Assembly: GCA_029210775.1 (NCBI GenBank) | Contig: JARGGI010000003.1 | Coordinates: forward strand, 4,512 to 68,511 | Source of the DNA: Patescibacteria group bacterium | GTDB taxonomy: Bacteria > Patescibacteriota > Minisyncoccia > JAHIHE01 > JAGLIN01 | Direction of reading: 5' to 3' | Length of the DNA stretch: 64,000 nucleotides | Shown: positions 1 to 64,000 of the stretch, piece by piece | Position numbering within the stretch: position 1 is the stretch's first letter | Layout of the letters: each line of letters begins with the position of its first letter | Notes under the pieces: model-generated | Database searches by the model: none | What the model saw: the letters and a program-made list of their open reading frames with translations, nothing else | What the model was told of the DNA's origin: nothing | Program-made: the position numbers and the translations under genes

Positions 1-185
1 CCTCCATCAATTAAAATCTGAATATTATTACCAGTATCAATCATCGCTGAATCACCTTGTCCAACATCAAAATATACTATTTGTGATTTTTGGTTTTTGA
101 CAAAGTAATTCTGCCAAAAAAACACAATCAAAACAGAAAGAAAAATCAATATAATAAATATTATATTTTTTTTATAGATTGACAT
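1..185 (-). CDS. ComEC-associated metallo-beta-lactamase-fold protein, N-terminal part (continues past the window start)
   Basis: Minus-strand ATG at 185 translates to MSIYKKNIIFIILIFLSVLIVFFWQNYFVKNQKSQIVYFDVGQGDSAMIDTGNNIQILIDGG. This is a TM helix followed by the VYFxDVGQGDSxLI...IDGG motif of the ComEC/Rec2 C-terminal MBL domain. It lies directly downstream, on the same strand, of the ComEC competence-domain gene. Confidence 0.7.
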   Translation of the reverse strand, partial: MSIYKKNIIFIILIFLSVLIVFFWQNYFVKNQKSQIVYFDVGQGDSAMIDTGNNIQILIDG

Positions 186-276
186 TATTAAGTTTATGTA
201 ATAAAATTAAAATAACAATGTATTAACATAACGCAAAGGAGGAATTTAAATTACCAAAAAAATCATATTTTTCTCG

Positions 277-585
277 GTGCCAAATCCAAAATTTGAGTTT
301 GAAGTATTCATTGGCATATATTTTAAAAATGATGAGGAAATTCACATATTTAAAAACAAAAAGGGAAGCTTGCTTATGTTTAATATTAATTATAGATCAT
401 TAACTATCATTAAAAAAAATGATCCAGATATAAAAATTATTTTAAAAGAAATGTATAATCAAGAAGAAGAAAATAGATGTAAACATACTATTTTCAATCC
501 TGAAGAAGAAGATGACATACCATATGATAAAAATGAGGTTGATAAACAGAGACCTTTTGACAATAATAGTGGGATGTTTGTATAA
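277..585 (+). CDS. hypothetical ORF in the ComEC intergenic gap (GTG start, poor SD spacing); may be spurious
   Basis: ORF track only; no recognisable motif; the AGGAGG at 237-242 is about 35 nt upstream of the start. Confidence 0.2.
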   Translation: MPNPKFEFEVFIGIYFKNDEEIHIFKNKKGSLLMFNINYRSLTIIKKNDPDIKIILKEMYNQEEENRCKHTIFNPEEEDDIPYDKNEVDKQRPFDNNSGMFV

Positions 586-594
586 TTGAACACC

Positions 595-2088
595 TTATCT
601 CAACTTTTCAAAATATGTTGGGATTTTTTTATTATAAAATAGTAATATAAAAACCAAAACCCCATAATAAATTATCATAGTCCAAATACTCACTCTTTCA
701 AAGCTTAGATAACCAAAATCAAAACTAGCGAAAAATTTTACAACCTCAATTTGAAAGGTTAAAACGAGCCAGATGGGGAAAGATAGAATCTGCGCAATAA
801 ATAAATTCGCCGAGCCAATTACCATAACCAAAAAACCTCCAAGCATAACGGTCGGCACAAACGGTAAGACCACAATATTAGCGAAGACTGAAAGTATAGA
901 AAAACTACCAAAACTATTTAATATAATCGGCAAGGTCGCAATCTGTGCTGAAATGGTTATCAAAAAAATTGCTTTGATATTTAAGAAATTTGAATATTTT
1001 TCAAAAATAATATCTAATTTTGGAAATATATAAACAATACCAAGTACTGCCAAAAATGAAAGTTGAAAACCAGTATCAAATCTCAAGAGATTTGGATCAT
1101 ACAAAAGCATCAAAACACCAGCAAAAATTATAGCATTCCCAGCATTAGAAAGTCGCCCCACCTTAACAGCCAATAAAACCAATCCCCCCATCACAGATGC
1201 TCGCACTGCAGATGCTGGAAACCCAACAAGCGCAACAAAAAAAACAATTCCCAAAATTGCAAAATAAAAGGCATGGCTTCTCCTTAATCCAATTGCAAGT
1301 AATAGATACATAAAAATAACCGCTACAATCGTCATATGAAGGCCTGAAATGGCTATAATGTGCCTTGTGCCAGTTCTATTAAAGCTTTCTAATGTTTCAG
1401 AGCTTATATCTGATTTTAGCCCTAATGTCATCGCACTTACAATTCCAGCTTGTGGTTGGGGAAATATTTTTTTAATAATATTATTTGAAAATTTTCGAAA
1501 TTTAGAAATTTGAAAATATAAATCCTTTTCGTTCGTATTGATAACTTTTATCTTCGGATAGTATATAACAAAATATATCCCCCTTGAAAAAAGATAGTTT
1601 TTATATTCAAATCCATCAAAATCCTCAGGAATTTGTAATTTTCCATTAATCTCTATTTCATCTAACAAATTATACTCGGGATATTTATCAACATAAAGAA
1701 TAACTTTTCCATTAATATCTTTTTTACTACCAATAATTTCTATGTTTTTAAGTATTAATTTTTGTTTTCCATTTTTAATTTCTGGCATTTCAGAGATCAC
1801 TCCTCGTACTAACATTTCTTGATTATTCAAATTTTCAATCTCCAAATTTTCAATCTCATTTAATTTTTCGCTTTCAATTCTTAATAAACCAAATATAAAA
1901 AGAATTATTATTAAAAATAGTATTATTACTTTTTCCTTTTTCCAAAACAAAAAAATAAGTGAGATACAAAAACCCACAATCAATAATAAAATCCAAATTG
2001 AAGTAGAATAATAAGAACCAAAAAAGATTCCACAAATAAACGCAACACAAAACAATAAAAAATATTTTGACTTAGACATCAATTTCAA
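595..2088 (-). CDS. comEC: ComEC/Rec2 competence protein (DUF4131 plus competence domain, no MBL domain in this ORF)
   Basis: Polytopic membrane protein; contains the HIIAISGLHMTIVA competence-domain motif; the MBL portion is encoded by the next gene downstream (1..185). Confidence 0.8.
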   Translation of the reverse strand: MKLMSKSKYFLLFCVAFICGIFFGSYYSTSIWILLLIVGFCISLIFLFWKKEKVIILFLIIILFIFGLLRIESEKLNEIENLEIENLNNQEMLVRGVISEMPEIKNGKQKLILKNIEIIGSKKDINGKVILYVDKYPEYNLLDEIEINGKLQIPEDFDGFEYKNYLFSRGIYFVIYYPKIKVINTNEKDLYFQISKFRKFSNNIIKKIFPQPQAGIVSAMTLGLKSDISSETLESFNRTGTRHIIAISGLHMTIVAVIFMYLLLAIGLRRSHAFYFAILGIVFFVALVGFPASAVRASVMGGLVLLAVKVGRLSNAGNAIIFAGVLMLLYDPNLLRFDTGFQLSFLAVLGIVYIFPKLDIIFEKYSNFLNIKAIFLITISAQIATLPIILNSFGSFSILSVFANIVVLPFVPTVMLGGFLVMVIGSANLFIAQILSFPIWLVLTFQIEVVKFFASFDFGYLSFERVSIWTMIIYYGVLVFILLFYNKKIPTYFEKLR

Positions 2089-2347
2089 TTACTTTTTGTT
2101 TGCTTTTTCCCCCTTTAATTATATTTATTTTACTCTTACTAATTCCTAATTCTTTTGATAATAACTTAATTAATTCTTTATTCGCCTTACCATCAACCGG
2201 AACAGCAATCAAATATATTTTTAATTCCGGTAAATCTTCAAAATTATTACTTATCTTTTTAAAACCGAGATCCAATTGCGTCAATTTATCAACTCCTAAA
2301 ATCTCATTTCTTGAGGATCTTGTAATTACTTTGCATTTAAATTTCAT
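2072..2347 (-). CDS. DUF167/YggU-family small protein
   Basis: 91 aa; the GKANKELIKLLSKELGISKSKINIIKGGKSKQK pattern is typical of UPF0235/YggU. Confidence 0.6.
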   Translation of the reverse strand: MKFKCKVITRSSRNEILGVDKLTQLDLGFKKISNNFEDLPELKIYLIAVPVDGKANKELIKLLSKELGISKSKINIIKGGKSKQKVIEIDV

Positions 2348-2356
2348 ATATTTTTA

Positions 2357-3085
2357 TTATTCCGATATAACAACATTTTTACAATGTTGTCTTATTTTTT
2401 CTGCCATTATTTCAAGTGTTTCAGTTGAATATGAATTTAGTTTTTCTAATCCAACAGCAAGTGTTTTTTCTGGTCTAAAATTTTGGACGGAATAACGATA
2501 TAATTTTGAGAATATTTTTTTATCAATACTATTTATCCAATTAATTATGCCATCTATGTCTTCTTCATTTACATATCCTGGAACAATTGTCGTCCGAAGT
2601 TCAAGTTCGCTTTTGCTATTAGATATTGATTTTATGCTATTTTCAATATTTCCAATAAGATTATCTTTGTCTTTTTTTGTCATAATCTTATATTTTTTAG
2701 GAACAGTTTTTATGTCAATCGCCCAATAATCAACTAATCCACTATCAATTAAACTTGAAACTGCGTAAAAATATGATCCATTTGTATCAATTTTAACCAA
2801 AAATCCCATTTTTTTTATTTTTTCAATAAATTCCCTTAACCCAAGTTGCAAAGTCGGCTCTCCTCCAGTTATGCAAACTCCATCCAAATCCCCTTTTCTT
2901 GACTTTAAAAATTTCAAAATTTCTTCTTCCTTTATTTCAGAATCATAGTCAATTAATTTTGGATCAACAATGTCAGAATTATGACAAAATGGACAACGAA
3001 AGTTACAACCCATTGTAAAAACGGTTGTAGCTATCTTTCCAGGATAATCAAGCATTGTAAATTTTTGAAACCCTCCAATAAACAT
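2357..3085 (-). CDS. nrdG: anaerobic ribonucleoside-triphosphate reductase activating protein (radical SAM)
   Basis: GCNFRCPFCHN is a CxxxCxxC cluster near the N-terminus; size and position downstream of nrdD are consistent. Confidence 0.8.
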   Translation of the reverse strand: MFIGGFQKFTMLDYPGKIATTVFTMGCNFRCPFCHNSDIVDPKLIDYDSEIKEEEILKFLKSRKGDLDGVCITGGEPTLQLGLREFIEKIKKMGFLVKIDTNGSYFYAVSSLIDSGLVDYWAIDIKTVPKKYKIMTKKDKDNLIGNIENSIKSISNSKSELELRTTIVPGYVNEEDIDGIINWINSIDKKIFSKLYRYSVQNFRPEKTLAVGLEKLNSYSTETLEIMAEKIRQHCKNVVISE

Positions 3086-3280
3086 ATTTTAATTTAACAC
3101 AACTTAATAATTAACTTCTCTATTTAAATTACAAGATTCTATTATTTCTCTCAAGAAAGATGTTTTGTAATTCAAAGTATAATTATATTAAAAATAAAAA
3201 ATTACAAGCTGGAAGACTATTTGCAATTTAATTTATTGTAATTTGATTTTTATAAAAGCATAATATTTTCATAAATAAAA

Positions 3281-5023
3281 TTATACTTCAACGGTCGCAG
3301 TGATTATGTCGGGATATTTATTAACATCTTTCTTTGCCAGTCTATAAGAAGTTCCCTCTCCTGGAGTTGCTTCAAGATTATAGAGTCCACCAGTTTCTTC
3401 TTGATATTTTACAATTCTGTCTCGCATAAATTCCAAAACCTCTTGAGCAAACTTGTTACCCTTTTTTGTAGTAAGATTAACTTTTTTGCCTTGAAAATTT
3501 AGTAAAGATTCGTTCATTCCAATTATTCCAATTGTTGAAAAATGATTACTCCAATATTCTCCTCGTTGAAGTTTAATATTAGCAAGAAAATGTTTTGAAT
3601 ATGGATATAACCCTTTTTCCGTAAAATTCTCCAATGTCTTTCTTTTTATTTCTAAACTTTCTTTTGCAAGATCCATAACCTTGCTTAGTCTGTTAAAAAA
3701 TTCTTTTTTATTTTTTGCCAAATAACCAATTCTTGGTAAATTAATTGTCACAACTCCAATTGAACCCGTGAGTGGATAAGCTCCAAATAAACCTCCTCCA
3801 CGCTTATAGAGTTCTCTATTATCAAGACGCAAACGACAACACATTGATCTTGCATCTTCTGGTTTCATATCGCTGTTTACATAATTAGCAAAATAAGGAA
3901 TTCCATATTTTGCTGTCATTTCCCATATTGGCTCAAGATTTGGGTCATCCCAATTAAAATCCTTGGTTATATTGTATGTTGGAATTGGAAAGGTAAAAAC
4001 CCTACCAGAAGCATCGCCCTCTAACATAACTTCTGCAAAAGCCTTATTTAAAAGACTAATTTCATTTGAAAAATCTTTATATTGTTCTTTTTGAAGAACA
4101 CCTCCAATAACAACAGCTTCATCTGCAAGAGTTGATGGAACAGTTAAGTCCATCGTAATATTTGTAAAGGGAGTTTGAAAACCAACTCTTGTAGGAACAT
4201 TCATATTAAATACAAATTCCTGAATTGCTTGTTTAATGTCCCTATATGTAAGTTGATCATACTTAATAAATGGAGCAAGTAATGTATCAAAATTTGAAAA
4301 AGCCTGTGCCCCAGCAGCTTCTCCTTGTAATGTATAAAAGAAATTAACAACCTGTCCCAATGCCGATTTAAAATGTTTTGGTGGCTTACTCTCACTTTTT
4401 CCGCTAACGCCACCGAAACCATTTGATATTAAATCTTTTAAATCCCACCCACAACAATAAACAGCCAAAAGTCCTAAATCATGAATGTGAAAATCTCCCT
4501 TATTATAACTATCTCTTATTTCAGGAGGATAAATTTTTTCAATCCAATATTTAGAAGTAACAACATTAGCAATATAATTATTAAGTCCTTGTAATGAATA
4601 GGACATATTGCTATTTTCTTTAACCTGCCAATCAATTTCCTTTAAATAATCATCAACTAAATCGACAGATCTTTTCAAAACATCTTGACTTTCTCGAAGA
4701 AGCCTATGTTGTTCGCGATATATTATATAAGCCTTTGCAGTTTCAATATAATTCTCTCTGATCAAAAAACTTTCAACTATATCCTGCACCTCTTCTACTG
4801 TTGGAATTTCAAGCTTTAATCTACCTCCACCATTTCTAACTATAAATCTTTTATTTATCTCACATTCAACTTTTTTTGCAAGATCAAGTGAATTTCTTTT
4901 TGAACCTTCACCTGTAGCACTAAAAGCTTTGTAAATTGCGCTAACAAGTTTATTTTTTTCAAATTTTACAACCCTGCCATCACGCTTTCTTATTTCCTTT
5001 AATTTTATTTTTTTTAAATCCAT
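3281..5023 (-). CDS. nrdD: anaerobic ribonucleoside-triphosphate reductase, class III, with N-terminal ATP-cone; C-terminally short
   Basis: ATP-cone at the N-terminus (KRDGRVVKFEKNKLVSAIYKA); core motifs FHIHDL, SMCCRLRLD and GVVTINLPRIGYLAK match NrdD. The ORF ends at ...EATPGEGTSYRLAKKD..VEV, where the canonical protein continues into the Zn-ribbon and RVCGY glycyl-radical segment. Confidence 0.8.
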   Translation of the reverse strand: MDLKKIKLKEIRKRDGRVVKFEKNKLVSAIYKAFSATGEGSKRNSLDLAKKVECEINKRFIVRNGGGRLKLEIPTVEEVQDIVESFLIRENYIETAKAYIIYREQHRLLRESQDVLKRSVDLVDDYLKEIDWQVKENSNMSYSLQGLNNYIANVVTSKYWIEKIYPPEIRDSYNKGDFHIHDLGLLAVYCCGWDLKDLISNGFGGVSGKSESKPPKHFKSALGQVVNFFYTLQGEAAGAQAFSNFDTLLAPFIKYDQLTYRDIKQAIQEFVFNMNVPTRVGFQTPFTNITMDLTVPSTLADEAVVIGGVLQKEQYKDFSNEISLLNKAFAEVMLEGDASGRVFTFPIPTYNITKDFNWDDPNLEPIWEMTAKYGIPYFANYVNSDMKPEDARSMCCRLRLDNRELYKRGGGLFGAYPLTGSIGVVTINLPRIGYLAKNKKEFFNRLSKVMDLAKESLEIKRKTLENFTEKGLYPYSKHFLANIKLQRGEYWSNHFSTIGIIGMNESLLNFQGKKVNLTTKKGNKFAQEVLEFMRDRIVKYQEETGGLYNLEATPGEGTSYRLAKKDVNKYPDIITATVEV

Positions 5024-5210
5024 TGCCTTTTTTGTTAGTTTATTTATCTTAAAAAAACAAATTTTATTATTCTATTAACCCAAAACATCTTCATCAAAAA
5101 ACCGCCTTTATCAACTTTTTACAACAATAATAATCTTTTTCCGAAAAGGACAGGTTTTAATTTTATTTTTGTTTTATAAATATCACTTTCGAAATTTTAT
5201 ACTTTTTTTT

Positions 5211-6512
5211 TTAGTTTTTTTTCATTTTTTTTCTTATAAATGCTGGCACATCATATTCATCATCAGAACTTACGGAATTAATTTGAGACGAAAATACATT
5301 TTTCTTAATCTTCTGCTCATCCACATTTCTTTTCAAGTTTTTATTTATAGTTTCAGAAATAGAACTGTTTAAATCTTTTTTTCCGTCCATAAAACCCATT
5401 TCTTCTTCATCTTTTTTAAGCATTTCATCTGATTCTTCTTTGTACACTTCTTTGATTTCTTCTTTGGCTTCTCTTGGTTCTTCTTTAATTTTAATTTCAT
5501 TATTAAAACTTATAATTCTTTCTATATCTTTATTAATATTCTTTCTTCCATTATGCATTCCTTCAAATCCACTTGCAATAACAGTCACTTTTATCTCTCC
5601 TTTATTTAAGCTTTCATCATGTATAGCACCAAAAATAACCTTTGCTTCATCGTCAATGAATTCTGTTATAATTTTTGCAGCATCATTAACTTCCATCATT
5701 GTAAGATCAGCTCCACCACTTATATTAAATAGCACACTTTTTGCACCATCAATTGATAATTCCAAAAGAGGACTATTTATCGCTTTTTTGGCAGCAACAA
5801 CAGCCCGATCTTCTCCTGACGCCTTTCCAATTCCCATGAGAGATGGTCCTGTATTTTGCATAACAGATCTAACATCAGCAAAATCCACATTTATAATTCC
5901 AGGAGTGATTATAAGATCAGAAATCCCTTGAACCCCTTGTCTTAGAATGTCATCAGCAATTTTAAATGATTCTAAAAGCAAAGTTTTTTTATCTATCACT
6001 TGAAGAATTCTATCATTAGGAATTGTTATTATTGTATCCACATGATTTATTAAGTTTTCCAATCCCTCTTCTGCAATTCGCTTTCTTTTGATTCCTTCAA
6101 ATGAAAATGGTTTAGTAACGATTGCAACTGTCAAGGCATTTGCTTCTCTTGCAGCTTCAGCAATAATCGGTGCGGCTCCAGTTCCTGTCCCACCTCCAAG
6201 ACCACAAGTTATAAAAACCATATCAGTATTTTTTAAAACATCTTGAATTTCATCTCTATTCTCCTCAGCTGCTTGCCGTCCTATATCAGGGTTCATTCCT
6301 GCACCAAGACCTCTTGTTAAATTTTTCCCAATATGTATTTTTTCTGCAGCTCTACAATGATGTAAATCCTGAGAATCTGTGTTTATGGCCACAAAATCAA
6401 CTCCATTTAAACCTGCATCAATCATCCTGGTTATTATATGATTTCCACTGCCACCAACCCCAACAACCTTGATTCTGGCAAATGTTTCAAACTCAGGTTT
6501 AATTTCTTTCAT
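5211..6512 (-). CDS. ftsZ: cell division GTPase FtsZ
   Basis: Tubulin signature GGGTGTGAAPIIAEAARE; N-terminal KVVGVGGSGNH; acidic C-terminal tail. Confidence 0.95.
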   Translation of the reverse strand: MKEIKPEFETFARIKVVGVGGSGNHIITRMIDAGLNGVDFVAINTDSQDLHHCRAAEKIHIGKNLTRGLGAGMNPDIGRQAAEENRDEIQDVLKNTDMVFITCGLGGGTGTGAAPIIAEAAREANALTVAIVTKPFSFEGIKRKRIAEEGLENLINHVDTIITIPNDRILQVIDKKTLLLESFKIADDILRQGVQGISDLIITPGIINVDFADVRSVMQNTGPSLMGIGKASGEDRAVVAAKKAINSPLLELSIDGAKSVLFNISGGADLTMMEVNDAAKIITEFIDDEAKVIFGAIHDESLNKGEIKVTVIASGFEGMHNGRKNINKDIERIISFNNEIKIKEEPREAKEEIKEVYKEESDEMLKKDEEEMGFMDGKKDLNSSISETINKNLKRNVDEQKIKKNVFSSQINSVSSDDEYDVPAFIRKKMKKN

Positions 6513-6622
6513 ATATTTAAAAAATTATTTATTACAAATCGCTATAATTCAATATTACCTTTTTTAAAAAATTTGTGCAAGCCACAATTTAAAAAAATAT
6601 CGTTTTACTCTTGATTAAAAAT

Positions 6623-7876
6623 TTACGGTAAAAAAGTTTTGAAGATTTTCCTTATTTTTTGACCAACTCCGCTTAATTGTGGCAATCTAAATCCACCACG
6701 ATTAGATGGAAAAACTCCATTTTCATCAGCTTCCCACATAATAAGACCAACCGCCGTTGCAAAAGAAGGATTATCAACTCTATCAATGATTCCACTCAAC
6801 TCTACTGGGAAACCAATTTGAGCTGGTAATCTTAAAAATTCTTTAGCAATAGAAACCATTCCTGGCATTTTTGCACCACCGCCAGTTATAACAACACCAG
6901 CAGGAAGCATTCCACTCCTATCAATTTTTTTTAATTCATCATCAACTAATGTAAATATTTCCTCTATCCTAGCTTCTATAATTTCAGCTAAATATTTTCT
7001 TGTAAAAACACCTTCTTCTGTGCTATCAATTTCTGAAATATTTATTTTATCTTTTTTGTTTGCTTCTTTTGATGAAGTAGTTCCATACTCAAGTTTTATT
7101 TTCTCAGCAACATCAATTGAAACACGAAGACCTATGGCAATATCATTTGTAATATGTCCAGAACCAACTGGGATAACTACTGAATGCAATATATTTCCAT
7201 CTTCAAAAACTGAGACTCCAGTTGTTCCCTTCCCAATATCTATCACAACAACCCCGAGTTCTCTTTGACGTTTTGATAAAACTGCTTTGGAAGCAGATAG
7301 TGGTGCAAAAACCAAATCATCAATATCTACACCACAACGCTGTACACACTTATACAAATTTTTAATAAATGGTGACATACCCTCAATAACCAAAGCATTA
7401 ACTTCCAGTCTAACCCCATTCATCCCAACTGGATCTTTTATCATTTCTTGTCCATCAATTGTATAATTGCAAGGTATTACGGCAATTATCTCTTTATTAT
7501 TTGATACTGAAATGGCTTGTGATGCATTTATAACTCTATTCATATCTTCTTCGCTAATTTCTCCATCAGCCCTTGAAACTGCAACGACACCCTTAGAGAA
7601 TTGAGAATATATATGATTTCCATTTATACTTATATAAGCATGTTCAACTGGAACACCAGCGGTTCCTTCAGCAAGTTCTTTTGATTTATTTATAGCGTTT
7701 ATTGTTTCTTCAATATCAACAATAACGCCATTATTAATTCCTGATGAAGGCGCTATTCCAACTCCTAAAATTAATGGTTTTGAATCTTCTCCTTGCTTCT
7801 GAGAAATTATTGTTCTTACCAAACTAGATCCAATATCAATTCCTGCTAAAATGTCTCCTCTTGACATAAAATTCAT
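6623..7876 (-). CDS. ftsA: cell division protein FtsA (actin-like ATPase)
   Basis: GIDIGSS phosphate-1 motif, VVITGGGA and the overall actin fold; directly upstream of ftsZ. Confidence 0.9.
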   Translation of the reverse strand: MNFMSRGDILAGIDIGSSLVRTIISQKQGEDSKPLILGVGIAPSSGINNGVIVDIEETINAINKSKELAEGTAGVPVEHAYISINGNHIYSQFSKGVVAVSRADGEISEEDMNRVINASQAISVSNNKEIIAVIPCNYTIDGQEMIKDPVGMNGVRLEVNALVIEGMSPFIKNLYKCVQRCGVDIDDLVFAPLSASKAVLSKRQRELGVVVIDIGKGTTGVSVFEDGNILHSVVIPVGSGHITNDIAIGLRVSIDVAEKIKLEYGTTSSKEANKKDKINISEIDSTEEGVFTRKYLAEIIEARIEEIFTLVDDELKKIDRSGMLPAGVVITGGGAKMPGMVSIAKEFLRLPAQIGFPVELSGIIDRVDNPSFATAVGLIMWEADENGVFPSNRGGFRLPQLSGVGQKIRKIFKTFLP

Positions 7877-8022
7877 TTAAACATTTAAACACATAAACAT
7901 TTGAATAAAATTCAAATTTATAACAAATCAAAAAACCTGAATATAAAAATAGTTATTTATAGTTTATATGGTATATATATTATAATACATTTTTGAAAAA
8001 TAAAAAAGCTTTTTTAAAAATT

Positions 8023-8391
8023 TTATATAATATTTATAAAATGTGGCCAAAATATTAATAAACCAACTAAAAAAGCTCCTAAAGACGCTATTAATACGGC
8101 AGAAGCCATCATATCTTTAACCGTTTTAGCATATGGATGAACTCTTGGTTTCAAGATATCCATAATTCTCTCAAAAATTGAATTAATAATTTCTAACACT
8201 AAAACAAGAGTAATCATCATTAACAAGGCAATAGCCTCCCATGCCTTGAGATTAAATATAAATATAAATATTAAAACAATAATTGAGAACAAAATCTGCA
8301 ATCTGAAATTTTGTTCTTTAAAGACACACTTAAATCCCCTGACAGCGTGCGAAACGCTTCTTGTAAATTTTTTTATATTAAAAAATATCAT
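8023..8391 (-). CDS. diacylglycerol kinase / undecaprenol kinase (DgkA family)
   Basis: 122 aa, three TM helices; the RSVSHAVRGFKCVFKEQNFRLQ and EIINSIFE...KDMMASAVLIAS patterns match prokaryotic DAGK. Confidence 0.7.
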   Translation of the reverse strand: MIFFNIKKFTRSVSHAVRGFKCVFKEQNFRLQILFSIIVLIFIFIFNLKAWEAIALLMMITLVLVLEIINSIFERIMDILKPRVHPYAKTVKDMMASAVLIASLGAFLVGLLIFWPHFINII

Positions 8392-8403
8392 ATATATTCT
8401 GAT

Positions 8404-8853
8404 TTATAAACTCGAAAAAACTTTCTTCTCAATAGCTTTCATATCAGAATTTTCATAATTTTCTTTATGATCATATCCCAATAGATGCAATATTCCGTGA
8501 ATTAATAAAATTGCCATTTCATGTTTTTCTGAATGTTTTTTTTGTCTGGCTTGTCTTTTCGCTTGCATATAACAAATAAAAATTTCTCCTAAATATAATA
8601 TGCCATCAGGAGGACTAATAAATTTTTGAGATTTATTCACAATTTCTTCGTTTCCGAATGAAAGTACATCTGTAATTTTATCAATTCCTCTATATTTTTG
8701 ATTCAAAAATTTAATTCTTTTTTCTCCAATTATTACCAAGCTTATTTCTACTGGTTTTTTAACTTTGATAGCTCTCAAAGTTTCATCAACAATTTTATTC
8801 AAATATTTTTTCTCAATTTTTTTTTGCGTAAAATTCTTTACAAGAAGTGTCAT
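8404..8853 (-). CDS. ybeY: rRNA maturation endoribonuclease YbeY
   Basis: HGILHLLGYDH metal-binding motif. Confidence 0.9.
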   Translation of the reverse strand: MTLLVKNFTQKKIEKKYLNKIVDETLRAIKVKKPVEISLVIIGEKRIKFLNQKYRGIDKITDVLSFGNEEIVNKSQKFISPPDGILYLGEIFICYMQAKRQARQKKHSEKHEMAILLIHGILHLLGYDHKENYENSDMKAIEKKVFSSL

Positions 8854-8904
8854 AAAATAGCTAATAAAATATGTTAAACAAAAAAATGATTAATATGCTA
8901 TATA

Positions 8905-9351
8905 TTAATCATTTAATTCTTTCTTCACAACCATACTAACAACATTTCCATCTGCCAATCCTTCACTCCTACTCATAACAAGACTCATCACCTTCCCGAA
9001 TTCAGATGAATTTGATGCCCCTAATTCTTTAATAACATCAGTAACCATTCTTTTAATCTCCTCTTCGCTCATTTGCTCTGGCATATATTTCTCAAGTATA
9101 GCCAATTCTTCTTTTTCCTTATCTGCCAAATCAAATCTATTTCCTTTCTCATATTGCAGAATGGAATCTTTCCGTCTTTTCAAGCTTCTTTTTATAATTT
9201 CAATAATCTCTTTATCACCAGCTTCTCCGCCCTTTTCTATCTCGGCATTCTTAATATCAGAATTCAAAAACCTCAAAACGCCACGAGTAACATTGTCACC
9301 ACCCTTTATGGAAATCTTAAGGTCATTGTTAATAGTTTCTTTAAAAGTCAT
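8905..9351 (-). CDS. GatB/YqeY domain protein
   Basis: 148 aa with the characteristic KRRKDSILQYEKGNRFDLADKEKEELAILEKYMP segment. Confidence 0.8.
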   Translation of the reverse strand: MTFKETINNDLKISIKGGDNVTRGVLRFLNSDIKNAEIEKGGEAGDKEIIEIIKRSLKRRKDSILQYEKGNRFDLADKEKEELAILEKYMPEQMSEEEIKRMVTDVIKELGASNSSEFGKVMSLVMSRSEGLADGNVVSMVVKKELND

Positions 9352-9377
9352 TTATTATTAGTTCACTTGATAAAACT

Positions 9378-9608
9378 TTAAAATCGAAAATCATCTTCAA
9401 GCTTGCCAAGTTTTCTAAGTTTTTCTTTTTCGCCAACAATTTCATTTCTTCTTAATGCTCCTTTTCTTCGTTCAGTTCTACTTGGTGTTTTTTCCTTAAA
9501 TCTTGAACTTCTCGCCTGCAAAAGAAGTCCACTTTGTTGAACTTTTTTCGAAAAACGCCTTAATAGACTTCCAATACTTTCATTGTCTTTTCTTTTTACT
9601 TCTATCAT
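9378..9608 (-). CDS. rpsU: 30S ribosomal protein S21
   Basis: MIEVKRKDNESIGSLLRRFSKKVQQSGLL..RKGALRR matches bS21. The start was moved to the ATG preceded by AAGAGGTGAT; the track's first M is a GTG inside the SD. Confidence 0.85.
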   Translation of the reverse strand: MIEVKRKDNESIGSLLRRFSKKVQQSGLLLQARSSRFKEKTPSRTERRKGALRRNEIVGEKEKLRKLGKLEDDFRF

Positions 9609-9664
9609 TTTTATCACCTCTTGCTTTCTATTTGAATTTATTAAATAAAAAAATATCTAAAGCT

Positions 9665-9692
9665 ATTATAACATAAAATTTAAATTTGACAA
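9665..9692 (-). promoter_or_regulatory. sigma70-like promoter for rpsU (TTGTCA-N16-TATAAT on the minus strand)
   Basis: Read directly from the sequence; spacing and position upstream of the rpsU SD are appropriate. Confidence 0.35.
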
Positions 9693-9726
9693 GAACAATT
9701 TAAATAGTTTTAGATAAACCGTTTTT

Positions 9727-10131
9727 TTAATATTTAACGCTCTTGCTAAATTCAATTTCATAATCCTTTTTTTGTAATGCGTTCAAGATATAATTGGAGC
9801 GAAAATTACATTTACTCCAACAAAAATTTCCGCTTTCTTCTAAAAATAAACTTATTTTTTCTTCATCGGAATTATAGAATCCCTTTTTACTACTACAACA
9901 GTTTACAGATGTTTCAATATTAATAATTAATTTGTCATTTCCATCCCACTGCTTAGAAATTATTTTATATTCATTTTCATTATATTTTTCACCCCGACTT
10001 ATATTAATTGTAATATAGGGTTTTATCGTTTTATAATTTTTAGTAAAATAAAAATAACAAGTAAAAAAAAATAATATAATAATTAAAACTATAATATAAA
10101 ACATTTTCGTTTTGGAAACCTTTTTTTTCAT
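9727..10131 (-). CDS. hypothetical membrane-anchored protein
   Basis: N-terminal TM helix; Cys-containing extracytoplasmic region; no recognisable family. Confidence 0.45.
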   Translation of the reverse strand: MKKKVSKTKMFYIIVLIIILFFFTCYFYFTKNYKTIKPYITINISRGEKYNENEYKIISKQWDGNDKLIINIETSVNCCSSKKGFYNSDEEKISLFLEESGNFCWSKCNFRSNYILNALQKKDYEIEFSKSVKY

Positions 10132-10155
10132 TTTAAATCAAATAACAAAAAATAA

Positions 10156-10536
10156 TTAGATAGGATGGATGTTTTCCGAAAGACGAGCTCCTCCCAAAAG
10201 ATGCAAATGAATATGATCAACTTCCTGACCTCCTCCTTTTCCAACTCTTATAAGCAATTTATAACCTTTTTTAGAAATTTTTAGATCATCAGAGATTTTT
10301 TTTGCAGTCATAATTAATCTTCCCATCAGTAAAGTGTCTTCCTTTGTCGCTTCTCTGACAGATAAAATATGTTTTTTGGAAATAATAAGAATATGCACTG
10401 GAGCAATTGGGTTTCTGTCTTTAAATGCAACTACTTGATCATCTTCAAAAACAATATCTGCCGGAATTTCTTTATCTACTATTTTGCAAAAAATACAGTC
10501 TGACATAAATTTTAAATAATTATATTGTTTTTCCAA
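10156..10536 (-). CDS. HIT-family (histidine triad) nucleotide hydrolase
   Basis: HIHLHLLGG histidine triad; the true start is probably the internal MSDCIFCKIV. Confidence 0.85.
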   Translation of the reverse strand: MEKQYNYLKFMSDCIFCKIVDKEIPADIVFEDDQVVAFKDRNPIAPVHILIISKKHILSVREATKEDTLLMGRLIMTAKKISDDLKISKKGYKLLIRVGKGGGQEVDHIHLHLLGGARLSENIHPI

Positions 10537-10552
10537 ATTTCATTTATAAGAT

Positions 10553-11878
10553 TTATGCTTTCAATCTTTTTTTAACTTCTTGAACAATACATTCCATCGT
10601 AACAACTTCTTGCATTCCGCTTTCCATATCTCTGATAATAACAGTGTCATCAAGGGCTTCTTTTTGTCCAATAATTAAAGCTAATTTAGAATTATATCTA
10701 TTCGCCATTCTTAATTGCGATTTAATGCTACCCCTCCCAAGAGACTCGCCAGCTACAATATTACTGTCAATTAATTTATCGAAGAGTCTTAATATTTTTT
10801 TTCTTGCCATATTTCCAAGCTGAACAAGAAACACATCTTTTCTAATTTTTTGTTCAAGATGAAATCCACTTGAAAGCAATCTTTCTACCGCTCTTTCAAT
10901 TCCAAATGAAAAACCGACGGCAGGAGTGTCTTCACCGCCCAATGTTCTAATTAAATCATTATACCTTCCTCCTCCTCCCAAAGAAGTTTGAGCTCCTTCC
11001 ACACCATCTTCCCATATTTCAAAAACTGTCTTCGTATAATAATCGAGACCTCGAACAAGACTCGAATTCAAAACATAAGAAATTTCAAGTTCATCCAAAA
11101 ATTCCAAAACATTTTTAAAATGATCATGACATCCTTCACAAAGATGATCAATAATTTGCGGAGCAGAAGAAGCAACTTGCATACACTTCTCTTCTTTACA
11201 ATCCAAAAGCCTAAGAGGATTTTCTGATAATCTTCTCTTACAATCCAAACACAACTTGTTAATTTTCATTTCATAATAATCAACCAACAATTTCTTATAG
11301 ACAGGCCGACACTCACTGCAACCAATACTATTAACTTGTATTGTTGTATTTTTTATACCTATTTTCTGAAAAATTTTCCAAGCTAAATAAATTATCTGAG
11401 CATCAACAGCAGAACATTCATCGCCAAAAATTTCAGCTCCAAATTGATGATGCTGTCTATATCTTCCTGCCTGGGGTTTCTCATAACGAAACATCGGACC
11501 TTCATAAAAAAGTTTTACGGGCTGAGACCACTTACTCATTCCATTTTCGATATAAGCTCTTGCAACTCCAGCCGTTCCTTCAGGTCTCAAAGATACCGCA
11601 TCTTTGCCTTGAGTTTCAAAAGTATACATTTCCTTTTCAACTATATCTGTTATTTGTCCCACGCCTCTATAAAAAAGTTCAGTGTGTTCCAAGATTGGAG
11701 TTTCAATTCTCCCAAATCCAAAATCATTACACAATTTTCGAGCTTTTTCAAGAATATAATCCCAAATAAATTGCTCTGGTGGCAAAATATCATTCATTCC
11801 TCTAACCGCCTGAACGGGAACTTTCTTTTTTCTATGCTTCTTATCTTCTTTTTTTTCGATTTTTTTTACTCTTGGCAT
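10553..11878 (-). CDS. hisS: histidyl-tRNA synthetase with a Lys-rich N-terminal extension
   Basis: Class II motifs (GMNDILP, LRPEGTAGVAR, FRYEKPQAGRYRQHHQFG, GGGGRYNDL) and an anticodon-binding C-terminus. Confidence 0.9.
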   Translation of the reverse strand: MPRVKKIEKKEDKKHRKKKVPVQAVRGMNDILPPEQFIWDYILEKARKLCNDFGFGRIETPILEHTELFYRGVGQITDIVEKEMYTFETQGKDAVSLRPEGTAGVARAYIENGMSKWSQPVKLFYEGPMFRYEKPQAGRYRQHHQFGAEIFGDECSAVDAQIIYLAWKIFQKIGIKNTTIQVNSIGCSECRPVYKKLLVDYYEMKINKLCLDCKRRLSENPLRLLDCKEEKCMQVASSAPQIIDHLCEGCHDHFKNVLEFLDELEISYVLNSSLVRGLDYYTKTVFEIWEDGVEGAQTSLGGGGRYNDLIRTLGGEDTPAVGFSFGIERAVERLLSSGFHLEQKIRKDVFLVQLGNMARKKILRLFDKLIDSNIVAGESLGRGSIKSQLRMANRYNSKLALIIGQKEALDDTVIIRDMESGMQEVVTMECIVQEVKKRLKA

Positions 11879-11916
11879 ATCTTATATTTTAAAATTTATA
11901 AAGTATATTTAACAAT

Positions 11917-12450
11917 TTAACTAAAAACACTTTCTGCAAATTGATCAATTTGTGATACTTTTTCAGAATTATTTTCAACCTCATTAGATTCTTTTGCTTC
12001 AAAGCTTAAATCTCCGATTGGAACAAGTCCAAGCTCATTTGAAATATATTCAAAATAATTAATAACTTTCATAGATGAAGCAGAGCCACTTTGTCCCACA
12101 CAAATAGAGGCAAATTTCTTCCCCTTTAATTTTTTAGTTGTATAAAATAAATTTAATCTATCAATAAAATTTTTCATCATTCCCGTAACACTATCAAAAT
12201 AAATTGGACTGCCAAAAATAATAATGTCACTTTCTTCAAGCTTTGAATATATTATTTGCATATCATCTTTGATATTGCACAAACCTGTTGAGTCACAAGT
12301 TAAACACCCGTTACAAAACTCAATACTTTTACTTTTAAGCATTACAAAATCAGTATCTAAACCTTTTTTTTCAGCATTAATTAATATTCTTTTCAAAATA
12401 AACTCCATATTTCCACTTCGAGGACTGCCACAAATTGCAATAACTCTCAT
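11917..12450 (-). CDS. flavodoxin-like NAD(P)H-dependent FMN reductase / iron-sulfur flavoprotein
   Basis: MRVIAICGSPRSGN start; CNGCLTCDSTGLC cluster; IIFGSPIYF. Confidence 0.7.
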   Translation of the reverse strand: MRVIAICGSPRSGNMEFILKRILINAEKKGLDTDFVMLKSKSIEFCNGCLTCDSTGLCNIKDDMQIIYSKLEESDIIIFGSPIYFDSVTGMMKNFIDRLNLFYTTKKLKGKKFASICVGQSGSASSMKVINYFEYISNELGLVPIGDLSFEAKESNEVENNSEKVSQIDQFAESVFS

Positions 12451-12466
12451 AATTTTATAATATATA

Positions 12467-13063
12467 TTAATAATTTATTTCTTCAAACACAGCAAAATTT
12501 GAAACGGGCCATGCTCTAATCCATGCCTTTCCAACAATATAATGCTTTTCAAGCACTCCCCATCTGCGTGAATCAGCACTTGCTGTTCTATTATCTCCTA
12601 AAACATAATACTGATTGTTTTTCAATTCTTTTTCATAATCTCCCATCGTCAAAACATCACTTGGAAGATAAACACCCTCTTTAATTATAAACCCTTCTGG
12701 ATTTTCATTATTATATATTATTATCGTATTATCTTTAATTTTAATTTTTTCACCTGGTAAACCAATTACTCTTTTTATATAATATTCTCTTACATCATAT
12801 GGATAGTGAAAAATAATTACATCTCCACGCTCAGGCTCCCCCAGTCGATAACTAATTTCATCAACAATCAAATAATCACCATCGAAAAAATTTGGCTCCA
12901 TACTTTTTCCACTAACAAAAAATGGCTGCATAACAAACGCTCTAATTCCAATTATTACAACCAAACTTATAACTACGATTTTAATTGTCTCAAAAGAAAA
13001 GCTCTTAACTTCTGAAATAAACGATACTTTGTTGTTATTTTCATTTTTATTGTCTATATCCAT
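12467..13063 (-). CDS. lepB: signal peptidase I
   Basis: S26 boxes GKSMEPNF and GDNRTASADSR; N-terminal anchor. Confidence 0.9.
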   Translation of the reverse strand: MDIDNKNENNNKVSFISEVKSFSFETIKIVVISLVVIIGIRAFVMQPFFVSGKSMEPNFFDGDYLIVDEISYRLGEPERGDVIIFHYPYDVREYYIKRVIGLPGEKIKIKDNTIIIYNNENPEGFIIKEGVYLPSDVLTMGDYEKELKNNQYYVLGDNRTASADSRRWGVLEKHYIVGKAWIRAWPVSNFAVFEEINY

Positions 13064-13227
13064 TATTTATAAATATTATTAATTTAATAATCAAATGCGT
13101 AACAAGTTAAGAATACAACCTTTAAACGAAGAAGTCAACGGCTATATGGCTTTGATTATTAGACAATAAAGCCTGTTTATTATAAAATAAATTCAAATAG
13201 TCTTTTATATTTGTTTTTTCCATAAAA

Positions 13228-14553
13228 ATGCTAAAATTTTTAATAAAATTTATTGTTTTGTTAATTGTCATTATTTTTTTCTTTACCGCATCTCTATCCT
13301 ATCAATTCTTTTCAGCGGGACAAAAGATATTTGACAATTCAGAAAAAATTTCAATGATTAAGCAACTTGAAGAATTAGTTTTTAATCCCCCAAAATATTT
13401 GAAAGGAGAAGAGGAAAATCGAATTAATATTCTACTTATGGGAAAAGGTGGTGATGGACACAATGGCGGAGACTTAACAGATACAATTATAATTGCAAGC
13501 ATTAAACCTCAAGAAAACGAAGCTGCACTAATTTCAATTCCAAGAGATTTATATGTTAACATTCCTGGAACAAACATAAATACAAAAATAAATGCAGTGA
13601 AACCTTTTGGAGACAAAAGTAAAGAAAAAAACGGCACTGAATTGATAAAAAAATTAACAAGTGAAATTTCGGGTCTCGACATTCATTATTTTGTTGAATT
13701 GGACTTTAACGGTTTTATCAAGGTTATTGACGAGATAGGCGGAATTGATGTTTATTTAGAAAATGACATAAATGATCTAACATATCCAAATTTTAATAAA
13801 GGATATGACCCTTTTTATATTTCAAAAGGATGGCAGCACCTTGATGGCACAACAGCATTAAAAGTTGCAAGATCAAGACACAGTAAAATGGGAGATTTTG
13901 ATCGAATTAAAAGACAACAAATCATCATAAAAGCTACCAAGCAAAAAATATTTAAAAACTATTCGAAATACGATATTGTGGGATTTAAAAACATTTTAGA
14001 TTCTTTGAGTGAAAATTTAAAAACAGATATTCAACTGAAAGAGCTCCCTCGATTTTACAAAATTTCAAAAGAAATTAAAAATCACAAAATCACTGCCGAA
14101 ACAATTGATACACGAAAATATCTGAACCGCACCTATGTTGGAATGGGATATACTCTTCAAGCAAGAGATGAAGAATATGAGGAAATAAAAAATCTTACTG
14201 AGAATATTTTCAACTTTGAAATACCTCAAGAAAGAAAAGATCTCATAAAAAAAGAAGGTGCAAATATTGAAATCAGGAACGGAACAGGAACACTTGATCT
14301 GGCAAATAAAGTCGCTTTTGATTTGGAAGAATTTGGCTACAGAATTATCAAATCCACAAATATAGGTCCTCCCAGTTTCTCCGGTGCACAAATTTACAAT
14401 TATTCAGGAGATTTAAAACCGAACACTTTAGATTTTTTGAAAGAAAAGTTTAATGCTGTTATAATAGAAACATCAAACACCGAAGACGAACAAATGTTTA
14501 TTCGCCCTAATACTAAAGCGGATTTTGTGATTGTGTTAGGAAGAGGATTCTAA
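13228..14553 (+). CDS. LytR-CpsA-Psr (LCP) family cell-envelope phosphotransferase
   Basis: N-terminal TM; ISIPRDLYVNIPG...; RSRHSKMGDFDRIKRQQ; C-terminal LytR_C-like region. Confidence 0.85.
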   Translation: MLKFLIKFIVLLIVIIFFFTASLSYQFFSAGQKIFDNSEKISMIKQLEELVFNPPKYLKGEEENRINILLMGKGGDGHNGGDLTDTIIIASIKPQENEAALISIPRDLYVNIPGTNINTKINAVKPFGDKSKEKNGTELIKKLTSEISGLDIHYFVELDFNGFIKVIDEIGGIDVYLENDINDLTYPNFNKGYDPFYISKGWQHLDGTTALKVARSRHSKMGDFDRIKRQQIIIKATKQKIFKNYSKYDIVGFKNILDSLSENLKTDIQLKELPRFYKISKEIKNHKITAETIDTRKYLNRTYVGMGYTLQARDEEYEEIKNLTENIFNFEIPQERKDLIKKEGANIEIRNGTGTLDLANKVAFDLEEFGYRIIKSTNIGPPSFSGAQIYNYSGDLKPNTLDFLKEKFNAVIIETSNTEDEQMFIRPNTKADFVIVLGRGF

Positions 14554-14562
14554 GAATAATAA

Positions 14563-14702
14563 CTGTCATTGCGAGAAATAAAACGAAGCGATTGCGTAGT
14601 AGAATAATGAAGCAATCCCGTAACTACGCACGAGAAATTTAATTATAGGATTGCTTCGTTATATTCTCATTCATTACGCTCATAAGGGCATTTCGCAATA
14701 AC
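14563..14702 (+). other. structured intergenic element upstream of pth with nested and mutually exclusive inverted repeats
   Basis: Outer stem GTCATTGCGAGAAAT / ATTTCGCAATAAC. GGATTGCTTCGTT (14648-14660) can pair with either AATGAAGCAATCC (14606-14618) or AACGAAGC (14582-14589). The inner pair is TGCGTAGT / ACTACGCA. GC content is locally elevated. Confidence 0.4.
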
Positions 14703-14727
14703 ATTTTTAATTATAAAACTTACCCAT

Positions 14728-15255
14728 ATGAAATTAATTATCGGTCTTGGAAATCCTGGTGACGAATTTAAAAAAACCAGACATAATACTGGTTTCATGA
14801 CAATTGATAAAATTGCTTTGACTTTTCAAATTTCATCTCCCACTTTTCAATCAAAATTCAATGCTGAAATTTCAAACGGTTCTATTGATAATGAAAAAAT
14901 AATACTCGCAAAACCGCAAACCTTTATGAACAACTCAGGTCAAGCAGCCAAATCTATTATAGAATACTATAAAATTAAGCCAGAAGAAATTATTGTTATT
15001 CACGACGATCTTGATATTCCTCTCGGAGAATATAAAATCTCAAAAAATAAAAATTCCGGTGGACATAAGGGAGTCCAGTCAATTATTGATTATTTAGGAA
15101 CGAAGGATTTTACTAGAATTAGAATTGGGATTGGAATTCCATCAAATGAAAATGAAAAAATCCCAACAGAAAAGTTTGTTCTTAAAAAATTTAGCAACAA
15201 TGAAATTAAAATCGTTGAAAAAATAATTAATAACATCGTTAACCAAATTTTATAA
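14728..15255 (+). CDS. pth: peptidyl-tRNA hydrolase
   Basis: MKLIIGLGNPG...TRHNTGF; HDDLD. Confidence 0.95.
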   Translation: MKLIIGLGNPGDEFKKTRHNTGFMTIDKIALTFQISSPTFQSKFNAEISNGSIDNEKIILAKPQTFMNNSGQAAKSIIEYYKIKPEEIIVIHDDLDIPLGEYKISKNKNSGGHKGVQSIIDYLGTKDFTRIRIGIGIPSNENEKIPTEKFVLKKFSNNEIKIVEKIINNIVNQIL

Positions 15256-15265
15256 AAATATACTA

Positions 15266-15300
15266 AAGGAAGAATTTAGCCTCTTCCTTGTTAGTTCTTA
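15266..15300 (+). terminator. probable rho-independent terminator after pth
   Basis: AAGGAAGA-atttagcc-TCTTCCTT stem-loop followed by a T-rich stretch. Confidence 0.45.
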
Positions 15301-15307
15301 TATTATA

Positions 15308-15436
15308 CCGTCAACTATCCTGTTTATAAGCATAAGGTCCAAATTTACAAGAAAAATAAACCTTAATCTTAGAGCTAATCATACAACTAAGGAGGGATTG
15401 TTGTATTTTCACCACTCATAAACAGGATAGTGGACG
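15308..15436. repeat. 22-bp imperfect inverted repeat (CGTCAACTATCCTGTTTATAAG ... CTCATAAACAGGATAGTGGACG) enclosing about 83 nt with internal hairpins and an AAGGAGGG box
   Basis: Seen directly; 19 of 22 positions are complementary; lies between pth and dprA. Confidence 0.4.
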
Positions 15437-15495
15437 CTAATTTTTGTTTAAAATAAGCAGACAATCAAATATATAGATTACTTTTCTTTCCCAAC

Positions 15496-15524
15496 TTGAC
15501 AGAATATCACAAATCAAGGAAAAT
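15496..15524 (+). promoter_or_regulatory. candidate dprA promoter (TTGACA-N17-GAAAAT) inside the 7-bp inverted repeat CTTGACA...TGTCAAG
   Basis: Seen directly; the -10 is weak. Confidence 0.3.
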
Positions 15525-15553
15525 GTCAAGGCATTTCCCAATAAAAAAAATAA

Positions 15554-16648
15554 ATGACAAATGAGCACAAATATTACAACGCATTCAATTTAATCCCGCA
15601 AATAGGACCATTGCGATTCAAAAAATTACAAAGTTATTTTGAATCAATGGAAAGCGCCTGGAATGCAAATTCAGAGGAATATATAAAAGCGGGGTTGGAA
15701 AACAATATAGCCGAAAAAATCATTCTCACAAAAAACAAAATTTCACCAGAAGAAGAATTTGAAAAACTTGAAAAAGAAAATATACAAATAGTTATCACAA
15801 GAGATAAATTGTATCCTAGTTTTCTCAAAGAAATTCACAGCGCTCCAGCACTACTTTATTATAAAGGCGAGATGAAAAGCGACGAACTTGCCATAGCAAT
15901 TGTTGGCTCACGAAAAGTTTCTATATATGGAAGACAAGTCACTGAACAGTTTGCAAAAGAACTGTCTCAAGCTGGAATGAATATTGTGAGTGGAATGGCT
16001 TTAGGAATTGATGGCATTGCGCACAGAGAATGTATAAAACAAAAAAATAGAACCATCGCTGTTCTTGGAAGCGGAATTGACACAAACAGCATCTATCCAT
16101 CAAGTAATCATCAAATTGCCGAAGAAATAATTTCAACTGGAGGTGCAGTGCTCAGTGAATATCCAATTGGCACACCTCCACTCAAACAACATTTTCCTGC
16201 CCGAAACAGAATTATAAGCGGTCTTTCTCTCGGAATTTTGGTAATTGAAGCAGCACAGTCTTCAGGAGCGCTCATTACTGCGAAATTCGCTCTTGAACAA
16301 AACCGAGAAGTGTTTGCAATTCCTGGAAATATATATTCCAAAACATCAGAAGGTACAAATAATCTAATTAAACTCGGAGCAAAACTTGTAACAAAAACGA
16401 AAGATATTTTGGAAGAGCTCAACCTTAAATTTATGACTGAAATCAAAAAAGCCAAAGAAATAATCCCAGATAATGAAGAAGAAAAAATAATTTTAGAAAA
16501 CCTATCCCTTGATGAACCAATTCACATTGACCAACTTGCAAAAAAAATTAAAATGAATGTAACTGCAGTTTCAAGCTTGTTGACACTTATGGAGATAAAA
16601 GGTAAAGTCAAAAATATTGGTGGGATGAGATATGTCGTAGCGAGTTAA
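15554..16648 (+). CDS. dprA: DNA-processing protein DprA/Smf
   Basis: Rossmann-fold DprA core (GSRKVSIYGRQVTEQFAKELSQAGMNIVSGMALGIDGIAH) plus a C-terminal winged-helix region. Confidence 0.9.
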   Translation: MTNEHKYYNAFNLIPQIGPLRFKKLQSYFESMESAWNANSEEYIKAGLENNIAEKIILTKNKISPEEEFEKLEKENIQIVITRDKLYPSFLKEIHSAPALLYYKGEMKSDELAIAIVGSRKVSIYGRQVTEQFAKELSQAGMNIVSGMALGIDGIAHRECIKQKNRTIAVLGSGIDTNSIYPSSNHQIAEEIISTGGAVLSEYPIGTPPLKQHFPARNRIISGLSLGILVIEAAQSSGALITAKFALEQNREVFAIPGNIYSKTSEGTNNLIKLGAKLVTKTKDILEELNLKFMTEIKKAKEIIPDNEEEKIILENLSLDEPIHIDQLAKKIKMNVTAVSSLLTLMEIKGKVKNIGGMRYVVAS

Positions 16649-16927
16649 AAGTTCAAATGAAAAACTTAAAGTTTATAAATATTTTTAAATATTAGTTAAA
16701 AAAATTCTCACTTTATATATATCATTTTAAACTTGATTTAGAATCTGTCTTCGCTTTTCATTAAATTTATATTATTTTTAATAAATACTCGCTAATAGCC
16801 AATATATAAAAATTAGATATTAAAAATATTTATTTTAACATACAAAAGATTCTGTTCTAAATGAAAAATGACAGTTTATATATAGAGATAGAAGAAATAA
16901 AAAAAGAGATGTAATAAAATATTATTT

Positions 16928-19150
16928 ATGTCAAATACAAAAATGAAAAAACTTATCATTGTTGAATCACCCACCAAAGCCAAAACTATCACAAAATTTT
17001 TGGGAAAAGAATATATTGTCAAATCTTCATTTGGACATCTTCGGGATTTGCCGAAAAGCAAGTTAGGAGTTGATACAGAAAATAATTTTGAGCCAGAATA
17101 TGTCATCAATGACAAGAGCAAAAAACAAGCTAACGAACTGAAAAAATATGCCAAACAGTGTGATGAAATCATTTTGGCATCTGATGAGGATCGCGAAGGA
17201 GAAGCAATTGCTTGGCATCTTGCACAAATTCTGAATCTTGAAGGATTTGGAAATGGAAAAAACGAGATGAAATATAAAAGAATTGTTTTTCATGAAATCA
17301 CAAAAACTGCTATTGAAGAAGCTTTGAAAAATCCGCGCAAAATTGACATCAATTTAGTTGATGCGCAGCAAGCCCGCCGAATTCTTGATCGTCTTGTGGG
17401 CTATAAACTTTCTCCCCTTCTTTGGAAAAAAATTCGTTATGGTCTTTCTGCTGGCCGAGTTCAGTCTGTGGCAGTTCGCTTGATTTGTGAAAGAGAAGAA
17501 GAAATTAATAAGTTTAATCCTGAAGAATATTGGTCAATTGAAGCGATACTTCAAAAAAATGGCAACGACACAAAAATCAAATCTCGACTCATGAAAATTT
17601 CGAGTAAATCTATTCCAAAGCTCGGTGTCAAAACTCAAAAAGAAGCTGAAAAAATCAAAACTGATCTTGAAAAAGCAATTTATAAAATTGAAAAAATCAG
17701 AAAGAAAGAAACTAAAAAAAATCCACTTCCACCCTTTACGACCAGCACACTGCAACAAGCTGCCAGCAATCGATTTGGATATAGTGCCAAACAAACCATG
17801 ATGATTGCCCAACAACTTTACGAAGGAATTGACATTGGCGACAAAGGATCCAGTGGTTTGATAACTTATATGAGAACCGATTCCTTAAATCTGAGCAAAA
17901 GCTCTCTTGAATCAGCCAAAAAATATATCACCGCTAAATTTGGTAAAGAATATTCCGAACAAAGAGTTTTCAGAACTAAAAACAAAGGTGCTCAAGAAGC
18001 ACATGAAGCAATTCGCCCTGCCAATCCAGAGCTTGAACCAGACAGCATTAAAAATTTTCTTGATAATAAACAATTCAAGCTATATGAATTGATTTGGCAA
18101 AGAATGCTTGCTTCTCAAATGGCCAGTGCGATTACAGATTCAACGACCGTTGATATTTTGACTGACAATAAATATACTCTCCGTGCCAACGGTTCAACAA
18201 TCAAATTTGAAGGTTTTTTAAAAGTATATCCAACAAAATCTGAAGAAATTATTTTACCAGAACTTTCTAAAAAAGAAACACTTAATCTTTTGAAAATTAT
18301 TAATGAACAACACTCCACTCAACCTCCTGCAAGATTCAACGAAGCAAGTTTGATTAAAATTCTCGAAGAACTTGGAATTGGTAGACCTTCAACCTATGCT
18401 CCAACAATTAGCACAATTCAAGATCGTGGCTATGTAGAAAAAATTGAGAAGAGACTTCACCCTCAAGAAATTGGTATATTAGTAAATAAGTTATTAGTTC
18501 AACATTTTCCAGAAACTGTAGATGTAAAATTCACAGCAAAAATGGAAAGCGACCTAGATGAAGTTGCCGAAAACAAAAAAAATTGGGTAAAAATTTTAAA
18601 TGATTTTTATAAACCGTTTAATAAAAATTTAATGGAAAAAGATAAAGAAATTGATAAAAAAGAACTCACTGAGGAAAAGACCGATGAAAAATGTGAGAAA
18701 TGTGGTTCTCCTATGATTATTAAACTTGGACGCTTTGGTAAATTTATGGCTTGTACAAATTATCCCGATTGTAAAACAACAAAACAACTCGGAGAAGAAA
18801 AAGAACTGAATGAAGAATTTTCTGATGAAAAATGTGAGAAATGTGGAAAACCAATGGCAGTAAAAAGAGGTCGATTCGGAACATTTTTAGGATGTACTGG
18901 TTATCCTGATTGCAAAACAATAAAACCAATTGTGAAGTCAACAGGAACAAAATGTCCCCAATGCAATAAAAATGACATTGTAGAAAAAAAATCAAAAGCA
19001 GGTAGAACATTTTTTGCCTGCAATGGCTATCCTGATTGTAAATTTGCTCTCTGGAGCAAACCAACGGGAGAAAAATGTCCCAAGTGTCAAAGCTTAATGA
19101 TTTTTGCAAAAAATGACAGTACAATATGTTCAAACAAAGAATGTAAATAG
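16928..19150 (+). CDS. topA: DNA topoisomerase I with four C-terminal C4 zinc ribbons
   Basis: TOPRIM (IVESPTKAKTI), the active-site region and repeated CxxC-x16-CxxC ribbons. Confidence 0.95.
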   Translation: MSNTKMKKLIIVESPTKAKTITKFLGKEYIVKSSFGHLRDLPKSKLGVDTENNFEPEYVINDKSKKQANELKKYAKQCDEIILASDEDREGEAIAWHLAQILNLEGFGNGKNEMKYKRIVFHEITKTAIEEALKNPRKIDINLVDAQQARRILDRLVGYKLSPLLWKKIRYGLSAGRVQSVAVRLICEREEEINKFNPEEYWSIEAILQKNGNDTKIKSRLMKISSKSIPKLGVKTQKEAEKIKTDLEKAIYKIEKIRKKETKKNPLPPFTTSTLQQAASNRFGYSAKQTMMIAQQLYEGIDIGDKGSSGLITYMRTDSLNLSKSSLESAKKYITAKFGKEYSEQRVFRTKNKGAQEAHEAIRPANPELEPDSIKNFLDNKQFKLYELIWQRMLASQMASAITDSTTVDILTDNKYTLRANGSTIKFEGFLKVYPTKSEEIILPELSKKETLNLLKIINEQHSTQPPARFNEASLIKILEELGIGRPSTYAPTISTIQDRGYVEKIEKRLHPQEIGILVNKLLVQHFPETVDVKFTAKMESDLDEVAENKKNWVKILNDFYKPFNKNLMEKDKEIDKKELTEEKTDEKCEKCGSPMIIKLGRFGKFMACTNYPDCKTTKQLGEEKELNEEFSDEKCEKCGKPMAVKRGRFGTFLGCTGYPDCKTIKPIVKSTGTKCPQCNKNDIVEKKSKAGRTFFACNGYPDCKFALWSKPTGEKCPKCQSLMIFAKNDSTICSNKECK

Positions 19151-19199
19151 TAAAAAATTATAAAACTTCTTATTAATTTTTTAATCATAAGTCAAAGAT

Positions 19200-19766
19200 A
19201 TGAAAAAAATAATAATAGGAGCTTCTGGAGATGTTGGAAGTTTTTCCGCACAAGCTTCAAAAGAATATGCAAGAACAAATAACATAATAAATTACGAAAT
19301 TAAATATCTAATATCCGTAGAAAAAGTACTCAAAGAACTTGATGAAAAAAAAATTGACCTTGGAGTATTTCCGATTGAAAACTCAAATGGTGGAATTGTA
19401 ATTGAAAGCATAAATGCAATGAGTAAACATATTTTCAAGATAAAAAATATATTTGAGATTCCAGTAGTTCAATGTCTTTTGACAAAACCTGGAATTGAAA
19501 AAGAAGACATAAAAACAATTGCGTCTCATGATCAGGCCCTAAAACAATGTAAAACTTATCTCAAAAGAAGTTGGACAGAAACTGAATTAACAGAAACTGA
19601 AGATACTGCAAAATCCGCAAAAGAGCTCTCGGAAGGAATTCTTAGTGAAGACACCGCAGTTCTTGCTCCTGAAAGTTGCGCAACCCTATATGGACTTATT
19701 GTTATGGAAAAAGGAATTCAGGATTTAAAATTCAACTTTACGAATTTCTTGGTGGTGGAAAAATAA
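19200..19766 (+). CDS. pheA: prephenate dehydratase, catalytic domain only (no ACT domain), paralog 1
   Basis: GxxGSFS...FPIENSNGG...IASHDQALKQC...DTAVLAP...NFTNF matches the PDT domain; 188 aa. Confidence 0.75.
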   Translation: MKKIIIGASGDVGSFSAQASKEYARTNNIINYEIKYLISVEKVLKELDEKKIDLGVFPIENSNGGIVIESINAMSKHIFKIKNIFEIPVVQCLLTKPGIEKEDIKTIASHDQALKQCKTYLKRSWTETELTETEDTAKSAKELSEGILSEDTAVLAPESCATLYGLIVMEKGIQDLKFNFTNFLVVEK

Positions 19767-19770
19767 AAAT

Positions 19771-19810
19771 CAAAAAAATAAGAGAGTATTATTTTTTACT
19801 CTCTTTTTTC
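19771..19810. terminator. bidirectional rho-independent terminator
   Basis: A-run, then the AAGAGAGTA / TACTCTCTT stem, then a T-run; sits between two convergent genes. Confidence 0.6.
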
Positions 19811-19990
19811 ATTTATTTTTTCTTTTAATGCAATAGTCGCAGCCTGTAAGGCTTTTTTTTGATCCGAAGGCTCTATTGCGTCAATATGTTTCTCTATATA
19901 CTTAATATAAATATTCGCCATCGTAATGTCATCGCGTTCAAAACTGTCAGTAGCCCTGCGAAGTTCCTGTTCAAGGTAATCTAAATTCAT
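19796..19990 (-). CDS. small hypothetical helical protein (64 aa)
   Basis: Good SD (AAAGGAGAA, 5 nt before the ATG); no recognisable family. Confidence 0.5.
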   Translation of the reverse strand: MNLDYLEQELRRATDSFERDDITMANIYIKYIEKHIDAIEPSDQKKALQAATIALKEKINEKRE

Positions 19991-20045
19991 TTCAATTCTC
20001 CTTTAAATTTTTCTTACGCTTTCTATTTGTTTTATGAAAATTCGT

Positions 20046-20339
20046 TTAAACTGAAACAATTGCTAACATTTCCAACTTTTTTGTTGTTCCAAGTTTCAAC
20101 CAATACTCGAAGTTATCCCAAGCAATTTCATAAAATATCACTTTTTCAGAATCAATAGTCTCGAGATAAATATTTTTGATAAAATTTAAATCATCCTCTC
20201 CTCTTAATCCTACAACCACTGAATCATTCTTTATAGAATAATATATCCAAAAATTGTTCCCTATTATCGTTCTTCTTATTACATTTATAATATTTTCAAG
20301 AAACACATTGTCTACTGACTCAAAATATATATAATACAT
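20046..20339 (-). CDS. hypothetical protein (97 aa)
   Basis: GGAGGAGAAGGAG SD before the ATG; no recognisable family; directly downstream of tRNA-Phe. Confidence 0.5.
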   Translation of the reverse strand: MYYIYFESVDNVFLENIINVIRRTIIGNNFWIYYSIKNDSVVVGLRGEDDLNFIKNIYLETIDSEKVIFYEIAWDNFEYWLKLGTTKKLEMLAIVSV

Positions 20340-20392
20340 CTCCTTCTCCTCCGTCTTATTTTCAATTGTAAAGGTACGTTTTTGTTTTAGAT

Positions 20393-20466
20393 GCGCTGAG
20401 TGAGATTTGAACTCACGACCTCCCGGTTTTCAAACGGGTCTCTTCCTAATCTGAGATATCAGCGCA
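20393..20466 (-). tRNA. tRNA-Phe (anticodon GAA)
   Basis: Minus-strand sequence GCGCTGATATCTCAGATTAGGAAGAGACCCGTTTGAAAACCGGGAGGTCGTGAGTTCAAATCTCACTCAGCGCA. Acceptor 7 bp, T-arm GTGAG-TTCAAAT-CTCAC, anticodon loop TTGAAAA; CCA is not encoded. Confidence 0.85.
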
Positions 20467-20868
20467 CTTTTGTTTTTGTTTTGAGTAAATTATTTCTAAT
20501 CTACCCCTCGAAATTTTAATTAACTCAAAATCCTAAGGGGTATCTAAGAAAATTTTTTTCAACAAAAAAACCATCTCTGCGATGGGTTATTACTCTAATA
20601 TACACTAAAACAACCTATCGCACATGACGGCTAAAAAAACTAAAAAAGAAATACCAATTGTTTTGCATATAACTCATATCTGAATTAAATTTATTTATTA
20701 CTTTAAAGCAATAATAGCATAAGAATAAATTATGTCAAGACACTGTATTACGCAAAATAAATCAATATATAATTTCAAAATAGACGAATTAGCTAATAAA
20801 ATTTTAAACTATATGACCTTTTTAAAAATATATGATAAAATAAAATCATAAAAATTAATCTCATTAAA

Positions 20869-21435
20869 ATGAATAAGCTGAAAATTGGCATTTCTGGTAA
20901 TATTGGCAGTTTTTCAGAAGAAGCTGCTAAATATTATTGTCAAAGAAATAGTATAAAAAATTTTGACCTAAGTTATTTAATTAGCGCTGACAAAACACTA
21001 TCCTCGCTTGAAAAAGAAAAAATTGATAAAGCAATTTTCCCTATAGAAAATTCAAACGGAGGAATTGTCGAAGAAGCAATTTACGCAATAAGTAGATATC
21101 TTTTCGAAATTGAAAATATATTTGAAATTGATATACAACATTGCTTACTTGTTCAAAGGGGGGTTAAAGCAGCAGACATAAAAACTATAGCATCTCATCC
21201 ACAAGCACTAAAACAGTGCAAAATGTATTTAAAAAAAGAATGGAAAAACCTCAAACTACAAGAATATTCAGACACTGCAAGCGCTGCTAAAGATCTTTGT
21301 AATGGAGTATTATCCTCAGACACTGCGGTTATTGCACCAAAAATATGTAAAAAATTATATAAGTTAGACATAATAGGAGAAGGAATTCAAGATTTAAAAT
21401 TTAATTTTACCACATTCGTTGTCGCAAAAAAATAG
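20869..21435 (+). CDS. pheA: prephenate dehydratase, catalytic domain only, paralog 2
   Basis: Same motifs as paralog 1 (GSFS, FPIENSNGG, IASHPQALKQC, DTAVIAP, NFTTF); 188 aa. Confidence 0.75.
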   Translation: MNKLKIGISGNIGSFSEEAAKYYCQRNSIKNFDLSYLISADKTLSSLEKEKIDKAIFPIENSNGGIVEEAIYAISRYLFEIENIFEIDIQHCLLVQRGVKAADIKTIASHPQALKQCKMYLKKEWKNLKLQEYSDTASAAKDLCNGVLSSDTAVIAPKICKKLYKLDIIGEGIQDLKFNFTTFVVAKK

Positions 21436-21449
21436 ATAATTACAAATAT

Positions 21450-22463
21450 ATGACTATTGGTATAATCGGATTTGGAAATTTTGGAACACTCTTTGCAAGT
21501 ATGTTAAAAAAATATGGAAAGATCAAAGTAAATCATTATAAAAAAAATAAAGAAATTATAGATAAAGCCACAATGATTGATGTTGAATTCTCAGACCTAA
21601 AAACTACAGCGGAGTGTGACATTGTAATAATTGCAGTTCCAATCTCTAAAACCAAAGATGTAATCAAAAATATCGCAAAATTTGTAAAACCAGATTCAAT
21701 AGTTATGGATGTTTGTTCTGTAAAAGTTTATCCTTGCAGATGGCTTAAAAAATATTTCCCTAATAATATAAACACGATTGGTTCTCATCCAATGTTTGGA
21801 CCATCTACTACTAATTTTAATCTTCAAAAACAAACCTGGAACATTAACGAACATCAAATTATCCTATGCCCAGTAAACATCTCTAAATGCAAAATTCAAA
21901 TACTCAAAAACATCTTTAAAGACTTGGGCTTGAAAATTATTGAGACATCACCCCAGGAACATGACAGACAAAATGCTACGGCATTAGGTCTTGTTCATTT
22001 TCTTGGCAGATCTTTATGGGATTCAGGTATTCGTCAACAAGAGATATTCACACCTGGATATAAAGACCTGCTCAAAATATATCATCACACAACAGGAGAC
22101 ACTTGGAGACTTTTTTACGATATGAATAACTATAACCCATACTCAAAAAAAACGAGACAACATTTTTTAAAGTCTTGTCAAAAAATTGAAAACATAATTG
22201 AAGAAAATAATAATCTCACAAACATAAAATCTCTTAGGTCTTTAATTGATAACACAGATAATGAAATGATAAATTTGTTATCAAAAAGATTTGAATATGT
22301 AAAAAAAATAGGTCAAATCAAAAGAGAAAATAATCTTCCAATAATTGATAAAAAAAGAGAAAATTTCATTCTTGGGAAAAAATTAGCAAATAAAAAAATT
22401 GATGAAAAATTTTCAAAAAAGCTGTTTGAATTAATTTTTAAGGAGTCATATAAAAATCAATAA
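21450..22463 (+). CDS. tyrA: prephenate dehydrogenase with a C-terminal AroQ chorismate mutase domain (PDH-CM fusion)
   Basis: N-terminal NAD-binding MTIGIIGFGNFG; PDH core with GSHPMFGP; the C-terminal ~90 aa (SLRSLIDNTDNEMINLLSKRFEYVKKIGQIKRENNLPIIDKKRENFIL) matches the AroQ pattern. Confidence 0.7.
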   Translation: MTIGIIGFGNFGTLFASMLKKYGKIKVNHYKKNKEIIDKATMIDVEFSDLKTTAECDIVIIAVPISKTKDVIKNIAKFVKPDSIVMDVCSVKVYPCRWLKKYFPNNINTIGSHPMFGPSTTNFNLQKQTWNINEHQIILCPVNISKCKIQILKNIFKDLGLKIIETSPQEHDRQNATALGLVHFLGRSLWDSGIRQQEIFTPGYKDLLKIYHHTTGDTWRLFYDMNNYNPYSKKTRQHFLKSCQKIENIIEENNNLTNIKSLRSLIDNTDNEMINLLSKRFEYVKKIGQIKRENNLPIIDKKRENFILGKKLANKKIDEKFSKKLFELIFKESYKNQ

Positions 22464-23566
22464 TGAATATACTATCAAGAAAAGTTGAAAATATTAAATC
22501 TTCACTTATTAGAAAAATGTTTGATTTAGCTTCTAAAAATAATGGAGAATTTATAAGTTTTGCGATTGGACAACCACATTTTGAAGTTCCTAAAAAATTG
22601 AAAAAATCAATGATAAATGCAATAAAAAATGATTTTAATGTATATGCACCCACTCAAGGAATTCTAGAACTTAGAGAAATAATCGCAAAAAAACTAAATA
22701 AGGAAAATCAAATTAAAGCAAAATCAGAAAATGTAATTGTGACCTCTGGAGTTTCTGGAGCTCTTTTTCTTGTGTTTGCATCAATTTTAAACCCTGGAGA
22801 TGAAATTATCATTCCAGATCCATATTTTACTCTTTATAAAGAACTTGTCATCTTCCTTGAGGGAACCCCTGTCTATCTTGATACCTATCCTAATTTTAGA
22901 ATTGATTCAATACAACTAGAAAAACTAATAAATTCAAAAACGAAAGCACTTATTATTAATTCCCCAAATAACCCAACAGGAATAGTGCTTTCAAAAAAAG
23001 AATTAAAAGATATCGCAGATGTTGCAAAAAAACATAATCTTCTTATAATTTCAGATGAAATATACGAAAAATTTGATTATGAAAAAAAATTCTTTAGCAT
23101 TGGTAGTATTTATGATAACACAGTTACATTAAATGGATTTTCAAAAAATTATGCAATAACTGGGTGGCGAGTTGGATATGCTCATGGACCAAACGAGATT
23201 ATACAAGCGATGAACAAGCTCCAACAATATACTTTTGTTTGTGCTCCCCTTCCAGCACAAATTGCACTTTTAAATTCATGGGGCTCAGAGCCAAAAAAAG
23301 AATACAAAAGCTACAAAAATAAACGAGACATATTATATTTAAAACTTAAAAATAAATATGAAATATATAAACCCGAAGGAGCTTTTTATGTTTTTATAAA
23401 AATACCAAAAGGACATAAAGATTTTATAAACGAACTAATTGATAAAAAAGTTCTTGTAGTTCCATCAGAAGCATTTTCTGTCAATAAAAATTATTTTAGA
23501 ATATCCTTTGCAGTTGATGACGATGAATTAAAAAAAGGAATAACAATTTTGAATAATTTGAGATGA
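22463..23566 (+). CDS. class I/II PLP-dependent (aromatic/aspartate) aminotransferase
   Basis: PLP lysine context NGFSKNYAITGWRVGYAHG; fold-type I features; start overlaps the tyrA stop. Confidence 0.8.
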   Translation: MNILSRKVENIKSSLIRKMFDLASKNNGEFISFAIGQPHFEVPKKLKKSMINAIKNDFNVYAPTQGILELREIIAKKLNKENQIKAKSENVIVTSGVSGALFLVFASILNPGDEIIIPDPYFTLYKELVIFLEGTPVYLDTYPNFRIDSIQLEKLINSKTKALIINSPNNPTGIVLSKKELKDIADVAKKHNLLIISDEIYEKFDYEKKFFSIGSIYDNTVTLNGFSKNYAITGWRVGYAHGPNEIIQAMNKLQQYTFVCAPLPAQIALLNSWGSEPKKEYKSYKNKRDILYLKLKNKYEIYKPEGAFYVFIKIPKGHKDFINELIDKKVLVVPSEAFSVNKNYFRISFAVDDDELKKGITILNNLR

Positions 23567-23584
23567 TAAAAAAATTTAAAATAA

Positions 23585-23618
23585 AATAACGACACAGAAC
23601 TTATGTCGTTATTTTTTG
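23585..23618. terminator. rho-independent terminator after the aminotransferase gene
   Basis: AATAACGACA-cagaactta-TGTCGTTATT followed by TTTTT; an A-rich run precedes it, so it may act in both directions. Confidence 0.7.
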
Positions 23619-23746
23619 ATCTATAAAATTTTAAATAAATAGAATTTTTTAAATTACAAATTTAATATACTTGCCACCCTGAGCTTGTCAAACTATGATA
23701 AATTTAGCTATTTCGTATTTTAAAGTAGAATTATAATAAAGTTTAA

Positions 23747-23781
23747 GTGTGGTTTAAAAGTTTTTTTCTTCTAAACCACAC
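23747..23781 (-). other. hairpin (GTGTGGTTTA / TAAACCACAC, 15-nt loop) 16 nt downstream of the MCCCC mini-ORF
   Basis: Seen directly. Confidence 0.4.
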
Positions 23782-23796
23782 TCCGTTACCTACTTT

Positions 23797-23814
23797 TTAA
23801 CAGCAACAACACAT
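23797..23814 (-). CDS. five-codon mini-ORF MCCCC with a strong SD (AGGAGGAGG, 7-nt spacer)
   Basis: Minus strand reads aggaggagg-aaatatt-ATG TGT TGT TGC TGT TAA; there is no downstream gene on that strand. Confidence 0.25.
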   Translation of the reverse strand: MCCCC

Positions 23815-23910
23815 AATATTTCCTCCTCCTGTCTTCGTTAATTATAATAGTTTAAAGACAGAAATTTAAATGCGATATTAGTATTCAAATTTCAATCTTA
23901 AAAAAATAAG

Positions 23911-23952
23911 TTAGGGATTTTAAATTTTTTTAATTATATAAAACCCCTAACA
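23911..23952 (-). terminator. rho-independent terminator of the small gene 23947..24087
   Basis: On the minus strand, GTTAGGGG-loop-CCCTAAC followed by TTATTTTTTT; overlaps the stop codon. Confidence 0.5.
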
Positions 23953-24087
23953 AGATCCTCCTCTATCTCTTCTATAGAAGTGATCTATAGAATCCGTTAT
24001 ATCTTTTGGAAGATCCTCTACATTTATCCCAAGTACACTTGCGATTTTTTTCTTTGTTTGATTTACTTTTTCTATTTTATCGTTCAT
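23947..24087 (-). CDS. small protein (46 aa; MNDKIEKVNQTKKKIASVLGINVEDLPKDITDSIDHFYRRDRGGSC) with an HTH-like IASVLGINVEDL segment
   Basis: Perfect SD GGAGG 6 nt before the ATG; its own terminator follows; the track's longer 79-aa version is an in-frame upstream extension through the tRNA-like element. Confidence 0.5.
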   Translation of the reverse strand: MNDKIEKVNQTKKKIASVLGINVEDLPKDITDSIDHFYRRDRGGSC

Positions 24088-24122
24088 CAAAATCCTCCTT
24101 TTTTTTATTTTTTGTTTTTGAA

Positions 24123-24224
24123 GATGGGGATGGGACTTGAACCCATGAAAGACAAGTTGCATCTCATCCGCATTCCCAATAATCAACTTTTATACATGAA
24201 AAGCTAATTAACTTTGCTACCCCA
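24123..24224 (-). other. tRNA-like element: canonical T-arm (ATGGG-TTCAAGT-CCCAT) and acceptor-like 3' strand (CCCCATC) with a partly complementary 5' strand (AATGGGG); D and anticodon arms non-canonical
   Basis: Folded by eye; the 3' half is tRNA-like and the 5' half does not fit a cloverleaf. Possibly a tRNA pseudogene or integration remnant, or a structured 5' leader of the adjacent small gene. Confidence 0.3.
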
Positions 24225-24238
24225 TTATATATACAAAA

Positions 24239-24264
24239 AACCGCGCACAACAGGCGGGTTTATA
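24239..24264. terminator. bidirectional hairpin terminator (AAACCGCGC-acaaca-GGCGGGTTT)
   Basis: GC-rich stem flanked by an A-run upstream and a T-run downstream. Confidence 0.45.
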
Positions 24265-24426
24265 ATTATCATCAAATCTATAAGTTAAAATTTATATAAC
24301 ACTTAAAAACCAACCTGTTTACAGGATACTACAACAACAGCAAATTTGGCTTTTAAATGATTTCATATACATATTGTTTAACTATAATTTAATATTAACA
24401 TATATAAATTATCTGTCAACTTTTTT

Positions 24427-24455
24427 TTGACAATATTATTTATTAATTATATTAT
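24427..24455 (+). promoter_or_regulatory. near-consensus sigma70 promoter (TTGACA-N17-TATTAT); the -35 is part of the TGTCAA-N8-TTGACA inverted repeat
   Basis: Seen directly; an SD and ATG follow about 30 nt downstream. Confidence 0.5.
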
Positions 24456-24484
24456 ATTAATAATACAAAAAAGGGAGGATTCTA

Positions 24485-24801
24485 ATGAATGATGATATAT
24501 TTAGTTCAATAACATTTACCGAGAGAGAGAGAGAGAGGGATATAAAAATAATGATTTTTCCATTATAATTACAAACAAATACAAGGAATTCTTTGATGAG
24601 AGAAAGGTTTATTCTTGTAGCGAACTAATAAATATTCTTGAAAAAATTGTGTCTCGAATTCATCATGAAATCAGAGAGCTTAATACAAAAGGTGAAAAAT
24701 TTATTATTCATCTATATGAAACATATTCCCCAGTTTTTGAAAGCATCCATATAGCAACCACTGAGCTTATAAAAATTGGGAAAGAATATAGATTGAAATA
24801 A
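24485..24801 (+). CDS. small hypothetical gene whose frame is broken at a (GA)8 tract; the current frame gives 27 aa (stop at 24568), the downstream open frame runs to 24801
   Basis: SD AGGGAGGA 7 nt before the ATG at 24485. The frame is open through MNDDIFSSITFTERERER, then a stop; the +2 frame is open for ~75 codons (...FSIIITNKYKEFFDERKVYSCSELINILEKIVSRIHHEIRELNTKGEKFIIHLYETYSPVFESIHIATTELIKIGKEYRLK) with no start codon of its own. A terminator lies right after 24801. Loss of one GA unit would fuse the two frames. Confidence 0.5.
24521..24536 (+). repeat. (GA)8 dinucleotide microsatellite inside the 5' end of a coding frame
   Basis: gagagagagagagaga followed by ggga. Confidence 0.9.
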
Positions 24802-24803
24802 AC

Positions 24804-24823
24804 GGAGCATTGCTCCTTTTTTT
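24804..24823. terminator. hairpin terminator (GGAGC-att-GCTCC followed by T7) between convergent genes
   Basis: Seen directly. Confidence 0.55.
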
Positions 24824-25832
24824 ATATTTTTCTTAAACCTCTTTTTTTTATTTTATCCTTTGCAACTTTCTGAAGATCGTCATGTTGGTCATATTCATCA
24901 ACTATTTCAGATCCAATAATTTCTTCAATTACATCTTCAATTGTCACTATTCCACAAACCACTCCGTGTTTATCAATAACTATAAATAAATGATTTTTAG
25001 TAGCTTTAAAAGCATTGAGTAAATCATCAAGGGGTTTATCTGAATCAACAAAAATTACATTCTGTCTTGCAATATTACCAACAGTCTTATTTTTATAATT
25101 ATTAGAAATTAAATCTTTTACATATAACATACCGACTATATTATCAAGATTCTGTTTATACACTGGTATTCTTGAATGACCTCTCTTGCAAATTTTTTCA
25201 ATGTTTTTTGAAGTTAGTTTCTGATCAAATGGTACTGCAAAAATTTCCGTTCTAGGAGTTAATACATCATTGGCTGTTTTATTAGAATATGAAAGAGCTC
25301 CTTTAATAATCTTCTCTTCATCAATATCTATATCACTATCTTTTGAATCCTCATGATCCTCAATAATCTTCATCAACTCATGTTTTGAATATATTGTTGG
25401 CATTTCTTCACCAAGACTCTTATTTAGAGCATAAGCAATTGGGAAAGACACTGGATAAAACATATAGGTAAATATTCTAACAAGCCAAGCAAGTTTTGAA
25501 CCAATTTTTAAAGCATGACGTGAAAACACAGCCTGAGGAACTATCTCTCCAAATATAACAATTAATGACGTCGCAATAATTCCTGCAATAACTCCAGAAA
25601 CAACACTACCAAGAAAAATTGATAGTGCAGAATTTACAGCAACATTTCCAATTAAAAGTGTGCAAAGAAGTAAATTTCCATTTTTTCGCAAAGCATAAAC
25701 TTTTTGAGCATCTTTATTACCTATTTTTGCCTTTCTCTCTAAATCTTCTTTATTTAGACTAAAAAAACCCAGCGTTAGACCAGAAAATATAGCTGAGAGT
25801 GACAGTAAGATAATAACAATAATATACCCCAT
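24822..25832 (-). CDS. CNNM/CorC-family membrane protein (DUF21 TM domain plus CBS pair)
   Basis: Four N-terminal TM helices; tandem CBS motifs (IPVYKQNLDNIVGMLYVKDL...; HLFIVIDKHGVVCGIVTIEDVIEEI); no CorC_HlyC tail. Confidence 0.8.
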   Translation of the reverse strand: MGYIIVIILLSLSAIFSGLTLGFFSLNKEDLERKAKIGNKDAQKVYALRKNGNLLLCTLLIGNVAVNSALSIFLGSVVSGVIAGIIATSLIVIFGEIVPQAVFSRHALKIGSKLAWLVRIFTYMFYPVSFPIAYALNKSLGEEMPTIYSKHELMKIIEDHEDSKDSDIDIDEEKIIKGALSYSNKTANDVLTPRTEIFAVPFDQKLTSKNIEKICKRGHSRIPVYKQNLDNIVGMLYVKDLISNNYKNKTVGNIARQNVIFVDSDKPLDDLLNAFKATKNHLFIVIDKHGVVCGIVTIEDVIEEIIGSEIVDEYDQHDDLQKVAKDKIKKRGLRKI

Positions 25833-25955
25833 AAAATTTGATAAATATAAAAATTAAAACGATTATATCATATAACAATTTTAAGGAATTAGCAAGAAAT
25901 AATATAATATACAAAAATAACCCATATTATCAAAATAGAGGTTATTTAATTTAAA

Positions 25956-26528
25956 CTAATTTATTGAAATCAATTCTACCTCAAAAATCAATGTCGCATT
26001 TGGGGGAATTATCCCTGCTACGCCATTTGTTCCATATCCAAATTCAGAAGGAATTATAAGTTTTCGTTTCTCCCCAATTTTCATTCCCAAAGTTCCTTCA
26101 TCCCATCCTTTAATTACCTGCCCTATTCCAACAGTGAATGAAAATGGCACCCCCCGATCAACACTTGAATCAAATTTACTACCATCTTCTAATGTACCTG
26201 TATAATGAACAGAAATTGTATCACCAGCTTTTGTCAAAACTTCACCTGTCCCCTCTTTTAAAACTTCAATTTGTAATTCCATTTTATTGTCATTAGATTT
26301 AGTATCTTCATAAATTGTTTCTTCTTGCTCAATATCAACATTTATATTCTCAGTGTCTTGCACGCTTATTTCTTCCTGATGTTTATTGTCTATATTTGTG
26401 TTTTGTATAACTTGCACATTTACTTCCTCTTCTTGATTTTTTTCTAAATCTTTATTAGCGGAAAAAACCCATATTGCAATAAGAATAATTATAACAACTA
26501 TTGATAGAATCTTTGTATTTTTTTTCAT
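25956..26528 (-). CDS. FKBP-type peptidyl-prolyl cis-trans isomerase, membrane-anchored or secreted
   Basis: FKBP domain [44 protein letters not shown]; N-terminal hydrophobic anchor. Confidence 0.9.
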
Positions 26529-26555
26529 TTTTGAATTTACTTATTAATTAATATT

Positions 26556-29009
26556 TTATAATTCAATTGAACATTTATTTTTTGATGCAGTTATTGGTCT
26601 TGCCTGCAATATCCAAATCTTGTCATCTTTATCAATACACCATTCAATATCCTGTGGTTGAGCAAAATCTTTTTCAATCTCAAGCCCCTTACTTGCAATT
26701 TTTTGAACAACTTCATCATTAAATTCAAATTCCTCTATTCTTTCAAATATAATTAAATTTTCTCTGCTCAAAGCATATGAATTAGGAATCATCTTTCCCA
26801 AGGCAAGATTTTCACACATACCGGGTACAGCTTCTATCAATAATGTTTTACTACTATCAATATTACTAGTAAACATAACTCCTGAAAATTTTGATTCAAT
26901 CATTTTTTGCACAACAACTGACATCATTATATCCTCATTTTTAATATTATTCTCAAACCTATAAACTATTGCCCTTGTATTAAAAAACGATGCCCAACAT
27001 TTTTTTATAGCTTTTACAAGTTCTTCAAAATCTTTTATATTTAGATATGTATCAAATTGTCCCGCAAAAGATATTTCTCTCTGGTCTTCTAATGAAGAGC
27101 TTGACCTAACCGCCAAAACGCTTTCTTCTAATTTTTCAAAGTTTGCTCTAAGTTCCACTTCAAGCTCAACTGGAAATGATTGATGAATAATAAGTTCTCT
27201 TATCTCTTCAGATATTTTATTAATTGCAAATATATTCTCACAATTTTCTTTAAGCTTTATACACAACGCTTCTATTTCCTTTGATTGAGTCATTTTTTCA
27301 AAAACATTTGTCACTACACAAAAACCATCTGGAACAGAATATTTTTTTGATAAAATAGAAAGACTAATAGCTTTTCCTCCATAAACTGAATTTTCCGAAC
27401 CAACCTCTCTAAGCCAGACAATTTTTTCTACATCAAGTTTTGTTTTATCAATCCCTTTTTCTTTATACTCTTTAGAGTCCTTGACGTCAATTGCATTTAA
27501 AATATTATCCTCAATCAAAGCTTTCTCTTCTGACATATCTTCACCTATTGCAAAAAATGGTTTATCAACAATTTTTATCTCACCATTAATACCATTTAAT
27601 TCTAAATATTGTCCGTTTTTTATCTTTGAATCAATTTTTGCTTGAACAAAACACGGAACACAAGCTTCTCTTGCAATGATAGAAACGTGAGAAAGAGAGC
27701 TTCCATTCTCGCTGACAATTCCAGCAGATTTTCTAATGAGAATTGCAAGATTTGGAGATAGTGCTTTTGAAATAATTATTGACCCTTTTTTAAAATCTTT
27801 GAAATCATCAAAAGAGTTAATGTTGATTGCAGGTCCAATAACAACTTCTTTTGAAGAAACGCTTAAGGCTTTAATTATTTCTTTATCACTATCACTATCA
27901 ACACTATTATCAATTTTGTATAATTTATCAGAAAAATAAATAATTTTTAAAGGTAGTTTTAGTTGTTTATAACCTTCAAAAATATCTCTTCTTTTTTCTG
28001 AAAGCTCTCTTAATAAACTAATTTGTTCCTTATTATTGATATTAATATTTTCAATTTCAGAAATTTTTAAATAAAAAACGAGATAATCTAATCCTGTAAT
28101 TTCACCAAATTTCTGCAAAGCTATTCGTTGAATTTGAAGATATCTTGCAGCAATAAATTTCGCATTTTCTCTCCATCTCATAGCATAATTAATAGGACAC
28201 GCAAAAGAACCATACTTTTTCAATTCAAAAGCATTGTCGGAAAATCTTTCAAATGATATATCATAAGGAGCAAGAGAATAAAAACCAAATTTTTCTTTAA
28301 CAGAATCAGTGTCTCCTTTCATTACAAGTTTATCAAGCTCATCTGATTCACATATTTCAATCGACTTTGATTTTTTTAATTTAATTTTCAATTTATAACT
28401 TAATAAAGCAAAATATGAATAAACCATTGATTCAATGGCAAGCTCTAAAGATTTTTTAGCAGTTTCAATCGGATTTGAAATATTTTCTCTATCTGAATAT
28501 TGACTATAATATTTTTCCGATTCAACTTTAAATTTCTCAAATTCACTAATAGCCTCATTTGCCAAAATACTAAAACTTATCTTATTTATAAATTTTTTTA
28601 CTGAACTCAATAAACCATTAGCATTGAGCTGATTTTTTTCTTCATTTTCATATAATTTTTCATTATCAATTTTGAAGCTTTTTCTTGAACTTGGGTTGCT
28701 TATAAATACATTTTCAATATTTTTCAAAAAATACATCTGACCACAAATAAAAGTAATATACTTTGCATTTTCAAATTTTGTGGCTAATCCACTCTTAAAA
28801 TAAACACTCCAAAAAGGACCCTTTGCATCAAATACTTTTTCAAAAAATTCTTGAGTACATGGTTTTGCAATTGTAACTGAATCAGAATTCTCATCTCTTT
28901 GAAAAACAAAAGGATCACCATTAAATGTTATATTTTTTTTAATAAAATAATTTAATTCTTCAAGTTCAATATTGCTTTTTAAATTAAGAGGCAAAATATT
29001 GTATTTCAT
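26556..29009 (-). CDS. PEP-utilizing-enzyme family protein with permuted domain order: ~400 aa of unknown N-terminal region, then the mobile phospho-His domain, then a PPDK_N-type ATP-grasp domain
   Basis: Mobile-domain motif GSSLSHVSIIAREACVPCFV near aa 440; the C-terminal third has the PPDK_N signatures (VYGGKAISL...VPDGFCVT ... DIEWCIDKDDKIWILQARPIT). Confidence 0.65.
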   Translation of the reverse strand: MKYNILPLNLKSNIELEELNYFIKKNITFNGDPFVFQRDENSDSVTIAKPCTQEFFEKVFDAKGPFWSVYFKSGLATKFENAKYITFICGQMYFLKNIENVFISNPSSRKSFKIDNEKLYENEEKNQLNANGLLSSVKKFINKISFSILANEAISEFEKFKVESEKYYSQYSDRENISNPIETAKKSLELAIESMVYSYFALLSYKLKIKLKKSKSIEICESDELDKLVMKGDTDSVKEKFGFYSLAPYDISFERFSDNAFELKKYGSFACPINYAMRWRENAKFIAARYLQIQRIALQKFGEITGLDYLVFYLKISEIENININNKEQISLLRELSEKRRDIFEGYKQLKLPLKIIYFSDKLYKIDNSVDSDSDKEIIKALSVSSKEVVIGPAININSFDDFKDFKKGSIIISKALSPNLAILIRKSAGIVSENGSSLSHVSIIAREACVPCFVQAKIDSKIKNGQYLELNGINGEIKIVDKPFFAIGEDMSEEKALIEDNILNAIDVKDSKEYKEKGIDKTKLDVEKIVWLREVGSENSVYGGKAISLSILSKKYSVPDGFCVVTNVFEKMTQSKEIEALCIKLKENCENIFAINKISEEIRELIIHQSFPVELEVELRANFEKLEESVLAVRSSSSLEDQREISFAGQFDTYLNIKDFEELVKAIKKCWASFFNTRAIVYRFENNIKNEDIMMSVVVQKMIESKFSGVMFTSNIDSSKTLLIEAVPGMCENLALGKMIPNSYALSRENLIIFERIEEFEFNDEVVQKIASKGLEIEKDFAQPQDIEWCIDKDDKIWILQARPITASKNKCSIEL

Positions 29010-29069
29010 GTTTTTAAATTATACTTTGAAAATGTATTAAACATAATTAATAATAACACAACCTATTCA

Positions 29070-29648
29070 TTATTCAAATTCAATAACACTTTTTTTCTTT
29101 AATTCAAAAAAACACCTTGCACAAGCTTTAACATCAACTAACGCATCATGTGCATCTTCAAAATCATTTCCAAATAATTTATTATGAAGTTCAGATAGAG
29201 TTGGCCACTTAAAACCATACGCTCCAGGAATTTGACAAAATTCTGTGGCAATCTCTTTCGTACAAATTTTTTTTGGTTGAAATAAACTGTTTGATATTTT
29301 TTTTCGAATAAATTCTGCTTCAATTATTTTTTCATCAAAACTCATATTATGAGCAACTAAATACTTTGATTTATTTGTCATTTCGAGATACTTTAACAGT
29401 ATTTTTTTCAAATCAACGCCTTTTTTCAGTGCAATCTGAGTTGTGATGCCATGAATTTTGGATGATTCTTCTGGAATAATAAATCCCTCAGGCTTAATAA
29501 TTTTACTCTCACTTGAAATTTCATTTCCATTTTCATCCAAATAGATCCAAGCGATTTGCACTAACCTTGGCCAATTTTCTAAATCTTTTGCAGGCACATC
29601 CCATTTTTTAGGAAGTCCTGTCGTTTCGGTATCAAAAAATAAATACAT
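29070..29648 (-). CDS. DnaQ-like DEDDh 3'-5' exonuclease
   Basis: Exo I motif MYLFFDTETTGLP; Exo III region H..DALVD. Confidence 0.8.
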   Translation of the reverse strand: MYLFFDTETTGLPKKWDVPAKDLENWPRLVQIAWIYLDENGNEISSESKIIKPEGFIIPEESSKIHGITTQIALKKGVDLKKILLKYLEMTNKSKYLVAHNMSFDEKIIEAEFIRKKISNSLFQPKKICTKEIATEFCQIPGAYGFKWPTLSELHNKLFGNDFEDAHDALVDVKACARCFFELKKKSVIEFE

Positions 29649-29670
29649 AATATATTATCAATTATTTATA

Positions 29671-32600
29671 TTAAATGTTTCCGTTCAATAAATCTTCTTC
29701 AAATTTTTTAATTCCCTTAATGTCTTTTGAATATGATTCAATATTTGGAAAATCAAGACTTTGTATTTTTTTATAAACAATTTGAATTAATTTACTTAAA
29801 CGCTTTACATCTTTGTCTTGAATTAAAAGCGAAAGCACAACAAGATTTTTTCCGTCTGGCTTGATAAATTCTAAATTTCCCATATTAACAGTAAATTTTC
29901 CGCCAAATTCTCTGGAATTTTCAACTAATAATTTATAAAAAATAAGCTGATTATGATAGTCCCAACTATTAATTTTTTTATGTTCCTCTCTTACATCCCA
30001 ACTATTAAATGGTTTTCCAGTTTTATAATCAAATACATCAATAACTTTCTCTCTTTTATTAATATGAATTCTATCCAATTTGCCAGTTATATCTATGCCT
30101 CCAACATTAACCCCCTGAGATTTAAAGTCAAATTCTGTAATATCATTTATATCAAATAAATTTTTTTTCTTTTCATAATAAAAACTAAGTTCATCTCTTC
30201 CACGTTCAATCATTTCCTTAAAATCTTCTTTATTCAATCTTTGTTTTTTTAAAGAATCTTCAAAAACCTTAATAAATAATTCCTTTTTGGGAATACTTTT
30301 TTTTTGTTTAAATTCTGAATAAAAGATATTAAAAGTATTATGAATAGCAGATCCGTATGCACTATTTTTATTTTGCGCTTGAGGAAATCTTAAAAGTTGT
30401 TTTTCTAAAAATTCCTGCGGACCTCTTTTTGCAACATCAAGAAAACTGTTTAAATGAGTTACGCTTAATTTATAATTCTTTAAACGATTTCGAAGCAAGA
30501 CTTCTTTGTCAACATTTCCAACTATATGATTGTTAATTTCTAATTTCAATTCAATAAGATTTTCAAGTTTTTCTTTTTTTATAAATTCCTGCTTTTCATT
30601 ATTTATTATTTCTATATCTTTTTTTTCTCTTTCTCCTTCATTTTTTTCATTAGTAAAATTCAAAAATCGTAACTTAATCTTTTCTTTTCCCTTGCTATCA
30701 TATTTAACATTTGTTAAATATAAATTTCTCTTAGCTCGCGTAATTGCGACATAAAAAAGTCTTAACTTGTCTTCAATACTATCTTTTTGCGCGGCAAGGT
30801 CAATATTAGATGAAAAATTCAAACGACCACTATTATTCTTCATCCAATGATTTTCACTACAATCAACCAAAAAAACAGTATCAAATTCAAGTCCCTTGGC
30901 TCCATAGGCAGTAATGAGATTTACTGACTCATTTTCATCTGAAAATTCGCTTATAATATTCAATGCAATACGATGAGTTTGATGTAAGCCAACAAAACTT
31001 ACGACATCACTAACACTCAAGGTCTTATGCCCTTTGTATTTCCTGACAGAATCAATAAACGAATGCAAACCAACAAGATAATCAAGATAAACAGACCTCT
31101 CAGAATCAAATTTTTTCTTTGAAAAATAATATTCTTTATAAGAACTCAAAAACTCACACTCTTTCATTTTTTTTGTTCCAGTTATAACATCAATTACTTC
31201 TTCAGCAGTAAAGTCATTTGACCTATTTCCAAGCATGATTAAAAACTTGGCAATATTCCTAATGTGCTCATCTTCATGTTCAATCATTATTTCTAACCAT
31301 CGTTTCTTTTCTTTATAGGCTTTAATTGAGATTCTCCATACGACAATTGAATCAATTTGTAAAAAAGAAAAACTTAATATTGTCGGAAGAAATTCATCTG
31401 CTTCTTTTTCACCAACTTTATTAAGAGTATTAATAAAATTAAAAATTGTTATTATTTCCTTAATTTGCCTGTCTTCAAAAACATCTTTCTTTTTTTCATA
31501 AGAAACTGGTATATTAAAAAAATCAAGAACTTTCGCAAACTCTTGAAGAGTTCTGTGTTTTGGGGAAATAACTGCAATATCTTCGGGTCTGCACTTATCT
31601 TGCTCAATTTTCCTTTTAATTTCCTTCGCAATCCAGACCATTTCATAGAAATCTGTATCAAACTGCTTGAGCAATATATTTCCTTTCTCAATTGATACAT
31701 TTCCACTTATAAGCTTTTTTGTTACTTCTTTAATTTTATTTTCAAGTCTTTGCTCACCAATAAGAATGGTTTGCCTCGCAAGATCAAGAATTTCTTGTGT
31801 TGATCTATAATTTTTTTTCAAAACAACAAGTCTCAAATCTTTATACTTATTTATAAAATTCATAATATTTCCAACATTTGCACCTTGAAATTTATAAATT
31901 GCCTGATCATCGTCACCTACAGCAAGTATATTTGGATTATTATCATTTACTTCCAAATCAATAATATTATCAAGCAATCTATTTTGAACATCATTTGTAT
32001 CTTGAAATTCATCAACAAGAATATATTGATATTTTTCCGCAACATTATATCGCAATTCAGGATTTTTTTCCAAAACTTTCACGGTGTCCAAAAGCATATC
32101 AGAAAAATCATAATATCCCCTTTCCTTTAATTTCTTTTGATATTTTTTATATATATCTGCGAGTTCAATCTGTTTTTCAATTTGATGATAATCTTTCAAA
32201 ATTCTTTTTTTATCCTTATCATTTATTGTAAAATTCATTTTCCATTGAGATAGATATTTTGTTTTTCCTTCATTAATTGATTTTTCAATTGCCTCAGTAA
32301 GAGTTGAAACAATTAATTCTTTTTCACTTTTAAATTTTATTATACTTTTTCTCTTTTCAAAGTTTACATTTTCTAATTCTTCTATGATGTTTTTAAACTC
32401 AGGCAGTTTTTTTGTGGAAATGGTTTGTGAGAAATATCTATTAATAATTTCTTCCGAATTTTCAAAAAAACTTTTATTTTCAAAAACAATTTCAAGAAAC
32501 TCATCAGGACTCAGAGCCTTTTTCAAATCACCTATTCTGCTTATTATATCCTTCATGTATGTATATCCCTGCTCTGGATTATATGACCGCAAAAGACTAT

Positions 32601-33000
32601 TATGCTTCATTTTTTTTAATATTTCTTCAATAATTTCAACCTGTGCCAAATCGTCCGCTGGATTATATATTGCTCCTTGATAAAAATATTCTGGATTTTG
32701 GTTAATTATTTCACTACCGAAACTATGAAATGTATGAATTGCAACTCTATAAGCATCTTGACCAATTATATCAGATAACCTATTCCTCATATTCGTAGCA
32801 GCTGACTCTGTGAAAGTCAAACAAAGAATACTATTTGGAAAAATATCTGTTTTTTGTAGAATATTTGCCACACGCAAACTCAGAAGCTCAGTTTTGCCAC
32901 TTCCAGGCCCTGCCACAACAAGCATCGGACCGTCAATGTAATCAACAGCTTCTTTCTGTTCTTTATTAAGCTTTTTATATCTTTCTTCAAATATTGACAT
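29671..33000 (-). CDS. UvrD/PcrA-type SF1 helicase fused to a C-terminal PD-(D/E)xK nuclease (AddA-like helicase-nuclease)
   Basis: Walker A VVAGPGSGKT; UvrD helicase motifs along the N-terminal 700 aa; C-terminal DVFDYKTGK RecB-nuclease motif. Confidence 0.8.
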   Translation of the reverse strand: MSIFEERYKKLNKEQKEAVDYIDGPMLVVAGPGSGKTELLSLRVANILQKTDIFPNSILCLTFTESAATNMRNRLSDIIGQDAYRVAIHTFHSFGSEIINQNPEYFYQGAIYNPADDLAQVEIIEEILKKMKHNSLLRSYNPEQGYTYMKDIISRIGDLKKALSPDEFLEIVFENKSFFENSEEIINRYFSQTISTKKLPEFKNIIEELENVNFEKRKSIIKFKSEKELIVSTLTEAIEKSINEGKTKYLSQWKMNFTINDKDKKRILKDYHQIEKQIELADIYKKYQKKLKERGYYDFSDMLLDTVKVLEKNPELRYNVAEKYQYILVDEFQDTNDVQNRLLDNIIDLEVNDNNPNILAVGDDDQAIYKFQGANVGNIMNFINKYKDLRLVVLKKNYRSTQEILDLARQTILIGEQRLENKIKEVTKKLISGNVSIEKGNILLKQFDTDFYEMVWIAKEIKRKIEQDKCRPEDIAVISPKHRTLQEFAKVLDFFNIPVSYEKKKDVFEDRQIKEIITIFNFINTLNKVGEKEADEFLPTILSFSFLQIDSIVVWRISIKAYKEKKRWLEIMIEHEDEHIRNIAKFLIMLGNRSNDFTAEEVIDVITGTKKMKECEFLSSYKEYYFSKKKFDSERSVYLDYLVGLHSFIDSVRKYKGHKTLSVSDVVSFVGLHQTHRIALNIISEFSDENESVNLITAYGAKGLEFDTVFLVDCSENHWMKNNSGRLNFSSNIDLAAQKDSIEDKLRLFYVAITRAKRNLYLTNVKYDSKGKEKIKLRFLNFTNEKNEGEREKKDIEIINNEKQEFIKKEKLENLIELKLEINNHIVGNVDKEVLLRNRLKNYKLSVTHLNSFLDVAKRGPQEFLEKQLLRFPQAQNKNSAYGSAIHNTFNIFYSEFKQKKSIPKKELFIKVFEDSLKKQRLNKEDFKEMIERGRDELSFYYEKKKNLFDINDITEFDFKSQGVNVGGIDITGKLDRIHINKREKVIDVFDYKTGKPFNSWDVREEHKKINSWDYHNQLIFYKLLVENSREFGGKFTVNMGNLEFIKPDGKNLVVLSLLIQDKDVKRLSKLIQIVYKKIQSLDFPNIESYSKDIKGIKKFEEDLLNGNI

Positions 33001-33074
33001 AAATAAAAAACAATAAAAAATTAGTTTTTACATCTATATTATAACAAGAAATCAAAATTTATGCACGATAATTC

Positions 33075-33110
33075 AAAATTAAGGAGGTTCAACCTCCTTA
33101 ATTTTAACTT
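33075..33110 (-). terminator. terminator of the ABC exporter gene: 15-bp perfect palindrome AAAATTAAGGAGGTT-c-AACCTCCTTAATTTT
   Basis: Seen directly; followed by a T-rich tract on the minus strand. Confidence 0.55.
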
Positions 33111-33240
33111 TCATAATTTTCAAAAGAACAACATTAACACAATATTCTTAAGTCGGCATATGCAAGTGAATTTTTTATTAAAATCGAAAAAAGTTCCATT
33201 TATGAAACTAAAGTCCACGATTAGAAAAAATAGAAAATGT

Positions 33241-35004
33241 TTAGTCTGATATAAATCCGCCAGCTTGAAGCTCCCAGAGTTTTTTATATTGTCCATTTTT
33301 TTTCTCAAGCAATTCTCGATGTGTTCCATCCTCAAGAATTCTTCCTTCATCAATAAAAACAATCCTGTCCATTTTAACAATTGTGGAAAGTCTGTGAGCA
33401 ATAACAATTACTGTTTTTTCTTTCATCAGCCTATTAAGTGCATCTTGAATGAGGCTTTCAGAATGTGAATCAAGACTTGAGGTTGCTTCATCTAAAATCA
33501 AAATAGGTGCGTTTCTCAGAATCGCTCTTGCAATCGCGACTCTTTGTCTTTCTCCACCTGAAAGTTTCACTCCTCGTTCTCCAACATAAGTATTATATTT
33601 TTCTGACAAATTATCAATAAATTCATGACAGTGAGCAAGTTTGGAAGCCTTAATCACTTCTTCGTCTGACGCAGCAAATTTTCCATAACGAATATTTTCC
33701 ATCAAACTTCTGTGAAACAGAATTGGATCTTGTGGAACAAGACTTATATTTTCCCAAAGACTTTCTTGAGTGACTTTTGAAATATCTTGTCCGTCAATCA
33801 AAATTTTTCCACCAAAAACATCAAAATTGCGAAGTAAAAGTTTTACAACTGTCGTTTTTCCAGCTCCAGAGGGACCAATTAATCCAACTCTTTGACAACC
33901 GTTAATAGTTAAATTAAATTTTTCAAAAACTTTTCTTGTTTTATGATAATAAAAACTAACATTTTGAAATTCAATTTTACCTTTTTTAATTATGAGCTTT
34001 TTTGCTCTTAAATTATCCTCAATCTCATGTGGAGTGTTAAATATAGCAGTCATTTCTTCAGCATCCGCCAAATCCTGATAAGTCCTTCTTATCATCTTAC
34101 CAAAATTCCAAATATGCATAATAATAATTAATACATATGATTGCAACAATACAAAATCACCCAAAGTAAATAAATCCTTCTTCCATAGTTTTATGCCAAC
34201 ATAAAAAATTCCAACTTCTAGAATAATCATAATTAACGATTGAATAGCTTCAAATATATTATCTAAATTAAAAGCATATTCTGTAAGATTGCGAACTTTT
34301 TCATTAAGTTTAAAAAATCCGTTTACCTCTTTCTTATAACCGCAAAAAAGCTTAATATTTGAATTATTAGTTATTGTGTCGGAGAGAAATCCCGTTGCTC
34401 TGGTTTGAGCCGCAGATCTCTTTATATCAAATTTCATCTTATACATAGCCATTGACCAGTTTACTGTCATAAATATGGAAAGCCAAACAATAATTATTAT
34501 ACCTAGAAGATAATTACTCCAAAAAAGAACGGTAATTATAATTATAACTTTCACTATAAGTGGTATAAAATCCCACAGAGTTCGGTCAAGAATATCTCGG
34601 AATGAGTTTGTAAAATAACCCACTCTCTTTACCAACGAGCCCACAAAATTATTATTAAAATATGAGAATGAATGCTTATGAAGATACTTAAAACATGTGT
34701 TTTGTATGTCAGTAAAAAGTTGCACGTAAAAATGAGTCGTCGCAAAAGTAGCAACCCTCCAGGCAATCCATCCCACAAAATTAACGATCAATATTGCTAT
34801 TAAAATATCAACTAGTTTACTAGAAACTATCTCTTTTGATTGTTCACTCCCCAAAACATCAAAAAAATTTTTATAATATAAGGGCAGGATAACATCTATC
34901 GCAGAACCAGCCACAATAAAAAAAGTTACTATCAATCCTGATAATTTATATTTTACAACATGACTCCAATATATTTTAAGAGTTCTTTTTGTATTATTTT
35001 TCAT
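33241..35004 (-). CDS. ABC exporter, fused permease and ATPase (MsbA/lipid A exporter-like)
   Basis: Six TM helices; Walker A GPSGAGKTT; signature LSGGERQRVAIARA; Walker B ILILDEATS. Confidence 0.9.
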   Translation of the reverse strand: MKNNTKRTLKIYWSHVVKYKLSGLIVTFFIVAGSAIDVILPLYYKNFFDVLGSEQSKEIVSSKLVDILIAILIVNFVGWIAWRVATFATTHFYVQLFTDIQNTCFKYLHKHSFSYFNNNFVGSLVKRVGYFTNSFRDILDRTLWDFIPLIVKVIIIITVLFWSNYLLGIIIIVWLSIFMTVNWSMAMYKMKFDIKRSAAQTRATGFLSDTITNNSNIKLFCGYKKEVNGFFKLNEKVRNLTEYAFNLDNIFEAIQSLIMIILEVGIFYVGIKLWKKDLFTLGDFVLLQSYVLIIIMHIWNFGKMIRRTYQDLADAEEMTAIFNTPHEIEDNLRAKKLIIKKGKIEFQNVSFYYHKTRKVFEKFNLTINGCQRVGLIGPSGAGKTTVVKLLLRNFDVFGGKILIDGQDISKVTQESLWENISLVPQDPILFHRSLMENIRYGKFAASDEEVIKASKLAHCHEFIDNLSEKYNTYVGERGVKLSGGERQRVAIARAILRNAPILILDEATSSLDSHSESLIQDALNRLMKEKTVIVIAHRLSTIVKMDRIVFIDEGRILEDGTHRELLEKKNGQYKKLWELQAGGFISD

Positions 35005-35236
35005 AAATATTAATCAACCTTAGAATCAAAGTTACTTTGTTTTAAAAATTAATTTTACAAAATAAATAATTTGAAAAACAAAAATAGCCAATTGACGACC
35101 TTAAAGCACTTAGAACGCTATAAAATTGTCGTTTTTTCTATATATAAATAAACGAATTTAATTGATATTTGTTACCACAAGCCGTAAAGCATCGTTCAAA
35201 ACAACCAATTTAAACATAAAATCATTCATTTTTCCA

Positions 35237-35268
35237 ACACAAAACCCCGAAAAATCGGGGTTTTATTC
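35237..35268. terminator. hairpin terminator downstream of csp (AAAACCCCGA-aaaa-TCGGGGTTTT)
   Basis: Seen directly. Confidence 0.6.
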
Positions 35269-35286
35269 TTCAAAAAGACTTGTGTA

Positions 35287-35484
35287 TTATGCACGTGACA
35301 CATTTGTCGCGTTTAGACCCTTCGGAGATTCTGTTACTTCAAAAGTAACTTCATCACCTTCTCTAAGCTCATCATAAGTTACACCAACAAGTTCATTTGA
35401 GTGAAAGAATAAATCTTTTCCTCCATCACCTTGTTCGATGAATCCAAATCCCTTATCTGTAAGTTTTTTTATTTTACCATTCAT
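35287..35484 (-). CDS. cold-shock protein (CspA family)
   Basis: MNGKIKKLTDKGFGFIEQ...DLFFHSNEL has the RNP1 and RNP2 motifs; start trimmed to the internal Met that gives the canonical 65-aa protein. Confidence 0.9.
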   Translation of the reverse strand: MNGKIKKLTDKGFGFIEQGDGGKDLFFHSNELVGVTYDELREGDEVTFEVTESPKGLNATNVSRA

Positions 35485-35667
35485 AAATACTAAATAAAAA
35501 AGCGAATTAAATTGCAAGACCTAATGCTTTGCAGAATTCGACTTATGTTCTACTTTATAACGCACAGCTTACTTTATCAGGATAGCATAAATAACAATTA
35601 GTGTCAATACTGTATTTTTCTAACTTAAAAATCAAAAAATGTGTTCAGAAAAGTGAACAAGTAATCT

Positions 35668-36903
35668 TTATTTTACAACATTTTCCCCTGCAACAAAGCC
35701 CGTACTCCAGCACAGTTGCAAATTATATCCACCTGTAGGACCATCAAGATCAAGAATTTCCCCTGCAAAGTATAAATTATCAATTAAAGTCGATTTCATT
35801 GTTAAAGGATCAATCTCGCGCAAATCAACACCACCAGAAGTGGCAATTGCCCTTTCATATCCTTTTAAACTTTTAAACTCCAAACTAAATTCTTTTATAA
35901 GGTGTAGCAGTTTTTTTCTCTCCTCTTTCGTTACAAGATTTACTTTCTTTTTCGAATCAATCCCTGAAAGTTTAATCATAACAGGAATAAGTTTTTGCGG
36001 TAAAAGCCTATCAAGACTATTTCGAAATATCTTATTATTCCCTACTCGAAAATCTTTTTGAATTCGTAAATCAAGCTTTGCAAAATCTAATGCTGGTTTG
36101 AAATCAATTTGAATCTTCATTTGCACAGAAAGGTGCTTTCCAATTTCATTACTCAAATCAAGAATAACTGGACCACTTATTCCATCTGCAGTGAATATTG
36201 CTTCTCCAAATCTTGAATTAATTTTCTTATTATTTTTATATATACTAATCTCAATGTTTTTCAAACTTAATCCTTCAAGCTCTTTTACAATTTCCTCTTT
36301 GACAACAATTGGAGTAAGCGATGGAGAAAGGCTTGTGATTGTGTGTCCCAATTTTGTAAGCCAATTATATCCATCTCCAGAAGATCCTGTGCCTGGATAT
36401 GACTTTCCGCCAGTACAAATCACAAATTTATCTGCAAATATTTCCTCACCACTTACAAGAACAACTTTTTCAATTCTATTTCCACTTTTTATAATATCTT
36501 TAACTGGCATGCTTGTCCTGAGAGCAACCTGAGATTTTTTCAAATAACCAATCAAAGAATCAAGCACATCTTTTGACTGATCACTAACAGGAAAAACGCG
36601 ATTTCCTCTTTCAATTTTTGTTTTAACTCCGCGTGATTCAAAAAAATTAATCGTATCCTCAACTCCAAATTTATAAAACGATGAAAAAAGAAATTTTCCA
36701 TTTTTTCCAAACTTGCTCGTAATCTCTTTCAAATCATCTATCTTGTTTGTAATATTACATCGCCCCTTTCCTGTAATTAAAAGTTTTACTCCGAGGTATC
36801 GATTTTTTTCAAGCAAAAGCACGCGAGAACCAAGCTCACTAGCTCTTCCTGCGCACATCATTCCTGCAGGACCTCCACCAATTACTACCACATCATATTT
36901 CAT
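35668..36903 (-). CDS. HI0933-like FAD-dependent flavoprotein (NAD(FAD)-utilizing dehydrogenase)
   Basis: MKYDVVVIGGGPAGMM dinucleotide-binding start; family-typical length and C-terminal GG..GGYNLQ motif. Confidence 0.8.
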   Translation of the reverse strand: MKYDVVVIGGGPAGMMCAGRASELGSRVLLLEKNRYLGVKLLITGKGRCNITNKIDDLKEITSKFGKNGKFLFSSFYKFGVEDTINFFESRGVKTKIERGNRVFPVSDQSKDVLDSLIGYLKKSQVALRTSMPVKDIIKSGNRIEKVVLVSGEEIFADKFVICTGGKSYPGTGSSGDGYNWLTKLGHTITSLSPSLTPIVVKEEIVKELEGLSLKNIEISIYKNNKKINSRFGEAIFTADGISGPVILDLSNEIGKHLSVQMKIQIDFKPALDFAKLDLRIQKDFRVGNNKIFRNSLDRLLPQKLIPVMIKLSGIDSKKKVNLVTKEERKKLLHLIKEFSLEFKSLKGYERAIATSGGVDLREIDPLTMKSTLIDNLYFAGEILDLDGPTGGYNLQLCWSTGFVAGENVVK

Positions 36904-36934
36904 AGAGATATTTTCATATAATAGATTAAGACAA

Positions 36935-38272
36935 CTATACCTCTTTCAACAGCCTAAAGCTTTTCCGAAAAATATAAAAAGTGATGATTGCTGATAATAT
37001 GTCAGCAACTGGAAAAGCAATATATATTCCATTTAAACCCCAAAACATCGGAAGAATTAACAAAAGTGGAATGAATAAAAATACTTGCCTAAGCATTGAA
37101 ACGAATAAAGCTTGTTTTGACTTTCCCAATGCTTGATAATAACCTCCAACTACTGTTTGAAATCCAACAAAAGGAACACCGATAACAATTATTCTCAAAA
37201 TATTTTTACTGCTTTCAACCAACAACTTGTCAGAAGAAAAGATTGCAACAAGAAAATCTGGAAAAACCAAAATTATGATAAATGCGATTATTGATATGAC
37301 TGTTGCAACTTTAATAGCAAGTGTTGTTGCTCTTCGTGTGCGTTCATATTTTTGAGCACCATAGTTCGCGCCGATAATTGGCATAAGACCTTGTACTAAT
37401 CCAACAATAGGCATAAACACCATCATCAAAATTCTCATAATAATTCCAAACGCTGCAATTACAATATCTGATGAATAAATTGAAAGTGATTTATTCAAAA
37501 GTAGCATCATTACACTTGATGAAGCTTGTCTTACAAAAGATGAAAGTCCAATTAATAAACCTTCCTTTGCGATAATTATATTCAATTTTAAATCGCTTAA
37601 TTTTATTTTTATATGATTATCTTTTCCAAGAAGTATTTTAAAAACATATATAACTCCGACAATCCAAGATATAACTGTTGCCCACGCCGCACCTTTAATT
37701 CCCATATCCAATTCAAAAATAAAAATATAATCAAGAACAATATTCAACAGTGAACTTATAATCATTGCTTGCATTGCTTTATTTGCATCACCAGTTGATC
37801 TGATAATATTATTACCTCCAGCGAGAAAGATAAAAAAGATTGTGCCAAAAATAATTATACTTGCATAGTCTTTCGCAAATGGAAAAACACTACTACTTGC
37901 TCCTAAGGTTTTTAGTAAAGGTATAAATAATACAGCCCCAAAGATAGTCATTGTAATTCCAAACAAAAATGATACTGTCAGGAAATTTCCAAATGATTTT
38001 TCAGCTCTTTGACAATCACGAGAACCAATACTTCTTGAAATAATTGACGAAAAACCGACCCCTAACATCTGTGCGACCGAACCAATTACAATAACTAAAG
38101 GGAAACAAATTGCCACACCAGCCAATCCCAACGTTCCAACTCCTTTGCCAATAAAAATTGTATCAACAACATTATATAAAGTCATTACCAACATTCCAAC
38201 AGCAGCAGGCACAGATTGCTGAAATAATAACTTTGGAATTTTTTGTTCAATTAATTTTTTACTTCTTTGCAT
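36935..38272 (-). CDS. MATE-family multidrug/oligosaccharidyl-lipid efflux transporter
   Basis: Twelve predicted TM helices in two repeated halves; typical MATE N-terminus. Confidence 0.8.
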   Translation of the reverse strand: MQRSKKLIEQKIPKLLFQQSVPAAVGMLVMTLYNVVDTIFIGKGVGTLGLAGVAICFPLVIVIGSVAQMLGVGFSSIISRSIGSRDCQRAEKSFGNFLTVSFLFGITMTIFGAVLFIPLLKTLGASSSVFPFAKDYASIIIFGTIFFIFLAGGNNIIRSTGDANKAMQAMIISSLLNIVLDYIFIFELDMGIKGAAWATVISWIVGVIYVFKILLGKDNHIKIKLSDLKLNIIIAKEGLLIGLSSFVRQASSSVMMLLLNKSLSIYSSDIVIAAFGIIMRILMMVFMPIVGLVQGLMPIIGANYGAQKYERTRRATTLAIKVATVISIIAFIIILVFPDFLVAIFSSDKLLVESSKNILRIIVIGVPFVGFQTVVGGYYQALGKSKQALFVSMLRQVFLFIPLLLILPMFWGLNGIYIAFPVADILSAIITFYIFRKSFRLLKEV

Positions 38273-38516
38273 TTTTTTGTATTTTATTATTTTTTTTATC
38301 GTTCTACTTTTAATAAATTAAAGTCTATCATAGATAATTTATGCCAAAGTATTTTATATGTTATAAGCGATTTTTTTAAAATTATCATCTATCAAATATG
38401 ATTAAATTTATTTATAAAGCATTTTTATAAATTCACAAACATAATCGCCATGTTTTCATCTTCGATAAATCCATTCTGAAGATTAAAATATATATCAAAA
38501 AAATATATGATAATAT

Positions 38517-39326
38517 TTATTTTGCAATTATAAAATCTTCGCCAATATGTTTAAAGATATGTTGCGAGTATTTGGGATGAGAATTTCTTTCTCTTAATAA
38601 TCTTTCATATTCTTTTTTGACATCGTCGCGAGGAGGAGCTTGCAAACCTTTTAGCTCTGCAAAAATCAAGGGATTTTCCACAGCTGCCCTGCCAATCATA
38701 ACGCCTTTACAATATTTTAAACTTTCAACATCTTCTTTGGTCTTGATATCACCATTAGCGATAATATTTTTTCCAGTTTTTACACACTCAGAAAACACAC
38801 TCCAATCTGGTTTATCAGCATATGTTTCTTTGCCGTGTCTGGCATGCACAACGAAAAAATCAGCATCAACATTTTCGATCAAATTCAAATATACCTTATT
38901 ATTCTTTTCGAATTGATTCATTCCCAAACGCATCTTGATATTCGCCCCATAACCAAAACTCCTAATCGTCTCAATCATTCTTTTTACCTTTGAAACTCTT
39001 TTCATCAAAGCGCACCCCAAACCAGCCTTTACAACTTCAGGATCAGGACATCCGAGATTTAAATTAAATCCCTGGAAGCCTCGAGAAGGCCTGAAATCCT
39101 TCAAAAACTTTTCCAACAACGGTTCGCGTTGTCCAATAATCTGAATCATACAAGGAGTATCATCAAAAATCTTAATCTTGTTCATCGTAAAAGGATTTTT
39201 TTTCGCCAACGCCTGAAAACTAACTTTCTCCGTAAAAGTCATATCAGCCCCACGACATATTGTTCGAAAACAAGAATCTGTCATATTTTCAATTGGAGCC
39301 AGCATGTAATAAAATCTATCTTCCAT
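38517..39326 (-). CDS. tRNA-dihydrouridine synthase (short Dus-family TIM barrel)
   Basis: MLAPIENMTDSCFRTICRGADMTFTEKV and GFNLNLGCPDPEV motifs. Confidence 0.75.
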   Translation of the reverse strand: MEDRFYYMLAPIENMTDSCFRTICRGADMTFTEKVSFQALAKKNPFTMNKIKIFDDTPCMIQIIGQREPLLEKFLKDFRPSRGFQGFNLNLGCPDPEVVKAGLGCALMKRVSKVKRMIETIRSFGYGANIKMRLGMNQFEKNNKVYLNLIENVDADFFVVHARHGKETYADKPDWSVFSECVKTGKNIIANGDIKTKEDVESLKYCKGVMIGRAAVENPLIFAELKGLQAPPRDDVKKEYERLLRERNSHPKYSQHIFKHIGEDFIIAK

Positions 39327-39400
39327 ATATTTTATATATTATTTATAAATATATATTATCAAAGATAATTTAAGTTTTGGAAATTTATTATTCTTTGATT

Positions 39401-39430
39401 TAAAAATAACCCATTAAAAACGGGTTATTT
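39401..39430 (-). terminator. terminator after the small basic-protein gene (AATAACCC-loop-GGGTTATT followed by T-run)
   Basis: Seen directly. Confidence 0.5.
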
Positions 39431-39447
39431 AAATATTTTTCAAAAAC

Positions 39448-39573
39448 CTATTTCTTCTTGTTTCTTTTTTTGGCTTTTTTTTCAAGCATTAACCTTTTAA
39501 TTTCAAGCCGTTTTGCGGTTTTGTGAGAAGTCGATTTTTTACCTTTCCCAACACCTGTTCTTCTTTTTGCCAT
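39448..39573 (-). CDS. 41-aa highly basic small protein (MAKRRTGVGKGKKSTSHKTAKRLEIKRLMLEKKAKKRNKKK), not in the ORF track
   Basis: ATG-initiated ORF followed by a clean terminator; composition resembles small ribosomal or nucleic-acid-binding proteins; no obvious SD. Confidence 0.35.
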   Translation of the reverse strand: MAKRRTGVGKGKKSTSHKTAKRLEIKRLMLEKKAKKRNKKK

Positions 39574-39639
39574 AAAAATATATTATTAATATTAGTAATT
39601 TCTATATAAAAATAACACGCTCTTAAAAATAATGCAATA

Positions 39640-40023
39640 CTAAAAAATATAGCCCAAAAATTGTAAAAGAGCTAAATCAAGATCTTTTATAGCTTTTGGT
39701 TTCTCTGAAAAAGACGACCAAGCTCCATAAGCACTAAATATATATTTGCAATCTGGCAATAACAACGAGTCATTTGTTATGCAAACTACAGGTAAATAAC
39801 GATCTGGATCAGATATAACCTCTTCTGCAACATGATAATTAGTTAATATGTTTAACTCATCAATAAACACACCCGAGCCAGTCGCAATATATTCCGATCT
39901 ATTTGTATCCCAAATTTTAACCTGCACTATTGACTTTATATTAGAATCGTCAATTTTAGCTGATGTAATTGTGGGAAGAAAAACAAAAATAATTGATAAA
40001 AATAGTAAGTTAATTTTTTTCAT
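39640..40023 (-). CDS. secreted trypsin-like (S1C) serine protease N-terminal fragment; lacks the catalytic-Ser region
   Basis: Signal peptide MKKINLLFLSIIFVFLPTITSA; His box GSGVFIDELNILTNYHV; Asp-box-like DLDLALLQF; ends after 127 aa. Confidence 0.45.
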   Translation of the reverse strand: MKKINLLFLSIIFVFLPTITSAKIDDSNIKSIVQVKIWDTNRSEYIATGSGVFIDELNILTNYHVAEEVISDPDRYLPVVCITNDSLLLPDCKYIFSAYGAWSSFSEKPKAIKDLDLALLQFLGYIF

Positions 40024-40196
40024 GATATTAAAGTTAATTTATTATTTTACTGGCAGAAAATCACAAAGCCCCATGCCAGCTAGACCTGATAGCGTATACT
40101 ATTAGTGTGTAATTTCAAAAGCAGGTTGATTGTTGTAAAATAGATTAGGAAGATAAAATCTTAATCTATATATTTAAACAACTAACAACCAGCTCT

Positions 40197-40610
40197 ATGA
40201 AAAGTAAAACACAAAAGTTTCCATTTTACAATAGTGATGAGGAATTGCAAAAGTTTTTATCAAGTAATCTAGCAGACACACTCAAACAAACTATTAAGGT
40301 GACTGTGAAAGTCATGATTAAAGATGAAATGGAATTATTTAGAAAAGAGATGGATGAAAAACTGCAATTCAATGGATATTATCAAAGGAATATGATGTCC
40401 ACTTTAGGAAAAATAGATAATATCAATGTACCAAGATTTAGACAAAATGTAGATAATCTTGAATTAAATTCTTTAAATATTTTTCAAGATCAAAAAAATA
40501 ATTTTATTAAAATGATTCAGCAGATGCATCTTTCGCAATCAATAACGTCTGTATTATTCCTCCCGAAATTTTTTCATCTTTTTCGTTTGATATTACAACC
40601 CTTGACATAA
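40197..40610 (+). pseudogene. IS256-family (mutator-type) transposase N-terminal remnant
   Basis: FNGYYQRNMMSTLGKIDNINVPRFRQ matches the conserved RNGYYER...LRVPRDR block of IS256 transposases; only about 130 aa remain. Confidence 0.6.
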
Positions 40611-40713
40611 ATCCTGCCAAATACGGATTATTTGTTTTAAGGTCTGTAAACATCTCTTTGAAAAAATTCGGATTCTTTTTAACCTGTTGTATTACTTCGT
40701 CCTCTGATTTCAC
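40507..40713 (-). CDS. small ORF (68 aa) resembling a Nif11/NHLP-type RiPP leader that ends in GG, followed by a 16-aa C-terminal segment
   Basis: MKSEDEVIQQVKKNPNFFKEMF... acidic helical N-terminus; ...NEKDEKISGG | IIQTLLIAKDASAESF; SD AGGTGA with GTG start; borders the island. Confidence 0.4.
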   Translation of the reverse strand: MKSEDEVIQQVKKNPNFFKEMFTDLKTNNPYLAGFMSRVVISNEKDEKISGGIIQTLLIAKDASAESF

Positions 40714-40844
40714 CTATATCACCTCGTTTAATTGTGTGTAAAAGCACTATTGTCATTTTGACTAATCAGTATAGCAAATTTAAACCAAAAGTCAACAGTA
40801 ATGGGTATAAAAAATAACCCTTTAGATAAAGGGATATTTTATAA

Positions 40845-40946
40845 TACTCATGTCAGGACAACTTTCGAACTTTTGATTGGGTGAAAACAATGCTTGTGCC
40901 AGAGCTTGTAATAAAAGATATCAATCAATTATTGTCACTGGCATGA
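40845..40946 (+). pseudogene. truncated paralog (copy 1) of the small ORF 43508..43675; conserved C-terminal 30 codons present, no start codon, stop just upstream
   Basis: Frame encodes ...QDNFRTFDWVKTMLVPELVIKDINQLLSLA*. Its nucleotide differences from copy 2 are mostly synonymous in this frame; the same upstream hairpin as copy 2 is present. Confidence 0.4.
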
Positions 40947-41120
40947 ATCTCACTGCGGGTCTCCGACTCCGCAGGTCGTCATCATGATATTACTCATTCA
41001 AACATCCAGAATATTCTATTTTTATACAATTATATTAGTCCCACTTGTTATGGGCTGCAATTCATCTCTGTGTGTCTTTAAAAACAGCATAGGATGTTCT
41101 TGCCGAAATTTATATATTTT

Positions 41121-41150
41121 AATACGATTTCGTTAAATCGTATTTTCTAA
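41121..41150 (+). terminator. rho-independent terminator (AATACGATTT-cgtt-AAATCGTATT, then TTTT) after copy 1
   Basis: Seen directly. Confidence 0.5.
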
Positions 41151-41167
41151 ACCGCAAAAAAACACAT

Positions 41168-41788
41168 TTATATTTTTTTAGAAATAATATAAAACCAGTC
41201 TCTTTTATGGGCAGAGAACTTCTTAATATAAAATGACTTAAAACCACATTTGGTTAAATAAACTAGAATTTCCTTTTTTGTGAATTTATTAAAAACAAAA
41301 TCATCAGGTTCTATATCTCCTTTTTCTTTCTTCATAGCAATAACCCCAAAAACGCCATTTTTCTTTAAGGTTCTTCTAACTTCTTTTAAAGAACTTTCAA
41401 TATCATTGAAAGTTAAATGCGTAAACAAAGAAGAAGAGGCCCAAATTCCATCAAAATAATTACCTTCAAAAATGAGCTGCACCATATTCATTAAATAAAA
41501 TTTACCCTTATTATTTTTATTGGCATAAGCTATCATTTTCTCAGATATATCTATTCCAAAACCATCATAGCCTTTTTCGATAAAATATTTTACATCCCTA
41601 CCAGTTCCACTTCCCATATCTAAAATTTTTCCTTTTTTAGATACACATTCTAAAAACTTATCAAGCTTATCTTGCATAAGTACATCCCCACTTTTTAAAT
41701 AGGAATCTAGATTATTATTATACCAGCTTTTTACTTCTTTATAGACCTGTTTCATAAAAAATCGAGAAGTAACTTTGCTACTTCTCAT
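41168..41788 (-). CDS. class I SAM-dependent methyltransferase
   Basis: Motif I ILDMGSGTGRD; 206 aa; no SD of its own; starts 8 nt after the preceding small ORF. Confidence 0.8.
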   Translation of the reverse strand: MRSSKVTSRFFMKQVYKEVKSWYNNNLDSYLKSGDVLMQDKLDKFLECVSKKGKILDMGSGTGRDVKYFIEKGYDGFGIDISEKMIAYANKNNKGKFYLMNMVQLIFEGNYFDGIWASSSLFTHLTFNDIESSLKEVRRTLKKNGVFGVIAMKKEKGDIEPDDFVFNKFTKKEILVYLTKCGFKSFYIKKFSAHKRDWFYIISKKI

Positions 41789-41796
41789 ATTAAAAT

Positions 41797-41904
41797 TTAA
41801 CGTTTATGCGAGAACTTTAATCGATTAAGTTCCACAGCTTTGGCAGCAGAAAGAAATGTTCTGATCTGCCTTGTTCTCACCAATATAGATGGAAACAAAC
41901 ACAC
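41797..41904 (-). CDS. 35-aa ORF (GTG start; MCLFPSILVRTRQIRTFLSAAKAVELNRLKFSHKR) with a strong SD, between the rSAM and methyltransferase genes
   Basis: AAGGAGGTGA 5 nt before the GTG; not in the ORF track (too short); candidate small peptide or coupling ORF. Confidence 0.35.
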   Translation of the reverse strand: MCLFPSILVRTRQIRTFLSAAKAVELNRLKFSHKR

Positions 41905-41953
41905 TTTCACCTCCTTATTTTTTGTATTCGTTGCACAACAAGCTTAGTATTTG

Positions 41954-43252
41954 CTACCGGCTTGCTTTCTCAAACATTTTTTTACTATAGAGTACTTTAA
42001 AGAATATTTCTCTATCTTCTTCCGATTTTACTGGCAACTCTAATTCATGCCATTTAAAGGCATTCCCATTCTGGGGTAGTTTAAGAGCAACGTTATATCC
42101 CTCCTCATCAAGAAATACCAATTCATCATTATACAATACCACACCGCCAAATTCCTCAGTTCTAATTTTTACATCACTTTTGAGCCGCAAATATTCCGGC
42201 ACAATAAAATCAAACTGAGAATGATTAACAACGGGTTTTATTAATTCCGGATTAGTCATGAGGGGGTCTTTCCCACGAATGTCGCCATAAAAAAGCTTAG
42301 CATCCATTCTACAGCCTCCAGAACATTGCAGGAGATAAGAACAGGTTTTACATGTTTCGTAGAGAAAAATACCATCACGCCATTCTTGCATCGCTAACCA
42401 GCATTCTCTTAAAGATTTCTCAAACAAATTACCATAGCTCATATCTGCATGGGCACAGGGACGTACTGATCCATCCGGAGAAACGGAACAATTAAATATT
42501 CCTGCGGTACAATTACGACGCGTAAATTGCTGATATTTTTCCATATCCTGAATAAAACAAAGTGGATAAGTTTCTAATATTTCTACCCACATTCCAAAAT
42601 CTATTTGCAGCCGCAGTAAATCGTCCATTGATTGCTTAAATTGCTGAGGCGTTCCACGATAATTCTTATACTCAGTGTTAGGGGAAGGTGCAACCTTAGT
42701 TGCAGAAAAACGCAACAAGCCAAGTTCATGAGCTAATTTTCCAGTTTCATAAACCTGATAAGCATTTTCCTTACGCACAACCATATTTGCGCTTGTTAAT
42801 ACTCCAGCATCTGTAAGCATGCGAATTTTTGGGAGCAAACGCTTATGGAAACCCTTACGTTGTATTATCTTATCATGTACTTCTGGCTGATAAGACAATA
42901 ACGTTGTCAATACTCCAACTCCATGATCACTAAAAAAACGCGTCATTTCTGGAGTAAGCTTTTGTAAATTGCTATTACAATAAACCCCTAGTCCCAATTC
43001 TCTTGCTTTCCCAATACCAGCCTTAAGAGTATCTTTAAACATTAATGGCTCACCACCAGTAAAGCACACTGACATTACCTTCCAGCGAGCAAGTTCTTCT
43101 ACTAATGTTTTAACCTGATTCGGACTCAGATGTTTCGTTTCCTCTTTTTGAATATTTTGACATGCCCGATAACAATGACTACAAACTTGATTGCAATCAT
43201 CAGTTACTTCGATTTGTACCGAAAGTGGCGCACTAAGTGTTCTGTATAACAT
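41954..43252 (-). CDS. radical SAM enzyme with C-terminal SPASM domain (anSME/peptide-maturase type)
   Basis: CNQVCSHC (CxxxCxxC) at aa 20-27; C-terminal auxiliary cluster motifs CTAGIFNCSVSPDGSVRPC and CKTCSYLLQCSGGC. Confidence 0.85.
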   Translation of the reverse strand: MLYRTLSAPLSVQIEVTDDCNQVCSHCYRACQNIQKEETKHLSPNQVKTLVEELARWKVMSVCFTGGEPLMFKDTLKAGIGKARELGLGVYCNSNLQKLTPEMTRFFSDHGVGVLTTLLSYQPEVHDKIIQRKGFHKRLLPKIRMLTDAGVLTSANMVVRKENAYQVYETGKLAHELGLLRFSATKVAPSPNTEYKNYRGTPQQFKQSMDDLLRLQIDFGMWVEILETYPLCFIQDMEKYQQFTRRNCTAGIFNCSVSPDGSVRPCAHADMSYGNLFEKSLRECWLAMQEWRDGIFLYETCKTCSYLLQCSGGCRMDAKLFYGDIRGKDPLMTNPELIKPVVNHSQFDFIVPEYLRLKSDVKIRTEEFGGVVLYNDELVFLDEEGYNVALKLPQNGNAFKWHELELPVKSEEDREIFFKVLYSKKMFEKASR

Positions 43253-43422
43253 TATCTGCCTCTATATTTTAAAAGAACTCATCTGATTAAAAAGTTTCTT
43301 TTTAATCATCCTTCCTTGTAAATAACTTTAACAAATCCAAAGATATTGTCAATACAGAGAGGATTTTTGTTGCGAATTGATAGAATATATTCCCCTATCA
43401 AAAGTTCTAACGTCCCTTTTTG

Positions 43423-43462
43423 GGTATAAAAATAATCCTTTAAACAAAGGATTATTTTTGTT
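43423..43462. terminator. hairpin (AAAATAATCCTTT-aaac-AAAGGATTATTTTT) upstream of copy 2; a homologous hairpin precedes copy 1 at 40806..40838
   Basis: Seen directly in both copies. Confidence 0.45.
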
Positions 43463-43507
43463 GGCTCCGCATCGTGAACGATGTTAGAACCATTTTTTTA
43501 AATTTAA

Positions 43508-43675
43508 ATGAGAATGCTTTTATCCCAGACCTCTCCGCACAGAGGCAGATTTAGTTTATTGATTGTCATATTGCTCGCTTGGCGGGACAGCTTTCGAACC
43601 TTTGATTGGGTAAAAGCGTTGCCTGTACCAGAGTTAGTGATTCGGCAAATTGGGCAATTATTAGAGCTTGCGTAA
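43508..43675 (+). CDS. small ORF (55 aa; MRMLLSQTSPHRGRFSLLIVILLAWRDSFRTFDWVKALPVPELVIRQIGQLLELA), copy 2 of a paralog pair; candidate precursor peptide
   Basis: ATG start; C-terminal 30 aa conserved with copy 1 through mainly synonymous substitutions; aromatic/Lys motif FRTFDWVK; a partial third copy of the 5' region lies at 43696..43760. Confidence 0.45.
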   Translation: MRMLLSQTSPHRGRFSLLIVILLAWRDSFRTFDWVKALPVPELVIRQIGQLLELA

Positions 43676-43894
43676 AAATATAATAAATATTCTATTCACA
43701 CGGTGGCAGATTTAGTTTATTTAATATTTTCAGTGCTCCGCTTTTCTTATCATTATTAACAATCTAACAGAAAGAGGTCGTTTGTCAATATGCTATTATG
43801 CAATGCTATTATGCAAGTTAATTTCTTTGTTATTATTCCCTCAATCAATAACCTCTCTCGGACTTACGCCGTTGCCAGGGCTGGTGATTTATAA

Positions 43895-44575
43895 TTAATT
43901 TCTATATTTTTGAATTCTACCTTCTTTAGAAACCCACATATCGCCAAATCCATAAAGTTTTCCTGATTCTGATAATTCAACCCATGATCCTTTTTCACCA
44001 ATAGCAACAAACTGCGTTTTAGATTCTAGCCTTAAATTCTTAAACGCATTAAAGGCAACTTCTGCGGTTTTCTCTTGAGAGTGGACAAGACACCCCAAAT
44101 CGATAATACCCCAACCTTTCTTCCATATTGCTCTATTGTCTTCAATGTCTGTATACCAAGCAGCGAGCGCCTGAACACCAGCGCTTATCCCGACAATAAC
44201 AATGCCTTTTTTTATTGCACGTTTTAATACCGGTAATAATTGCCAACGATCAAACAAAGATAGAAGATATTCTGTTTTTCCTCCTCCAAAATAAATTACT
44301 GAAGATTCCATTATGGCTACTTCAGCTGCTTCTTTGCCTTCTAATTCAACAACCGCTCGGAAATTAAAATCATTTTCAAAAATTTTCCGCATCGAATTAA
44401 TATAATCAATACTGTCTTTCGCAGCAGTTGGGAAAAAAATAAAATTAGCTCTATCTTTTTGTAAAGCAAATTTTTTTATTGCTATATCGACTGATTTTGT
44501 TTCGCCTTTTTTTATTTCACCTCCGCCTATGAGAAAAATTTTATTTTGCATAATAATATATTTAATTGAAAACAA
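43895..44575 (-). CDS. peptidase S51 / cyanophycinase-dipeptidase E family (type-1 glutamine amidotransferase-like fold)
   Basis: GGG...FFPTA..., YFGGGKTEYLL and the nucleophile elbow GISAGV; start at 44575 (TTG) or 44551 (ATG). Confidence 0.7.
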   Translation of the reverse strand: MFSIKYIIMQNKIFLIGGGEIKKGETKSVDIAIKKFALQKDRANFIFFPTAAKDSIDYINSMRKIFENDFNFRAVVELEGKEAAEVAIMESSVIYFGGGKTEYLLSLFDRWQLLPVLKRAIKKGIVIVGISAGVQALAAWYTDIEDNRAIWKKGWGIIDLGCLVHSQEKTAEVAFNAFKNLRLESKTQFVAIGEKGSWVELSESGKLYGFGDMWVSKEGRIQKYRN

Positions 44576-44633
44576 TTTTGTAAGTGATAGTTAAAAAATT
44601 ACCCTCTACTAATTGCGTAAAGGGCGGTAATAA

Positions 44634-45869
44634 TTAATTACCAATTTGGCTTTTACTTTCATACAGAAGATTTTTTATTTCTAACAATTCTGATATACCT
44701 CCAATTAGCGTTATGCCTGTTTTACGTACTTTGATATCAAGCTTTCCTGTTGTGGTTTTATTTGCCAAAACAACTCGCATTGGTATTCCTAAAAGATCGG
44801 CATCTATCAAAGAACGCCCTATTGATTGATCTCTTAAGTCTAATAATACAGTACAGCCTAATATTTCTAGATTTTTGGTTAATTTCTTCGCTTCTTCGGC
44901 TCGTTCCTGATTAGCTATCAAGTGTATATCAAACGGCGCTATTTCTATGGGCCAAACCAACCCATGTTCGTCGTGATAATACTCGGCGAGTATTTGCATC
45001 AATCGACTTAAACCAATACCCCCGACGGCAGTCTGAATCGGCTTATTACTACCTATCGACAACGCATTCATTTTCCCGGTAATAATAGTGCCATGACGCA
45101 CTATATCTCCGAGCTCCACAGCCGGTACGTTTTCCATTAAATGGCCGCAATTAGGACAAACATCCATTATTTGTTTACCAAACCTATAAGAATTGATGCA
45201 TGCTGTACATGTATGCACAAAACACTGTTTGGTGGCGGAAGGAACCCAAAAAGAATCAGCTGGAGATTCTAACGGTGCGAAATAATACGACGCTTTCTTG
45301 TAAGGCAAACCTAACCAGCCCAAGAAAGACCGCATTACTTCATCCATCCGATGCATTTCCTCGCTTAATTCGATTTCATTCCGCGCCAATATATACATAT
45401 CGCCCATTACAAACGATCTGCTGCGGATAAAACCATGACTAGGTTGCAATTCATTGCGTATGCGTTCTCCAATCTGGAAATAGCGAAGAGGCATATCCTT
45501 GTCTTTGAAATCCGACTGGCAAAATAAATTTACCATTGATTCTTCCTGAGTGGGATTTATAACATATCTTTTCCCGTCTTTAAGAGTAGTTTCACAGAAC
45601 AATCCGGCAAAACGTTCAGCACGTCCCGATTTCTCCCATAAAAACATTTCTTGAAGGCTAGGTAAAAACATTTCCCAAAATCCTTGCTCACGACAAAACC
45701 TCCTAAATGCTCCTGAAATTTTTTCAAGAACCAATACGGCAGGGGGTAAAAGTGCAATACATCCCGACGATATTTTTTTTGCATACCCAGCAGATTCAAG
45801 CCAAATTAAGCCATCAGCGTCATTCCGTTGTGGCAGTTTCGTTCTAAAAAGTCCCGATGAATAAAGCAT
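44634..45869 (-). CDS. bacterial-type prolyl-tRNA synthetase homolog lacking the INS editing domain, which is replaced by a CxxC...CxxC zinc ribbon
   Basis: Colinear with ProRS: motif 1 region LPPAVLVLEKI, motif 2 FQIGERIRNE...RSRSFVMGDMY, motif 3 GGIGLSRLMQIL, then an anticodon-binding domain (LVWPIEIAPFDIHLI); a CTAC...CPNC insert sits where INS would be; higher GC than the host genes. Confidence 0.75.
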   Translation of the reverse strand: MLYSSGLFRTKLPQRNDADGLIWLESAGYAKKISSGCIALLPPAVLVLEKISGAFRRFCREQGFWEMFLPSLQEMFLWEKSGRAERFAGLFCETTLKDGKRYVINPTQEESMVNLFCQSDFKDKDMPLRYFQIGERIRNELQPSHGFIRSRSFVMGDMYILARNEIELSEEMHRMDEVMRSFLGWLGLPYKKASYYFAPLESPADSFWVPSATKQCFVHTCTACINSYRFGKQIMDVCPNCGHLMENVPAVELGDIVRHGTIITGKMNALSIGSNKPIQTAVGGIGLSRLMQILAEYYHDEHGLVWPIEIAPFDIHLIANQERAEEAKKLTKNLEILGCTVLLDLRDQSIGRSLIDADLLGIPMRVVLANKTTTGKLDIKVRKTGITLIGGISELLEIKNLLYESKSQIGN

Positions 45870-45921
45870 TCATATCACCTCTTTGTTTTATATTAAATTC
45901 GTCAGTTAAAGAACTGCTTAA

Positions 45922-45950
45922 AGTATAGTTAATATCTATCGTATAGTCAA
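45922..45950 (-). promoter_or_regulatory. near-consensus sigma70 promoter for the ProRS-like/S51 operon (TTGACT-N17-TATACT)
   Basis: Seen directly on the minus strand, about 50 nt upstream of the SD GAGGTGAT. Confidence 0.45.
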
Positions 45951-45951
45951 T

Positions 45952-46002
45952 ATCCCTGCTCAAAATCTGACATTTCTACTTTGGGTTGACAATCCCTGCT
46001 CA
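45952..46002 (-). promoter_or_regulatory. two direct copies of ATCCCTGCTCA, 40 nt apart; the promoter-proximal copy abuts the -35
   Basis: Seen directly (45952-45962 and 45992-46002). Confidence 0.35.
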
Positions 46003-46015
46003 CAAACAAATCAAA

Positions 46016-47311
46016 TTATTCACCGAAAATTTTGGCATTCATCGCAATTTCTTTGAGTATTGTCTGCATAAACCTACATTTTTGCCTATCTATCTCCTTG
46101 CCGGAGATAATCTGGAATGCCGGACAAGGACCGCCGCAAATATGACGTGCTTCGCATTTACTACACTGGCTGATTCTCTTAATAGGAATATTCATTTTCC
46201 CCTTGAAATTAGTCAGAAGGACATCATTCCAATTTTGAGAGCAAAAAGACAAGTGCCCCTCAGTGCTAATCGAAGCCATTATATACCCATTATTAAACAT
46301 ACAAGGACAGTGGCGCTTAATATTATTTGCTAAAGAAAAAAGTATCGGCGACGCTGCGGAGTCTATTGTAACTTTATTTTTCCTAGCAATACGTACAAGC
46401 TTCACTAATATTTGTGCATATTTTTCTCCATCAATATTCCATGCCAAAGACCGATAATGAAATGGTGTGTTTATCGTTATCGTTTTAGAAGGAAATGTTT
46501 TTAATGTGCCACGAAAAATTTTCGGCAATTGATCCAAAAAACCGGCATGCGGAGTTATAAGAACATGCGTATCTATTCCCGCTTTTATTAAACGATAGTA
46601 ATTATGTTTTGTGTCCTTAAAACTGCCACGCCCGTTTTTATAAATCCTGAATTTATTGTTAATATTTTCTGGCCCATCTATAGAAACTCCAATTTTAAAA
46701 TCATTCTTCTTAAAAAACCTTATCATATTATCATTAAGAAATGTAAGGTTGGTTGTCATTGTATAAAACGGCTTAATCATCTTCCTTGTTTTGACAGCTT
46801 CATTAACCATGTCTACTGTCCGTTTGATATGATCAAACCTAATCAATGGCTCACCCCCAAAAAAATGATACGTAATTTTTTCTGATGTTCCGTAAGAAAT
46901 TGTTTTCTTAATTACAGTCTCAAGTGTAGCATGAGACATTGTTTTTAAATTATTACGATTCTTCGTAACAAAACATTCGGGGCATTTTAAATTACACTCC
47001 TCAGTAAGAGCAATTCTAAAAGCACGGATATCTGGGTTTAAATTGAAAACTTTCGGATAAGGTATAGATTTCGATCGACTAAAAAAACCAAGCTCGTCAA
47101 GTTCTTTAAGCACACGCCATGCCTCCTTTTGTTTAGAAAGTGGCATGGAAATTATTACCTTTTTTGGATCTCTGGCAATTTTAAAAGCGTTTAATATGAC
47201 AAGATGAGAAGAACCGACTTCCGCATAATTCAGTGTCTCTTCATCAAAAATAGTGATCTTCCCTCTTGATCCGGAATAAACCCGAAAAGGATGAGCTGAT
47301 ATTTTTTTCAT
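46016..47311 (-). CDS. radical SAM/SPASM enzyme with a ~110-aa N-terminal extension (RRE/PqqD-like position) before the CxxxCxxC cluster
   Basis: CNLKCPEC at aa ~115; C-terminal SPASM motif CSKCEARHICGGPC; start trimmed to MKKISAHPFRV so that it begins 4 nt after the stop of the upstream rSAM (the track ORF 46016..47410 includes an in-frame overlap). Confidence 0.8.
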   Translation of the reverse strand: MKKISAHPFRVYSGSRGKITIFDEETLNYAEVGSSHLVILNAFKIARDPKKVIISMPLSKQKEAWRVLKELDELGFFSRSKSIPYPKVFNLNPDIRAFRIALTEECNLKCPECFVTKNRNNLKTMSHATLETVIKKTISYGTSEKITYHFFGGEPLIRFDHIKRTVDMVNEAVKTRKMIKPFYTMTTNLTFLNDNMIRFFKKNDFKIGVSIDGPENINNKFRIYKNGRGSFKDTKHNYYRLIKAGIDTHVLITPHAGFLDQLPKIFRGTLKTFPSKTITINTPFHYRSLAWNIDGEKYAQILVKLVRIARKNKVTIDSAASPILFSLANNIKRHCPCMFNNGYIMASISTEGHLSFCSQNWNDVLLTNFKGKMNIPIKRISQCSKCEARHICGGPCPAFQIISGKEIDRQKCRFMQTILKEIAMNAKIFGE

Positions 47312-47315
47312 ATAA

Positions 47316-48239
47316 TTATTTCCAAAATCTAGGATTATCAAAAAGCGAAACGCAATGAACACCGAAACAATTAGGTAGTTTTTCACTTTTCGATAATATA
47401 TTATTATCAATATTAGCTATTATCTCAGAAACCGGATCATTGAATAGATTACCCAGTTTTATATCTGGCCGATGGAAACACGGCGTCAAATCACCTTCGG
47501 CGCTACAAACAAAATACTCCTTACCCATACAACAGAGGGCGTTCGGTAATAGATTCTTGTTATTAAAAATCGCTTCCGTAAGCGCTATATAATCCTTTAT
47601 ATGCGTTGATTTATTTTTTTGCGAAATTTTTTTTATGGCATTAAAAATAATATTGTCTTTATTCTCTGTATTTAATTGCTGCATTTTTCCTTTTGGAATA
47701 AAGACTTCTTGAAATCGAATATCCGAAATACCAAGACCTTGAAGCCAATTAATAGTTTCATCTAATGTGGAAGCATTTTTCTTTGTTACTACCGTCGTCG
47801 TCGCCACATTTCGATAGCCACGCGAAATCAATCCCTTAATAGCATATACGGTGTCATCAAATCTACCACGTTGTTTATTGTGTACTTCTCTTATATGAGA
47901 ATCTATGGAAATATCAATCCTGTCCACATTGAGCCTTATTATCGTATCCAAATCGGCATCAGTAAGAAAAGTTGCACTGGTGTTTATTATTACCGGAATT
48001 TTTTTCTTTTTTATTTCACGAATAATAATATATGTTTCTTGCTTTAATTTTAAATGCAAAGGTTCGCCACCGGTTAAAATAACTTTATCAAAATTAAGCG
48101 CTTCTATTTTATCAGCAAAAATCTCAGCTTTATCTGGACTAATTTTTGAGGCTACTCGTTTTTGATATCCAGTCGCATAAAAACAATAGGCGCAACTAAT
48201 ATTACATAAATTATTTACCATCAAAAATAAACAGCGCAT
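47316..48239 (-). CDS. radical SAM enzyme with a short twitch/SPASM-like C-terminal Cys cluster
   Basis: CNISCAYC at aa 12-19; C-terminal CCMGKEYFVCSAEGDLTPC...CFGVHC. Confidence 0.8.
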   Translation of the reverse strand: MRCLFLMVNNLCNISCAYCFYATGYQKRVASKISPDKAEIFADKIEALNFDKVILTGGEPLHLKLKQETYIIIREIKKKKIPVIINTSATFLTDADLDTIIRLNVDRIDISIDSHIREVHNKQRGRFDDTVYAIKGLISRGYRNVATTTVVTKKNASTLDETINWLQGLGISDIRFQEVFIPKGKMQQLNTENKDNIIFNAIKKISQKNKSTHIKDYIALTEAIFNNKNLLPNALCCMGKEYFVCSAEGDLTPCFHRPDIKLGNLFNDPVSEIIANIDNNILSKSEKLPNCFGVHCVSLFDNPRFWK

Positions 48240-48589
48240 ATTTATTATATTTATACAGTAAAAAATACATTGTCAGACAAAATATGTTAATTAAGGATAC
48301 TTAATTATAAAAATTCCCCTTGCAATCAAAAAAACAAGAGGAATTTTAAAATGTGATATAGTAATTCTCTCTTAACCAGATTGACATGATGTCCTTGCTT
48401 TCTGTGTAGCTATATTAACTTTTTTTGCTTTTTTTTGTGATTTCATAGTAATAATATTCCTTTTATAATCATCAAATTAACCCTTAAATATTTCGACTTT
48501 TAATTTTTATAATAAAAACGGACACTGACCTTTAATCAAATATAGTATATTTCTCCTTATCTGTCAATGGCTCGTGCCTACATTCTGCT

Positions 48590-49663
48590 CCGAAGTGCAA
48601 CATCATAAAGGACATCCAAAGCCTGGTATAATAGTTAAGTCTTCACTTAATTATTAACCAACAAATAGATGCCCTACAAACATATTACACCAGATCAGAG
48701 AAATGAGCTATCTGCCCTTAAAAGAACTAAAATAAGACAGGAAGAAATCGCTCAATTATTGGGAAAAAACAGAACGACAATTTACAGGGAAATTATAAGA
48801 AACAAAAATAAGAATGGAAAATACGATGCCAGAATCGCCAAACAAAAAACCAAAAAAAGAAGAATAAAAGCCAACCAAAGATTCAGAAAAATAGAAAATA
48901 ACAGATGGTTGAGAACATATCTAATTAAAAAAATAAAAGTATTGGTCGCCAGAACAGATTGCGGGAAGAATAAAAAGGAAATGGCCAGAAGACAAATCAA
49001 AACATATCGGCAAAGACAGCATCTATGATTTCATATATACTGAAAGAAAAGATCTGGTAAAATATCTCCGATGCCAGAAGGGAAAATATCGCAGAAGGTA
49101 TGGCACGAGAATTAGAGAAAAACAGCGAGAGGAAGCTAAAAAGAAGAGGATTGATACAAGGCCTGAAATTGTTAAAACGAGAGAAAGAATCGGCGATTGG
49201 GAAGGAGATACTATTGTCGGCAAAGAAAAAACAATTCATATTTTGACTCATGTGGAAAGAAAAAGCGGAATGCTGTTTGCGGATAAGTTGGAAAAAGCGA
49301 CAGCGGAATTAACTAGAGAAAAAACTATTAAGAGATTTGAAAAAATACCAAGAAAGAAAAAATACACGCTCACTTATGATAATGGAACAACCTTTGCTAG
49401 CCATCAAGATACTGAAAGAAAGATAAAAATAGGCATTTATTTTGCTTTTCCTTATCATTCTTGGGAAAGAGGATGCAACGAAAACGCTAATGGGCTTCTC
49501 AGGCAATTCTTTCCCAAAAAATCATCATTCGCAAATATTAATCAAAAAGATATTGACAAAGCCTATCGGCTCATTAATAATAGACCAAGAAAGAGGCTTA
49601 ACTATCTAACTCCTTACGAAGTGTTCTATGAGAAATAATTTCTTAAAAAATGTTGCACTTTGG
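48590..49663 (+). mobile_element. IS30-family insertion sequence (~1.07 kb) with terminal inverted repeats CCGAAGTGCAACAT / ATGTTGCACTTTGG
   Basis: IRL at 48590-48603 and IRR at 49650-49663 (13 of 14 matching); a transposase lies between them. Confidence 0.7.
48669..49638 (+). pseudogene. IS30-family transposase interrupted by a single +1 frameshift in an A7 run (~48925-48935)
   Basis: ORF1 is the HTH N-terminus (MPYKHITPDQRNELSALKRTKIRQEEIAQLLGKNRTTIYREIIRN); the +1 frame continues YWSPEQIAGRIKRKWPEDKSKHIGKDSIYDFIYTERKD...DWEGDTIVGKEKTIHILTHVERKSGMLFADKL...DNGTTFASHQD...NNRPRKRLNYLTPYEVFYEK (DDE core) with no further stops. Confidence 0.8.
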
Positions 49664-49828
49664 AATAGAATTCAAGGTGTCTACAATGATTCGTGACACA
49701 AACTCGCGACAGAGAGCATAACATTATCTATCAAACAGCCCTTCTGTGTTAATTTTCGGTCAAGTAAACCAGAGATTACCCTATTCTATTCTTAAACTCC
49801 TTAATAATATTCTCACATCCTTCCGCTC

Positions 49829-50149
49829 TCACATATCCCATGCTTTTTTATAATCTGGGAACTCATTGGTTTTCTTAATCTCTCTGTCCGGATCTTTTTG
49901 TTTGAAATATTTCAAAAAGATATGCTCAAGAAAGGCATGCACTAGAATATGAATGCGAACATTGAATGATTCGTTTTTATATTTATTCTCAAAATATTTC
50001 CACGATTTCGCTGCTTGTTTTAAGTTTCCGTCTTGAATAAACAACTGATGAATCAGCTCATGAATTAAGTTATCGATAAAACGATCTGGCTCTTCGTAGG
50101 CTCGTAATGTTAAAGGATCAGAGAATGGTACGCAGTTTCCTACCAACAA
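49829..50149 (-). CDS. HExxH-containing fragment (NLIHELIHQLF); possible ImmA/IrrE (DUF955)-like metallopeptidase remnant
   Basis: Motif only; TTG start; N-terminal region apparently missing. Confidence 0.3.
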   Translation of the reverse strand: MLVGNCVPFSDPLTLRAYEEPDRFIDNLIHELIHQLFIQDGNLKQAAKSWKYFENKYKNESFNVRIHILVHAFLEHIFLKYFKQKDPDREIKKTNEFPDYKKAWDM

Positions 50150-50384
50150 CCTAAGCCGATTGTTGATTGGAATAAATGGCTAATGTTAGCTATAAATCGT
50201 TGTTTTGTTGCTAAAATATCATGCAGTTATATAGACCTATTTATGTCGACTTTTGCTCTGGAAAAAATCCCGAAATTGGGACAATACTGCTCTGAAATTG
50301 TAACGAATTAACTACAAATTAATCTTACCAGATAATAACGGATATGTCAACGCTCGCTCGCTCAGTCTTGTCTGATATAAGATG

Positions 50385-50456
50385 CTCCGCGAGAGGGATT
50401 CGAACCCCCGACCAATTGGTTAACAGCCAACTGCTCTACCACTGAGCTATCGCGGA
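50385..50456 (-). tRNA. tRNA-Asn (anticodon GTT)
   Basis: Minus-strand TCCGCGATAGCTCAGTGGTAGAGCAGTTGGCTGTTAACCAATTGGTCGGGGGTTCGAATCCCTCTCGCGGAG; canonical cloverleaf, anticodon loop CTGTTAA; its 3' end faces the island. Confidence 0.85.
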
Positions 50457-50578
50457 ATAAAAAAAGTGATTTTTATTTCGTTTCAAAACGAACAAATAAC
50501 AACCAACTCACAACTTTAAAAATCACTCTAATAATATACTATTAAAACTTTCATTCGTCAACACCAAAAAAGTTTAAA

Positions 50579-52009
50579 TTAATAATCAAGCAATCTTTTT
50601 GATTCTCTATGCTTTCTAATTTTTTCAAGTGCTTTTGCTTCAATCTGCCTAATTCTTTCTCTTGTCACACCAAATTCCTGTCCAATTTCCTCCAAAGTAT
50701 GAGTCACTCCATCTTCAAGTCCAAAACGTAATTTCAAAATTTTCTGTTCTCTTGGAGAAAGTTCAACTAAAATTTCTTTCACATACCCCTTAAGTAGCTG
50801 TCTTCCTGCAGATTGAGATGGAAGAACTGCATCAGTGTCTTCTATAAAATCACGAAGAGTACTGTCGTCATCATCTTCACCGACAGAAGTCTCAAGTGAA
50901 ACCGTATCTTGAGATATTTTCATAATATGTCTAACTTTTTCAACTTCAATATTCATTTCAGATGCAATTTCCTCTGGTAATGGTTCTCTTCCTAAATCCT
51001 GAACAAGACGCCTTGTTACCTGAGAAAACTTATTTATTGTTTCAACCATATGAACTGGAATTCTAATCGTGCGAGATTGATCTGCTATTGCTCTCGTAAT
51101 CGCTTGACGAATCCACCATGTTGCATATGTTGAAAATTTATATCCCTTTCTATAATCAAATTTTTCAACAGCTCTGAATAGTCCAATATTTCCTTCTTGA
51201 ATTAAATCCAATAAACTCAAATTTGCACTTCTTCCAACATATTTTTTTGCAATACTTACAACCAAACGAAGGTTTGCTTCAGAAAGCATCTGCTTAGCGG
51301 CCACATCACCCTTTTCTTTTCTTTTTGATAAAGAGACTTCTTCTTCCCCAGTCAAAAGAGACACTCTTCCAATCTCACGCAGATACATTTGAACAGAATC
51401 GCTGGAAATATTATCAAGAGACAATTCTCTTATTTCTTTTTCTACTTCTTTCTTGGTTTTTTTACTAACATCTTCTTTGGCATCAGAAACATCAATTATA
51501 TCAACATTGCTTACTACCTTTATATTTTCTTGTTCAAATTTGTCATATAGCAATTCAAGTTGACCAATATCATTTTCAATATCAGGAATTATTTTTATAA
51601 TCTCTTCTTCGGTTACAAAACCTTTCGATTTTCCCCTACTCATTAATTCTTCAATTTGATTATTAATGTTTTCATTTTCAACATCCTGCTTCTTTAAGTC
51701 TTTCTTTTTCAATTTTCCTGGCTTTATGCTCTTCCCTTTTTGCTTTCTTTTAAGTTTTGAAGATTTTCTCGCAATTGATTTTTTTGCTATTTTCTCTTTT
51801 TTCGCTTTTGCTTTTGCTTTTACAACAGTTTTAACTGTTTTCTTTTTCGGAGTTACTTTTTTCACTGTTTTCTTTTTTTTTGCTTTTGCTGTTACAACAG
51901 TTTTAGCTTCTTTCTTTTTCGGAGTTACTTTTTTCATTGTTTTCTTTTTCATCAATTTTGATTTTATCAATTTAATTGTTTTTTTATTTTTTATTTTTTT
52001 TGTTTTCAT
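50579..52009 (-). CDS. rpoD: RNA polymerase sigma-70 factor RpoD with a Lys/Ala/Thr-rich tandem-repeat N-terminus (histone H1-like)
   Basis: Regions 2-4 are conserved ([27 protein letters not shown]; 4.2 [23 protein letters not shown]); N-terminal [18 protein letters not shown] repeated twice (a ~63-nt tandem repeat near 51820-51960). Confidence 0.9.
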
Positions 52010-52053
52010 AATATGTCTATTACAAAATAAATATAAATTATATTTTTTTAAAA

Positions 52054-53874
52054 TTATTCTGAATCCAAATCATTAATTTCTTTGATGTATCTCGCATGAT
52101 TTTCGATGTCATCCTGACTTGCATTATTACCCCTTTTTTTAATATCACTTTCAAGCTGTATTAACTTTTCTTTCAGAATTATTTTCCTTAAATTTGATAT
52201 GCAAATTTTTGCCTCCTTGTGTACATTCCCAATTTCATCTATTTCCGATTCAATCGCAAGAGTAGCCGTATCCCAAATATAAGAAAGTGATTTATGCTGA
52301 CTATCAACATCTCTATTAATTGAAATTTCACTCTTTAGGTTTGAAAGGATTTCATCATTTAATTTATTTTCTTTTAAATATAGATTTCTAATCAATGTAT
52401 AAATTTGATTTATTCTGTCATTTGAAAAACAATTTTCTAAATCAAGAAATAATTCCCCAAAAAAATGAGGATAAAGAATGATAAGACCCAGAATTCTTTC
52501 TTGAAGTTGATCTGTTCTATTCACGACTTCTGCTTTTTGAAAATCGCTTTGGGCAATTTGATTATTAAATCCAGATTTTTTTCTTTTAATTTTATTTTCA
52601 TATTCAAAAATAAATTTTTCATCAACTCCAAGTTTATTTGAGAGCATATTTCGATATACTCCCCTGTCAATGTCGTTTGACATTTTTACAATAATTTCCA
52701 AAAGTTCTTCTGCTATTTTCTTTTTTCCTTCAACGCTATCTTTGTCATATTTTGAAAAAGCAGTTTCAAAATAAAAGTCCATAATCGGTTTTTGATTTTT
52801 TACAGAATCAACCCATAACTCTGGATTACTTTTCACACAATCAGCAGGATCTTTTCCTTCGGCAATTGTGATAACACCAACATTCATTCCCTCAGATAAA
52901 GCAATTTCAATTCCTCTTTGTGCGGCTCGGATTCCAGCAGAATCCATATCAAAAGAAAATGCAATATTATCCGTATATCTTTTAATAATTTTGATTTGAT
53001 CTGATGTCAATGCTGTACCAGATGTTGCAACTACATTTTCAACTCCAGCTTGAAAAGATGCAATAACATCCATATTTCCTTCAACCATTACGCATAGATC
53101 ATTTTTTCTGATTGATATTTTCGCCTTGTCTAAACCATATAAAACCCTGCCTTTATTATAAATAATTGTCTCGGGATTATTAATATATTTTGCACTGTTT
53201 TCATCAGCTCCAGGCATAACACGAGAACTAAACCCAATTGTCTGACCACTGATATTTTCTATTGGAAACATAATTCTTCCTCTAAATCTGTCATAATATC
53301 CCCCTTTATCTTTTTTTACAGTCATTCCAGAAGAAAAAATATCTTCCTCTTTATATCCTTTCTTTTTCAAAAAGCTACTCAATATATCCCATGAATCTGG
53401 AGCATATCCGATTTGAAATTTTTCGATAATATCATTTGTAAGTCCTCTTTTTATTAGGTATTCATGGGCAATCTTACCCTTCTTGATTTTCAAACATTCT
53501 TGATAAAATTTTCTTGATAAATCAATTATCTCAAATATTTTTGTCTTTTTGCCCGTATTTTCGTATTTTGATTTTTTAATTTCAACCCCTGCTTTTTCCC
53601 CAAGTAATTTCAATGCTTCTGGAAATTCCAGCCCTTCCATTTTCATCACAAAAGTAAAAATGTCTCCCCCTTCGCCACAACCAAAACAATGCCAAATCTG
53701 ACGCTCTGGACTTATCATAAATGAAGGTGTTTTTTCATTATGAAATGGGCAATTTGCTTTCAAATTTCTACCCGCCCTTTGAGTCTGAAGATAACCCGAA
53801 AGCACCTCCTCGACGCTTAATCTTGATTTGATTTCATCCACTTGAGAGTTCAACATAAAACCAGCGATAAACAA
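52054..53874 (-). CDS. dnaG: DNA primase
   Basis: CHC2 zinc finger [11 protein letters not shown]...CFGCG; TOPRIM EGNMDVI; directly upstream of rpoD. Confidence 0.9.
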
Positions 53875-53980
53875 ATTATCTTTATCTTAGATTACCATTT
53901 TAAGTGATTTGGGTCAAACTCATATTTTATTTTTGATTAATATTCACAGCAACTATCTTTAGCGTTTTTGTTGTTAAATT

Positions 53981-54970
53981 TTAATTCAAAAGCTTTTCTA
54001 TTTCCTTTGCAATCTTTTCTCCGTCATGCCTAATCAAACTTCTTTGCAAATTGTCAGATTTATCTTTCTTAATCTCCTCGCTACTAAGAAAATCCGCTCG
54101 AATAACATGCCTATCGCCTCTGCTTAAATCATCTTCAACGGGAAAATCATTTTCATTTTCATATTTCCTAATGATATCTTCAGGCAATTTTGCAGAATTT
54201 AGAAATATATAATCTAATTTTCTGTATAGCATATATTTTTCAACAATCCTCACATGATCAGATGCAGTAAAACCATAAGTCTCTCCAAAGCTGGTCATAA
54301 TATTTGTTGTATAAATAATTTTAGCTTTTGTATCTCTTATTGCGTTTGCAATCCCATCCACAACAAGATTAACCATCAGACTTGTATATAAATCTCCTGG
54401 TCCAATAATTACAGCGTCAGCATCAATAATTGCATCTACCGCATCAGGATTTGCTATTGAAGATGGTTCAAGATATATTTTTTCAATTTTCAATTTTCCA
54501 TCATGTTTCGGCTCATCTATATTATGTTCTCCCAGAACTTTCAATCCATTTTCATATTCTGCAACCAGATTTGAATCAGAATCTGTGACTGGAATCACTC
54601 TACCTTTGATTTTCAAAATACTACCCGTTTTTTCTATGGCCGTCATTTGATTTCCTAAAATATCAGTTAGCGCCGCCATAAACAAATTCCCAAAAGTCAT
54701 ACCCTTAATACCAACTCCTTCATTAAATCTGTACATAAAAAGTTTTCGCATCAGACTTTGTGAATCATTTTTCCCCTCATCTGTTAACGCAACGAGACAT
54801 TGTCTGACATCACTCGTTGGAAGAATTCCAAACTCATCTCGGATAATCTTATTACTTCCTCCGCTATCTGCCATTGAAACGATTGCTGAAATATCAAAAT
54901 TATATTTTTTCAAACCAAGCAACAAATTAAATGTCCCCGTTCCTCCTCCAATTGTGACAATTCTTTTCAT
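53981..54970 (-). CDS. YvcK/CofD-family (UPF0052) gluconeogenesis-factor-like protein
   Basis: MKRIVTIGGGTGTFNLLLGLKKY...SMADSGGS. Confidence 0.75.
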   Translation of the reverse strand: MKRIVTIGGGTGTFNLLLGLKKYNFDISAIVSMADSGGSNKIIRDEFGILPTSDVRQCLVALTDEGKNDSQSLMRKLFMYRFNEGVGIKGMTFGNLFMAALTDILGNQMTAIEKTGSILKIKGRVIPVTDSDSNLVAEYENGLKVLGEHNIDEPKHDGKLKIEKIYLEPSSIANPDAVDAIIDADAVIIGPGDLYTSLMVNLVVDGIANAIRDTKAKIIYTTNIMTSFGETYGFTASDHVRIVEKYMLYRKLDYIFLNSAKLPEDIIRKYENENDFPVEDDLSRGDRHVIRADFLSSEEIKKDKSDNLQRSLIRHDGEKIAKEIEKLLN

Positions 54971-54982
54971 TAATATTTTTTA

Positions 54983-56083
54983 CTATTTAAAATTTATAAT
55001 TTCTTTTGCCAAGAGTTCAGCTGAATTTGTTATATTACTGTTGTATTTTCTTATTCTACTTTTCATATTAGCTCCAAAACCATCTTCTTGCAATAACTTA
55101 AATAATTGCTTTATCAAAACATCGGGATTTAGGTTTTCTTCCTTGATTATAGTCAGTAGGCCTTTTTCAAAAAAATATTCCGCATTTTTATACTGATGAT
55201 TATTTGCAGATGTTGGAAGTGGAATTATAATACTTTGTTTTTCCGCTGCAATTATTTCAGAGAGACTATTTGCACCGGCTCTCGAAATCACAATTTCCGA
55301 GAGAGCATATGCGTCTTTTAAATTATCCGTTAGAAACGGGTAAACCTTATATCTACTTATTCTTTTCAATTTTATTTTCTTGATCTTACTTTTTATTTCT
55401 TCATAATTTTTCTCTCCACATATGTGAATAATCTGCACTTTTTCAAGAAGATCTGAAAGTGATTTCAAAACAACTTCATTAATTTTCACAGCTCCCTGAC
55501 TTCCACCAAAAACAAGAACTGTTGGTATATTATCTTTTAAATCAAAAACATTTTTAGCTCTCTCTTTATTTCCATTCAGAATTTCCTCTCTAATCGGATT
55601 TCCAGCATAAACAACTTTATTAAAAGCAAAATATTTTTCTGAATCTGAAAAGGAAACAAATATTTTTGAAGCAAACTTTGAAATTATCCGATTTGCAAGA
55701 CCTGGCACTACATCTGATTCATGCGTAATAATTGGAATTTGAAAAATCCATGCGCCAACAACAGGAGGAACGCTTGCGTAACCACCTTTAGAAAAAACTA
55801 TATTTGGCTTAAAGTTATAGATAGTAAATAACGATTGAATAATGCCAACTGGAAATTTAATTAAATCAAAAATATTTTCAATTGAAATATATCTTCGAAG
55901 CTTTCCCGCATTTATTACTTTCACATTTATTCCTTTATTTTTAATAACTTGATTAAAATTACTTTTAGGACCCACAAACAGAAATTCAACCTTTCCATCT
56001 TTAAGTTTTCTTAACTTATCTACAACTGCCAAAATTGGCATAATATGTCCTCCTGTTCCGCCACCTGTTAATAATATTTTCAT
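54983..56083 (-). CDS. murG: undecaprenyldiphospho-muramoylpentapeptide beta-N-acetylglucosaminyltransferase
   Basis: MKILLTGGGTGGHIMPILAV; GT28 N- and C-terminal domains. Confidence 0.9.
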   Translation of the reverse strand: MKILLTGGGTGGHIMPILAVVDKLRKLKDGKVEFLFVGPKSNFNQVIKNKGINVKVINAGKLRRYISIENIFDLIKFPVGIIQSLFTIYNFKPNIVFSKGGYASVPPVVGAWIFQIPIITHESDVVPGLANRIISKFASKIFVSFSDSEKYFAFNKVVYAGNPIREEILNGNKERAKNVFDLKDNIPTVLVFGGSQGAVKINEVVLKSLSDLLEKVQIIHICGEKNYEEIKSKIKKIKLKRISRYKVYPFLTDNLKDAYALSEIVISRAGANSLSEIIAAEKQSIIIPLPTSANNHQYKNAEYFFEKGLLTIIKEENLNPDVLIKQLFKLLQEDGFGANMKSRIRKYNSNITNSAELLAKEIINFK

Positions 56084-56392
56084 AATTAAATAATATTACT
56101 TTATTGTTATTACTACCGTCATTTTGAAAAGTGACTAAGAAAAATCCAAAATCTATTCACTTAAAATCTTTTATTGCTTAATACAAAACTTTTTAAGAAA
56201 TTCTTCAAGTTCGATCTACTGGATTTCGTTCAAAAAATACAAATAAGATAATTTAGGTCAGTTCTATTATGTTGTTAAATGTTTTATGTTTTATGTTAAA
56301 ATGAATATTCCTTGCCACCAGTTTAAATCTATTATATCATTATATTATTGAAAAACAAAAAATTTTAAAAATAACAATTAATAACTCAAACA

Positions 56393-57658
56393 ATGCAAAA
56401 ATTTATTATAAATGGCGGAAAACGGCTAAGAGGAAAAATAGATGTAATGGGAGCCAAAAATGCAGCAACGCCTATCCTTTCGGCGTGTCTTTTAACAAAA
56501 GATGAATGTATAATCGACAACATCCCCCTTATCAATGATGTTTTAAAAATGATTGAACTTCTTGAAAGCATGGGAGTTGAGACTGAATGGGTTGAAAAAA
56601 GAAGACTAAAAATTAAAGCTGGCGATGATGTTGATCCAGAAAAAATGAATTTTGAAATTATAGGACATATGAGATCATCAATTTTACTTCTCGGAAGTAT
56701 GCTTGCACGATTCGGAAAGTTCAAAATTAAACAACCAGGTGGATGCATTATCGGAGCAAGACCTGTCGGAGTTCACTTTGACGCGCTTGAAGCACTCGGA
56801 ACAACTATAACATCAGAAAATGGATTTTATTGTTTTGAAGCAAAAAAACTTATTGGAAAAAAAATCATTCTCAAAGAATTTTCAGTAACCGCAACTGAAA
56901 ACCTAATGATGGCAGCCACGCTCGCCGAAGGAACAACAACAATCAAAATTGCAGCCATTGAACCTCATGTTCAAGATCTAGCAAGATTTCTAAACAAAAT
57001 GGGAGCAAAAATTAAAGGCCTTGGGGTTCATACAATTCAAATTGAAGGAGTTGCAAAACTTCATAGTGCAGAACATAAAATTATTCCAGACCCTATTGAA
57101 GCTGGAACTTTTGCAATTGCTGCTGCTGCCACAAAAGGAGATGTTGAAATCAATAATGTCAATCCCCATGAACTTGATTTGGTCTTAGAAAAACTCAAAG
57201 AAATTGGTGCAAATATTGAAATAAAAGAAAATAAATTAATCATTAAGCCCGCAATAAAGTTTAATGCAATCAAAAAAATTGAGACCAGAACCTATCCAGG
57301 AATTCCAACTGACCTTCAAGCTCCTTTTGCTGTGCTTGCAACTCAAGCAGAGGGAACCACCCTGATTCACGACACAATGTATGAAGGCCGTCTATCTTAT
57401 ATAAACGAACTTAATAAAATGGGAGCAAATGCAATTATATGTGATCCTCACAGAGCACTAATCACTGGAACAACTCCTCTTTACGGACAAGAGATTACTA
57501 GTTTTGACCTTCGTGCAGGCGCAACGCTTATCATTGCAGCGCTACTTGCCACAGGGCAAAGCACGATTAGTAAAATTGAGCAAGTTGATCGAGGTTATGA
57601 AAAAATTGAAGAAAGATTACAAAATATCGGTGCAGATATAAAGAGGATCAAATTTTAA
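56393..57658 (+). CDS. murA: UDP-N-acetylglucosamine 1-carboxyvinyltransferase
   Basis: INGGKRLRGKIDVMGAKNAATPILSACLL; EPSP synthase-like fold; active-site Cys context KQPGGCIIGARPVG. Confidence 0.9.
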   Translation: MQKFIINGGKRLRGKIDVMGAKNAATPILSACLLTKDECIIDNIPLINDVLKMIELLESMGVETEWVEKRRLKIKAGDDVDPEKMNFEIIGHMRSSILLLGSMLARFGKFKIKQPGGCIIGARPVGVHFDALEALGTTITSENGFYCFEAKKLIGKKIILKEFSVTATENLMMAATLAEGTTTIKIAAIEPHVQDLARFLNKMGAKIKGLGVHTIQIEGVAKLHSAEHKIIPDPIEAGTFAIAAAATKGDVEINNVNPHELDLVLEKLKEIGANIEIKENKLIIKPAIKFNAIKKIETRTYPGIPTDLQAPFAVLATQAEGTTLIHDTMYEGRLSYINELNKMGANAIICDPHRALITGTTPLYGQEITSFDLRAGATLIIAALLATGQSTISKIEQVDRGYEKIEERLQNIGADIKRIKF

Positions 57659-57687
57659 AATTAGAAACTAAAAAATAGAAATTTACT

Positions 57688-57716
57688 GACTCCACGCTCC
57701 ACGTGGAGTCTTTTTT
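57688..57716 (+). terminator. rho-independent terminator after murA (GACTCCACG-ctcc-ACGTGGAGTC followed by T6)
   Basis: Seen directly. Confidence 0.7.
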
Positions 57717-57887
57717 GATTTTTTAAAAAAAATAAACGAAAAAAATGGCGTTAAAACCATTGATTTAAAAAAGTCTTTCTTCTGTCGTAGCATCAACCTC
57801 AACGGATAACTTAAATCCTAATACAACTTTAATATTATATCAACCTGCGCAAGTAGAAATATTTAATAACATATACTTGAGATTAAA

Positions 57888-59729
57888 TTATTCCACCGTC
57901 ACGCTCTTTGCCAAATTCCTTGGCTTATCAATATCAAAACCAAATTCAATACCCATATATGCTGCAAAAAGATGAAGTGGAATGGCCGTTAAAATTGGGG
58001 TCAACATCTCTAATGTTTTTGGAATATAAATCACATCATCCGCAATTTCTTTTATATCTTCATTTCCCTCAGTCGCAACGGCAATTATTTTACCCTTTCT
58101 CGCTTTTACCTCTTCCATATTGCTCCACATTTTATCATAAACACTATCAGTCGAAGCAATAAAAAAACAAGGAAAATCTTCATCAATCATTGCAATTGGA
58201 CCATGCTTCATTTCACCTCCCGCATAACCTTCAGCATGAATTTTATATGCAACTTCTTTCAATTTCAATGCACCTTCATTTGCAACTGGATAATTATATT
58301 TTCTTCCCAAATAAAGAAAATTATTATACTTTGAATATTTTTTCGCCAACTTCTTTATATCTTCCTTTGTATCTAATACTTGCTCCATTAACTTTGGTAA
58401 TTTTTTTAATTCATCAGTTATCCTCTTTCCAGTTATCATTGACATCTCTCTTGTTCTTCCTAAATATACCGTCAAAAGAGCAAGAACAACAATTTGCGAC
58501 ATTAGGGCTTTTGTAGAAGCAACGGAAATTTCAGGTCCAGCGTGGTTATAAATCCCCGCTTCAGTCTCTCTTGCAATTGTGCTTCCAACAGTATTAACGA
58601 TACCCAGTGATAAAGCTCCTTTTCTTTTTGCCTCTTGCAATGATGCAATCGTGTCAGCTGTCTCTCCCGACTGACTTATCGCAAGAATTGCTGTTTTTGA
58701 ATCAATCACAGGTTTTCTATATCTAAATTCACTCCCAATCTCAACTTCAACTGGAATTCCTGCATACTCCTCAAGCATATATTCTCCAATCATACCAGCA
58801 TAATTTGCAGTTCCACAAGCAATGATGATAATCCGATTTATATCACGTAATCTTTTTTGATCAAGAACTTCCAAACCACCCAATTTCACCAAACCTTTTT
58901 CAGAAATTATCCTTCCTCTAATTGAATTTTGAACAACTTCAGGACCTTCAAAAATTTCTTTCAATAAAAAATAGTCATGACCTCCTTTTTGTATCTCAGA
59001 AACATCCAAATCAATTTTACAATGTTCTTTGTGAATTTGATTATTATTAGTTGTTGAACTAATTTTATATTTATCTTTTTCAATCACGCCCATTTCATTG
59101 TCATCAAGATAGATAACCCTATCAGTATAACCAACAAGAGCCGAAGCATCAGATGCTACAAAATATTCACCATCTCCAATACCAATTACAAGCGGGCTTC
59201 CTTTTTTTGCAACAATAATTTTACCTGGGTCACTTTTTGAAACAACAGCAATTGCATAAGCTCCATCAACATGCCTCAAACAATCAAATACAGCCTGCTG
59301 TAAATTTCCATCAAAATGACTTTCAATTAAGTGTGCTAAAATTTCCGTGTCCGTTTCTGATTCCATTTGATGTCCAGATTTCTCAAGACTTTTTTTTAAT
59401 GATTTATAGTTTTCAATTATTCCATTATGAACAATAAAAATATTCTTTTTACAATCATGATGCGGATGAGTATTCTTTTCAGACGGACATCCGTGGGTTG
59501 CCCATCTTGTATGAGCAATACCAACAAAACCAGTCATTTCTTTCTCTTTTTTCATTTTTTCTTCCAATTCATTTATCTTTCCAACTGATCTAACACAACT
59601 TAAAGAACCATCTTCATTTAAGACAGTCATTCCTGCTGAATCATATCCTCTATATTCAAGTTTTTTTAATGCATTTAATAAGAACTCATTCGCCTTATTT
59701 TTTCCAACATAACCCGCAATGCCACACAT
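57888..59729 (-). CDS. glmS: glutamine--fructose-6-phosphate aminotransferase (isomerizing)
   Basis: MCGIAGYVG Ntn nucleophile; two SIS domains; C-terminal ...KSVTVE. Confidence 0.95.
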   Translation of the reverse strand: MCGIAGYVGKNKANEFLLNALKKLEYRGYDSAGMTVLNEDGSLSCVRSVGKINELEEKMKKEKEMTGFVGIAHTRWATHGCPSEKNTHPHHDCKKNIFIVHNGIIENYKSLKKSLEKSGHQMESETDTEILAHLIESHFDGNLQQAVFDCLRHVDGAYAIAVVSKSDPGKIIVAKKGSPLVIGIGDGEYFVASDASALVGYTDRVIYLDDNEMGVIEKDKYKISSTTNNNQIHKEHCKIDLDVSEIQKGGHDYFLLKEIFEGPEVVQNSIRGRIISEKGLVKLGGLEVLDQKRLRDINRIIIIACGTANYAGMIGEYMLEEYAGIPVEVEIGSEFRYRKPVIDSKTAILAISQSGETADTIASLQEAKRKGALSLGIVNTVGSTIARETEAGIYNHAGPEISVASTKALMSQIVVLALLTVYLGRTREMSMITGKRITDELKKLPKLMEQVLDTKEDIKKLAKKYSKYNNFLYLGRKYNYPVANEGALKLKEVAYKIHAEGYAGGEMKHGPIAMIDEDFPCFFIASTDSVYDKMWSNMEEVKARKGKIIAVATEGNEDIKEIADDVIYIPKTLEMLTPILTAIPLHLFAAYMGIEFGFDIDKPRNLAKSVTVE

Positions 59730-59842
59730 AATTTAATATAAATAAGTTAACTATTTTTATTTTAGTTTAGTAAACAAAAATGGTCAAATGAACGCAAAAA
59801 AAAACAGAATTATGATTATCCTGTTTTAATCCATACTAATCA

Positions 59843-60562
59843 TTACCACCCCTTTACTTCCAATCCATTTTCAGCCGCTTTTCTTTGTGCTGCTTGCTTA
59901 CTAATCCCATCACCTTCCGCGATTTTTTCTTCTCCCAAAAACACACCTATCATAAAATGTTTATCGTGATCAGGACCCCATTCTTTTATAACTTTATATG
60001 CAGGAGTAATGCCCACTCTTTCTTGAGCCTCTTCTTGAAATTTACTTTTTGCATCTTGATAAAGTTTATCATCTAAAATATTATCCATTTTTGTTAAAAA
60101 ATGTTGCTCTATAAATTTCTTTGAATTTTTATAACCTTGATCGAGATATATTGCCCCAATTACTGCTTCAAGAGCATTAGCAATAATATATTGACGAGCC
60201 CTTCCCGTGTCCTTTGACTCACCCTTACTCATTAGTAAAAAATCTTCCAAGCCAATCTCTTGTGAAATTTTAGCAAGCATTTTTCGGTTTACCAAAGCAG
60301 CACGAAAATTCGTTAATTCTCCTTCTGGATTTGAAAAATTATTATACAAAAATTCCGTCGTAACAAGCTCCAACACTGCATCTCCCAAAAATTCAAGTCT
60401 TTCATTATGATCAAGTTCAAAATCTTTGTGCTCATTTAGATATGACCTATGGACAAGCGCTTGTCTTAAAAGGTCTTTATTTTTAAATTTTATAACAATT
60501 TTTTTTTCAAGTTTTTTTAAATCATTCATGAATTTCTTTTTAATTTTATTTCTTATAAACAA
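59843..60562 (-). CDS. rnc: ribonuclease III
   Basis: ERLEFLGDAVLELV signature; C-terminal dsRBD. Confidence 0.9.
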   Translation of the reverse strand: MFIRNKIKKKFMNDLKKLEKKIVIKFKNKDLLRQALVHRSYLNEHKDFELDHNERLEFLGDAVLELVTTEFLYNNFSNPEGELTNFRAALVNRKMLAKISQEIGLEDFLLMSKGESKDTGRARQYIIANALEAVIGAIYLDQGYKNSKKFIEQHFLTKMDNILDDKLYQDAKSKFQEEAQERVGITPAYKVIKEWGPDHDKHFMIGVFLGEEKIAEGDGISKQAAQRKAAENGLEVKGW

Positions 60563-60568
60563 AAAAAA

Positions 60569-61045
60569 CTAATCTTTTTTAGTTTTTTTTACTTCTGTTT
60601 TTTCTTTATACAAAGATCCAAGAACACCATTTATAAACTTTCCACTTGAACTTCCTCCAAAAGATTTTGCAAGTTCTATCGCTTCGTTAATGGCAACTTT
60701 AGGAGGAACATCTTTTCTTTTACTAAACATCAGTTCATAAATCCCAACTCTAAGAATATTTCTATCAATTATCGTCACTTGATCAAGTGGCCATTCAGGT
60801 GCAAGTCTTTTAATAGTTGAATTTATTTCTTTCAAATTTTTATATACTCCATTTACAACATTTGAAATAAAATCATCTTTTTCCATTCCCAATCCATATT
60901 CTTTAATATTGCATTGAACGATTCGATCAAGTTTTTTTTTGTTAAATCTATTCTTTTTATCAACAACATCAACTACAGAACTTTGAAAATCCCACTCATA
61001 TAAGCTCTGCATTGTTATAGACCTAGAAAGGTGCCTGCTGGACAT
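60569..61045 (-). CDS. nusB: transcription antitermination factor NusB
   Basis: [13 protein letters not shown]..., helical NusB fold; 158 aa. Confidence 0.8.
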
Positions 61046-61093
61046 ATTGTTTATAATCTCGCTAATTATTTAAAAAACAAATTTTGTTAATAT

Positions 61094-61420
61094 TTAATTG
61101 CTTTTAACTTCCAGTTTTTCTTGAGACGCATTCTTGAAATTTTTTTCATCAACCTTTTCACTTTTCTGTTGCTTCTTTACAGCCTTTTCTTCTTTCTTCT
61201 TGTTGTCTTTCTCAATTTTTATACGTTTTTTTCTTGGAAGTTTTTTAAGAACATTAATTACTTCTTTTCCTTTATAAAAACCGCAACTTTCACAAACACA
61301 ATGTGGCTTTACTGCTTTTCCGCACTTTTGACATTTTGCTAAATTGATTGTTTTCAAGGCATGATGAGATCTGCGTTGATTTCTCGCAGATTTGGTTGTT
61401 TTCTTCTTTGGATGTGGCAT
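61094..61420 (-). CDS. rpmF: 50S ribosomal protein L32 with a Lys-rich C-terminal extension
   Basis: MPHPKKKTTKSARNQRRSHHAL...CQKCGK...HCVCESCGFYKGKEV matches bL32 and its zinc ribbon. Confidence 0.85.
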   Translation of the reverse strand: MPHPKKKTTKSARNQRRSHHALKTINLAKCQKCGKAVKPHCVCESCGFYKGKEVINVLKKLPRKKRIKIEKDNKKKEEKAVKKQQKSEKVDEKNFKNASQEKLEVKSN

Positions 61421-61522
61421 ATTTTTTCTTCAGTTAATTTTAAGTTCTTCTGTTTATATATCTATAAAACATATTACAGTAATTTAATTCATTTTGCAAG
61501 TTTTTTATTATTTGTGAAAATA

Positions 61523-62155
61523 TTATAAGTGAAAAAATTTTTTAATAGGTTCAAAAGTCTTTCTATGAATTTTACATGGACCCTTTTTCATAATCATTTC
61601 AATATGCTGTTTAGTTCCATATCCCTTATGACTTGCAAATCCATATCCTGGATATTCCTTGTCAAAATCTATTAATATTCGATCTCTTGTTACTTTTGCA
61701 ATAATGGACGCTGCACTTACAGAAAAAACATATCTATCTGCTTTTGGAATTGCCATTTGGCTTGCTGGAAAATCTTCAATTGTGCTTATTCCATCAATAA
61801 TTAAAAAATCGGGATTGCCCTTTAGATTTTCAACTGCCCTTCTCATAGCAAGCTTTGTGGCTTCAAGTATATTTATTTTATCAATGACATCTTCTGATAT
61901 TACGCTAACTCCCCAATCTTGAGATTCTTCAACTATCATTTGATAGAAACATTCTCTTTTCTTTTCCGAAAAAGTTTTTGAATCTCTAACCCCCTTTATT
62001 ATTAAATTATTTATACTTTTTGCATTATTAAAAACAACCGCAGCTGCCACGACAGGACCGGCTAATGGACCACGACCCGCTTCATCAATTCCAGCAACAT
62101 ATTTATAACCTCTCTGAAATAATTTTTCTTCTCTTGAGAAATCTGGTATAATCAT
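61523..62155 (-). CDS. rnhB: ribonuclease HII
   Basis: GIDEAGRGPLAGPVVAAAV motif. Confidence 0.9.
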   Translation of the reverse strand: MIIPDFSREEKLFQRGYKYVAGIDEAGRGPLAGPVVAAAVVFNNAKSINNLIIKGVRDSKTFSEKKRECFYQMIVEESQDWGVSVISEDVIDKINILEATKLAMRRAVENLKGNPDFLIIDGISTIEDFPASQMAIPKADRYVFSVSAASIIAKVTRDRILIDFDKEYPGYGFASHKGYGTKQHIEMIMKKGPCKIHRKTFEPIKKFFHL

Positions 62156-62359
62156 TTTTTTATTTTGATTCTTCTAATTTATTTATTAACACAATTAAAA
62201 GGGCTTTTTCTTCATATAAATTAAAGCCCTCCTTTAATAATAATTATAATACGATACAATTTAGTGTTTATATTATAAATTTATATATTATTTTGTCAAT
62301 AGATTAAATCAACATAAAAAAAGTATAAATGAATATCAAATAATAATTATTTTTGATAA

Positions 62360-62815
62360 TTATACTACATAATTTTGCGTAATATTATTATCTTTTGTTT
62401 TCTTTTCTTCGTATAGATTTTGTTCTGAAAGCTCAATACTTATGTTGATTTTATGAGATCCCTGTGTTGGTATATATAAAGTAAAATAAGTTGTAAATTT
62501 AGATCCTGGAAAAATTTGATAACTCCCATCAAACTCCTGAACATAAACCACTTCACCGTCAACGTTCCAAATAACATCAAAAGGACCTTCATAGTCCACT
62601 TTTTCGTAATTAACAAACCTGACATTACAAGTCGGACTTTCAGGAATACCTAAAGTAGGCCAACAATATATAAATTCTGCAATTATATCAGGATAAGGTC
62701 CGTTAACCTTCCAACTTCCATCTTTAATGCTTTCCTTTTCGGCAGATACACTCTTTGCAGTTATTGCAAATAATATCACAATAACAAACAAAATTAATAT
62801 TTTTTTTGTTTTCAT
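62360..62815 (-). CDS. secreted hypothetical protein (signal peptide)
   Basis: MKTKKILILFVIVILFAITAKSVSA leader; no recognisable family. Confidence 0.45.
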   Translation of the reverse strand: MKTKKILILFVIVILFAITAKSVSAEKESIKDGSWKVNGPYPDIIAEFIYCWPTLGIPESPTCNVRFVNYEKVDYEGPFDVIWNVDGEVVYVQEFDGSYQIFPGSKFTTYFTLYIPTQGSHKINISIELSEQNLYEEKKTKDNNITQNYVV

Positions 62816-62944
62816 ATTCCACCGCTCTGCAATTTTATTGCATTAGTAAAATAATTTTATACTAACAATTCGTATATGTCAATCAATAATTGCTTTTTAA
62901 TTCTCGTAGCTATATAATAAAATTATAAAATCTTATAAAAATAT

Positions 62945-63577
62945 ATGAATAATAGCAACAACAATTCTTCACCACTTGAAGAATATCAAGATTACTGGGA
63001 CATAATTGATAAAACCCTTAACGAAGGCACTAATTCTGGATATAAAATGGCAATCATTGAAACTGAAAAAATATTGCTTTTGTCATTAAATAAAAAGAAA
63101 ATTCCCGGAAAAAACATTGAAGAAAAAATAAAAAATGTTAGAAAACTAATAAAAAACCCTGACAAGCTAAATTATGCTCACACAATGTATGAAAAAATAA
63201 CGAAAGAACCTGGATTTAATATTTCTTCAGAAGACACGCGAGAAATTGTAGCTGGATATTACAAAACAATATCAGACATAGAAAACATTGATTTGCAAGA
63301 TTTACCAATTAAAGAAAAAATGAATTTTCTATTGCATGGCAATTTCGAAAAATATCAGAAAAACATAAAAAGATTGTTTATAATTATTTTTTTGTTTTTC
63401 CTATTGGTTTTTCTTTTATCAGAAACTACTACTGGAAATTTAATCTCAGAACAAATTACATCTTTTAGTCAGTATTTATTTTATAAAGTTTTCCTCACGT
63501 TTTTGAAAATTGGAATTGGAATAACTCTAATTTTTAGCGTTTGGCATATCTGGAAAAGAAGAAAAAGGAAACATTAA
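62945..63577 (+). CDS. hypothetical membrane protein (soluble N-terminal domain, two C-terminal TM helices)
   Basis: ORF plus hydrophobicity only. Confidence 0.45.
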   Translation: MNNSNNNSSPLEEYQDYWDIIDKTLNEGTNSGYKMAIIETEKILLLSLNKKKIPGKNIEEKIKNVRKLIKNPDKLNYAHTMYEKITKEPGFNISSEDTREIVAGYYKTISDIENIDLQDLPIKEKMNFLLHGNFEKYQKNIKRLFIIIFLFFLLVFLLSETTTGNLISEQITSFSQYLFYKVFLTFLKIGIGITLIFSVWHIWKRRKRKH

Positions 63578-63595
63578 TCATTACCAAATATATAA

Positions 63596-64000
63596 ATGAA
63601 ATTTACTCATCTTCACACTCACAGTCATTACAGCTTATTAGACGGTCTTGCAAAAATTGATGATTTAATTGACCGAGCACTTGAGCTTGAAATGGATTCG
63701 CTTGCACTAACAGACCATGGTGTTATGTATGGAGCAATTGAATTTTATCAAAAAGCAAAGAAGAAAAACCTAAAACCGATTTTAGGCGTTGAGGCATATG
63801 TTGCAACAAATTCAAGACATAATAAAAATCCAGGTATTGATGACAGGCGTCATCATCTTATTCTTCTTGCAAAAAATGAGACAGGTTATAAAAACTTAAT
63901 CAAACTCACTACGAAAGCTCATCTTGAAGGTTTTTATTATAAACCACGCATTGACAAAGAACTGCTCAAAGAACACTACGAAGGAATAATTGCGACTTCA
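63596..64000 (+). CDS. dnaE: DNA polymerase III alpha subunit, N-terminal PHP domain (truncated by the window end)
   Basis: MKFTHLHTHSHYSLLDGLAKIDDLIDRALELEMDSLALTDHGVMYGAIEFY is the classic PHP start. Confidence 0.9.
   Translation, partial: MKFTHLHTHSHYSLLDGLAKIDDLIDRALELEMDSLALTDHGVMYGAIEFYQKAKKKNLKPILGVEAYVATNSRHNKNPGIDDRRHHLILLAKNETGYKNLIKLTTKAHLEGFYYKPRIDKELLKEHYEGIIATS

Follow-up and report, generated by a model that had tools for sequence, protein, structure and literature searches.

Background

In the characterised large serine integrases, attP lies beside the integrase gene and not inside it, the gene stays intact after integration, and insertion occurs mostly in protein-coding genes or between genes, not at the extreme 3′ end of tRNA genes. 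In the A118-type enzymes, the zinc-ribbon motif is 5 bp nearer the centre in attB than in attP (PMC3783163). The 'suicidal' tyrosine integrases of the SSV and pT26-2 types leave orphan gene fragments, which accumulate in genomes (PMC7253208, PMC8371274). The self-splitting integrases found in the searchable literature were archaeal tyrosine recombinases only.

Here we examined two short repeated segments, copy 1 and copy 2, in a 64-kb stretch of DNA from a Patescibacteria genome (referred to as the window; Table 1). We consider it likely, with a probability of about 0.8, that both ORFs are orphaned 3′ ends (tails) of large-serine-recombinase genes, left as attL-side scars by mobile islands whose insertion point was the tRNA-Asn 3′ end.

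Table 1 Features of the window discussed in the text (positions counted from its first nucleotide)
Feature	Position	Strand	Description
Hairpin 1	40802..40840	.	Bidirectional terminator-like stem-loop CCCTTTA/TAAAGGG, MFE -9.6
Copy 1, decayed integrase tail	40846..40946	+	Encodes QDNFRTFDWVKTMLVPELVIKDINQLLSLA, TGA stop
Cargo cassette between the two tails	41168..43352	-	79% nt identity to L016
SAM methyltransferase	41168-41788	-	Domain match
Terminator of cassette	41787-41763	-	
25-aa ORF, the cassette's own precursor	41825-41902	-	Cys-rich, ...SFCCQSCGT; conserved, RBS-preceded
rSAM/SPASM gene	41954-43252	-	Domain match
Promoter-like site of cassette	43352-43325	-	
Hairpin 2	43421..43458	.	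Bidirectional terminator-like stem-loop AATCCTTT/AAAGGATT, MFE -16.0
Putative third, older junction remnant	43464..43491	+	Core GC[TC] + CGC (tRNA-like), variant P′ arm CGCATCGTGAACGATGTTAGAACC, TTAGAA at position 17
Junction ORF of copy 2, 55 codons	43508-43675	+	ATG start
Left arm joined to copy 2	43534..43576	+	Ends in core GCTC (43573-43576)
Copy 2, near-consensus integrase tail	43574..43675	+	LAWRDSFRTFDWVKALPVPELVIRQIGQLLELA then TAA
Island between copy 2 and tRNA	43676..50383	.	S51 peptidase, ProRS-like ligase, two rSAM genes
Left arm, second copy	43695..43741	+	Ends in GCTCCGC (43735-43741)
Candidate 24-aa precursor	48372-48446	-	Within island
IS30-family pseudogene	48669-49638		Within island
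tRNA-Asn (GTT)	50384..50456	-	Presumed integration target (B′ arm)

The repeated segments match the C-terminus of large serine recombinases

Positions 40851–40946 and 43580–43675 align without gaps, with 30 differences in 96 nt, so the repeat of the original prediction is present with its coordinates slightly shifted (40861–40946 and 43590–43675 before). In the frame closing with TGA in one copy and TAA in the other at the same column, which is the only one of the six frames open in both copies, the changes fall at codon positions 1, 2 and 3 in 7, 7 and 16 cases, and the Nei-Gojobori method gave a dN of 0.245 and a dS of 1.72. The resulting dN/dS of ~0.14, together with the share of third-position changes, agrees with the coding-type divergence that had been predicted. 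Among the codons with one change, 9 of 14 changes were synonymous by our own count, and 21 of 31 residues are identical, versus a mean of 13 when an equal number of changes was placed randomly; none of 20,000 permutations, which ignore the clustering of changes, reached 21. The plain codon-position bias gave a p value of only ~0.07 (chi-square), and the antisense frame with common wobble positions scored similarly, yet it is interrupted by stops.

A profile built from both copies was searched exhaustively against 1.84e9 protein representatives and retrieved 88 proteins at the cut-off of E ≤ 1e-3. The long matches are large serine recombinases, and the motif (L)AW(R/Q)DSFRTFDW...QLLAL(V/A) is their extreme C-terminus; P0181 (549 aa), for instance, carries the Resolvase, Recombinase and Zn_ribbon_recom domains and ends in ...AWLDSFRTYEWSKAVPYPEVALKEIRQLLALV. 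The other matches (~80) are short ORFs with unrelated N-termini and the motif at their end. Copy 2, with P0121 as its closest database relative (C-terminal end ...LAWRDSFRTFDWVKALPVPELVIRNVRQLLALV), matched positions 1–33 of the tail HMM (E=4e-20) and 498–535 of the 536 positions of the integrase HMM (E=3e-16), while copy 1 matched positions 4–33 (E=1.2e-13) and 507–535 (E=5.7e-9), respectively. Across the window, the integrase HMM found only these two tails, the next best match having an E-value of 0.08. Judged by these alignments, the tails are the C-terminus of a large serine recombinase family, with the stop position in common.

Since the peptide forms the C-terminal 33 residues of large serine recombinases, its synonymous pattern would be inherited from two different integrase genes, and we infer that the divergence built up while each tail belonged to a working integrase, in different elements. 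The purifying selection on a peptide that was originally proposed thus stands as far as the coding-frame imprint is concerned, but the selected thing is an integrase C-terminus and not a free-standing small gene.

The tails and the neighbouring rSAM cassette

The original prediction had interpreted the segments as paralogous RiPP precursors, modified at F-x-W-x-K by the adjacent rSAM/SPASM enzymes, with copy 1 decaying. Their coding-type substitutions, three rSAM genes close by and the ATG of copy 2 favour such a reading, and like the precursors of rSAM/SPASM maturases of the darobactin type they are short ORFs near rSAM/SPASM genes with an aromatic-rich motif. Unlike such precursors, the tails are on the wrong strand (plus, with all enzymes of the neighbourhood on the minus strand), have no RBS and do not co-occur with a maturase in relatives. 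No promoter-like site was found on the plus strand upstream of the tails and, by direct reading, no Shine-Dalgarno sequence before the ATG of copy 2; a search of copy 1 gave no start codon but an in-frame stop directly upstream.

The identity of the cassette with L016 spans exactly 41169–43352; the flanks differ, and both tails are outside. The rSAM-methyltransferase cassette was found in varied genomic contexts in eight loci (L016–L023; rSAM 58–83% identical), where neither tblastn nor blastn gave a match to either tail below an E-value of ~0.4, so the homologs expected beside SPASM-rSAM genes in relatives were missing from all eight. What all homologous loci conserve instead is the RBS-preceded 25-aa ORF, located between the rSAM and methyltransferase genes. 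Most of the more than 120 other occurrences of the tail motif have no rSAM context. As for FDWVK, once compared with cyclophane substrates, comparison of the att sites identifies FRTFDW as the translation of a putative recombination half-site (...TTTCGAAC...), a tRNA T-loop-like motif, and not as a cyclophane substrate motif. RiPP precursors were ruled out on strand, RBS, absence from the eight cassette loci and the cassette's own precursor, and we regard this reading as barely conceivable; the tails play no part in the chemistry of the nearby rSAM enzymes.

Solitary tails and truncated integrase bodies in metagenomes

We identified 126 tails in 120 metagenome loci, most of them solitary, with a full-length ORF attached in only ~5. 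The 32-codon frame is intact in ~95% of the tails, as collected with a search pattern that required the first 11 codons and so missed shorter 5′ ends and kept longer ones. Solitary tails have one sharp common 5′ boundary: conservation begins abruptly at GCTC in 104 unique solitary tails, and GCTC is at the start of 107 of 129 tails. A stable hairpin was detected within 50 nt upstream of 49% of 75 solitary metagenome tails, compared with 17–21% at control positions.

Truncated recombinase bodies are present on the same strand, 4.5–11 kb downstream of the solitary tail, in L076, L078, L107, L114, L119, L125, L127 and L146. These eight bodies are truncated at positions 462–509 of the 536-position HMM (489–509 in seven of them), and body and tail together align colinearly with intact genes, as in L135, where the body stops at ...CPVVL| and the intact P0123 reads ...CPVVLAWRDSF. 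An antisense tRNA gene or its remnant, mostly tRNA-Asn, abuts the end of 7 of 10 truncated bodies: those of L076, L078, L107, L127 and L135 read into an antisense tRNA-Asn, that of L146 into an antisense tRNA-His, and that of L125 into a tRNA-like remnant beside tRNA-Lys. None of the five fetched loci of intact integrase genes had a tRNA. The contigs showed no terminal overlap, and neither an excised circle nor an empty attB site was seen among them.

If the tails were ordinary pseudogene debris, i.e. the 3′ ends kept by chance after random deletions had destroyed two integrase genes, their identity as integrase C-termini, the visible decay of copy 1 and a region full of IS remnants would all fit. 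Random deletion would not be expected to give independent tails a single GCTC boundary, to cut bodies at the reciprocal point against tRNA genes, to leave a hairpin directly upstream in about half of the cases or to place the tRNA heptamer GCTCCGC beside copy 2, and we find debris quite unlikely.

A putative recombination site inside the integrase gene

The single tail boundary and the bodies cut there against tRNAs point to an attP inside the integrase ORF, ~33 codons upstream of its stop. The comparison found intact genes as well as reciprocal fragments (bodies and tails) with colinear junctions, as a recombination site within the integrase's own ORF would predict. With attP inside the ORF, integration would split the integrase gene. 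The attP would be a pseudo-palindrome, ...GC[TC]GCTTGGCRGGACAGCTTTCGAAC..., in which TC is the likely crossover dinucleotide, and the attB would consist of the antisense tRNA 3′ end, ...T GC[TC]C(C/G)C... TTCGAAC..., and the tRNA 3′ flank, often with a terminator hairpin. The last 33 codons (the tail, or P′ arm) would be placed at the extreme left of the island, following host DNA, and the body (P arm) at its right end, reading into the tRNA.

All 129 P′ arms carry TTCGAA at position 17, whereas the tRNA arms checked, among them that of the window's tRNA-Asn (counted from the core GC[TC]), have it at position 12. The difference is the 5-bp attP/attB shift known for A118-type integrases, and TTCGAA is probably bound by the zinc-ribbon domain.

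Junction remnants and tRNA-Asn in the window

Copy 2 has the 5′ boundary GCTC|GCTTGG and the P′ half-site GCTTGGCGGGACAGCTTTCGAAC, whose TTCGAA is at position 17 counted from the core. In copy 1 the core is a degenerate ACTC (40846–40849), and a 2-nt deletion has shortened the P′ arm, leaving TTCGAA at position 15 and not 17. Copy 1 is therefore the more decayed of the two and has no start, as was originally noticed, but it is an integrase tail and not a paralogous small gene, and we read it as an orphan attL scar.

The 55-codon ORF of copy 2, with its ATG, is present as described, and its similarity to anything is limited to the last 33–38 codons. Perhaps such a junction ORF is translated into a small tail protein with which the truncated integrase is complemented in trans, e.g. 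for excision, since copy 2, like many examples in databases, is annotated as an ORF with a start codon and the tail peptide is conserved across the family. Against this, the junction ORFs have unrelated N-termini and unrelated starts, many of them have a stop one codon before LAW, copy 2 has no RBS, and the window holds no integrase body to complement; trans complementation thus seems very unlikely.

Hairpins 1 and 2 show 85% identity over 39 nt and, by direct reading, one compensatory change in the stem (C-G to T-A), which bears out the predicted homology of the hairpins upstream of both copies. Hairpin 1 is read as the host-side (B) arm of an attL junction and is probably a tRNA-Asn terminator; hairpin 2 is read as a B arm too, namely the sequence that originally flanked tRNA-Asn on its 3′ side. 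Both would be copies of the tRNA-Asn terminator. The heptamer GCTCCGC, which starts 5 nt past hairpin 2, is antisense to the final 7 nt of the tRNA-Asn in the window. On the plus strand of the window GCTCCGC occurs only at 43464, 43735 and 50384, i.e. the terminal heptamer of tRNA-Asn is repeated only beside copy 2. The arm at 43464..43491 resembles, by direct reading, the 3′ end of a recombinase ORF in L113 (...GGGACATCGTGGACAACGTTAGAACTATAA), and we regard it with moderate confidence as an older junction remnant.

The left arm is a repeat of ~47 nt (43534–43576 and 43695–43738), both copies of which finish at GCTC and contain the exact 17-mer GGCAGATTTAGTTTATT (43544–43560 and 43705–43721). 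It corresponds to the third partial copy of the original prediction (43696–43760), which is real and longer than was thought. The left arm of copy 2 may have formed the end of a previous integrase body; the second left arm and its core adjoin three tRNA-like bases, then unrelated DNA, and look like an attR-type remnant.

The window's tRNA-Asn is antiparallel to the tails, 6.7 kb to the right of copy 2, where the model loci span 4.5–11 kb. This is the expected geometry, the same as in the five loci with a body abutting an antisense tRNA-Asn (L076, L078, L107, L127, L135). To the left of this tRNA there are IS30 debris and unrelated DNA and no truncated body, and the integrase HMM detected no body anywhere in the window. 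Thus, neither tail can be paired with a body there, and both copies are read as orphan attL scars; we infer that they arose by gene-splitting integration and that the integrase bodies were lost later.

The island has a GC content of 0.35–0.40, versus ~0.29 around it, within a GC-rich region at 42–51 kb. IS256 and IS30 remnants are present in the region of the tails. A related genome (L025) has two direct tails in the same S51-rpoD-dnaG locus.

Further difficulties concern the window itself. The two homologous hairpins imply two tRNA-Asn 3′ flanks and the window has one tRNA-Asn, so that loss of a second copy has to be assumed ad hoc. Copy 2 is also 121 nt from hairpin 2, with another junction remnant between them.

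Tail arrays

Tails also occur in arrays of one orientation. L045 has five tail-HMM matches, of which three are long and two partial; L046, L079, L086, L095 and L109 have two or three apiece, and both L025 and the window have two. In L045, L046, L095 and L079 the tails are ~1 kb apart, in some cases each with a hairpin of its own. Arrays of this kind are not simply predicted by the integration of one element at one tRNA.

Solitary tails might instead be kept as DNA landing pads, i.e. secondary att sites used by a recombinase in trans, giving integron-like arrays of hairpin, tail and cargo in which the rSAM cassette is one unit. The direct-repeat arrays, the frames intact in ~95% of solitary tails, and the position of the window's rSAM cassette exactly between two hairpin-tail units, with other contexts elsewhere, would agree with this. 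In L076, the host-side arm beside the tail resembles the integrase P arm for ~15 nt, as if an old P arm lay to its left, which suggests that old attR sites were re-used. To our knowledge, canonical large serine integrases neither recombine attP with attL or attR nor re-use attR. Moreover, the intact frames may reflect a bias of the search pattern to young copies, or bodies beyond the contig, and relatives of the rSAM cassette have no tails, its mobility being putative. We consider it unlikely that the tails are kept as landing pads, and retain orphan attL scars for the tails of the window.

Comparison with known integration systems

Taken together, the sequences are compatible with a serine-integrase family in Patescibacteria, and possibly in some Chlamydiota and Verrucomicrobiota, with attP in its own 3′ coding region. 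Integration at tRNA 3′ ends would sever the last 33 codons, and the tails, which are widespread, may be re-usable landing pads that build cassette-like arrays; for this broader proposal we see roughly even odds. If true, the archaeal 'suicidal' tyrosine integrases would have a bacterial counterpart among the serine recombinases, and detached tails would be what is annotated as orphan small ORFs.

The present loci resemble tRNA-targeting islands of tyrosine integrases in having a tRNA gene on one side and a short direct repeat on the other, in the possible accretion of several islands at one tRNA, and in their foreign base composition and IS debris. The distal repeat of such islands duplicates the 3′ end of the tRNA, whereas here only 4–7 nt (GCTC(CGC)) derive from the tRNA and the repeat that stands out is part of the integrase gene.

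Compared with the phage-type large serine integrases (A118/LI, Bxb1, phiC31, SPbeta SprA), the domain architecture is alike, and so are the short att sites with a non-palindromic central dinucleotide. Their attP is beside the gene, whereas here it appears to be inside, with a tRNA 3′ end as the target. Also shared is the 5-bp displacement of a recognition motif towards the centre in attB-type relative to attP-type arms (TTCGAA at 12 versus 17; PMC3783163).

The family resembles the SSV and pT26-2 types in its putative attP within the integrase ORF, with two gene fragments bordering the integrated element (PMC7253208, PMC8371274), and in its target, a tRNA gene that lies antiparallel to the integrase gene and is entered at its 3′ end. 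Unlike them, it is a large serine recombinase (Resolvase, Recombinase and Zn ribbon) with no tyrosine-recombinase domain, hosted by a Patescibacteria MAG, and the common core is only ~4–5 nt. The SSV type yields a short Int(N) and a catalytic Int(C), whereas here a long N-terminal body with all Pfam-detected domains is separated from a 33-aa C-terminal tail. The family works like the SSV type and is not a member of the SSV family.

Coding imprint of the two repeats

Copy 1 and copy 2 could be aligned without gaps and differed at 30 of 96 positions, with 7, 7 and 16 differences at the first, second and third codon positions of the only frame open in both copies and with the stop codon at an identical column. 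The dN/dS comparison, which had been proposed as a check on the repeat, gave dN = 0.245 and dS = 1.72 in this shared frame, and 9 of the 14 codons with a single change were synonymous. The codon-position bias was weak by itself (chi-square, p about 0.07). Identical residues numbered 21 of 31, where random placement of an equal number of changes would leave 13; none of 20,000 permutations, which take no account of clustered changes, reached 21. The original prediction of a repeat with coding-type differences was thus confirmed. The homologous hairpin in front of each copy and the partial third copy that it had described were also found (Table).

Table. Features of the region around the two repeats
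Feature	Position	Strand	Remarks
IS256-family transposase, N-terminal fragment	40197-40530	+	just left of copy 1
Hairpin 1	40802-40840		upstream of copy 1; 85% identity over 39 nt to hairpin 2
Copy 1	40851-40946	+	
Methyltransferase gene	41168-41788	-	
25-codon ORF, (M)FVSIYIGENKADQNISFCCQSCGT	41825-41902	-	between the rSAM/SPASM and methyltransferase genes
rSAM/SPASM gene	41954-43252	-	
Hairpin 2	43421-43458		upstream of copy 2; by direct reading, compensatory C-G to T-A change in the stem between the two hairpins
GCTCCGC	43464	+	5 nt past hairpin 2
Variant P' arm, CGCATCGTGAACGATGTTAGAACC	43464-43491		beside hairpin 2; TTAGAA at position 17; resembles the 3' end (last codons) of the L113 recombinase ORF
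55-codon ORF of copy 2	43508-43675	+	
Duplicated arm, ~47 nt (partial third copy)	43534-43576 and 43695-43738		flanks copy 2
Copy 2	43580-43675	+	
GCTCCGC	43735	+	60 nt past the copy 2 stop
IS30-family transposase pseudogene	48669-49638	+	split over two frames
tRNA-Asn(GTT)	50384-50456	-	6.7 kb right of copy 2; geometry as in the model loci
GCTCCGC	within the tRNA itself	+	

The copies are not RiPP precursors

The two small ORFs, with their FRTFDWVK motif, had been taken as RiPP precursors, and this interpretation is wrong. Both lie on the strand opposite to the enzymes, and since DNA homology to the nearest relative of the cassette spans only 43352 to 41169, both repeats fall outside it. Neither repeat was found beside the homologous maturase genes of the other loci carrying the cassette (L016-L023). 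Copy 1 has no start codon, and the ATG of copy 2 has no Shine-Dalgarno sequence.

The rSAM protein of the window is 100% identical to database protein P0001, encoded on a 93-kb contig of a Patescibacteria MAG. The rSAM and methyltransferase cassette itself is also present in Moranbacteria and further candidate-phyla genomes, where its surroundings are unrelated (L016-L023), and the 165-nt gap between both enzymes is conserved at 81-85% nucleotide identity. This gap holds a 25-codon ORF, kept in every homologous cassette (L016-L023), with a strong RBS (AAGGAGGTGA) in front and a terminator (41787-41763) behind; its counterparts read MFVSIYIDEDKADQNVSFCCQTCGT in relatives and ...DNSFCCIHGCDE in more distant ones, and no NCBIfam model matched it. 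This ORF, ending in ...SFCCQSCGT, is the likely true precursor of the cassette. For the window, a false RiPP precursor is hence removed and a real candidate indicated. A second small ORF, MKSQKKAKKVNIATQKARTSCQSG (48372-48446, minus strand), with a terminator-like hairpin, was observed directly upstream of a 307-aa rSAM/SPASM gene. That gene heads a minus-strand series (43895-48239) that continues with a peptide-maturase-like rSAM of 464 aa, a ProRS-like ligase of 411 aa lacking the insertion domain, and an S51 peptidase. These genes and the small ORF may be another peptide-modification cluster, in which a CQS(C)G motif recurs at the C-terminus as in the first.

As each copy is located upstream of minus-strand genes, separated from them by a terminator, a minus-strand leader or small RNA was also considered; it was rejected as the primary explanation because the minus-strand frames hold stops or lack starts and the motif is that of a recombinase C-terminus. 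The hairpins may nevertheless serve as terminators of minus-strand transcripts. Rfam detected no RNA family at the repeat in the window or in four loci from the PVC group. The neighbouring IS256 fragment and a loose likeness to the Y-R-E-K motif raised the idea of an IS256/IS5 transposase C-terminus or terminal inverted repeat, which was rejected, as there was no family match and every copy has Phe where the catalytic Glu would stand.

The repeats match the C-terminus of large serine recombinases

Pfam and NCBIfam scans of both copy peptides gave no match, and a word-indexed search of the 55-aa ORF against 5.8e9 proteins returned no candidates, its sensitivity being too low, as an exhaustive HMMER search later found the family. 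With a two-copy profile, this search detected 88 proteins at E<=1e-3, nearly all of them short ORFs (37-128 aa) with unrelated N-terminal parts and the motif (L)AW(R/Q)DSFRT(F/Y)(D/E)W.KA.P.PE....Q..QLLAL(V/A) at the very C-terminus. The long matches were large serine recombinases, such as the database protein P0181 (549 aa), which has Resolvase, Recombinase and Zn_ribbon_recom domains, carries the motif at its end and resembles the XisF and Ccr recombinases.

An integrase HMM built from 5 full-length members (536 positions) matched the window only at copy 2 (3e-16, positions 498-535) and copy 1 (5.7e-9, positions 507-535), and neither tblastn nor a relaxed HMM search found a recombinase body in the window. 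Read from the sequence, the real feature here is thus a pair of predicted scars, each an orphan integrase tail, by which we mean the last 33 codons of the gene. The tail in copy 2 is close to the consensus, and its core is intact. In copy 1 the core is degenerate (ACTC), the arm has lost 2 nt, and substitutions are more numerous than in copy 2; the variant residues of copy 1 (IKD.N, SLA) are also seen in other family members. We read the synonymous-rich divergence of the copies as having built up while each sat in the functional integrase of a different element.

Solitary tails and truncated bodies

Scanning metagenomes with the first 11 codons of the tail gave at least 120 loci with at least 126 tails. 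Among the tails listed, only about 5 were attached to a full-length gene, while in the others a stop interrupted the frame 0-50 codons before LAW; the 32-codon frame was intact to the stop in about 95% of those listed. In the 104 unique solitary tails among the matches listed, conservation begins sharply at GCTC|GCTTGG, with nothing conserved upstream, and GCTC was present at the boundary in 107 of 129 listed tails. Very often a contig ended about 150 nt or less from a tail (e.g. L030-L034, L064, L066, L089, L101, L124 and L125), which suggests that metagenome assemblies break at the tail repeat and that the islands of these genomes are recovered systematically in fragments.

In eight loci (L076, L078, L107, L114, L119, L125, L127 and L146), a truncated recombinase body, the N-terminal remainder of the gene, was identified on the strand of a solitary tail and 4.5-11 kb downstream of it; the match of the body to the HMM ends at position 462-509 (489-509 in 7 of 8). 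Body and tail are colinear with intact genes: the L135 body ends in ...CPVVL| where the intact protein P0123 reads ...CPVVLAWRDSF, and the end of the L076 body, ...GQKSPLQPEMRALL|, agrees in spacing with P0181, GQKSPFSTSCPIQSAW. The truncated bodies run directly into an antisense tRNA 3' end (e.g. ...CTGCTC|CCCGGGTAGGATTCGAACC), which ARAGORN assigned to tRNA-Asn(GTT) in L076, L078, L107, L127 and L135 and to tRNA-His in L146; no tRNA was found near the intact integrase genes (0 of 5 loci). The reciprocal tails and bodies, their colinearity and the antisense tRNAs therefore place attP inside the integrase ORF. Integration at the tRNA 3' end would split the gene into body and tail, and in an unoccupied attB the hairpin AAAAATAAYCCTTT-loop-AAAGGRTTATTTTT would come no more than about 6 nt after tRNA-Asn(GTT). 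A terminal-overlap test found no circular contigs. Among the cargo ORFs of the integrated elements L107 and L127, Pfam recognised only a methylase-Mrr fusion and an HTH protein.

The site has a short common core, GC[TC], and some members are partly dyad-symmetric, both arms carrying GGAC at positions 9-12. Among the matches listed, every P' arm (the tail-side half of attP) has TTCGAA at position 17, and the tRNA arms have it at position 12. In the A118-type integrase, the zinc-ribbon motif lies 5 bp nearer the centre in attB than in attP (PMC3783163), the same inward shift as that of TTCGAA here, which would be the counterpart of this motif; the site anatomy is as expected for a large serine integrase. 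From the position of TTCGAA it follows that 'FRTF', noted earlier as part of a conserved motif, results from translating TTT-CGA-ACN-TTT, a recognition motif that resembles a T-loop, and this stretch is the most conserved because it is constrained twice, as a DNA site as well as a protein. A stable hairpin was present within 50 nt upstream of about half of the listed solitary tails, against 17-21% of control positions (p about 1e-5), an excess that fits a host-side arm consisting of the 3' flank of the tRNA together with its terminator.

The putative island at tRNA-Asn

GCTCCGC, which is the 3'-terminal heptamer of tRNA-Asn read in antisense, occurs only three times on the plus strand of the window (Table). 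The site at 43464 may be read as a third, older junction, because its arm resembles the 3' end of the recombinase in L113; this half-site (43464-43491) and L113 also suggest a second subfamily, with attP inside the last ~10 codons of the gene. Given the tRNA geometry, the GCTCCGC repeats and three junctions or tails of differing decay, we read the region as the probable product of several integrations at tRNA-Asn, with the integrase bodies later lost. The GC content is 0.35-0.40 from 42000 to 51000 and about 0.29 in the remaining window, which agrees with horizontal acquisition of the DNA that separates the tails from tRNA-Asn. The island is bracketed by the IS256 fragment, which is cut off by a 68-codon minus-strand ORF (40507-40713), and the IS30 pseudogene. 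In a related genome (L025), two direct tails are found at the same S51-peptidase...rpoD-dnaG locus. Elsewhere in the window, a paralogous pair of 188-codon ORFs (19200-19766 and 20869-21435; 72-76% nucleotide identity in two blocks) flanks tRNA-Phe (20390-20466).

The presence of two homologous hairpins implies that the tRNA-Asn flank occurs twice, yet a single tRNA-Asn remains; as a conjecture, a lost tandem tRNA copy would suit the order hairpin-tail-cassette-hairpin-...-tRNA. The 47-nt arm duplicated around copy 2, together with a P-arm-like host arm in L076, suggests that old junctions can receive new elements. Direct-repeat arrays of 2-5 tail matches, some partial, were detected in L045, L046, L079, L086, L095, L109 and L025, spaced roughly 0.4-3.6 kb, with up to five tail-HMM matches in L045 (6847-9361; roughly 0.4-1.2 kb spacing), and some arrays have a separate hairpin upstream of every tail. 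Such arrays, which are not accounted for by simple one-off integration, may reflect an integron-like accretion.

Related blocks outside the candidate phyla

A pattern scan of genome contigs gave 15 matches, against about 9 estimated by chance, and flanking similarity among them was limited to four PVC loci. These share a conserved ~40-nt block, ...GGAGGTGG..GACGC.TTCAGAACTTTTGATTGGGTAAA, in Chlamydiota and Verrucomicrobiota MAGs (L012, L015, L007 and L005). The tail HMM matched partially, in two direct copies each, in L012 (817-852 and 6502-6573) and L015 (204-236 and 2262-2315), weakly in L007 and not in L005. Perhaps a related integrase family leaves similar scars beyond the candidate phyla.

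Significance and comparison with known systems

Recurrent 'hypothetical' ORFs of 40-130 aa in candidate-phyla genomes are explained as integration junctions. The combination of tail, GC[TC] core and antisense tRNA offers a simple means of marking the limits of mobile islands in Patescibacteria, about whose mobile elements little is known. Should the activity of the truncated enzyme differ from that of the full-length form, the split would amount to a built-in switch of directionality and would interest integrase engineers.

No bacterial or serine-recombinase self-splitting integrase was found in the literature searched, the coverage of which is incomplete, and the claim of novelty is therefore provisional; a 2021 review confined self-disrupting recombinases to Archaea (PMC8371274, PMC7253208). 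The arrangement described here is like that of the 'suicidal' SSV and pT26-2 integrases, in which attP lies in the gene, the target is a tRNA 3' end, the orientation is antiparallel and orphan fragments remain. Unlike the serine family reported here, however, the SSV and pT26-2 integrases are tyrosine recombinases, and the present findings suggest that gene-splitting integration arose independently in bacterial serine integrases.

What the first reader, a model, noticed from the sequence alone, without database searches (positions are those of the whole stretch)
44634..45869. Island-borne ProRS paralog with a zinc ribbon in place of the editing domain
The protein is colinear with bacterial-type ProRS (catalytic motifs 1-3 and the C-terminal anticodon-binding domain) but is only 411 aa; a CxxC...CxxC insert occupies the position of the INS editing domain. 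It is encoded between an S51 peptidase and rSAM genes, at about 45% GC, with a near-consensus promoter preceded by two direct 11-nt repeats. There are two non-exclusive readings. Extra copies of an aaRS inside biosynthetic clusters are a classic self-resistance device when the product inhibits that synthetase (established for mupirocin/IleRS, borrelidin/ThrRS, albomycin/SerRS, indolmycin/TrpRS). Alternatively, aaRS-like enzymes can aminoacylate carrier proteins or peptides. It could also simply be the cell's only ProRS (INS-less ProRS exists in some bacteria) that happens to lie here.
Basis: partly seen in the sequence, partly recalled or inferred. Interest (0 to 1): 0.6.

Follow-up and report, generated by a model that had tools for sequence, protein, structure and literature searches.

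The report
ProRS-like enzyme in peptide-modification cluster
This gene is probably not the cell's ordinary proline-charging enzyme: it is a diverged copy that always sits in a small conserved gene cluster with a tiny peptide gene and two radical-SAM enzymes, and that cluster looks like an undescribed pathway for a compound aimed at the proline-charging enzyme itself.

Summary
The 411-aa ORF at 44634-45869 (-) is real. It has the bacterial-type ProRS fold with no editing domain and a four-Cys ribbon at that position. Its GC is 40%, not 45%.

It is not a canonical ProRS. It scores 207 bits against a cut-off of 558. It belongs to a rare clade (NJ bootstrap 100/100) that is only 27-28% identical to ordinary ProRS. 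The ATP- and alpha-amino-binding residues are kept, but the proline pocket is remodelled.

In Patescibacteria, Bdellovibrionales and Bacillota MAGs the family sits in one conserved cassette:
- a 20-36 aa peptide ending ...RTSCQSG
- radical-SAM enzyme 1
- radical-SAM/SPASM enzyme 2
- the ProRS-like gene
- an S51 peptidase

In about 14 of 16 informative loci a canonical ProRS lies next to it. One locus keeps the same peptide and rSAM genes but carries a diverged AlaRS-like plus AlaRS-core pair instead.

Best reading: a biosynthetic aminoacyl-transfer enzyme, analogous to AcmF/AcmD/AcmE of ascamycin, in a RiPP-like pathway for an aaRS-directed compound. The partner ProRS, absent from this window, would be the immunity or supply copy. 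The chemistry is inferred, not shown. No description of this system was found in the library searched.

The parts
48539..48567 (-). Best promoter-like site of the region (TTGACA-17-TATATT, 11 of 12), upstream of the peptide gene
   Evidence: This is a consensus match only.
48372..48446 (-). Candidate precursor peptide, 24 aa: MKSQKKAKKVNIATQKARTSCQSG
   Evidence: A small ORF with the C-terminal motif R-[TSA]-S-C-[QH]-S-[GTA]-stop lies just upstream of rSAM1 in every related locus that includes that region. Differences between loci are mostly synonymous, including TCN/AGC serine switches. An AAGGA-like ribosome-binding site lies upstream.
48305..48347 (-). 14-bp hairpin followed by UUUUUAU, between the peptide gene and rSAM1 (possible attenuator or partial terminator)
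   Evidence: -16 kcal/mol, z = -2.77 against shuffles.
47316..48239 (-). Radical-SAM enzyme 1 (307 aa), with CxxxCxxC and a C-terminal Cys-rich SPASM-like region
   Evidence: Orthologues are 44-54% identical in related loci.
46016..47311 (-). Radical-SAM/SPASM peptide-maturase-like enzyme 2 (431 aa from the ATG at 47311)
   Evidence: Best NCBIfam hits are the nif11, anSME, PapB and CcpM maturases, all far below their cut-offs. P0130 is 100% identical at 431 aa. There are about 64 homologues at 33-100% identity, then a sharp drop in score.
45922..46005 (-). Intergenic region with two copies of TGAGCAGGGAT (45952-45965 and 45992-46005) and the promoter-like TTGACT-17-TATACT site (45950..45922)
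   Evidence: The hexamers and the ribosome-binding site are conserved in L014; the repeat is not.
44634..45869 (-). ProRS-like paralog (411 aa). Identical to MDF1498050.1 from a Patescibacteria MAG.
45147..45209 (-). Four-Cys zinc-ribbon segment (C221-x2-C224 ... C238-x2-C241) at the INS position
44601..44625 (-). Terminator-like hairpin with a T-run, between the ProRS-like gene and the S51 gene
43895..44575 (-). S51-family peptidase (PepE/cyanophycinase family). Its likely true start is the ATG at 44551. The GxSAG serine and the LVH histidine are conserved among the cluster-linked copies.
   Evidence: An S51 gene is present in most related loci.
41954..43252 (-). Third radical-SAM/SPASM gene (432 aa). 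Its membership of the unit is uncertain.
   Evidence: Nucleotide conservation with the 75%-identical relative L014 runs from 48470 to 43906 and stops before this gene.
41168..41788 (-). SAM-dependent methyltransferase (206 aa). Its membership of the unit is uncertain.
   Evidence: Methyltransferases also lie near the cluster in L006 and L033.

Best explanation
The gene encodes a dedicated biosynthetic member of a rare ProRS-derived paralog family. It is probably neither a housekeeping nor a resistance synthetase.

It works inside a conserved RiPP-like cassette: a basic 20-36 aa peptide ending ...R-T-S-C-Q-S-G, two radical-SAM enzymes, the ProRS-like enzyme and an S51 peptidase.

Proposed mechanism (inferred):
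- The radical-SAM pair modifies the invariant Ser/Cys-containing C-terminus of the peptide.
- The ProRS-like enzyme installs an aminoacyl group, most likely prolyl, on the modified peptide or on a fragment derived from it. It keeps the class II ATP site, the alpha-amino anchor and an anticodon-binding domain, but has a rebuilt side-chain pocket.
- It does this either from its own aminoacyl-adenylate or from Pro-tRNA(Pro), as AcmF does with Ala-tRNA in ascamycin biosynthesis.
- The S51 peptidase processes or detoxifies the product.
- The product is predicted to target ProRS.
- In most related clusters a co-travelling canonical ProRS would supply Pro-tRNA and/or immunity, as AcmD does. That gene is absent from this window's cluster.

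Shown: the paralog status, the conserved cassette, the peptide and the aaRS pairing. Inferred: the chemistry, the acceptor and the target.
For: (a) Non-canonical status.
- Best NCBIfam ProRS score is 206.7 bits against a cut-off of 558.
- PGAP names it only a 'His/Gly/Thr/Pro-type tRNA ligase C-terminal domain-containing protein'.
- The family is monophyletic in 100 of 100 NJ bootstraps. It is 27-28% identical to both full-length and INS-less CPR ProRS, which are 41% identical to each other.

(b) Active site. Residue roles come from the MtbProRS structures (PMC13629369).
- Kept: T107 and E109 (TXE loop, alpha-amino group), R138 (motif 2), E140, F153, E252, G254, G286 and R289 (motif 3).
- Changed: His425 to D255 (D in 92% of the family) and Glu211 to S206 (invariant).
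- The Gly-rich proline-binding loop is replaced, PTHEE becomes PTQEE, and F257, L259 and Y263 are replaced (M/V, S, L), as are G281 and Y283 (A; M or G).

(c) Conserved synteny in Patescibacteria (Uhrbacteria, Moraniibacteriota, Moranbacteria), Bdellovibrionales MAGs and a Bacillota/Syntrophomonadaceae-labelled MAG: peptide, rSAM1, rSAM2, ProRS-like, with S51 nearby.

(d) The peptide motif is conserved with synonymous codon turnover.

(e) A canonical ProRS is adjacent in about 14 of 16 informative non-redundant loci.
- The one immediately downstream is an E-type ProRS that passes the proS_fam_I cut-off (526 against 437).
- These copies are 63-68% identical between CPR and Bdellovibrionales loci, against 52-56% to ordinary E-type ProRS.
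- L001 carries two E-type ProRS genes plus the paralog.

(f) Modularity.
- L033 has the same peptide (…PRTSCQSG), rSAM1, rSAM2 and S51. Instead of the ProRS pair it has a diverged AlaRS-like protein (121 bits against a cut-off of 457) plus a near-canonical AlaRS core (450 bits), HIT and a methyltransferase.
- L034 has a distant rSAM2 with M20 and S66 peptidases, a diverged ProRS-like protein (134 bits) and a canonical INS-less ProRS (391 bits against a cut-off of 307).

(g) Precedent. AcmF (AlaRS-like, Ala-tRNA-dependent transferase), AcmD (extra AlaRS giving supply and self-resistance) and AcmE (hydrolase); also the IleRS-like SbzA (PMC12945691).

(h) Accessory HIT, NUDIX, HD and extra S51 genes lie near some clusters.
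Against: - No biochemical data exist. Nothing shows that the peptide is made, modified or aminoacylated.
- The window's own cluster has no canonical ProRS partner within 64 kb. Neither does the L015 group within 13.6 kb. The immunity part of the model is therefore not universal.
- Unlike AcmF, this protein keeps its ATP-binding residues. A tRNA-dependent transferase role is not specifically indicated, and ordinary adenylation, even tRNA charging, remains possible.
- The remodelled pocket means the amino acid may not be proline.
- No exporter is consistently linked. The MATE gene at 36935-38272 is about 3 kb beyond the cluster.
- The Nomurabacteria variant pairs the paralog with ProRS but lacks the peptide, rSAM1 and rSAM2. 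The paralog's function is therefore not strictly tied to this peptide.
- All host assignments come from MAGs.
Confidence: 0.55

Rival explanations
1. Self-resistance ProRS. The 411-aa protein is a drug-insensitive tRNA(Pro)-charging enzyme that protects the producer from a ProRS inhibitor made by the neighbouring radical-SAM genes.
For: - Class II motif 2 and 3 residues, the TXE loop and the anticodon-binding domain are retained.
- It sits inside a biosynthetic-looking cluster.
- A remodelled amino-acid pocket is what inhibitor-resistant synthetases sometimes show.
- In the window it is the only ProRS-related gene in the cluster.
- Self-resistance aaRS copies are an established device (PMC5388404; PMC12945691).
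Against: - In most related clusters a canonical ProRS is already present next to it, and in L001 there are two. A second, highly diverged resistance ProRS would be redundant.
- It scores at 37% of the ProRS cut-off.
- The residue matching a metal/phosphate-contacting His, the residue matching the water-positioning Glu, and the whole proline-binding loop are replaced. That exceeds the few substitutions I recall as typical of resistant copies.
- The parallel AlaRS-like plus AlaRS-core pairing in L033 mirrors AcmF/AcmD, where the diverged member is the transferase.
Confidence: 0.13
2. Sole housekeeping ProRS of a reduced Patescibacteria genome that happens to lie next to radical-SAM genes.
For: - INS-less P-type ProRS of about 410-420 aa, some with the same Cys ribbon, do exist in CPR genomes (P0059, L007 419-aa gene).
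- No other ProRS is present in the 64-kb window.
Against: - Those CPR housekeeping enzymes keep the canonical residues. They group with the full-length ProRS on the far side of the long branch that isolates the paralog family (100/100), and average 41% identity to them.
- Members of this family coexist with canonical ProRS on the same contigs.
- The family is rare and patchy: 36 clusters at 90% identity among 5.8 billion, and 5 of 185,579 species genomes.
- It is always embedded in the same cassette.
- E-type ProRS is common in Patescibacteria.
Confidence: 0.04
3. A catalytically repurposed or non-transferase role. Examples: a tRNA(Pro)- or peptide-binding specificity or regulatory subunit (HisZ-like), or an enzyme that activates a non-proline substrate such as a radical-SAM-derived amino acid for a purpose unrelated to the small peptide.
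For: - The pocket is remodelled, so the substrate may not be proline.
- The query itself has Q142 and S144 in the motif 2 loop where canonical enzymes have R and R.
- The Nomurabacteria variant cluster lacks the peptide and rSAM1/2 but keeps the ProRS plus ProRS-like pair, with a GFO/IDH/MocA oxidoreductase and a different rSAM/SPASM.
- The distant member in L034 has lost the motif 2 Glu (RNV).
Against: - ATP-site and alpha-amino-anchoring residues are invariant across the core family of 37 sequences at about 51% mean identity. This argues for retained adenylate or aminoacyl chemistry.
- The peptide, rSAM1 and rSAM2 co-occur strictly with the paralog in the main form of the cluster.
Confidence: 0.15

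Closest known systems
AcmF / AcmD / AcmE of ascamycin biosynthesis (Streptomyces sp. 80H647)
   Same: - A diverged class II aaRS-like protein that forms its own clade.
- It is encoded next to an extra canonical aaRS of the same specificity, which supplies aa-tRNA and confers self-resistance.
- A hydrolase that removes the aminoacyl group is also encoded.
- The product is an aaRS-directed aminoacyl conjugate (PMC12945691).
- The L033 variant of the present cassette even uses an AlaRS-like plus AlaRS-core pair.
   Different: - AcmF derives from AlaRS, is truncated and has lost most ATP- and alanine-activating residues. The present protein derives from ProRS and keeps the ATP site and the anticodon-binding domain.
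- The ascamycin acceptor is a nucleoside sulfamate made by a non-ribosomal pathway. Here the context is a ribosomal peptide plus two radical-SAM enzymes.
- The hydrolase is S51 rather than an alpha/beta-hydrolase.
- The window cluster lacks the canonical partner.
Canonical bacterial (P-type) prolyl-tRNA synthetase, including the INS-less forms of R. palustris and CPR bacteria
   Same: - The fold, the order of motifs 1-3 and the HGTP anticodon-binding domain.
- The four-Cys knuckles at the INS junction.
- Best PDB matches are 2j3l, 5znj and 2i4l.
   Different: - 27-28% identity and a separate clade.
- Below all curated cut-offs.
- Substitutions in the proline-binding loop and at the positions matching His425 and Glu211.
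- Cluster-embedded and patchily distributed.
[quoted passage not shown]
   Same: A short ribosomal peptide with a conserved C-terminus may serve as the scaffold on which an amino-acid-derived molecule is built and later released by a peptidase. The amino acid is added with aaRS/tRNA-related chemistry (PMC12945691; PMC13622209).
   Different: - No LanB-like gene is present.
- The ligase candidate is a class II aaRS homologue. It would activate the incoming amino acid rather than phosphorylate the peptide's C-terminus.
- Radical-SAM tailoring.
Microcin C-type peptide-nucleotide 'Trojan horse' aaRS inhibitors
   Same: A small ribosomal peptide precursor and an aaRS as the presumed target. Serine peptidases occur in or near the related clusters (S51; S66, the MccF family, in L034), as does a HIT hydrolase (L007, L033). 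From my own knowledge these recall the MccF and MccH immunity functions.
   Different: - No ThiF/MccB-like adenylyltransferase.
- Radical-SAM enzymes and an aaRS-like protein take its place.
- The peptide's C-terminus is not the amino acid of the suspected target.
- The link is by analogy only.
EpmA (PoxA/GenX) with EpmB, and SerRS-like amino acid:carrier-protein ligases
   Same: These are class II aaRS paralogs that keep adenylate chemistry but transfer the aminoacyl group to a protein nucleophile. In the EpmA case they work with a radical-SAM enzyme (from my own knowledge).
   Different: - They derive from LysRS or SerRS and lack a tRNA-binding domain.
- Their targets are EF-P or carrier proteins.
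- No carrier protein or efp gene lies in these clusters.

Membership tests
Proline--tRNA ligase (canonical ProRS; NCBIfam equivalogs NF006625, TIGR00409, NF008979, TIGR00408) | Whole-protein score at or above the curated cut-off | tested here: not met
   Scores against cut-offs: 206.7 vs 558, 183.3 vs 306.7, 164.7 vs 550, 72.2 vs 437. PGAP names it only by its C-terminal domain.
Proline--tRNA ligase (canonical ProRS) | Class II motif 2 and 3 residues and the TXE loop that bind ATP and the alpha-amino group | tested here: met
   T107, E109, R138, E140, F153, E252, G254, G286 and R289 are invariant in the family (only G254 falls to 97% in the 37-sequence set). Their roles are taken from MtbProRS.
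Proline--tRNA ligase (canonical ProRS) | Proline pocket: the Gly-rich proline-binding loop, and the residues matching His425, Phe427 and Glu211 of MtbProRS | tested here: not met
   H becomes D255, E becomes S206, the GGG loop is replaced, F257 becomes M or V, and Y283 becomes M or G. Residue mapping is by sequence alignment only.
Proline--tRNA ligase (canonical ProRS) | Anticodon-binding domain, and charging of tRNA(Pro) | tested here: inconclusive
   The HGTP_anticodon domain is present and its core is conserved. Three canonically invariant residues differ: D345L, K353R/S and F354L. Charging is not testable with these tools.
aaRS-like aminoacyl transferases of natural-product pathways (AcmF/SbzA type) | A diverged aaRS paralog forming its own clade inside a biosynthetic cluster | tested here: met
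   synteny.
aaRS-like aminoacyl transferases of natural-product pathways (AcmF/SbzA type) | A co-encoded canonical aaRS of the same specificity (supply and/or self-resistance) | tested here: inconclusive
   Met in about 14 of 16 informative related loci. Not met in the window itself or in the L015 group.
aaRS-like aminoacyl transferases of natural-product pathways (AcmF/SbzA type) | Transfer of the aminoacyl group from aa-tRNA to a non-tRNA acceptor | not testable with these tools
   This needs enzymology. AcmF lost its ATP-binding residues, whereas this protein keeps them. SbzA keeps weak canonical activity.
RiPP cluster with radical-SAM/SPASM maturase | A conserved small precursor ORF next to the maturase genes | tested here: met
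   A peptide ending R-[TSA]-S-C-[QH]-S-[GTA] lies upstream of rSAM1 in the window and in L001-5, L007, L008, L010-15, L024, L029, L031 and L033. Codon changes are synonymous.
RiPP cluster with radical-SAM/SPASM maturase | Membership of a described radical-SAM maturase or precursor family | tested here: not met
   All NCBIfam radical-SAM hits are far below their cut-offs. The peptides match no NCBIfam model. No paper describing the system was found.
Self-resistance aaRS copy | An otherwise canonical, functional synthetase present in addition to a housekeeping copy | tested here: inconclusive
   It coexists with canonical ProRS in relatives, but the protein itself is non-canonical. A second copy in this genome could not be looked for.
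PEARL (LanB-like peptide aminoacyl-tRNA ligase) | A LanB-like fold or domain | tested here: not met
   The only Pfam domains are tRNA-synt_2b and HGTP_anticodon. The fold is ProRS.

The most novel reading that the evidence does not exclude
Patescibacteria and a few other uncultured bacteria carry a modular toxin-building cassette. One conserved scaffold peptide (…RTSCQSG) and one radical-SAM pair make a constant moiety. Interchangeable pairs of 'diverged aaRS-like transferase plus canonical aaRS' (ProRS-type here, AlaRS-type in L033) attach different amino acids. The same scaffold is thereby retargeted to different aminoacyl-tRNA synthetases, and the canonical partner gives immunity. This would be a ribosomal-peptide-derived, naturally combinatorial family of aminoacyl-adenylate-like inhibitors. 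It would also be the first class II ProRS-derived enzyme acting in RiPP-type biosynthesis.
Probability: 0.3. Interest if true: 0.85.

Novelty: new variant of a known kind. Interest (0 to 1): 0.72.

Why it matters
If the reading is right:
- It adds a ProRS-derived member to the very short list of aaRS-like enzymes that build natural products (AcmF, SbzA).
- It places such an enzyme for the first time in a ribosomal-peptide and radical-SAM context.
- It points to an unexplored source of ProRS- and AlaRS-directed inhibitors, in ultra-small Patescibacteria that were thought to have little secondary metabolism.

ProRS is a validated drug target (halofuginone; Mtb and Pseudomonas inhibitor programmes). 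The cluster also supplies a ready experimental handle: a 24-aa peptide, three or four enzymes, and, in related clusters, a candidate immunity ProRS.

For annotation, this family should not be counted as the organism's proline--tRNA ligase when the completeness or translation capacity of CPR genomes is scored.

Tried and rejected
- **Exact-sequence look-up of the window protein's contigs failed**. The source was instead identified through cluster membership as MDF1498050.1 from a Patescibacteria MAG.
- **Second ProRS in the window:** none was found by tblastn with E-type and P-type queries. The 643-nt gap after S51 holds no ProRS remnant even at E < 50.
- **Scans with the family profile** returned only 5 loci from species-representative genomes and 14 from metagenomes. 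The window's own genome was not among them, so the rest of that genome could not be searched for proS.
- **Dedicated tRNA(Pro) in the clusters:** none in the main cluster type. A tRNA-Pro(GGG) lies only beside the Nomurabacteria variant.
- **NCBIfam scan of the peptides:** no family matched.
- **Literature searches** for ProRS with radical SAM and RiPP, for aaRS-like with RiPP, and for CPR with RiPP found no description of the system.
- **The direct repeat upstream of the gene as a regulatory site:** it is not conserved in the 75%-identical relative, whereas the promoter-like hexamers are.
- **'Zn ribbon replaces INS' as a novelty:** rejected, because the Cys pairs flank INS in full-length ProRS.
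- **Third radical-SAM gene and methyltransferase as core parts:** conservation with L014 stops at the end of S51, so they are left as uncertain.
- **Not attempted:** the representative-protein profile search, because canonical ProRS would swamp the counts.
Full report
**Observation**

The ORF at 44634..45869 on the minus strand encodes 411 aa. It carries the Pfam domains tRNA-synt_2b and HGTP_anticodon. It aligns to bacterial-type ProRS in two blocks that skip the INS editing domain. An AlphaFold2 model built on a 26-sequence family alignment (mean pLDDT 87, pTM 0.88) matches ProRS of E. faecalis, S. aureus and R. palustris best (TM about 0.82-0.87 normalised to the query).

C221, C224 and C241 are invariant in the family and C238 is present in 97%. 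The neighbours are an S51 peptidase and radical-SAM genes, as stated. The upstream direct repeat (45952-45965 and 45992-46005) and the TTGACT-17-TATACT site exist.

Two corrections are needed:
- The gene is 40.0% GC, not about 45%. The window is 30.6%.
- The Cys ribbon is not an insert that replaced INS. The same CxxC...CxxC pairs flank the ~150-aa INS in 18 of 18 full-length P-type ProRS compared, and occur in some INS-less CPR ProRS. The ribbon is what remains when INS is absent.

**The protein is not a canonical ProRS**

- Its best NCBIfam score is 206.7 bits against a cut-off of 558.
- The protein is 100% identical to MDF1498050.1 from a Patescibacteria MAG. PGAP names that record only 'His/Gly/Thr/Pro-type tRNA ligase C-terminal domain-containing protein'.
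- A search of 5.8 billion proteins found 36 clusters of 399-412 aa at 40-94% identity. After that the score drops abruptly to ordinary ProRS.
- In an NJ tree this family is monophyletic in 100 of 100 bootstraps on a long branch. It is 27-28% identical to both INS-bearing ProRS and the INS-less ProRS typical of CPR bacteria, which are 41% identical to each other.

I compared family columns with canonical ones, taking residue roles from the MtbProRS Pro-AMP structures (PMC13629369).
- Kept: the ATP site and alpha-amino anchor, namely T107/E109 (TXE loop), R138, E140, F153, E252, G254, G286 and R289.
- Rebuilt: the side-chain pocket. PTHEE becomes PTQEE. The metal/phosphate-contacting and pocket-lining His becomes D255. 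The water-positioning Glu becomes S206. The Gly-rich proline-binding loop is replaced. F257, L259, Y263, G281 and Y283 all change.

This pattern argues for retained adenylate or aminoacyl chemistry with an altered or enlarged substrate site. The residue mapping is by alignment, not by superposed coordinates.

**Genomic context is the main evidence**

Contigs carrying family members show one cassette. They come from Uhrbacteria, Moraniibacteriota, three Bdellovibrionales MAGs, a Bacillota/Syntrophomonadaceae-labelled MAG and many unnamed metagenome contigs. The cassette is rSAM1 (~300 aa), rSAM2 (~430 aa, SPASM-type peptide-maturase-like), then the ProRS-like gene, with an S51 peptidase just upstream or downstream.

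Immediately upstream of rSAM1 every locus that includes that region has a small ORF with a basic body and a conserved C-terminus:
- window: MKSQKKAKKVNIATQKARTSCQSG
- L001: …KARRIRLAVQKPRTSCQSG
- L005: …KARRIRLAAQKPRTSCQSG
- L007: …LRKQTAHTSCQSG
- L008, L011-13: …KARRIRLAAQPPRSSCHST
- L015: …KARRIQLTAQKPRASCQSA
- L024, L031 and L033: similar

Codon comparison shows mostly synonymous differences, including TCN/AGC serine switches. The conservation is therefore at the protein level.

In the window this ORF has an AAGGA-like ribosome-binding site. The best promoter-like site of the region lies upstream (48567..48539). A 14-bp hairpin plus U-run follows the ORF before rSAM1. From my own knowledge this arrangement is common for RiPP precursor genes. 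No NCBIfam model matches the peptides, and the radical-SAM proteins fall far below all curated family cut-offs.

**A canonical ProRS accompanies the paralog in most loci**

In about 14 of 16 non-redundant loci where the flanks allow a judgement, a canonical ProRS gene lies next to the paralog or the cassette.
- Most often it is an E-type (archaeal/eukaryote-like) ProRS of ~478 aa immediately downstream: L001-4, L006/L030, L008, L010 (split into two ORFs), L011-13/L029 and L024-26.
- In L007 it is an INS-less P-type ProRS.
- In the Nomurabacteria-type loci it is a 530-aa E-type ProRS.
- In L034 it is a P-type ProRS.

The L001 478-aa protein passes the proS_fam_I cut-off (526 against 437). L001 carries a further 502-aa E-type ProRS as well. 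The cluster-linked 478-aa proteins are 63-68% identical between CPR and Bdellovibrionales loci. This parallels the divergence of the radical-SAM genes, whereas ordinary E-type ProRS, including Patescibacteria ones, are 52-56% identical to them. Several of the top hits sit on contigs whose lengths match contigs carrying the paralog or rSAM2. The canonical ProRS therefore appears to travel with the cassette.

The window's cluster, its 75%-identical relative L014, and the L015 group have S51 or other genes at that position and no ProRS partner.

**The cassette is modular**

I searched with rSAM2 (about 64 close homologues, then a sharp drop) and looked at two contexts.
- L033 (Moranbacteria) has S51, the same peptide (…KARRIQLKSQTPRTSCQSG), rSAM1 and rSAM2. 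These are followed by a diverged AlaRS-like protein (alaS 121 bits against a cut-off of 457), a near-canonical AlaRS catalytic core (450 bits), a HIT hydrolase and a methyltransferase.
- L034 has a distant rSAM2, M20 and S66 peptidases, a distant member of the ProRS-like family (134 bits; it shares the PTQEE, IGD and SY signatures) and a canonical INS-less ProRS (391 bits against a cut-off of 307).

The recurring unit is thus 'diverged aaRS-like protein plus canonical aaRS of the same specificity'.

**Mechanism**

The closest experimentally characterised logic is ascamycin biosynthesis (PMC12945691).
- AcmF is a diverged AlaRS-like enzyme. It transfers alanine from Ala-tRNA to the nucleoside sulfamate.
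- AcmD is an extra AlaRS. It supplies Ala-tRNA and is the self-resistance copy.
- AcmE is a hydrolase that removes the alanyl group.
- The IleRS-like SbzA plays a comparable dual role in SB-203208 biosynthesis.

By analogy I propose the following. The radical-SAM pair modifies the invariant Ser/Cys C-terminus of the peptide. The ProRS-like enzyme adds an aminoacyl (probably prolyl) group to it or to a fragment of it. S51 processes or detoxifies the product. The product targets ProRS.

Whether the donor is the enzyme's own adenylate (EpmA- or aa:carrier-protein-ligase-like) or Pro-tRNA (AcmF-like) cannot be decided. The retained ATP site favours the first and the retained anticodon-binding domain allows the second. 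HIT, NUDIX, HD, S66 and extra S51 genes near some clusters fit handling of an aminoacyl-nucleotide-like compound, but this is only suggestive. All of this paragraph is inference.

**Rivals**

- *Self-resistance ProRS.* This remains possible for the window, which has no partner ProRS. It is disfavoured by redundancy with canonical ProRS in relatives, by the depth of divergence and by the AlaRS parallel.
- *Sole housekeeping ProRS.* This is contradicted for the family by coexistence with canonical ProRS, by its separate clade and by its rarity (5 of 185,579 species genomes). It is untested for this genome.
- *A different substrate or a non-transferase role.* This is kept open by the remodelled pocket and by the Nomurabacteria variant. 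That variant is HTH, ProRS530, ProRS-like, a 61-aa ORF, a GFO/IDH/MocA-type oxidoreductase and a different rSAM/SPASM, with no peptide, rSAM1 or rSAM2.

**Novelty**

aaRS-like biosynthetic enzymes with a co-encoded resistant aaRS are known. A ProRS-derived one, in a ribosomal-peptide and radical-SAM cassette, spread among Patescibacteria and swappable with an AlaRS-derived pair, was not found in the literature library searched. I rate it a new variant of a known kind. Its second reading (an aaRS-like enzyme acting on a peptide) is the best supported. Its first (self-resistance) fits the neighbouring gene found in related clusters rather than this one.

Noticed in passing
L033 6643-14791 (JGI Ga0208968_1000619, Moranbacteria-type): The same S51, peptide (…PRTSCQSG), rSAM1 and rSAM2 cassette is followed by a diverged AlaRS-like protein (389 aa, 121 bits against a cut-off of 457) and a near-canonical AlaRS catalytic core (433 aa, 450 bits). 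A HIT hydrolase and a methyltransferase come next. This is an alanine version of the ProRS-like/ProRS pairing.
   Followed up: partly
L034 1-7241 (Logan SRR11814490_5570): A distant rSAM2 (33% identity) is followed by an M20 peptidase and an S66 peptidase (the MccF/LdcA family). Then come a distant ProRS-like family member (434 aa, motif 2 RNV) and a canonical INS-less ProRS (447 aa, above the proS_fam_II cut-off).
   Followed up: partly
L017 6023-12795; also L018, L020-23, L028 (Nomurabacteria-type): A variant cluster: HTH regulator, E-type ProRS (530 aa), ProRS-like (409 aa, with His rather than Asp at position 255), a 61-aa ORF, a GFO/IDH/MocA-like oxidoreductase and a different rSAM/SPASM (449 aa). 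A tRNA-Pro(GGG) gene lies just downstream. It has no RTSCQSG peptide and no rSAM1 or rSAM2.
   Followed up: partly
window 41168-43252 (-): A third radical-SAM/SPASM gene (432 aa, NirJ2/AhbD/mycofactocin-maturase-like, far below cut-offs) and a SAM methyltransferase lie downstream of S51. Conservation with the close relative L014 stops before them, so it is unclear whether they belong to the cluster.
   Followed up: partly
window 43253-43894: A 643-nt stretch with no convincing ORF lies between S51 and the third rSAM gene. It holds a 30-nt direct repeat (43531-43560 and 43692-43721, 83% identical) and a perfect 13-nt tandem duplication (43790-43815). No ProRS remnant was detected.
   Followed up: partly
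window 48669-49638 (+), 50384-50456 (-), 40197-40610 (+): Two adjacent ORFs flank the cluster on one side. The first has an HTH_38 domain. The second had no Pfam hit, but I recall its sequence as IS30-transposase-like. tRNA-Asn(GTT) follows them. On the other side is an ORF with no Pfam hit that I recall as resembling an IS256/mutator-type transposase N-terminus. Together with the raised GC, this fits a mobile island.
   Followed up: partly
Full-length P-type ProRS P0046, P0065, P0077, P0105, P0112, P0117 and others: CxxC ... CxxC pairs bracket the INS editing domain in all 18 full-length bacterial-type ProRS compared. This suggests a zinc knuckle at the base of INS in this group of ProRS.
   Followed up: partly
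L008 3140-5803: In one locus the cassette lies next to a CBASS-like pair (SAVED and SMODS/AGS_C domains), a resolvase and a ParB-methylase. This points to a defence or mobile-element neighbourhood.
   Followed up: no
L007 5005-13467: Three S51 peptidase paralogs, a HIT hydrolase, an HD phosphohydrolase and a flavin reductase surround the cassette in this locus.
   Followed up: no
window 50579-52009 (-): An RpoD-like sigma factor with a ~110-aa extremely Lys-rich N-terminal extension.
   Followed up: no
L015 6343-10424; JGI contig: A CysRS gene lies a few genes from the cassette in two unrelated loci. In L015 a PLP-dependent decarboxylase directly follows the ProRS-like gene. This may be coincidence.
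   Followed up: no

What the first reader, a model, noticed from the sequence alone, without database searches (positions are those of the whole stretch)
46016..48239. Translationally coupled rSAM pair; the downstream enzyme carries an RRE-sized N-terminal domain
The stop of 47316..48239 and the start of 46016..47311 are 4 nt apart with no independent SD, so they form one operon. The second enzyme has about 110 residues before its CxxxCxxC cluster, which is where RiPP rSAM maturases (sactisynthases, ranthipeptide and streptide enzymes) carry the PqqD-like precursor-recognition element. Housekeeping rSAM enzymes do not. This supports a peptide substrate.
Basis: partly seen in the sequence, partly recalled or inferred. 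Interest (0 to 1): 0.5.

Follow-up and report, generated by a model that had tools for sequence, protein, structure and literature searches.

The report
Peptide-maturing radical SAM pair with RRE
Two back-to-back radical SAM enzymes in an uncultivated Patescibacteria (CPR) genome are a peptide-modifying pair: the second carries a peptide-docking (RRE) domain, a conserved 24-residue substrate peptide lies just upstream, and the set travels with prolyl-tRNA-synthetase-like genes in a combination not described before.

Summary
rSAM-A (47316..48239, -) stops 4 nt before rSAM-B (46016..47311, -), and rSAM-B has 105 residues before its CxxxCxxC. The "no SD" argument is weak, because only 2 of 42 long ORFs in the window have an SD core. 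Eight orthologous loci keep the junction at -4 to +5 nt.

The likely substrate is a 24-aa ORF at 48372..48446 (-), MKSQKKAKKVNIATQKARTSCQSG. It is conserved beside the rSAM genes (upstream of rSAM-A, or downstream of rSAM-B in two lineages) in all 20 distinct orthologous loci where the flank could be read, with consensus (K/R)(K/R)IxL-x5-R[TS][SA]CxSx-stop and invariant Cys and Ser.

The conserved module is peptide, rSAM-A, rSAM-B, a diverged ProRS paralogue and an S51 peptidase. A canonical ProRS often follows. Some lineages have an AlaRS paralogue, an MccF-like S66 peptidase or a HIT hydrolase. No curated family covers these proteins.

This is a RiPP-type system of a new variant. The chemistry and the role of the aaRS paralogue remain inferred.

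The parts
48539..48567 (-). Promoter-like site (TTGACA-17-TATATT), about 90 nt upstream of the peptide gene
   Evidence: Best-scoring site of the scan, 11 of 12 matches. This is a consensus match only. The number of promoter-like sites in the region is not above the shuffle expectation.
48372..48446 (-). Precursor or scaffold peptide gene, 24 aa: MKSQKKAKKVNIATQKARTSCQSG
   Evidence: ORF with an AAGGA core upstream. Homologous small ORFs lie beside the rSAM genes in 20 distinct loci; two of these lineages have the ORF after rSAM-B. The last 18 residues align without gaps, with Cys(-4) and Ser(-2) invariant. A GC-rich locus encodes the same RTSCQSG with different codons, which indicates selection on the peptide.
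48310..48347 (-). 14-bp stem-loop followed by a U-run, between the peptide stop and the rSAM-A start (attenuator or partial-terminator candidate)
   Evidence: MFE -16 kcal/mol, z -2.35. Comparable or stronger hairpins lie at the same place in L002, L004 and L087 (z -2.4 to -4.3).
47316..48239 (-). rSAM-A, 307 aa: radical SAM enzyme without an RRE, with a short C-terminal 4-Cys auxiliary-cluster region
   Evidence: Pfam Radical_SAM and SPASM. The nearest solved relatives are the SkfB and CteB cores and BtrN. Conserved Cys are C12, C16, C19 and C236, C254, C291, C296 in 22 orthologues. It falls below every NCBIfam cut-off.
46016..47311 (-). rSAM-B, 431 aa: RRE + radical SAM core + full SPASM domain
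   Evidence: Pfam Radical_SAM. NCBIfam's best hits are peptide maturases and anSME, all far below their cut-offs. The best PDB match is CteB by sequence (E 4.5e-18) and by fold (E 3e-20). About 66 close clusters were found, almost all from CPR.
47027..47311 (-). RRE (PqqD-like winged-helix) domain of rSAM-B, residues 1-95
46076..46303 (-). SPASM seven-Cys motif of rSAM-B: C337-x14-G352-x4-C357 ... C383-x2-C386-x5-C392-x3-C396 ... C412
   Evidence: These positions are invariant or nearly invariant in 51 orthologues. The motif matches the pattern for two auxiliary [4Fe-4S] clusters (established knowledge of SPASM enzymes).
44634..45869 (-). ProRS-like class II aaRS paralogue, 411 aa (catalytic core + anticodon-binding domain, no INS editing domain)
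   Evidence: Pfam tRNA-synt_2b and HGTP_anticodon. It scores below all ProRS cut-offs. It forms a separate clade of about 36 clusters (292-890 bits), with a gap to true ProRS (<= 168 bits). ATP-binding motifs 2 and 3 are kept, but only 51 of 147 canonical-invariant columns are retained, and some are replaced by clade-specific residues (H108Q, E206S, H255D and others). It sits directly downstream of rSAM-B in at least 20 loci.
43895..44575 (-). Peptidase S51 family hydrolase (the likely start is the ATG at 44551)
   Evidence: Pfam Peptidase_S51, 77 bits. It is weakly similar to cyanophycinase and PepE. The Ser131-His165-Glu194 triad positions are conserved in 14 orthologues. It is present in most loci, either upstream of the peptide gene or downstream of the ProRS-like gene.

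Best explanation
This is a RiPP-type peptide-maturation operon of a family that has not been characterised. It is found almost only in Patescibacteria (CPR).

Shown:
- A promoter-proximal 24-aa gene encodes a very basic peptide. Its last 18 residues are conserved in register: (K/R)(K/R)(I/V)x(L/I)-x5-(R/H/K)(T/S/A)(S/A)-C-x-S-x-stop.
- A hairpin separates the peptide gene from two tightly joined radical SAM genes.
- rSAM-B has an N-terminal RRE fold, a canonical CxxxCxxC and a full seven-Cys SPASM domain.
- rSAM-A has no RRE and carries a shorter 4-Cys auxiliary region.
- A diverged ProRS paralogue and an S51 serine hydrolase complete the conserved set.

Inferred:
- The RRE of rSAM-B binds the basic (K/R)(K/R)IxL segment of the peptide as an extra beta strand against beta3/alpha3, which are the most conserved parts of the domain. 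This places the C-terminal core in the active site at a fixed distance.
- rSAM-B, whose nearest relatives are the thioether-forming maturases CteB, PapB, CcpM and SCIFF, and also anSME, acts on or from the single invariant Cys. The most likely reaction is a thioether cross-link to a neighbouring residue. Oxidation of Cys to formylglycine is the alternative.
- rSAM-A, made in fixed proportion through the coupled junction and probably recruited by rSAM-B, performs a second radical step on the same core.
- The S51 hydrolase, or the S66 peptidase or HIT hydrolase found in some lineages, trims or releases the product, or detoxifies it.
- The ProRS paralogue keeps its ATP-binding motifs but has a remodelled amino-acid pocket. 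It either protects the producer's prolyl-tRNA charging from the product or loads an amino acid onto the peptide. The data do not decide between these.
For: - Junction and operon.
- RRE fold. It is present in orthologues, and conservation is concentrated in beta3 and alpha3.
- Full-length fold and sequence are nearest to CteB, TigE, anSME, ChlB and SuiB.
- SPASM Cys pattern. rSAM-A Cys pattern and its nearest relatives SkfB, CteB and BtrN.
- Conserved peptide gene with an SD core, synonymous codon turnover, invariant Cys and Ser, and gapless 18-residue register.
- Hairpin after the peptide gene in 4 of 4 loci tested.
- Conserved gene set.
- S51 triad. ProRS paralogue analysis.
- Distant relatives (L013, L014) are also nearest to PapB, CcpM and SCIFF maturases.
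- No curated NCBIfam model covers the enzymes or the peptide. No paper was found in four full-text searches.
Against: - No complex of the RRE with the peptide was modelled, and nothing was measured, so the binding register is inferred.
- Sequence profiles do not detect PqqD, and Foldseek E-values for the 96-residue domain are weak in absolute terms (1e-3 to 0.2).
- A single Cys in a 7-residue core is unusual for sacti- and ranthipeptides, which normally have several. rSAM-B scores about equally against thioether maturases, anSME, and cyclophane and ether formers, so the reaction type is open.
- No exporter or classical leader protease is in the conserved set, which is atypical for secreted RiPPs.
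- The ProRS paralogue also occurs next to a canonical ProRS without this rSAM pair nearby (L169). One locus (L088) has the peptide and rSAM pair without it. It may therefore not be an obligatory part of the pathway.
Confidence: 0.8

Rival explanations
1. Self-protection reading. The modified peptide, or a fragment released from it, is an antimetabolite aimed at prolyl-tRNA synthetase (alanyl-tRNA synthetase in Moranbacteria). The ProRS-like or AlaRS-like paralogue, the co-transcribed canonical ProRS, and the S51, MccF-like S66 and HIT hydrolases are immunity functions. This follows the logic of microcin C and other aaRS-inhibitor gene clusters.
For: - An aaRS paralogue sits directly after rSAM-B in at least 20 loci.
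- A canonical archaeal-type ProRS follows it with a 1-nt gap or an overlap (L086, L170, the JGI contig), and in at least 12 loci overall. L086 carries three ProRS-family genes.
- The S66 peptidase next to the module is MccF-like rather than LdcA-like: E 3e-103 to B. anthracis BA_5613, 1e-37 to MccF, and only 1e-24 to LdcA. The B. anthracis orthologue hydrolyses peptidyl-adenylates and confers microcin C resistance (PMC8323819).
- In L088 the S66 gene directly follows rSAM-B.
- L168 has a HIT hydrolase between S51 genes. HIT enzymes (MccH) are a known microcin C immunity class (PMC8323819).
- Translation-quality-control genes mark such clusters elsewhere (PMC13149037).
Against: - The ProRS paralogue has lost about 60% of canonical-invariant positions, including pocket residues.
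- The AlaRS paralogue has degenerate alanine-binding motifs. This is more change than is expected for a resistant but functional synthetase.
- No nucleotidyl-transferase (MccB-like enzyme) is present.
- No exporter or uptake-related feature is present.
- S66 and HIT genes are lineage-specific and common as housekeeping genes.
- CPR bacteria with roughly 1-Mb genomes are not known antibiotic producers of this type.
Confidence: 0.3
2. Biosynthetic-ligase or scaffold reading. The ProRS-like enzyme forms an aminoacyl-adenylate and transfers the amino acid to a nucleophile of the peptide, namely the invariant Cys thiol or Ser hydroxyl. This is how PoxA/EpmA acts on EF-P and how aa:carrier-protein ligases act on thiols. 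The rSAM enzymes then tailor the tethered residue, and S51 releases a small product, recycling the peptide. The logic resembles PEARL/3-thiaglutamate or LysW carrier pathways.
For: - ATP-binding motifs 2 and 3 and the PTxEE loop are retained, while the pocket invariants are replaced by new residues that are invariant within the clade. That pattern fits neofunctionalisation.
- The invariant Cys and Ser lie in an otherwise tolerant core, and the C-terminal residue is variable.
- S51 relatives are exopeptidase-type enzymes that release small units (PepE, cyanophycinase).
- No exporter is present.
- The lineage swap to an AlaRS-like paralogue could change the loaded amino acid.
Against: - The anticodon-binding domain is retained and is the best-conserved part. 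This argues for continued tRNA binding.
- The AlaRS paralogue lacks residues needed to bind alanine.
- L088 has the peptide and rSAM pair without any aaRS paralogue.
- No precedent is known to me for an aaRS paralogue acylating a RiPP precursor.
- The RRE-SPASM architecture by itself is fully explained by ordinary core-peptide modification.
Confidence: 0.2
3. Housekeeping reading. The two rSAM enzymes are cofactor-maturation or protein-maturation enzymes (anSME-like, MoaA/NirJ/AhbD-like) unrelated to the small ORF. The ProRS-like gene is simply this organism's prolyl-tRNA synthetase.
For: - rSAM-A's best NCBIfam hits include MoaA, NirJ2, AhbD and the tungsten cofactor maturase. rSAM-B hits anSME at 114 bits.
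- Short ProRS forms without an INS domain exist in other CPR genomes.
Against: - All of those hits are 3-8 fold below the family cut-offs.
- The RRE fold is specific to peptide-recognising maturases.
- The small ORF is conserved at the protein level next to the pair in every lineage.
- The family is rare and patchy: about 66 clusters among 5.8 billion, and about 10 of 185,579 species representatives.
- In the window it sits in a GC-richer, SD-using block next to an IS30-like element.
- Many loci carry a canonical ProRS beside the paralogue.
Confidence: 0.03

Closest known systems
CteB / SCIFF-type and PapB-type thioether (sacti-/ranthipeptide) maturases
   Same: The domain order is the same: N-terminal RRE, radical SAM core, seven-Cys SPASM. 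CteB is the best solved match by sequence and fold. PapB, CcpM and SCIFF models are among the best NCBIfam hits for rSAM-B and for its distant relatives. The precursor has a Cys in its core.
   Different: Scores are 3-5 fold below those families' cut-offs. The precursor has one Cys rather than several, is only 18-37 aa long and is extremely basic. A second rSAM without an RRE, a ProRS paralogue and an S51 peptidase are part of the set. The cross-link itself has not been shown.
TigE (cyclopropylglycine synthase) and other RRE-bearing SPASM maturases (SuiB, ChlB)
   Different: Identity is 13-15%. The core sequence is unrelated: there is no Val-rich repeat, and no Lys-Trp motif as in the streptide maturase SuiB.
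Anaerobic sulfatase-maturating enzyme (anSME)
   Same: It is the second-best NCBIfam hit for rSAM-B (114 bits), shares the SPASM fold, and acts on a single Cys or Ser in a short motif.
   Different: anSME has no RRE, and its targets carry C/S-x-P/A-x-R, which is absent here. No sulfatase lies nearby. The score is far below the cut-off of 349.
Mycofactocin / PQQ type peptide-derived cofactor pathways
   Same: Both use a short precursor with a conserved C-terminal core, an RRE, a SPASM rSAM and a dedicated peptidase, with no exporter.
   Different: The RRE is fused rather than a separate MftB or PqqD. The peptidase family differs (S51, versus creatininase-like MftE or the PqqF/G proteases). No downstream tailoring oxidoreductases are present. 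MftC and PqqE models score low.
Microcin C-type Trojan-horse aaRS inhibitors
   Different: No ThiF/MccB adenylyltransferase is present. The maturases are radical SAM enzymes. The C-terminal residue is variable rather than Asn. Immunity by an aaRS paralogue is not a feature of mcc clusters.
aaRS paralogues with non-tRNA acceptors (PoxA/EpmA with the rSAM EpmB; aa:carrier-protein ligases)
   Same: Both pair a class II aaRS paralogue with intact ATP motifs with radical SAM enzyme(s) in one operon.
   Different: Here the anticodon-binding domain is retained. The rSAM enzymes are SPASM peptide maturases rather than aminomutases. No EF-P or carrier protein is involved. This comparison rests on my own knowledge of those systems and was not tested here.

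Membership tests
RiPP recognition element (RRE, PqqD-like fold) | Three-stranded antiparallel sheet followed by three helices (winged helix-turn-helix), about 80-100 residues | tested here: met
   AF2 gives strands 9-13, 19-23 and 28-32 and helices 34-42, 49-54 and 58-73, with pLDDT about 90-95.
RiPP recognition element (RRE, PqqD-like fold) | Closest structural neighbours are known RREs rather than generic wHTH proteins | tested here: met
RiPP recognition element (RRE, PqqD-like fold) | Detectable by sequence profile (Pfam PqqD PF05402 or an RRE-Finder model) | tested here: not met
   None of the 35 N-terminal domains hits PqqD at E <= 10. A profile search against PDB sequences gives only sub-threshold wHTH hits. 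RRE-Finder models were not available. Divergent RREs commonly escape Pfam (PMC7470986).
RiPP recognition element (RRE, PqqD-like fold) | Binds the leader region of a cognate precursor peptide | not testable with these tools
   A conserved cognate peptide exists with a fixed-register basic motif, and beta3 and alpha3 are the most conserved parts of the domain. No complex prediction or binding assay was possible.
Radical SAM / SPASM peptide maturase | CxxxCxxC radical SAM cluster motif within a Radical_SAM domain | tested here: met
   C106, C110 and C113 are invariant in 64 sequences. Pfam PF04055 scores 48.9 bits against a cut-off of 29.5.
Radical SAM / SPASM peptide maturase | Seven-Cys SPASM motif: Cx9-15Gx4C, gap, Cx2Cx5Cx3C, gap, C | tested here: met
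   C337-x14-G352-x4-C357, C383-x2-C386-x5-C392-x3-C396 and C412 are conserved in 51 orthologues. The Pfam SPASM HMM itself did not report a hit for rSAM-B.
Radical SAM / SPASM peptide maturase | Adjacent small precursor gene conserved with the enzyme | tested here: met
   Twenty distinct peptides were found next to orthologues.
Sactipeptide / ranthipeptide maturase (CteB, PapB, SCIFF families) | Reaches the curated family score (NCBIfam equivalog cut-offs) | tested here: not met
   PapB scores 113 against a cut-off of 340, SCIFF 81 against 425, RumMC 82 against 720 and CcpM 103 against 500.
Sactipeptide / ranthipeptide maturase (CteB, PapB, SCIFF families) | Forms Cys-S to carbon thioether links in a Cys-containing core | not testable with these tools
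   The core has one invariant Cys. The product's chemistry is unknown.
Anaerobic sulfatase-maturating enzyme | No RRE; substrate motif C/S-x-P/A-x-R in a sulfatase; reaches the family score | tested here: not met
   An RRE is present. The score is 114 against a cut-off of 349. The peptide lacks the motif.
Prolyl-tRNA synthetase (functional ProRS) | Reaches a curated ProRS family score and keeps the canonical invariant residues | tested here: not met
   The scores are 207 against 558, 183 against 307 and 165 against 550. Only 51 of 147 canonical-invariant columns are kept, against 85 in short CPR ProRS. The INS domain is absent.
Prolyl-tRNA synthetase (functional ProRS) | Class II motifs 2 and 3 (ATP binding) and an anticodon-binding domain | tested here: met
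   R138, E140, R149, F153, G284, G286 and R289 are invariant within the clade. HGTP_anticodon is detected.
Microcin C-like peptidyl-nucleotide system | MccB-type ThiF/E1-like adenylyltransferase next to the peptide gene | tested here: not met
   No such gene was found in the window or in any of the orthologous loci examined through Pfam tables.

The most novel reading that the evidence does not exclude
The module makes a radical-SAM-modified, highly basic peptide (or a fragment of it) that targets prolyl-tRNA synthetase. This would be a radical SAM counterpart of Trojan-horse aaRS inhibitors such as microcin C. The diverged ProRS paralogue (AlaRS paralogue in Moranbacteria), the co-transcribed canonical ProRS and the S51, MccF-like or HIT hydrolases would serve as self-protection. 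If so, it would be the first aaRS-directed RiPP made by rSAM chemistry. It could also be a weapon or control device that ultra-small CPR episymbionts use on hosts or competitors.
Probability: 0.22. Interest if true: 0.85.

Novelty: new variant of a known kind. Interest (0 to 1): 0.6.

Why it matters
What is new is the system the pair belongs to.

- It is a conserved, so far unnamed RiPP-like family largely restricted to Patescibacteria: Uhrbacteria, Moranbacteria, Saccharibacteria/Nanosyncoccus and Peregrinibacteria.
- It now has a defined precursor motif, ...RRIxL-x5-R-T-S-C-Q-S-G.
- It has a recurrent genetic link to tRNA-synthetase paralogues and to hydrolases that act on aminoacyl-adenylate analogues.

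CPR bacteria have tiny genomes and obligate episymbiotic lifestyles. A conserved accessory peptide system tied to prolyl-tRNA charging could bear on how they interact with hosts. It would also add an enzyme-substrate pair that is small enough to reconstitute directly in E. coli.

Tried and rejected
- Pfam scan of 35 N-terminal domains at E <= 10 gave no PqqD hit.
- HMM search of the N-terminal profile against PDB sequences gave only non-significant wHTH hits. The RRE assignment therefore rests on structure comparison.
- NCBIfam scan of six peptide variants gave nothing.
- Four literature searches found no description. They covered radical SAM with ProRS, RiPP and Patescibacteria; aaRS-like with S51; CPR with RiPP; and Saccharibacteria with ranthipeptide.
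- tRNA scans of the window and 11 loci found no conserved tRNA gene near the module. A dedicated tRNA, as in pyrrolysine-like logic, is therefore unsupported.
- I considered the CxxC...CxxC knuckle of the ProRS paralogue as a novel insertion and rejected this. Canonical bacterial ProRS in the comparison set have the same four Cys flanking the INS domain.
- I considered rSAM-C (41954..43252) and the methyltransferase (41168..41788) as members of the module and rejected this. They are absent next to the module in the closest relative L004 and in all other loci.
- I considered the 326-aa minus-strand gene call inside the canonical ProRS of GC-rich loci and rejected it as an antisense artefact.
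Full report
**Observation.** On the minus strand, ORF 47316..48239 (307 aa, rSAM-A) ends with TAA at 47318..47316. Four bases (TTAT) follow, then the ATG of ORF 46016..47311 (431 aa, rSAM-B). Both are radical SAM proteins by Pfam. In rSAM-B the CxxxCxxC is C106/C110/C113, so 105 residues precede it. The coordinates and the description are therefore correct.

In this window only 2 of 42 long ORFs have an AGGA/GGAG/GAGG core at -20..-4, and rSAM-A has none either. Conservation of the junction is the better argument. Five orthologous loci have a 4-nt ATGA overlap and three have gaps of 2-5 nt.

**Source organism and family size.** An identical protein is on record from a 'Patescibacteria group bacterium' MAG. 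About 66 clusters at 90% identity are close full-length relatives (31-77% identity). The named ones come from Uhrbacteria, Moranbacteria and Peregrinibacteria. Only about ten species representatives out of 185,579 carry an orthologue, including a Nanosyncoccus (Saccharibacteria). The system is thus a rare, patchy accessory trait of CPR bacteria.

**Test of the RRE idea.** The N-terminal ~95 residues are present in all 51 aligned orthologues. Their best-conserved stretches are FNEETLxLTEL and ELIELGL. An AF2 model built on 64 sequences has pLDDT 94.8 and pTM 0.92. It shows strands 9-13, 19-23 and 28-32 followed by helices 34-42, 49-54 and 58-73. The domain modelled alone gives the same topology at pLDDT 89.7.

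Sequence profiles alone do not see this, which is common for RREs (PMC7470986).

**Rest of rSAM-B and rSAM-A.** rSAM-B has a complete seven-Cys SPASM motif: C337-x14-G352-x4-C357, C383-x2-C386-x5-C392-x3-C396 and C412. rSAM-A has C12/C16/C19 plus four further conserved Cys (C236, C254, C291, C296) and no RRE. Its nearest solved relatives are the catalytic cores of SkfB and CteB, and BtrN. All NCBIfam hits of both enzymes are several-fold below the curated cut-offs, so neither belongs to a named family.

**The peptide.** Between the pair and an IS30-like gene lies a 24-codon ORF at 48372..48446 (-), MKSQKKAKKVNIATQKARTSCQSG. It is preceded by an AAGGA core and by the best promoter-like site of the region. 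It is followed by a 14-bp hairpin with a U-run.

A homologous small ORF sits at the same place in every orthologous locus with readable flanks. Examples are MKTAEVTPSPKKHKKARRIRLAAQKPRTSCQSG (Uhrbacteria), MKKTRRIKIAVVKPRTSCASG (Nanosyncoccus)...GKPKARRIRLAAQPPRSSCHST, MSKKSKKQRIRRIKLIVRTPRSACQSG and MKKRARRIKIVAVKPHTSCLSG. In two lineages it lies after rSAM-B instead (MKKIVFKAKCARTSCQSN).

Twenty distinct sequences align without a gap over their last 18 residues. Cys(-4) and Ser(-2) are invariant, Ser/Ala(-5) is nearly so, a basic residue sits at -7, and the basic-hydrophobic motif (K/R)(K/R)(I/V)x(L/I) lies at a fixed distance. A GC-rich locus encodes RTSCQSG with different codons at six of seven positions compared with the window, so selection acts on the peptide. 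Hairpins follow the peptide gene in all four loci folded. This is the anatomy of a RiPP precursor, with a leader carrying a recognition motif and a short core, and of an operon that makes more precursor than enzyme.

**Conserved neighbours.** Directly downstream of rSAM-B lies a 411-aa class II synthetase homologue (44634..45869), then a Peptidase_S51 gene (43895..44575). The same two genes accompany the pair in nearly all loci. S51 is placed either before the peptide gene or after the synthetase homologue.

The synthetase homologue forms its own clade of about 36 clusters at 292-890 bits, with a sharp drop to true ProRS at 168 bits or less. It lacks the INS editing domain. It keeps motif 2, motif 3 and the anticodon-binding domain. 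It retains only 51 of 147 positions that are invariant in canonical bacterial ProRS, and replaces several with residues that are invariant within its own clade (H108Q, E206S, H255D, R185W, N229R). In S51, the Ser-His-Glu triad positions are conserved.

**The link to tRNA synthetases.** In at least twelve loci a canonical archaeal-type ProRS follows the paralogue, sometimes with a 1-nt gap or an overlap. One locus (L086) carries two canonical copies plus the paralogue. In Moranbacteria the paralogue is replaced by a degenerate AlaRS catalytic-domain paralogue beside a canonical AlaRS half.

Hydrolases that act on aminoacyl-adenylate analogues also appear in some lineages:
- An S66 peptidase much closer to MccF-like BA_5613 (E 3e-103) than to LD-carboxypeptidases follows the ProRS, or in L088 follows rSAM-B directly.
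- L168 has three S51 genes, a HIT hydrolase and two ProRS-like genes around the pair.

MccF and HIT enzymes are known immunity proteins against microcin C-type aminoacyl-adenylate mimics, and the B. anthracis MccF orthologue hydrolyses peptidyl-adenylates (PMC8323819). No exporter, leader protease or tRNA gene is conserved. The paralogue also occurs next to a canonical ProRS without this rSAM pair (L169).

**Mechanism.** What is shown:
- the operon anatomy;
- the RRE fold;
- the SPASM and auxiliary Cys patterns;
- the conserved peptide;
- the conserved gene set.

What is inferred: the RRE binds the basic (K/R)(K/R)IxL segment and positions the core. rSAM-B acts on or from the invariant Cys, most likely forming a thioether, given that CteB, PapB, CcpM and SCIFF are the nearest relatives of it and of its distant homologues. 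Formylglycine formation is the alternative. rSAM-A adds a second radical step. S51 trims, releases or detoxifies.

For the synthetase paralogue I keep two readings open. One is self-protection against a product aimed at ProRS (confidence 0.3). The other is an amino-acid ligase acting on the peptide (confidence 0.2). A housekeeping reading is essentially excluded.

**Comparison and novelty.** The pair works like the RRE-SPASM maturases of sacti- and ranthipeptides, but it fails their curated family scores. Its precursor is unlike theirs: a single Cys, 18-37 aa long and extremely basic. It is not an anSME, because it has an RRE and lacks the C/S-x-P/A-x-R motif. It is not a microcin C system, because there is no MccB.

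No NCBIfam model covers the enzymes or the peptide, and four full-text searches found no description. I rate it a new variant of a known kind. The interest comes from the defined precursor and from the unexplained, recurrent coupling to synthetase paralogues in CPR bacteria.

**Local context in the window.** The block 42-48 kb is GC-richer (0.33-0.42 against about 0.28-0.31 around it). It contains the only two long ORFs in the window with SD cores. It abuts a frameshifted IS30-like transposase. This suggests horizontal acquisition.

Noticed in passing
window 1..64000 (start regions of 42 long ORFs): This genome almost never uses Shine-Dalgarno cores. Only 2 of 42 long ORFs have AGGA/GGAG/GAGG at -20..-4. 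Those two are the ProRS-like gene and rSAM-C, and the 24-aa peptide gene also has AAGGA. The SD-using genes coincide with the GC-richer block.
   Followed up: partly
window 42000..48300: GC is 0.33-0.42 here, against about 0.27-0.31 in the flanks. Together with the adjacent IS element this looks like a horizontally acquired island.
   Followed up: partly
window 48669..49638 (+): An IS30-like transposase is split into two frames (119 aa and 131 aa ORFs), so it is probably frameshifted or decayed. It lies directly upstream of the promoter of the peptide gene.
   Followed up: no
window 41954..43252 (-): A third radical SAM/SPASM gene (432 aa) is nearest to NirJ2, AhbD, GeoRSP and mycofactocin maturases but scores below all cut-offs. 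Its roughly 100-residue C-terminal extension (IRTEEFGGVVLYNDELVFLDEEGYNV...) looks PqqD-like by eye. It is not adjacent to the module in the closest relative (L004) or in any other locus. A 640-bp ORF-poor gap (43253..43894) precedes it.
   Followed up: partly
window 41168..41788 (-): A class I SAM-dependent methyltransferase (206 aa) lies downstream of rSAM-C. No orthologue was found near the module in other loci at E < 1e-6.
   Followed up: partly
window 49829..50149 (-): A 106-aa ORF carries a HELIH (HExxH-type) motif between the IS30-like element and tRNA-Asn (50384..50456). It may be a remnant of a metallopeptidase-like gene.
   Followed up: no
window 50579..52009 (-): An RpoD-like sigma factor has a long Lys/Ala/Thr-rich repetitive N-terminal extension of about 100 residues.
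   Followed up: no
L168 2005..9962 (same arrangement in L107): One lineage surrounds the peptide and rSAM pair with two ProRS-like genes, three S51 peptidase genes, a HIT-family hydrolase (overlapping the S51 genes by 4 nt) and an HD-domain protein.
   Followed up: partly
L010 4937..7613; L087 9908..12621; L094 2167..4832: Moranbacteria loci have no ProRS-like gene. Instead, a 389-aa AlaRS catalytic-domain paralogue with degenerate alanine-binding motifs (65-85% identical among the three loci) lies convergent to rSAM-B, next to a canonical 433-aa AlaRS N-terminal half.
   Followed up: partly
L085 13290..14237; L088 4963..5904; also L006, L007, L008, L090: An S66 peptidase very close to the MccF-like proteins of Bacillus anthracis and Listeria (E 3e-103) follows the canonical ProRS. 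In L088 it follows rSAM-B directly, and that locus has neither an S51 gene nor a ProRS-like gene.
   Followed up: partly
L169 5362..11419: A Nomurabacteria contig has the canonical ProRS + ProRS-like pair without the peptide/rSAM-A/rSAM-B set. The pair is followed by a 61-aa ORF, a 478-aa GFO_IDH-like protein and a different 449-aa rSAM/SPASM enzyme with its own RRE-like N-terminus.
   Followed up: partly
L013 5306..14519; L014 7599..9899; L100 about 1400..3746: Distant relatives (33% identity) occur in a Halothermothrix MAG and another Patescibacteria MAG with the gene order B then A. Halothermothrix has three rSAM-B-like genes, one rSAM-A-like gene and an MFS transporter. L014 and L100 have an upstream ORF ...KKILLSHACMQSGGLAEGPRNPKPVKSK, in which the C-x-S-G motif is internal.
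   Followed up: partly
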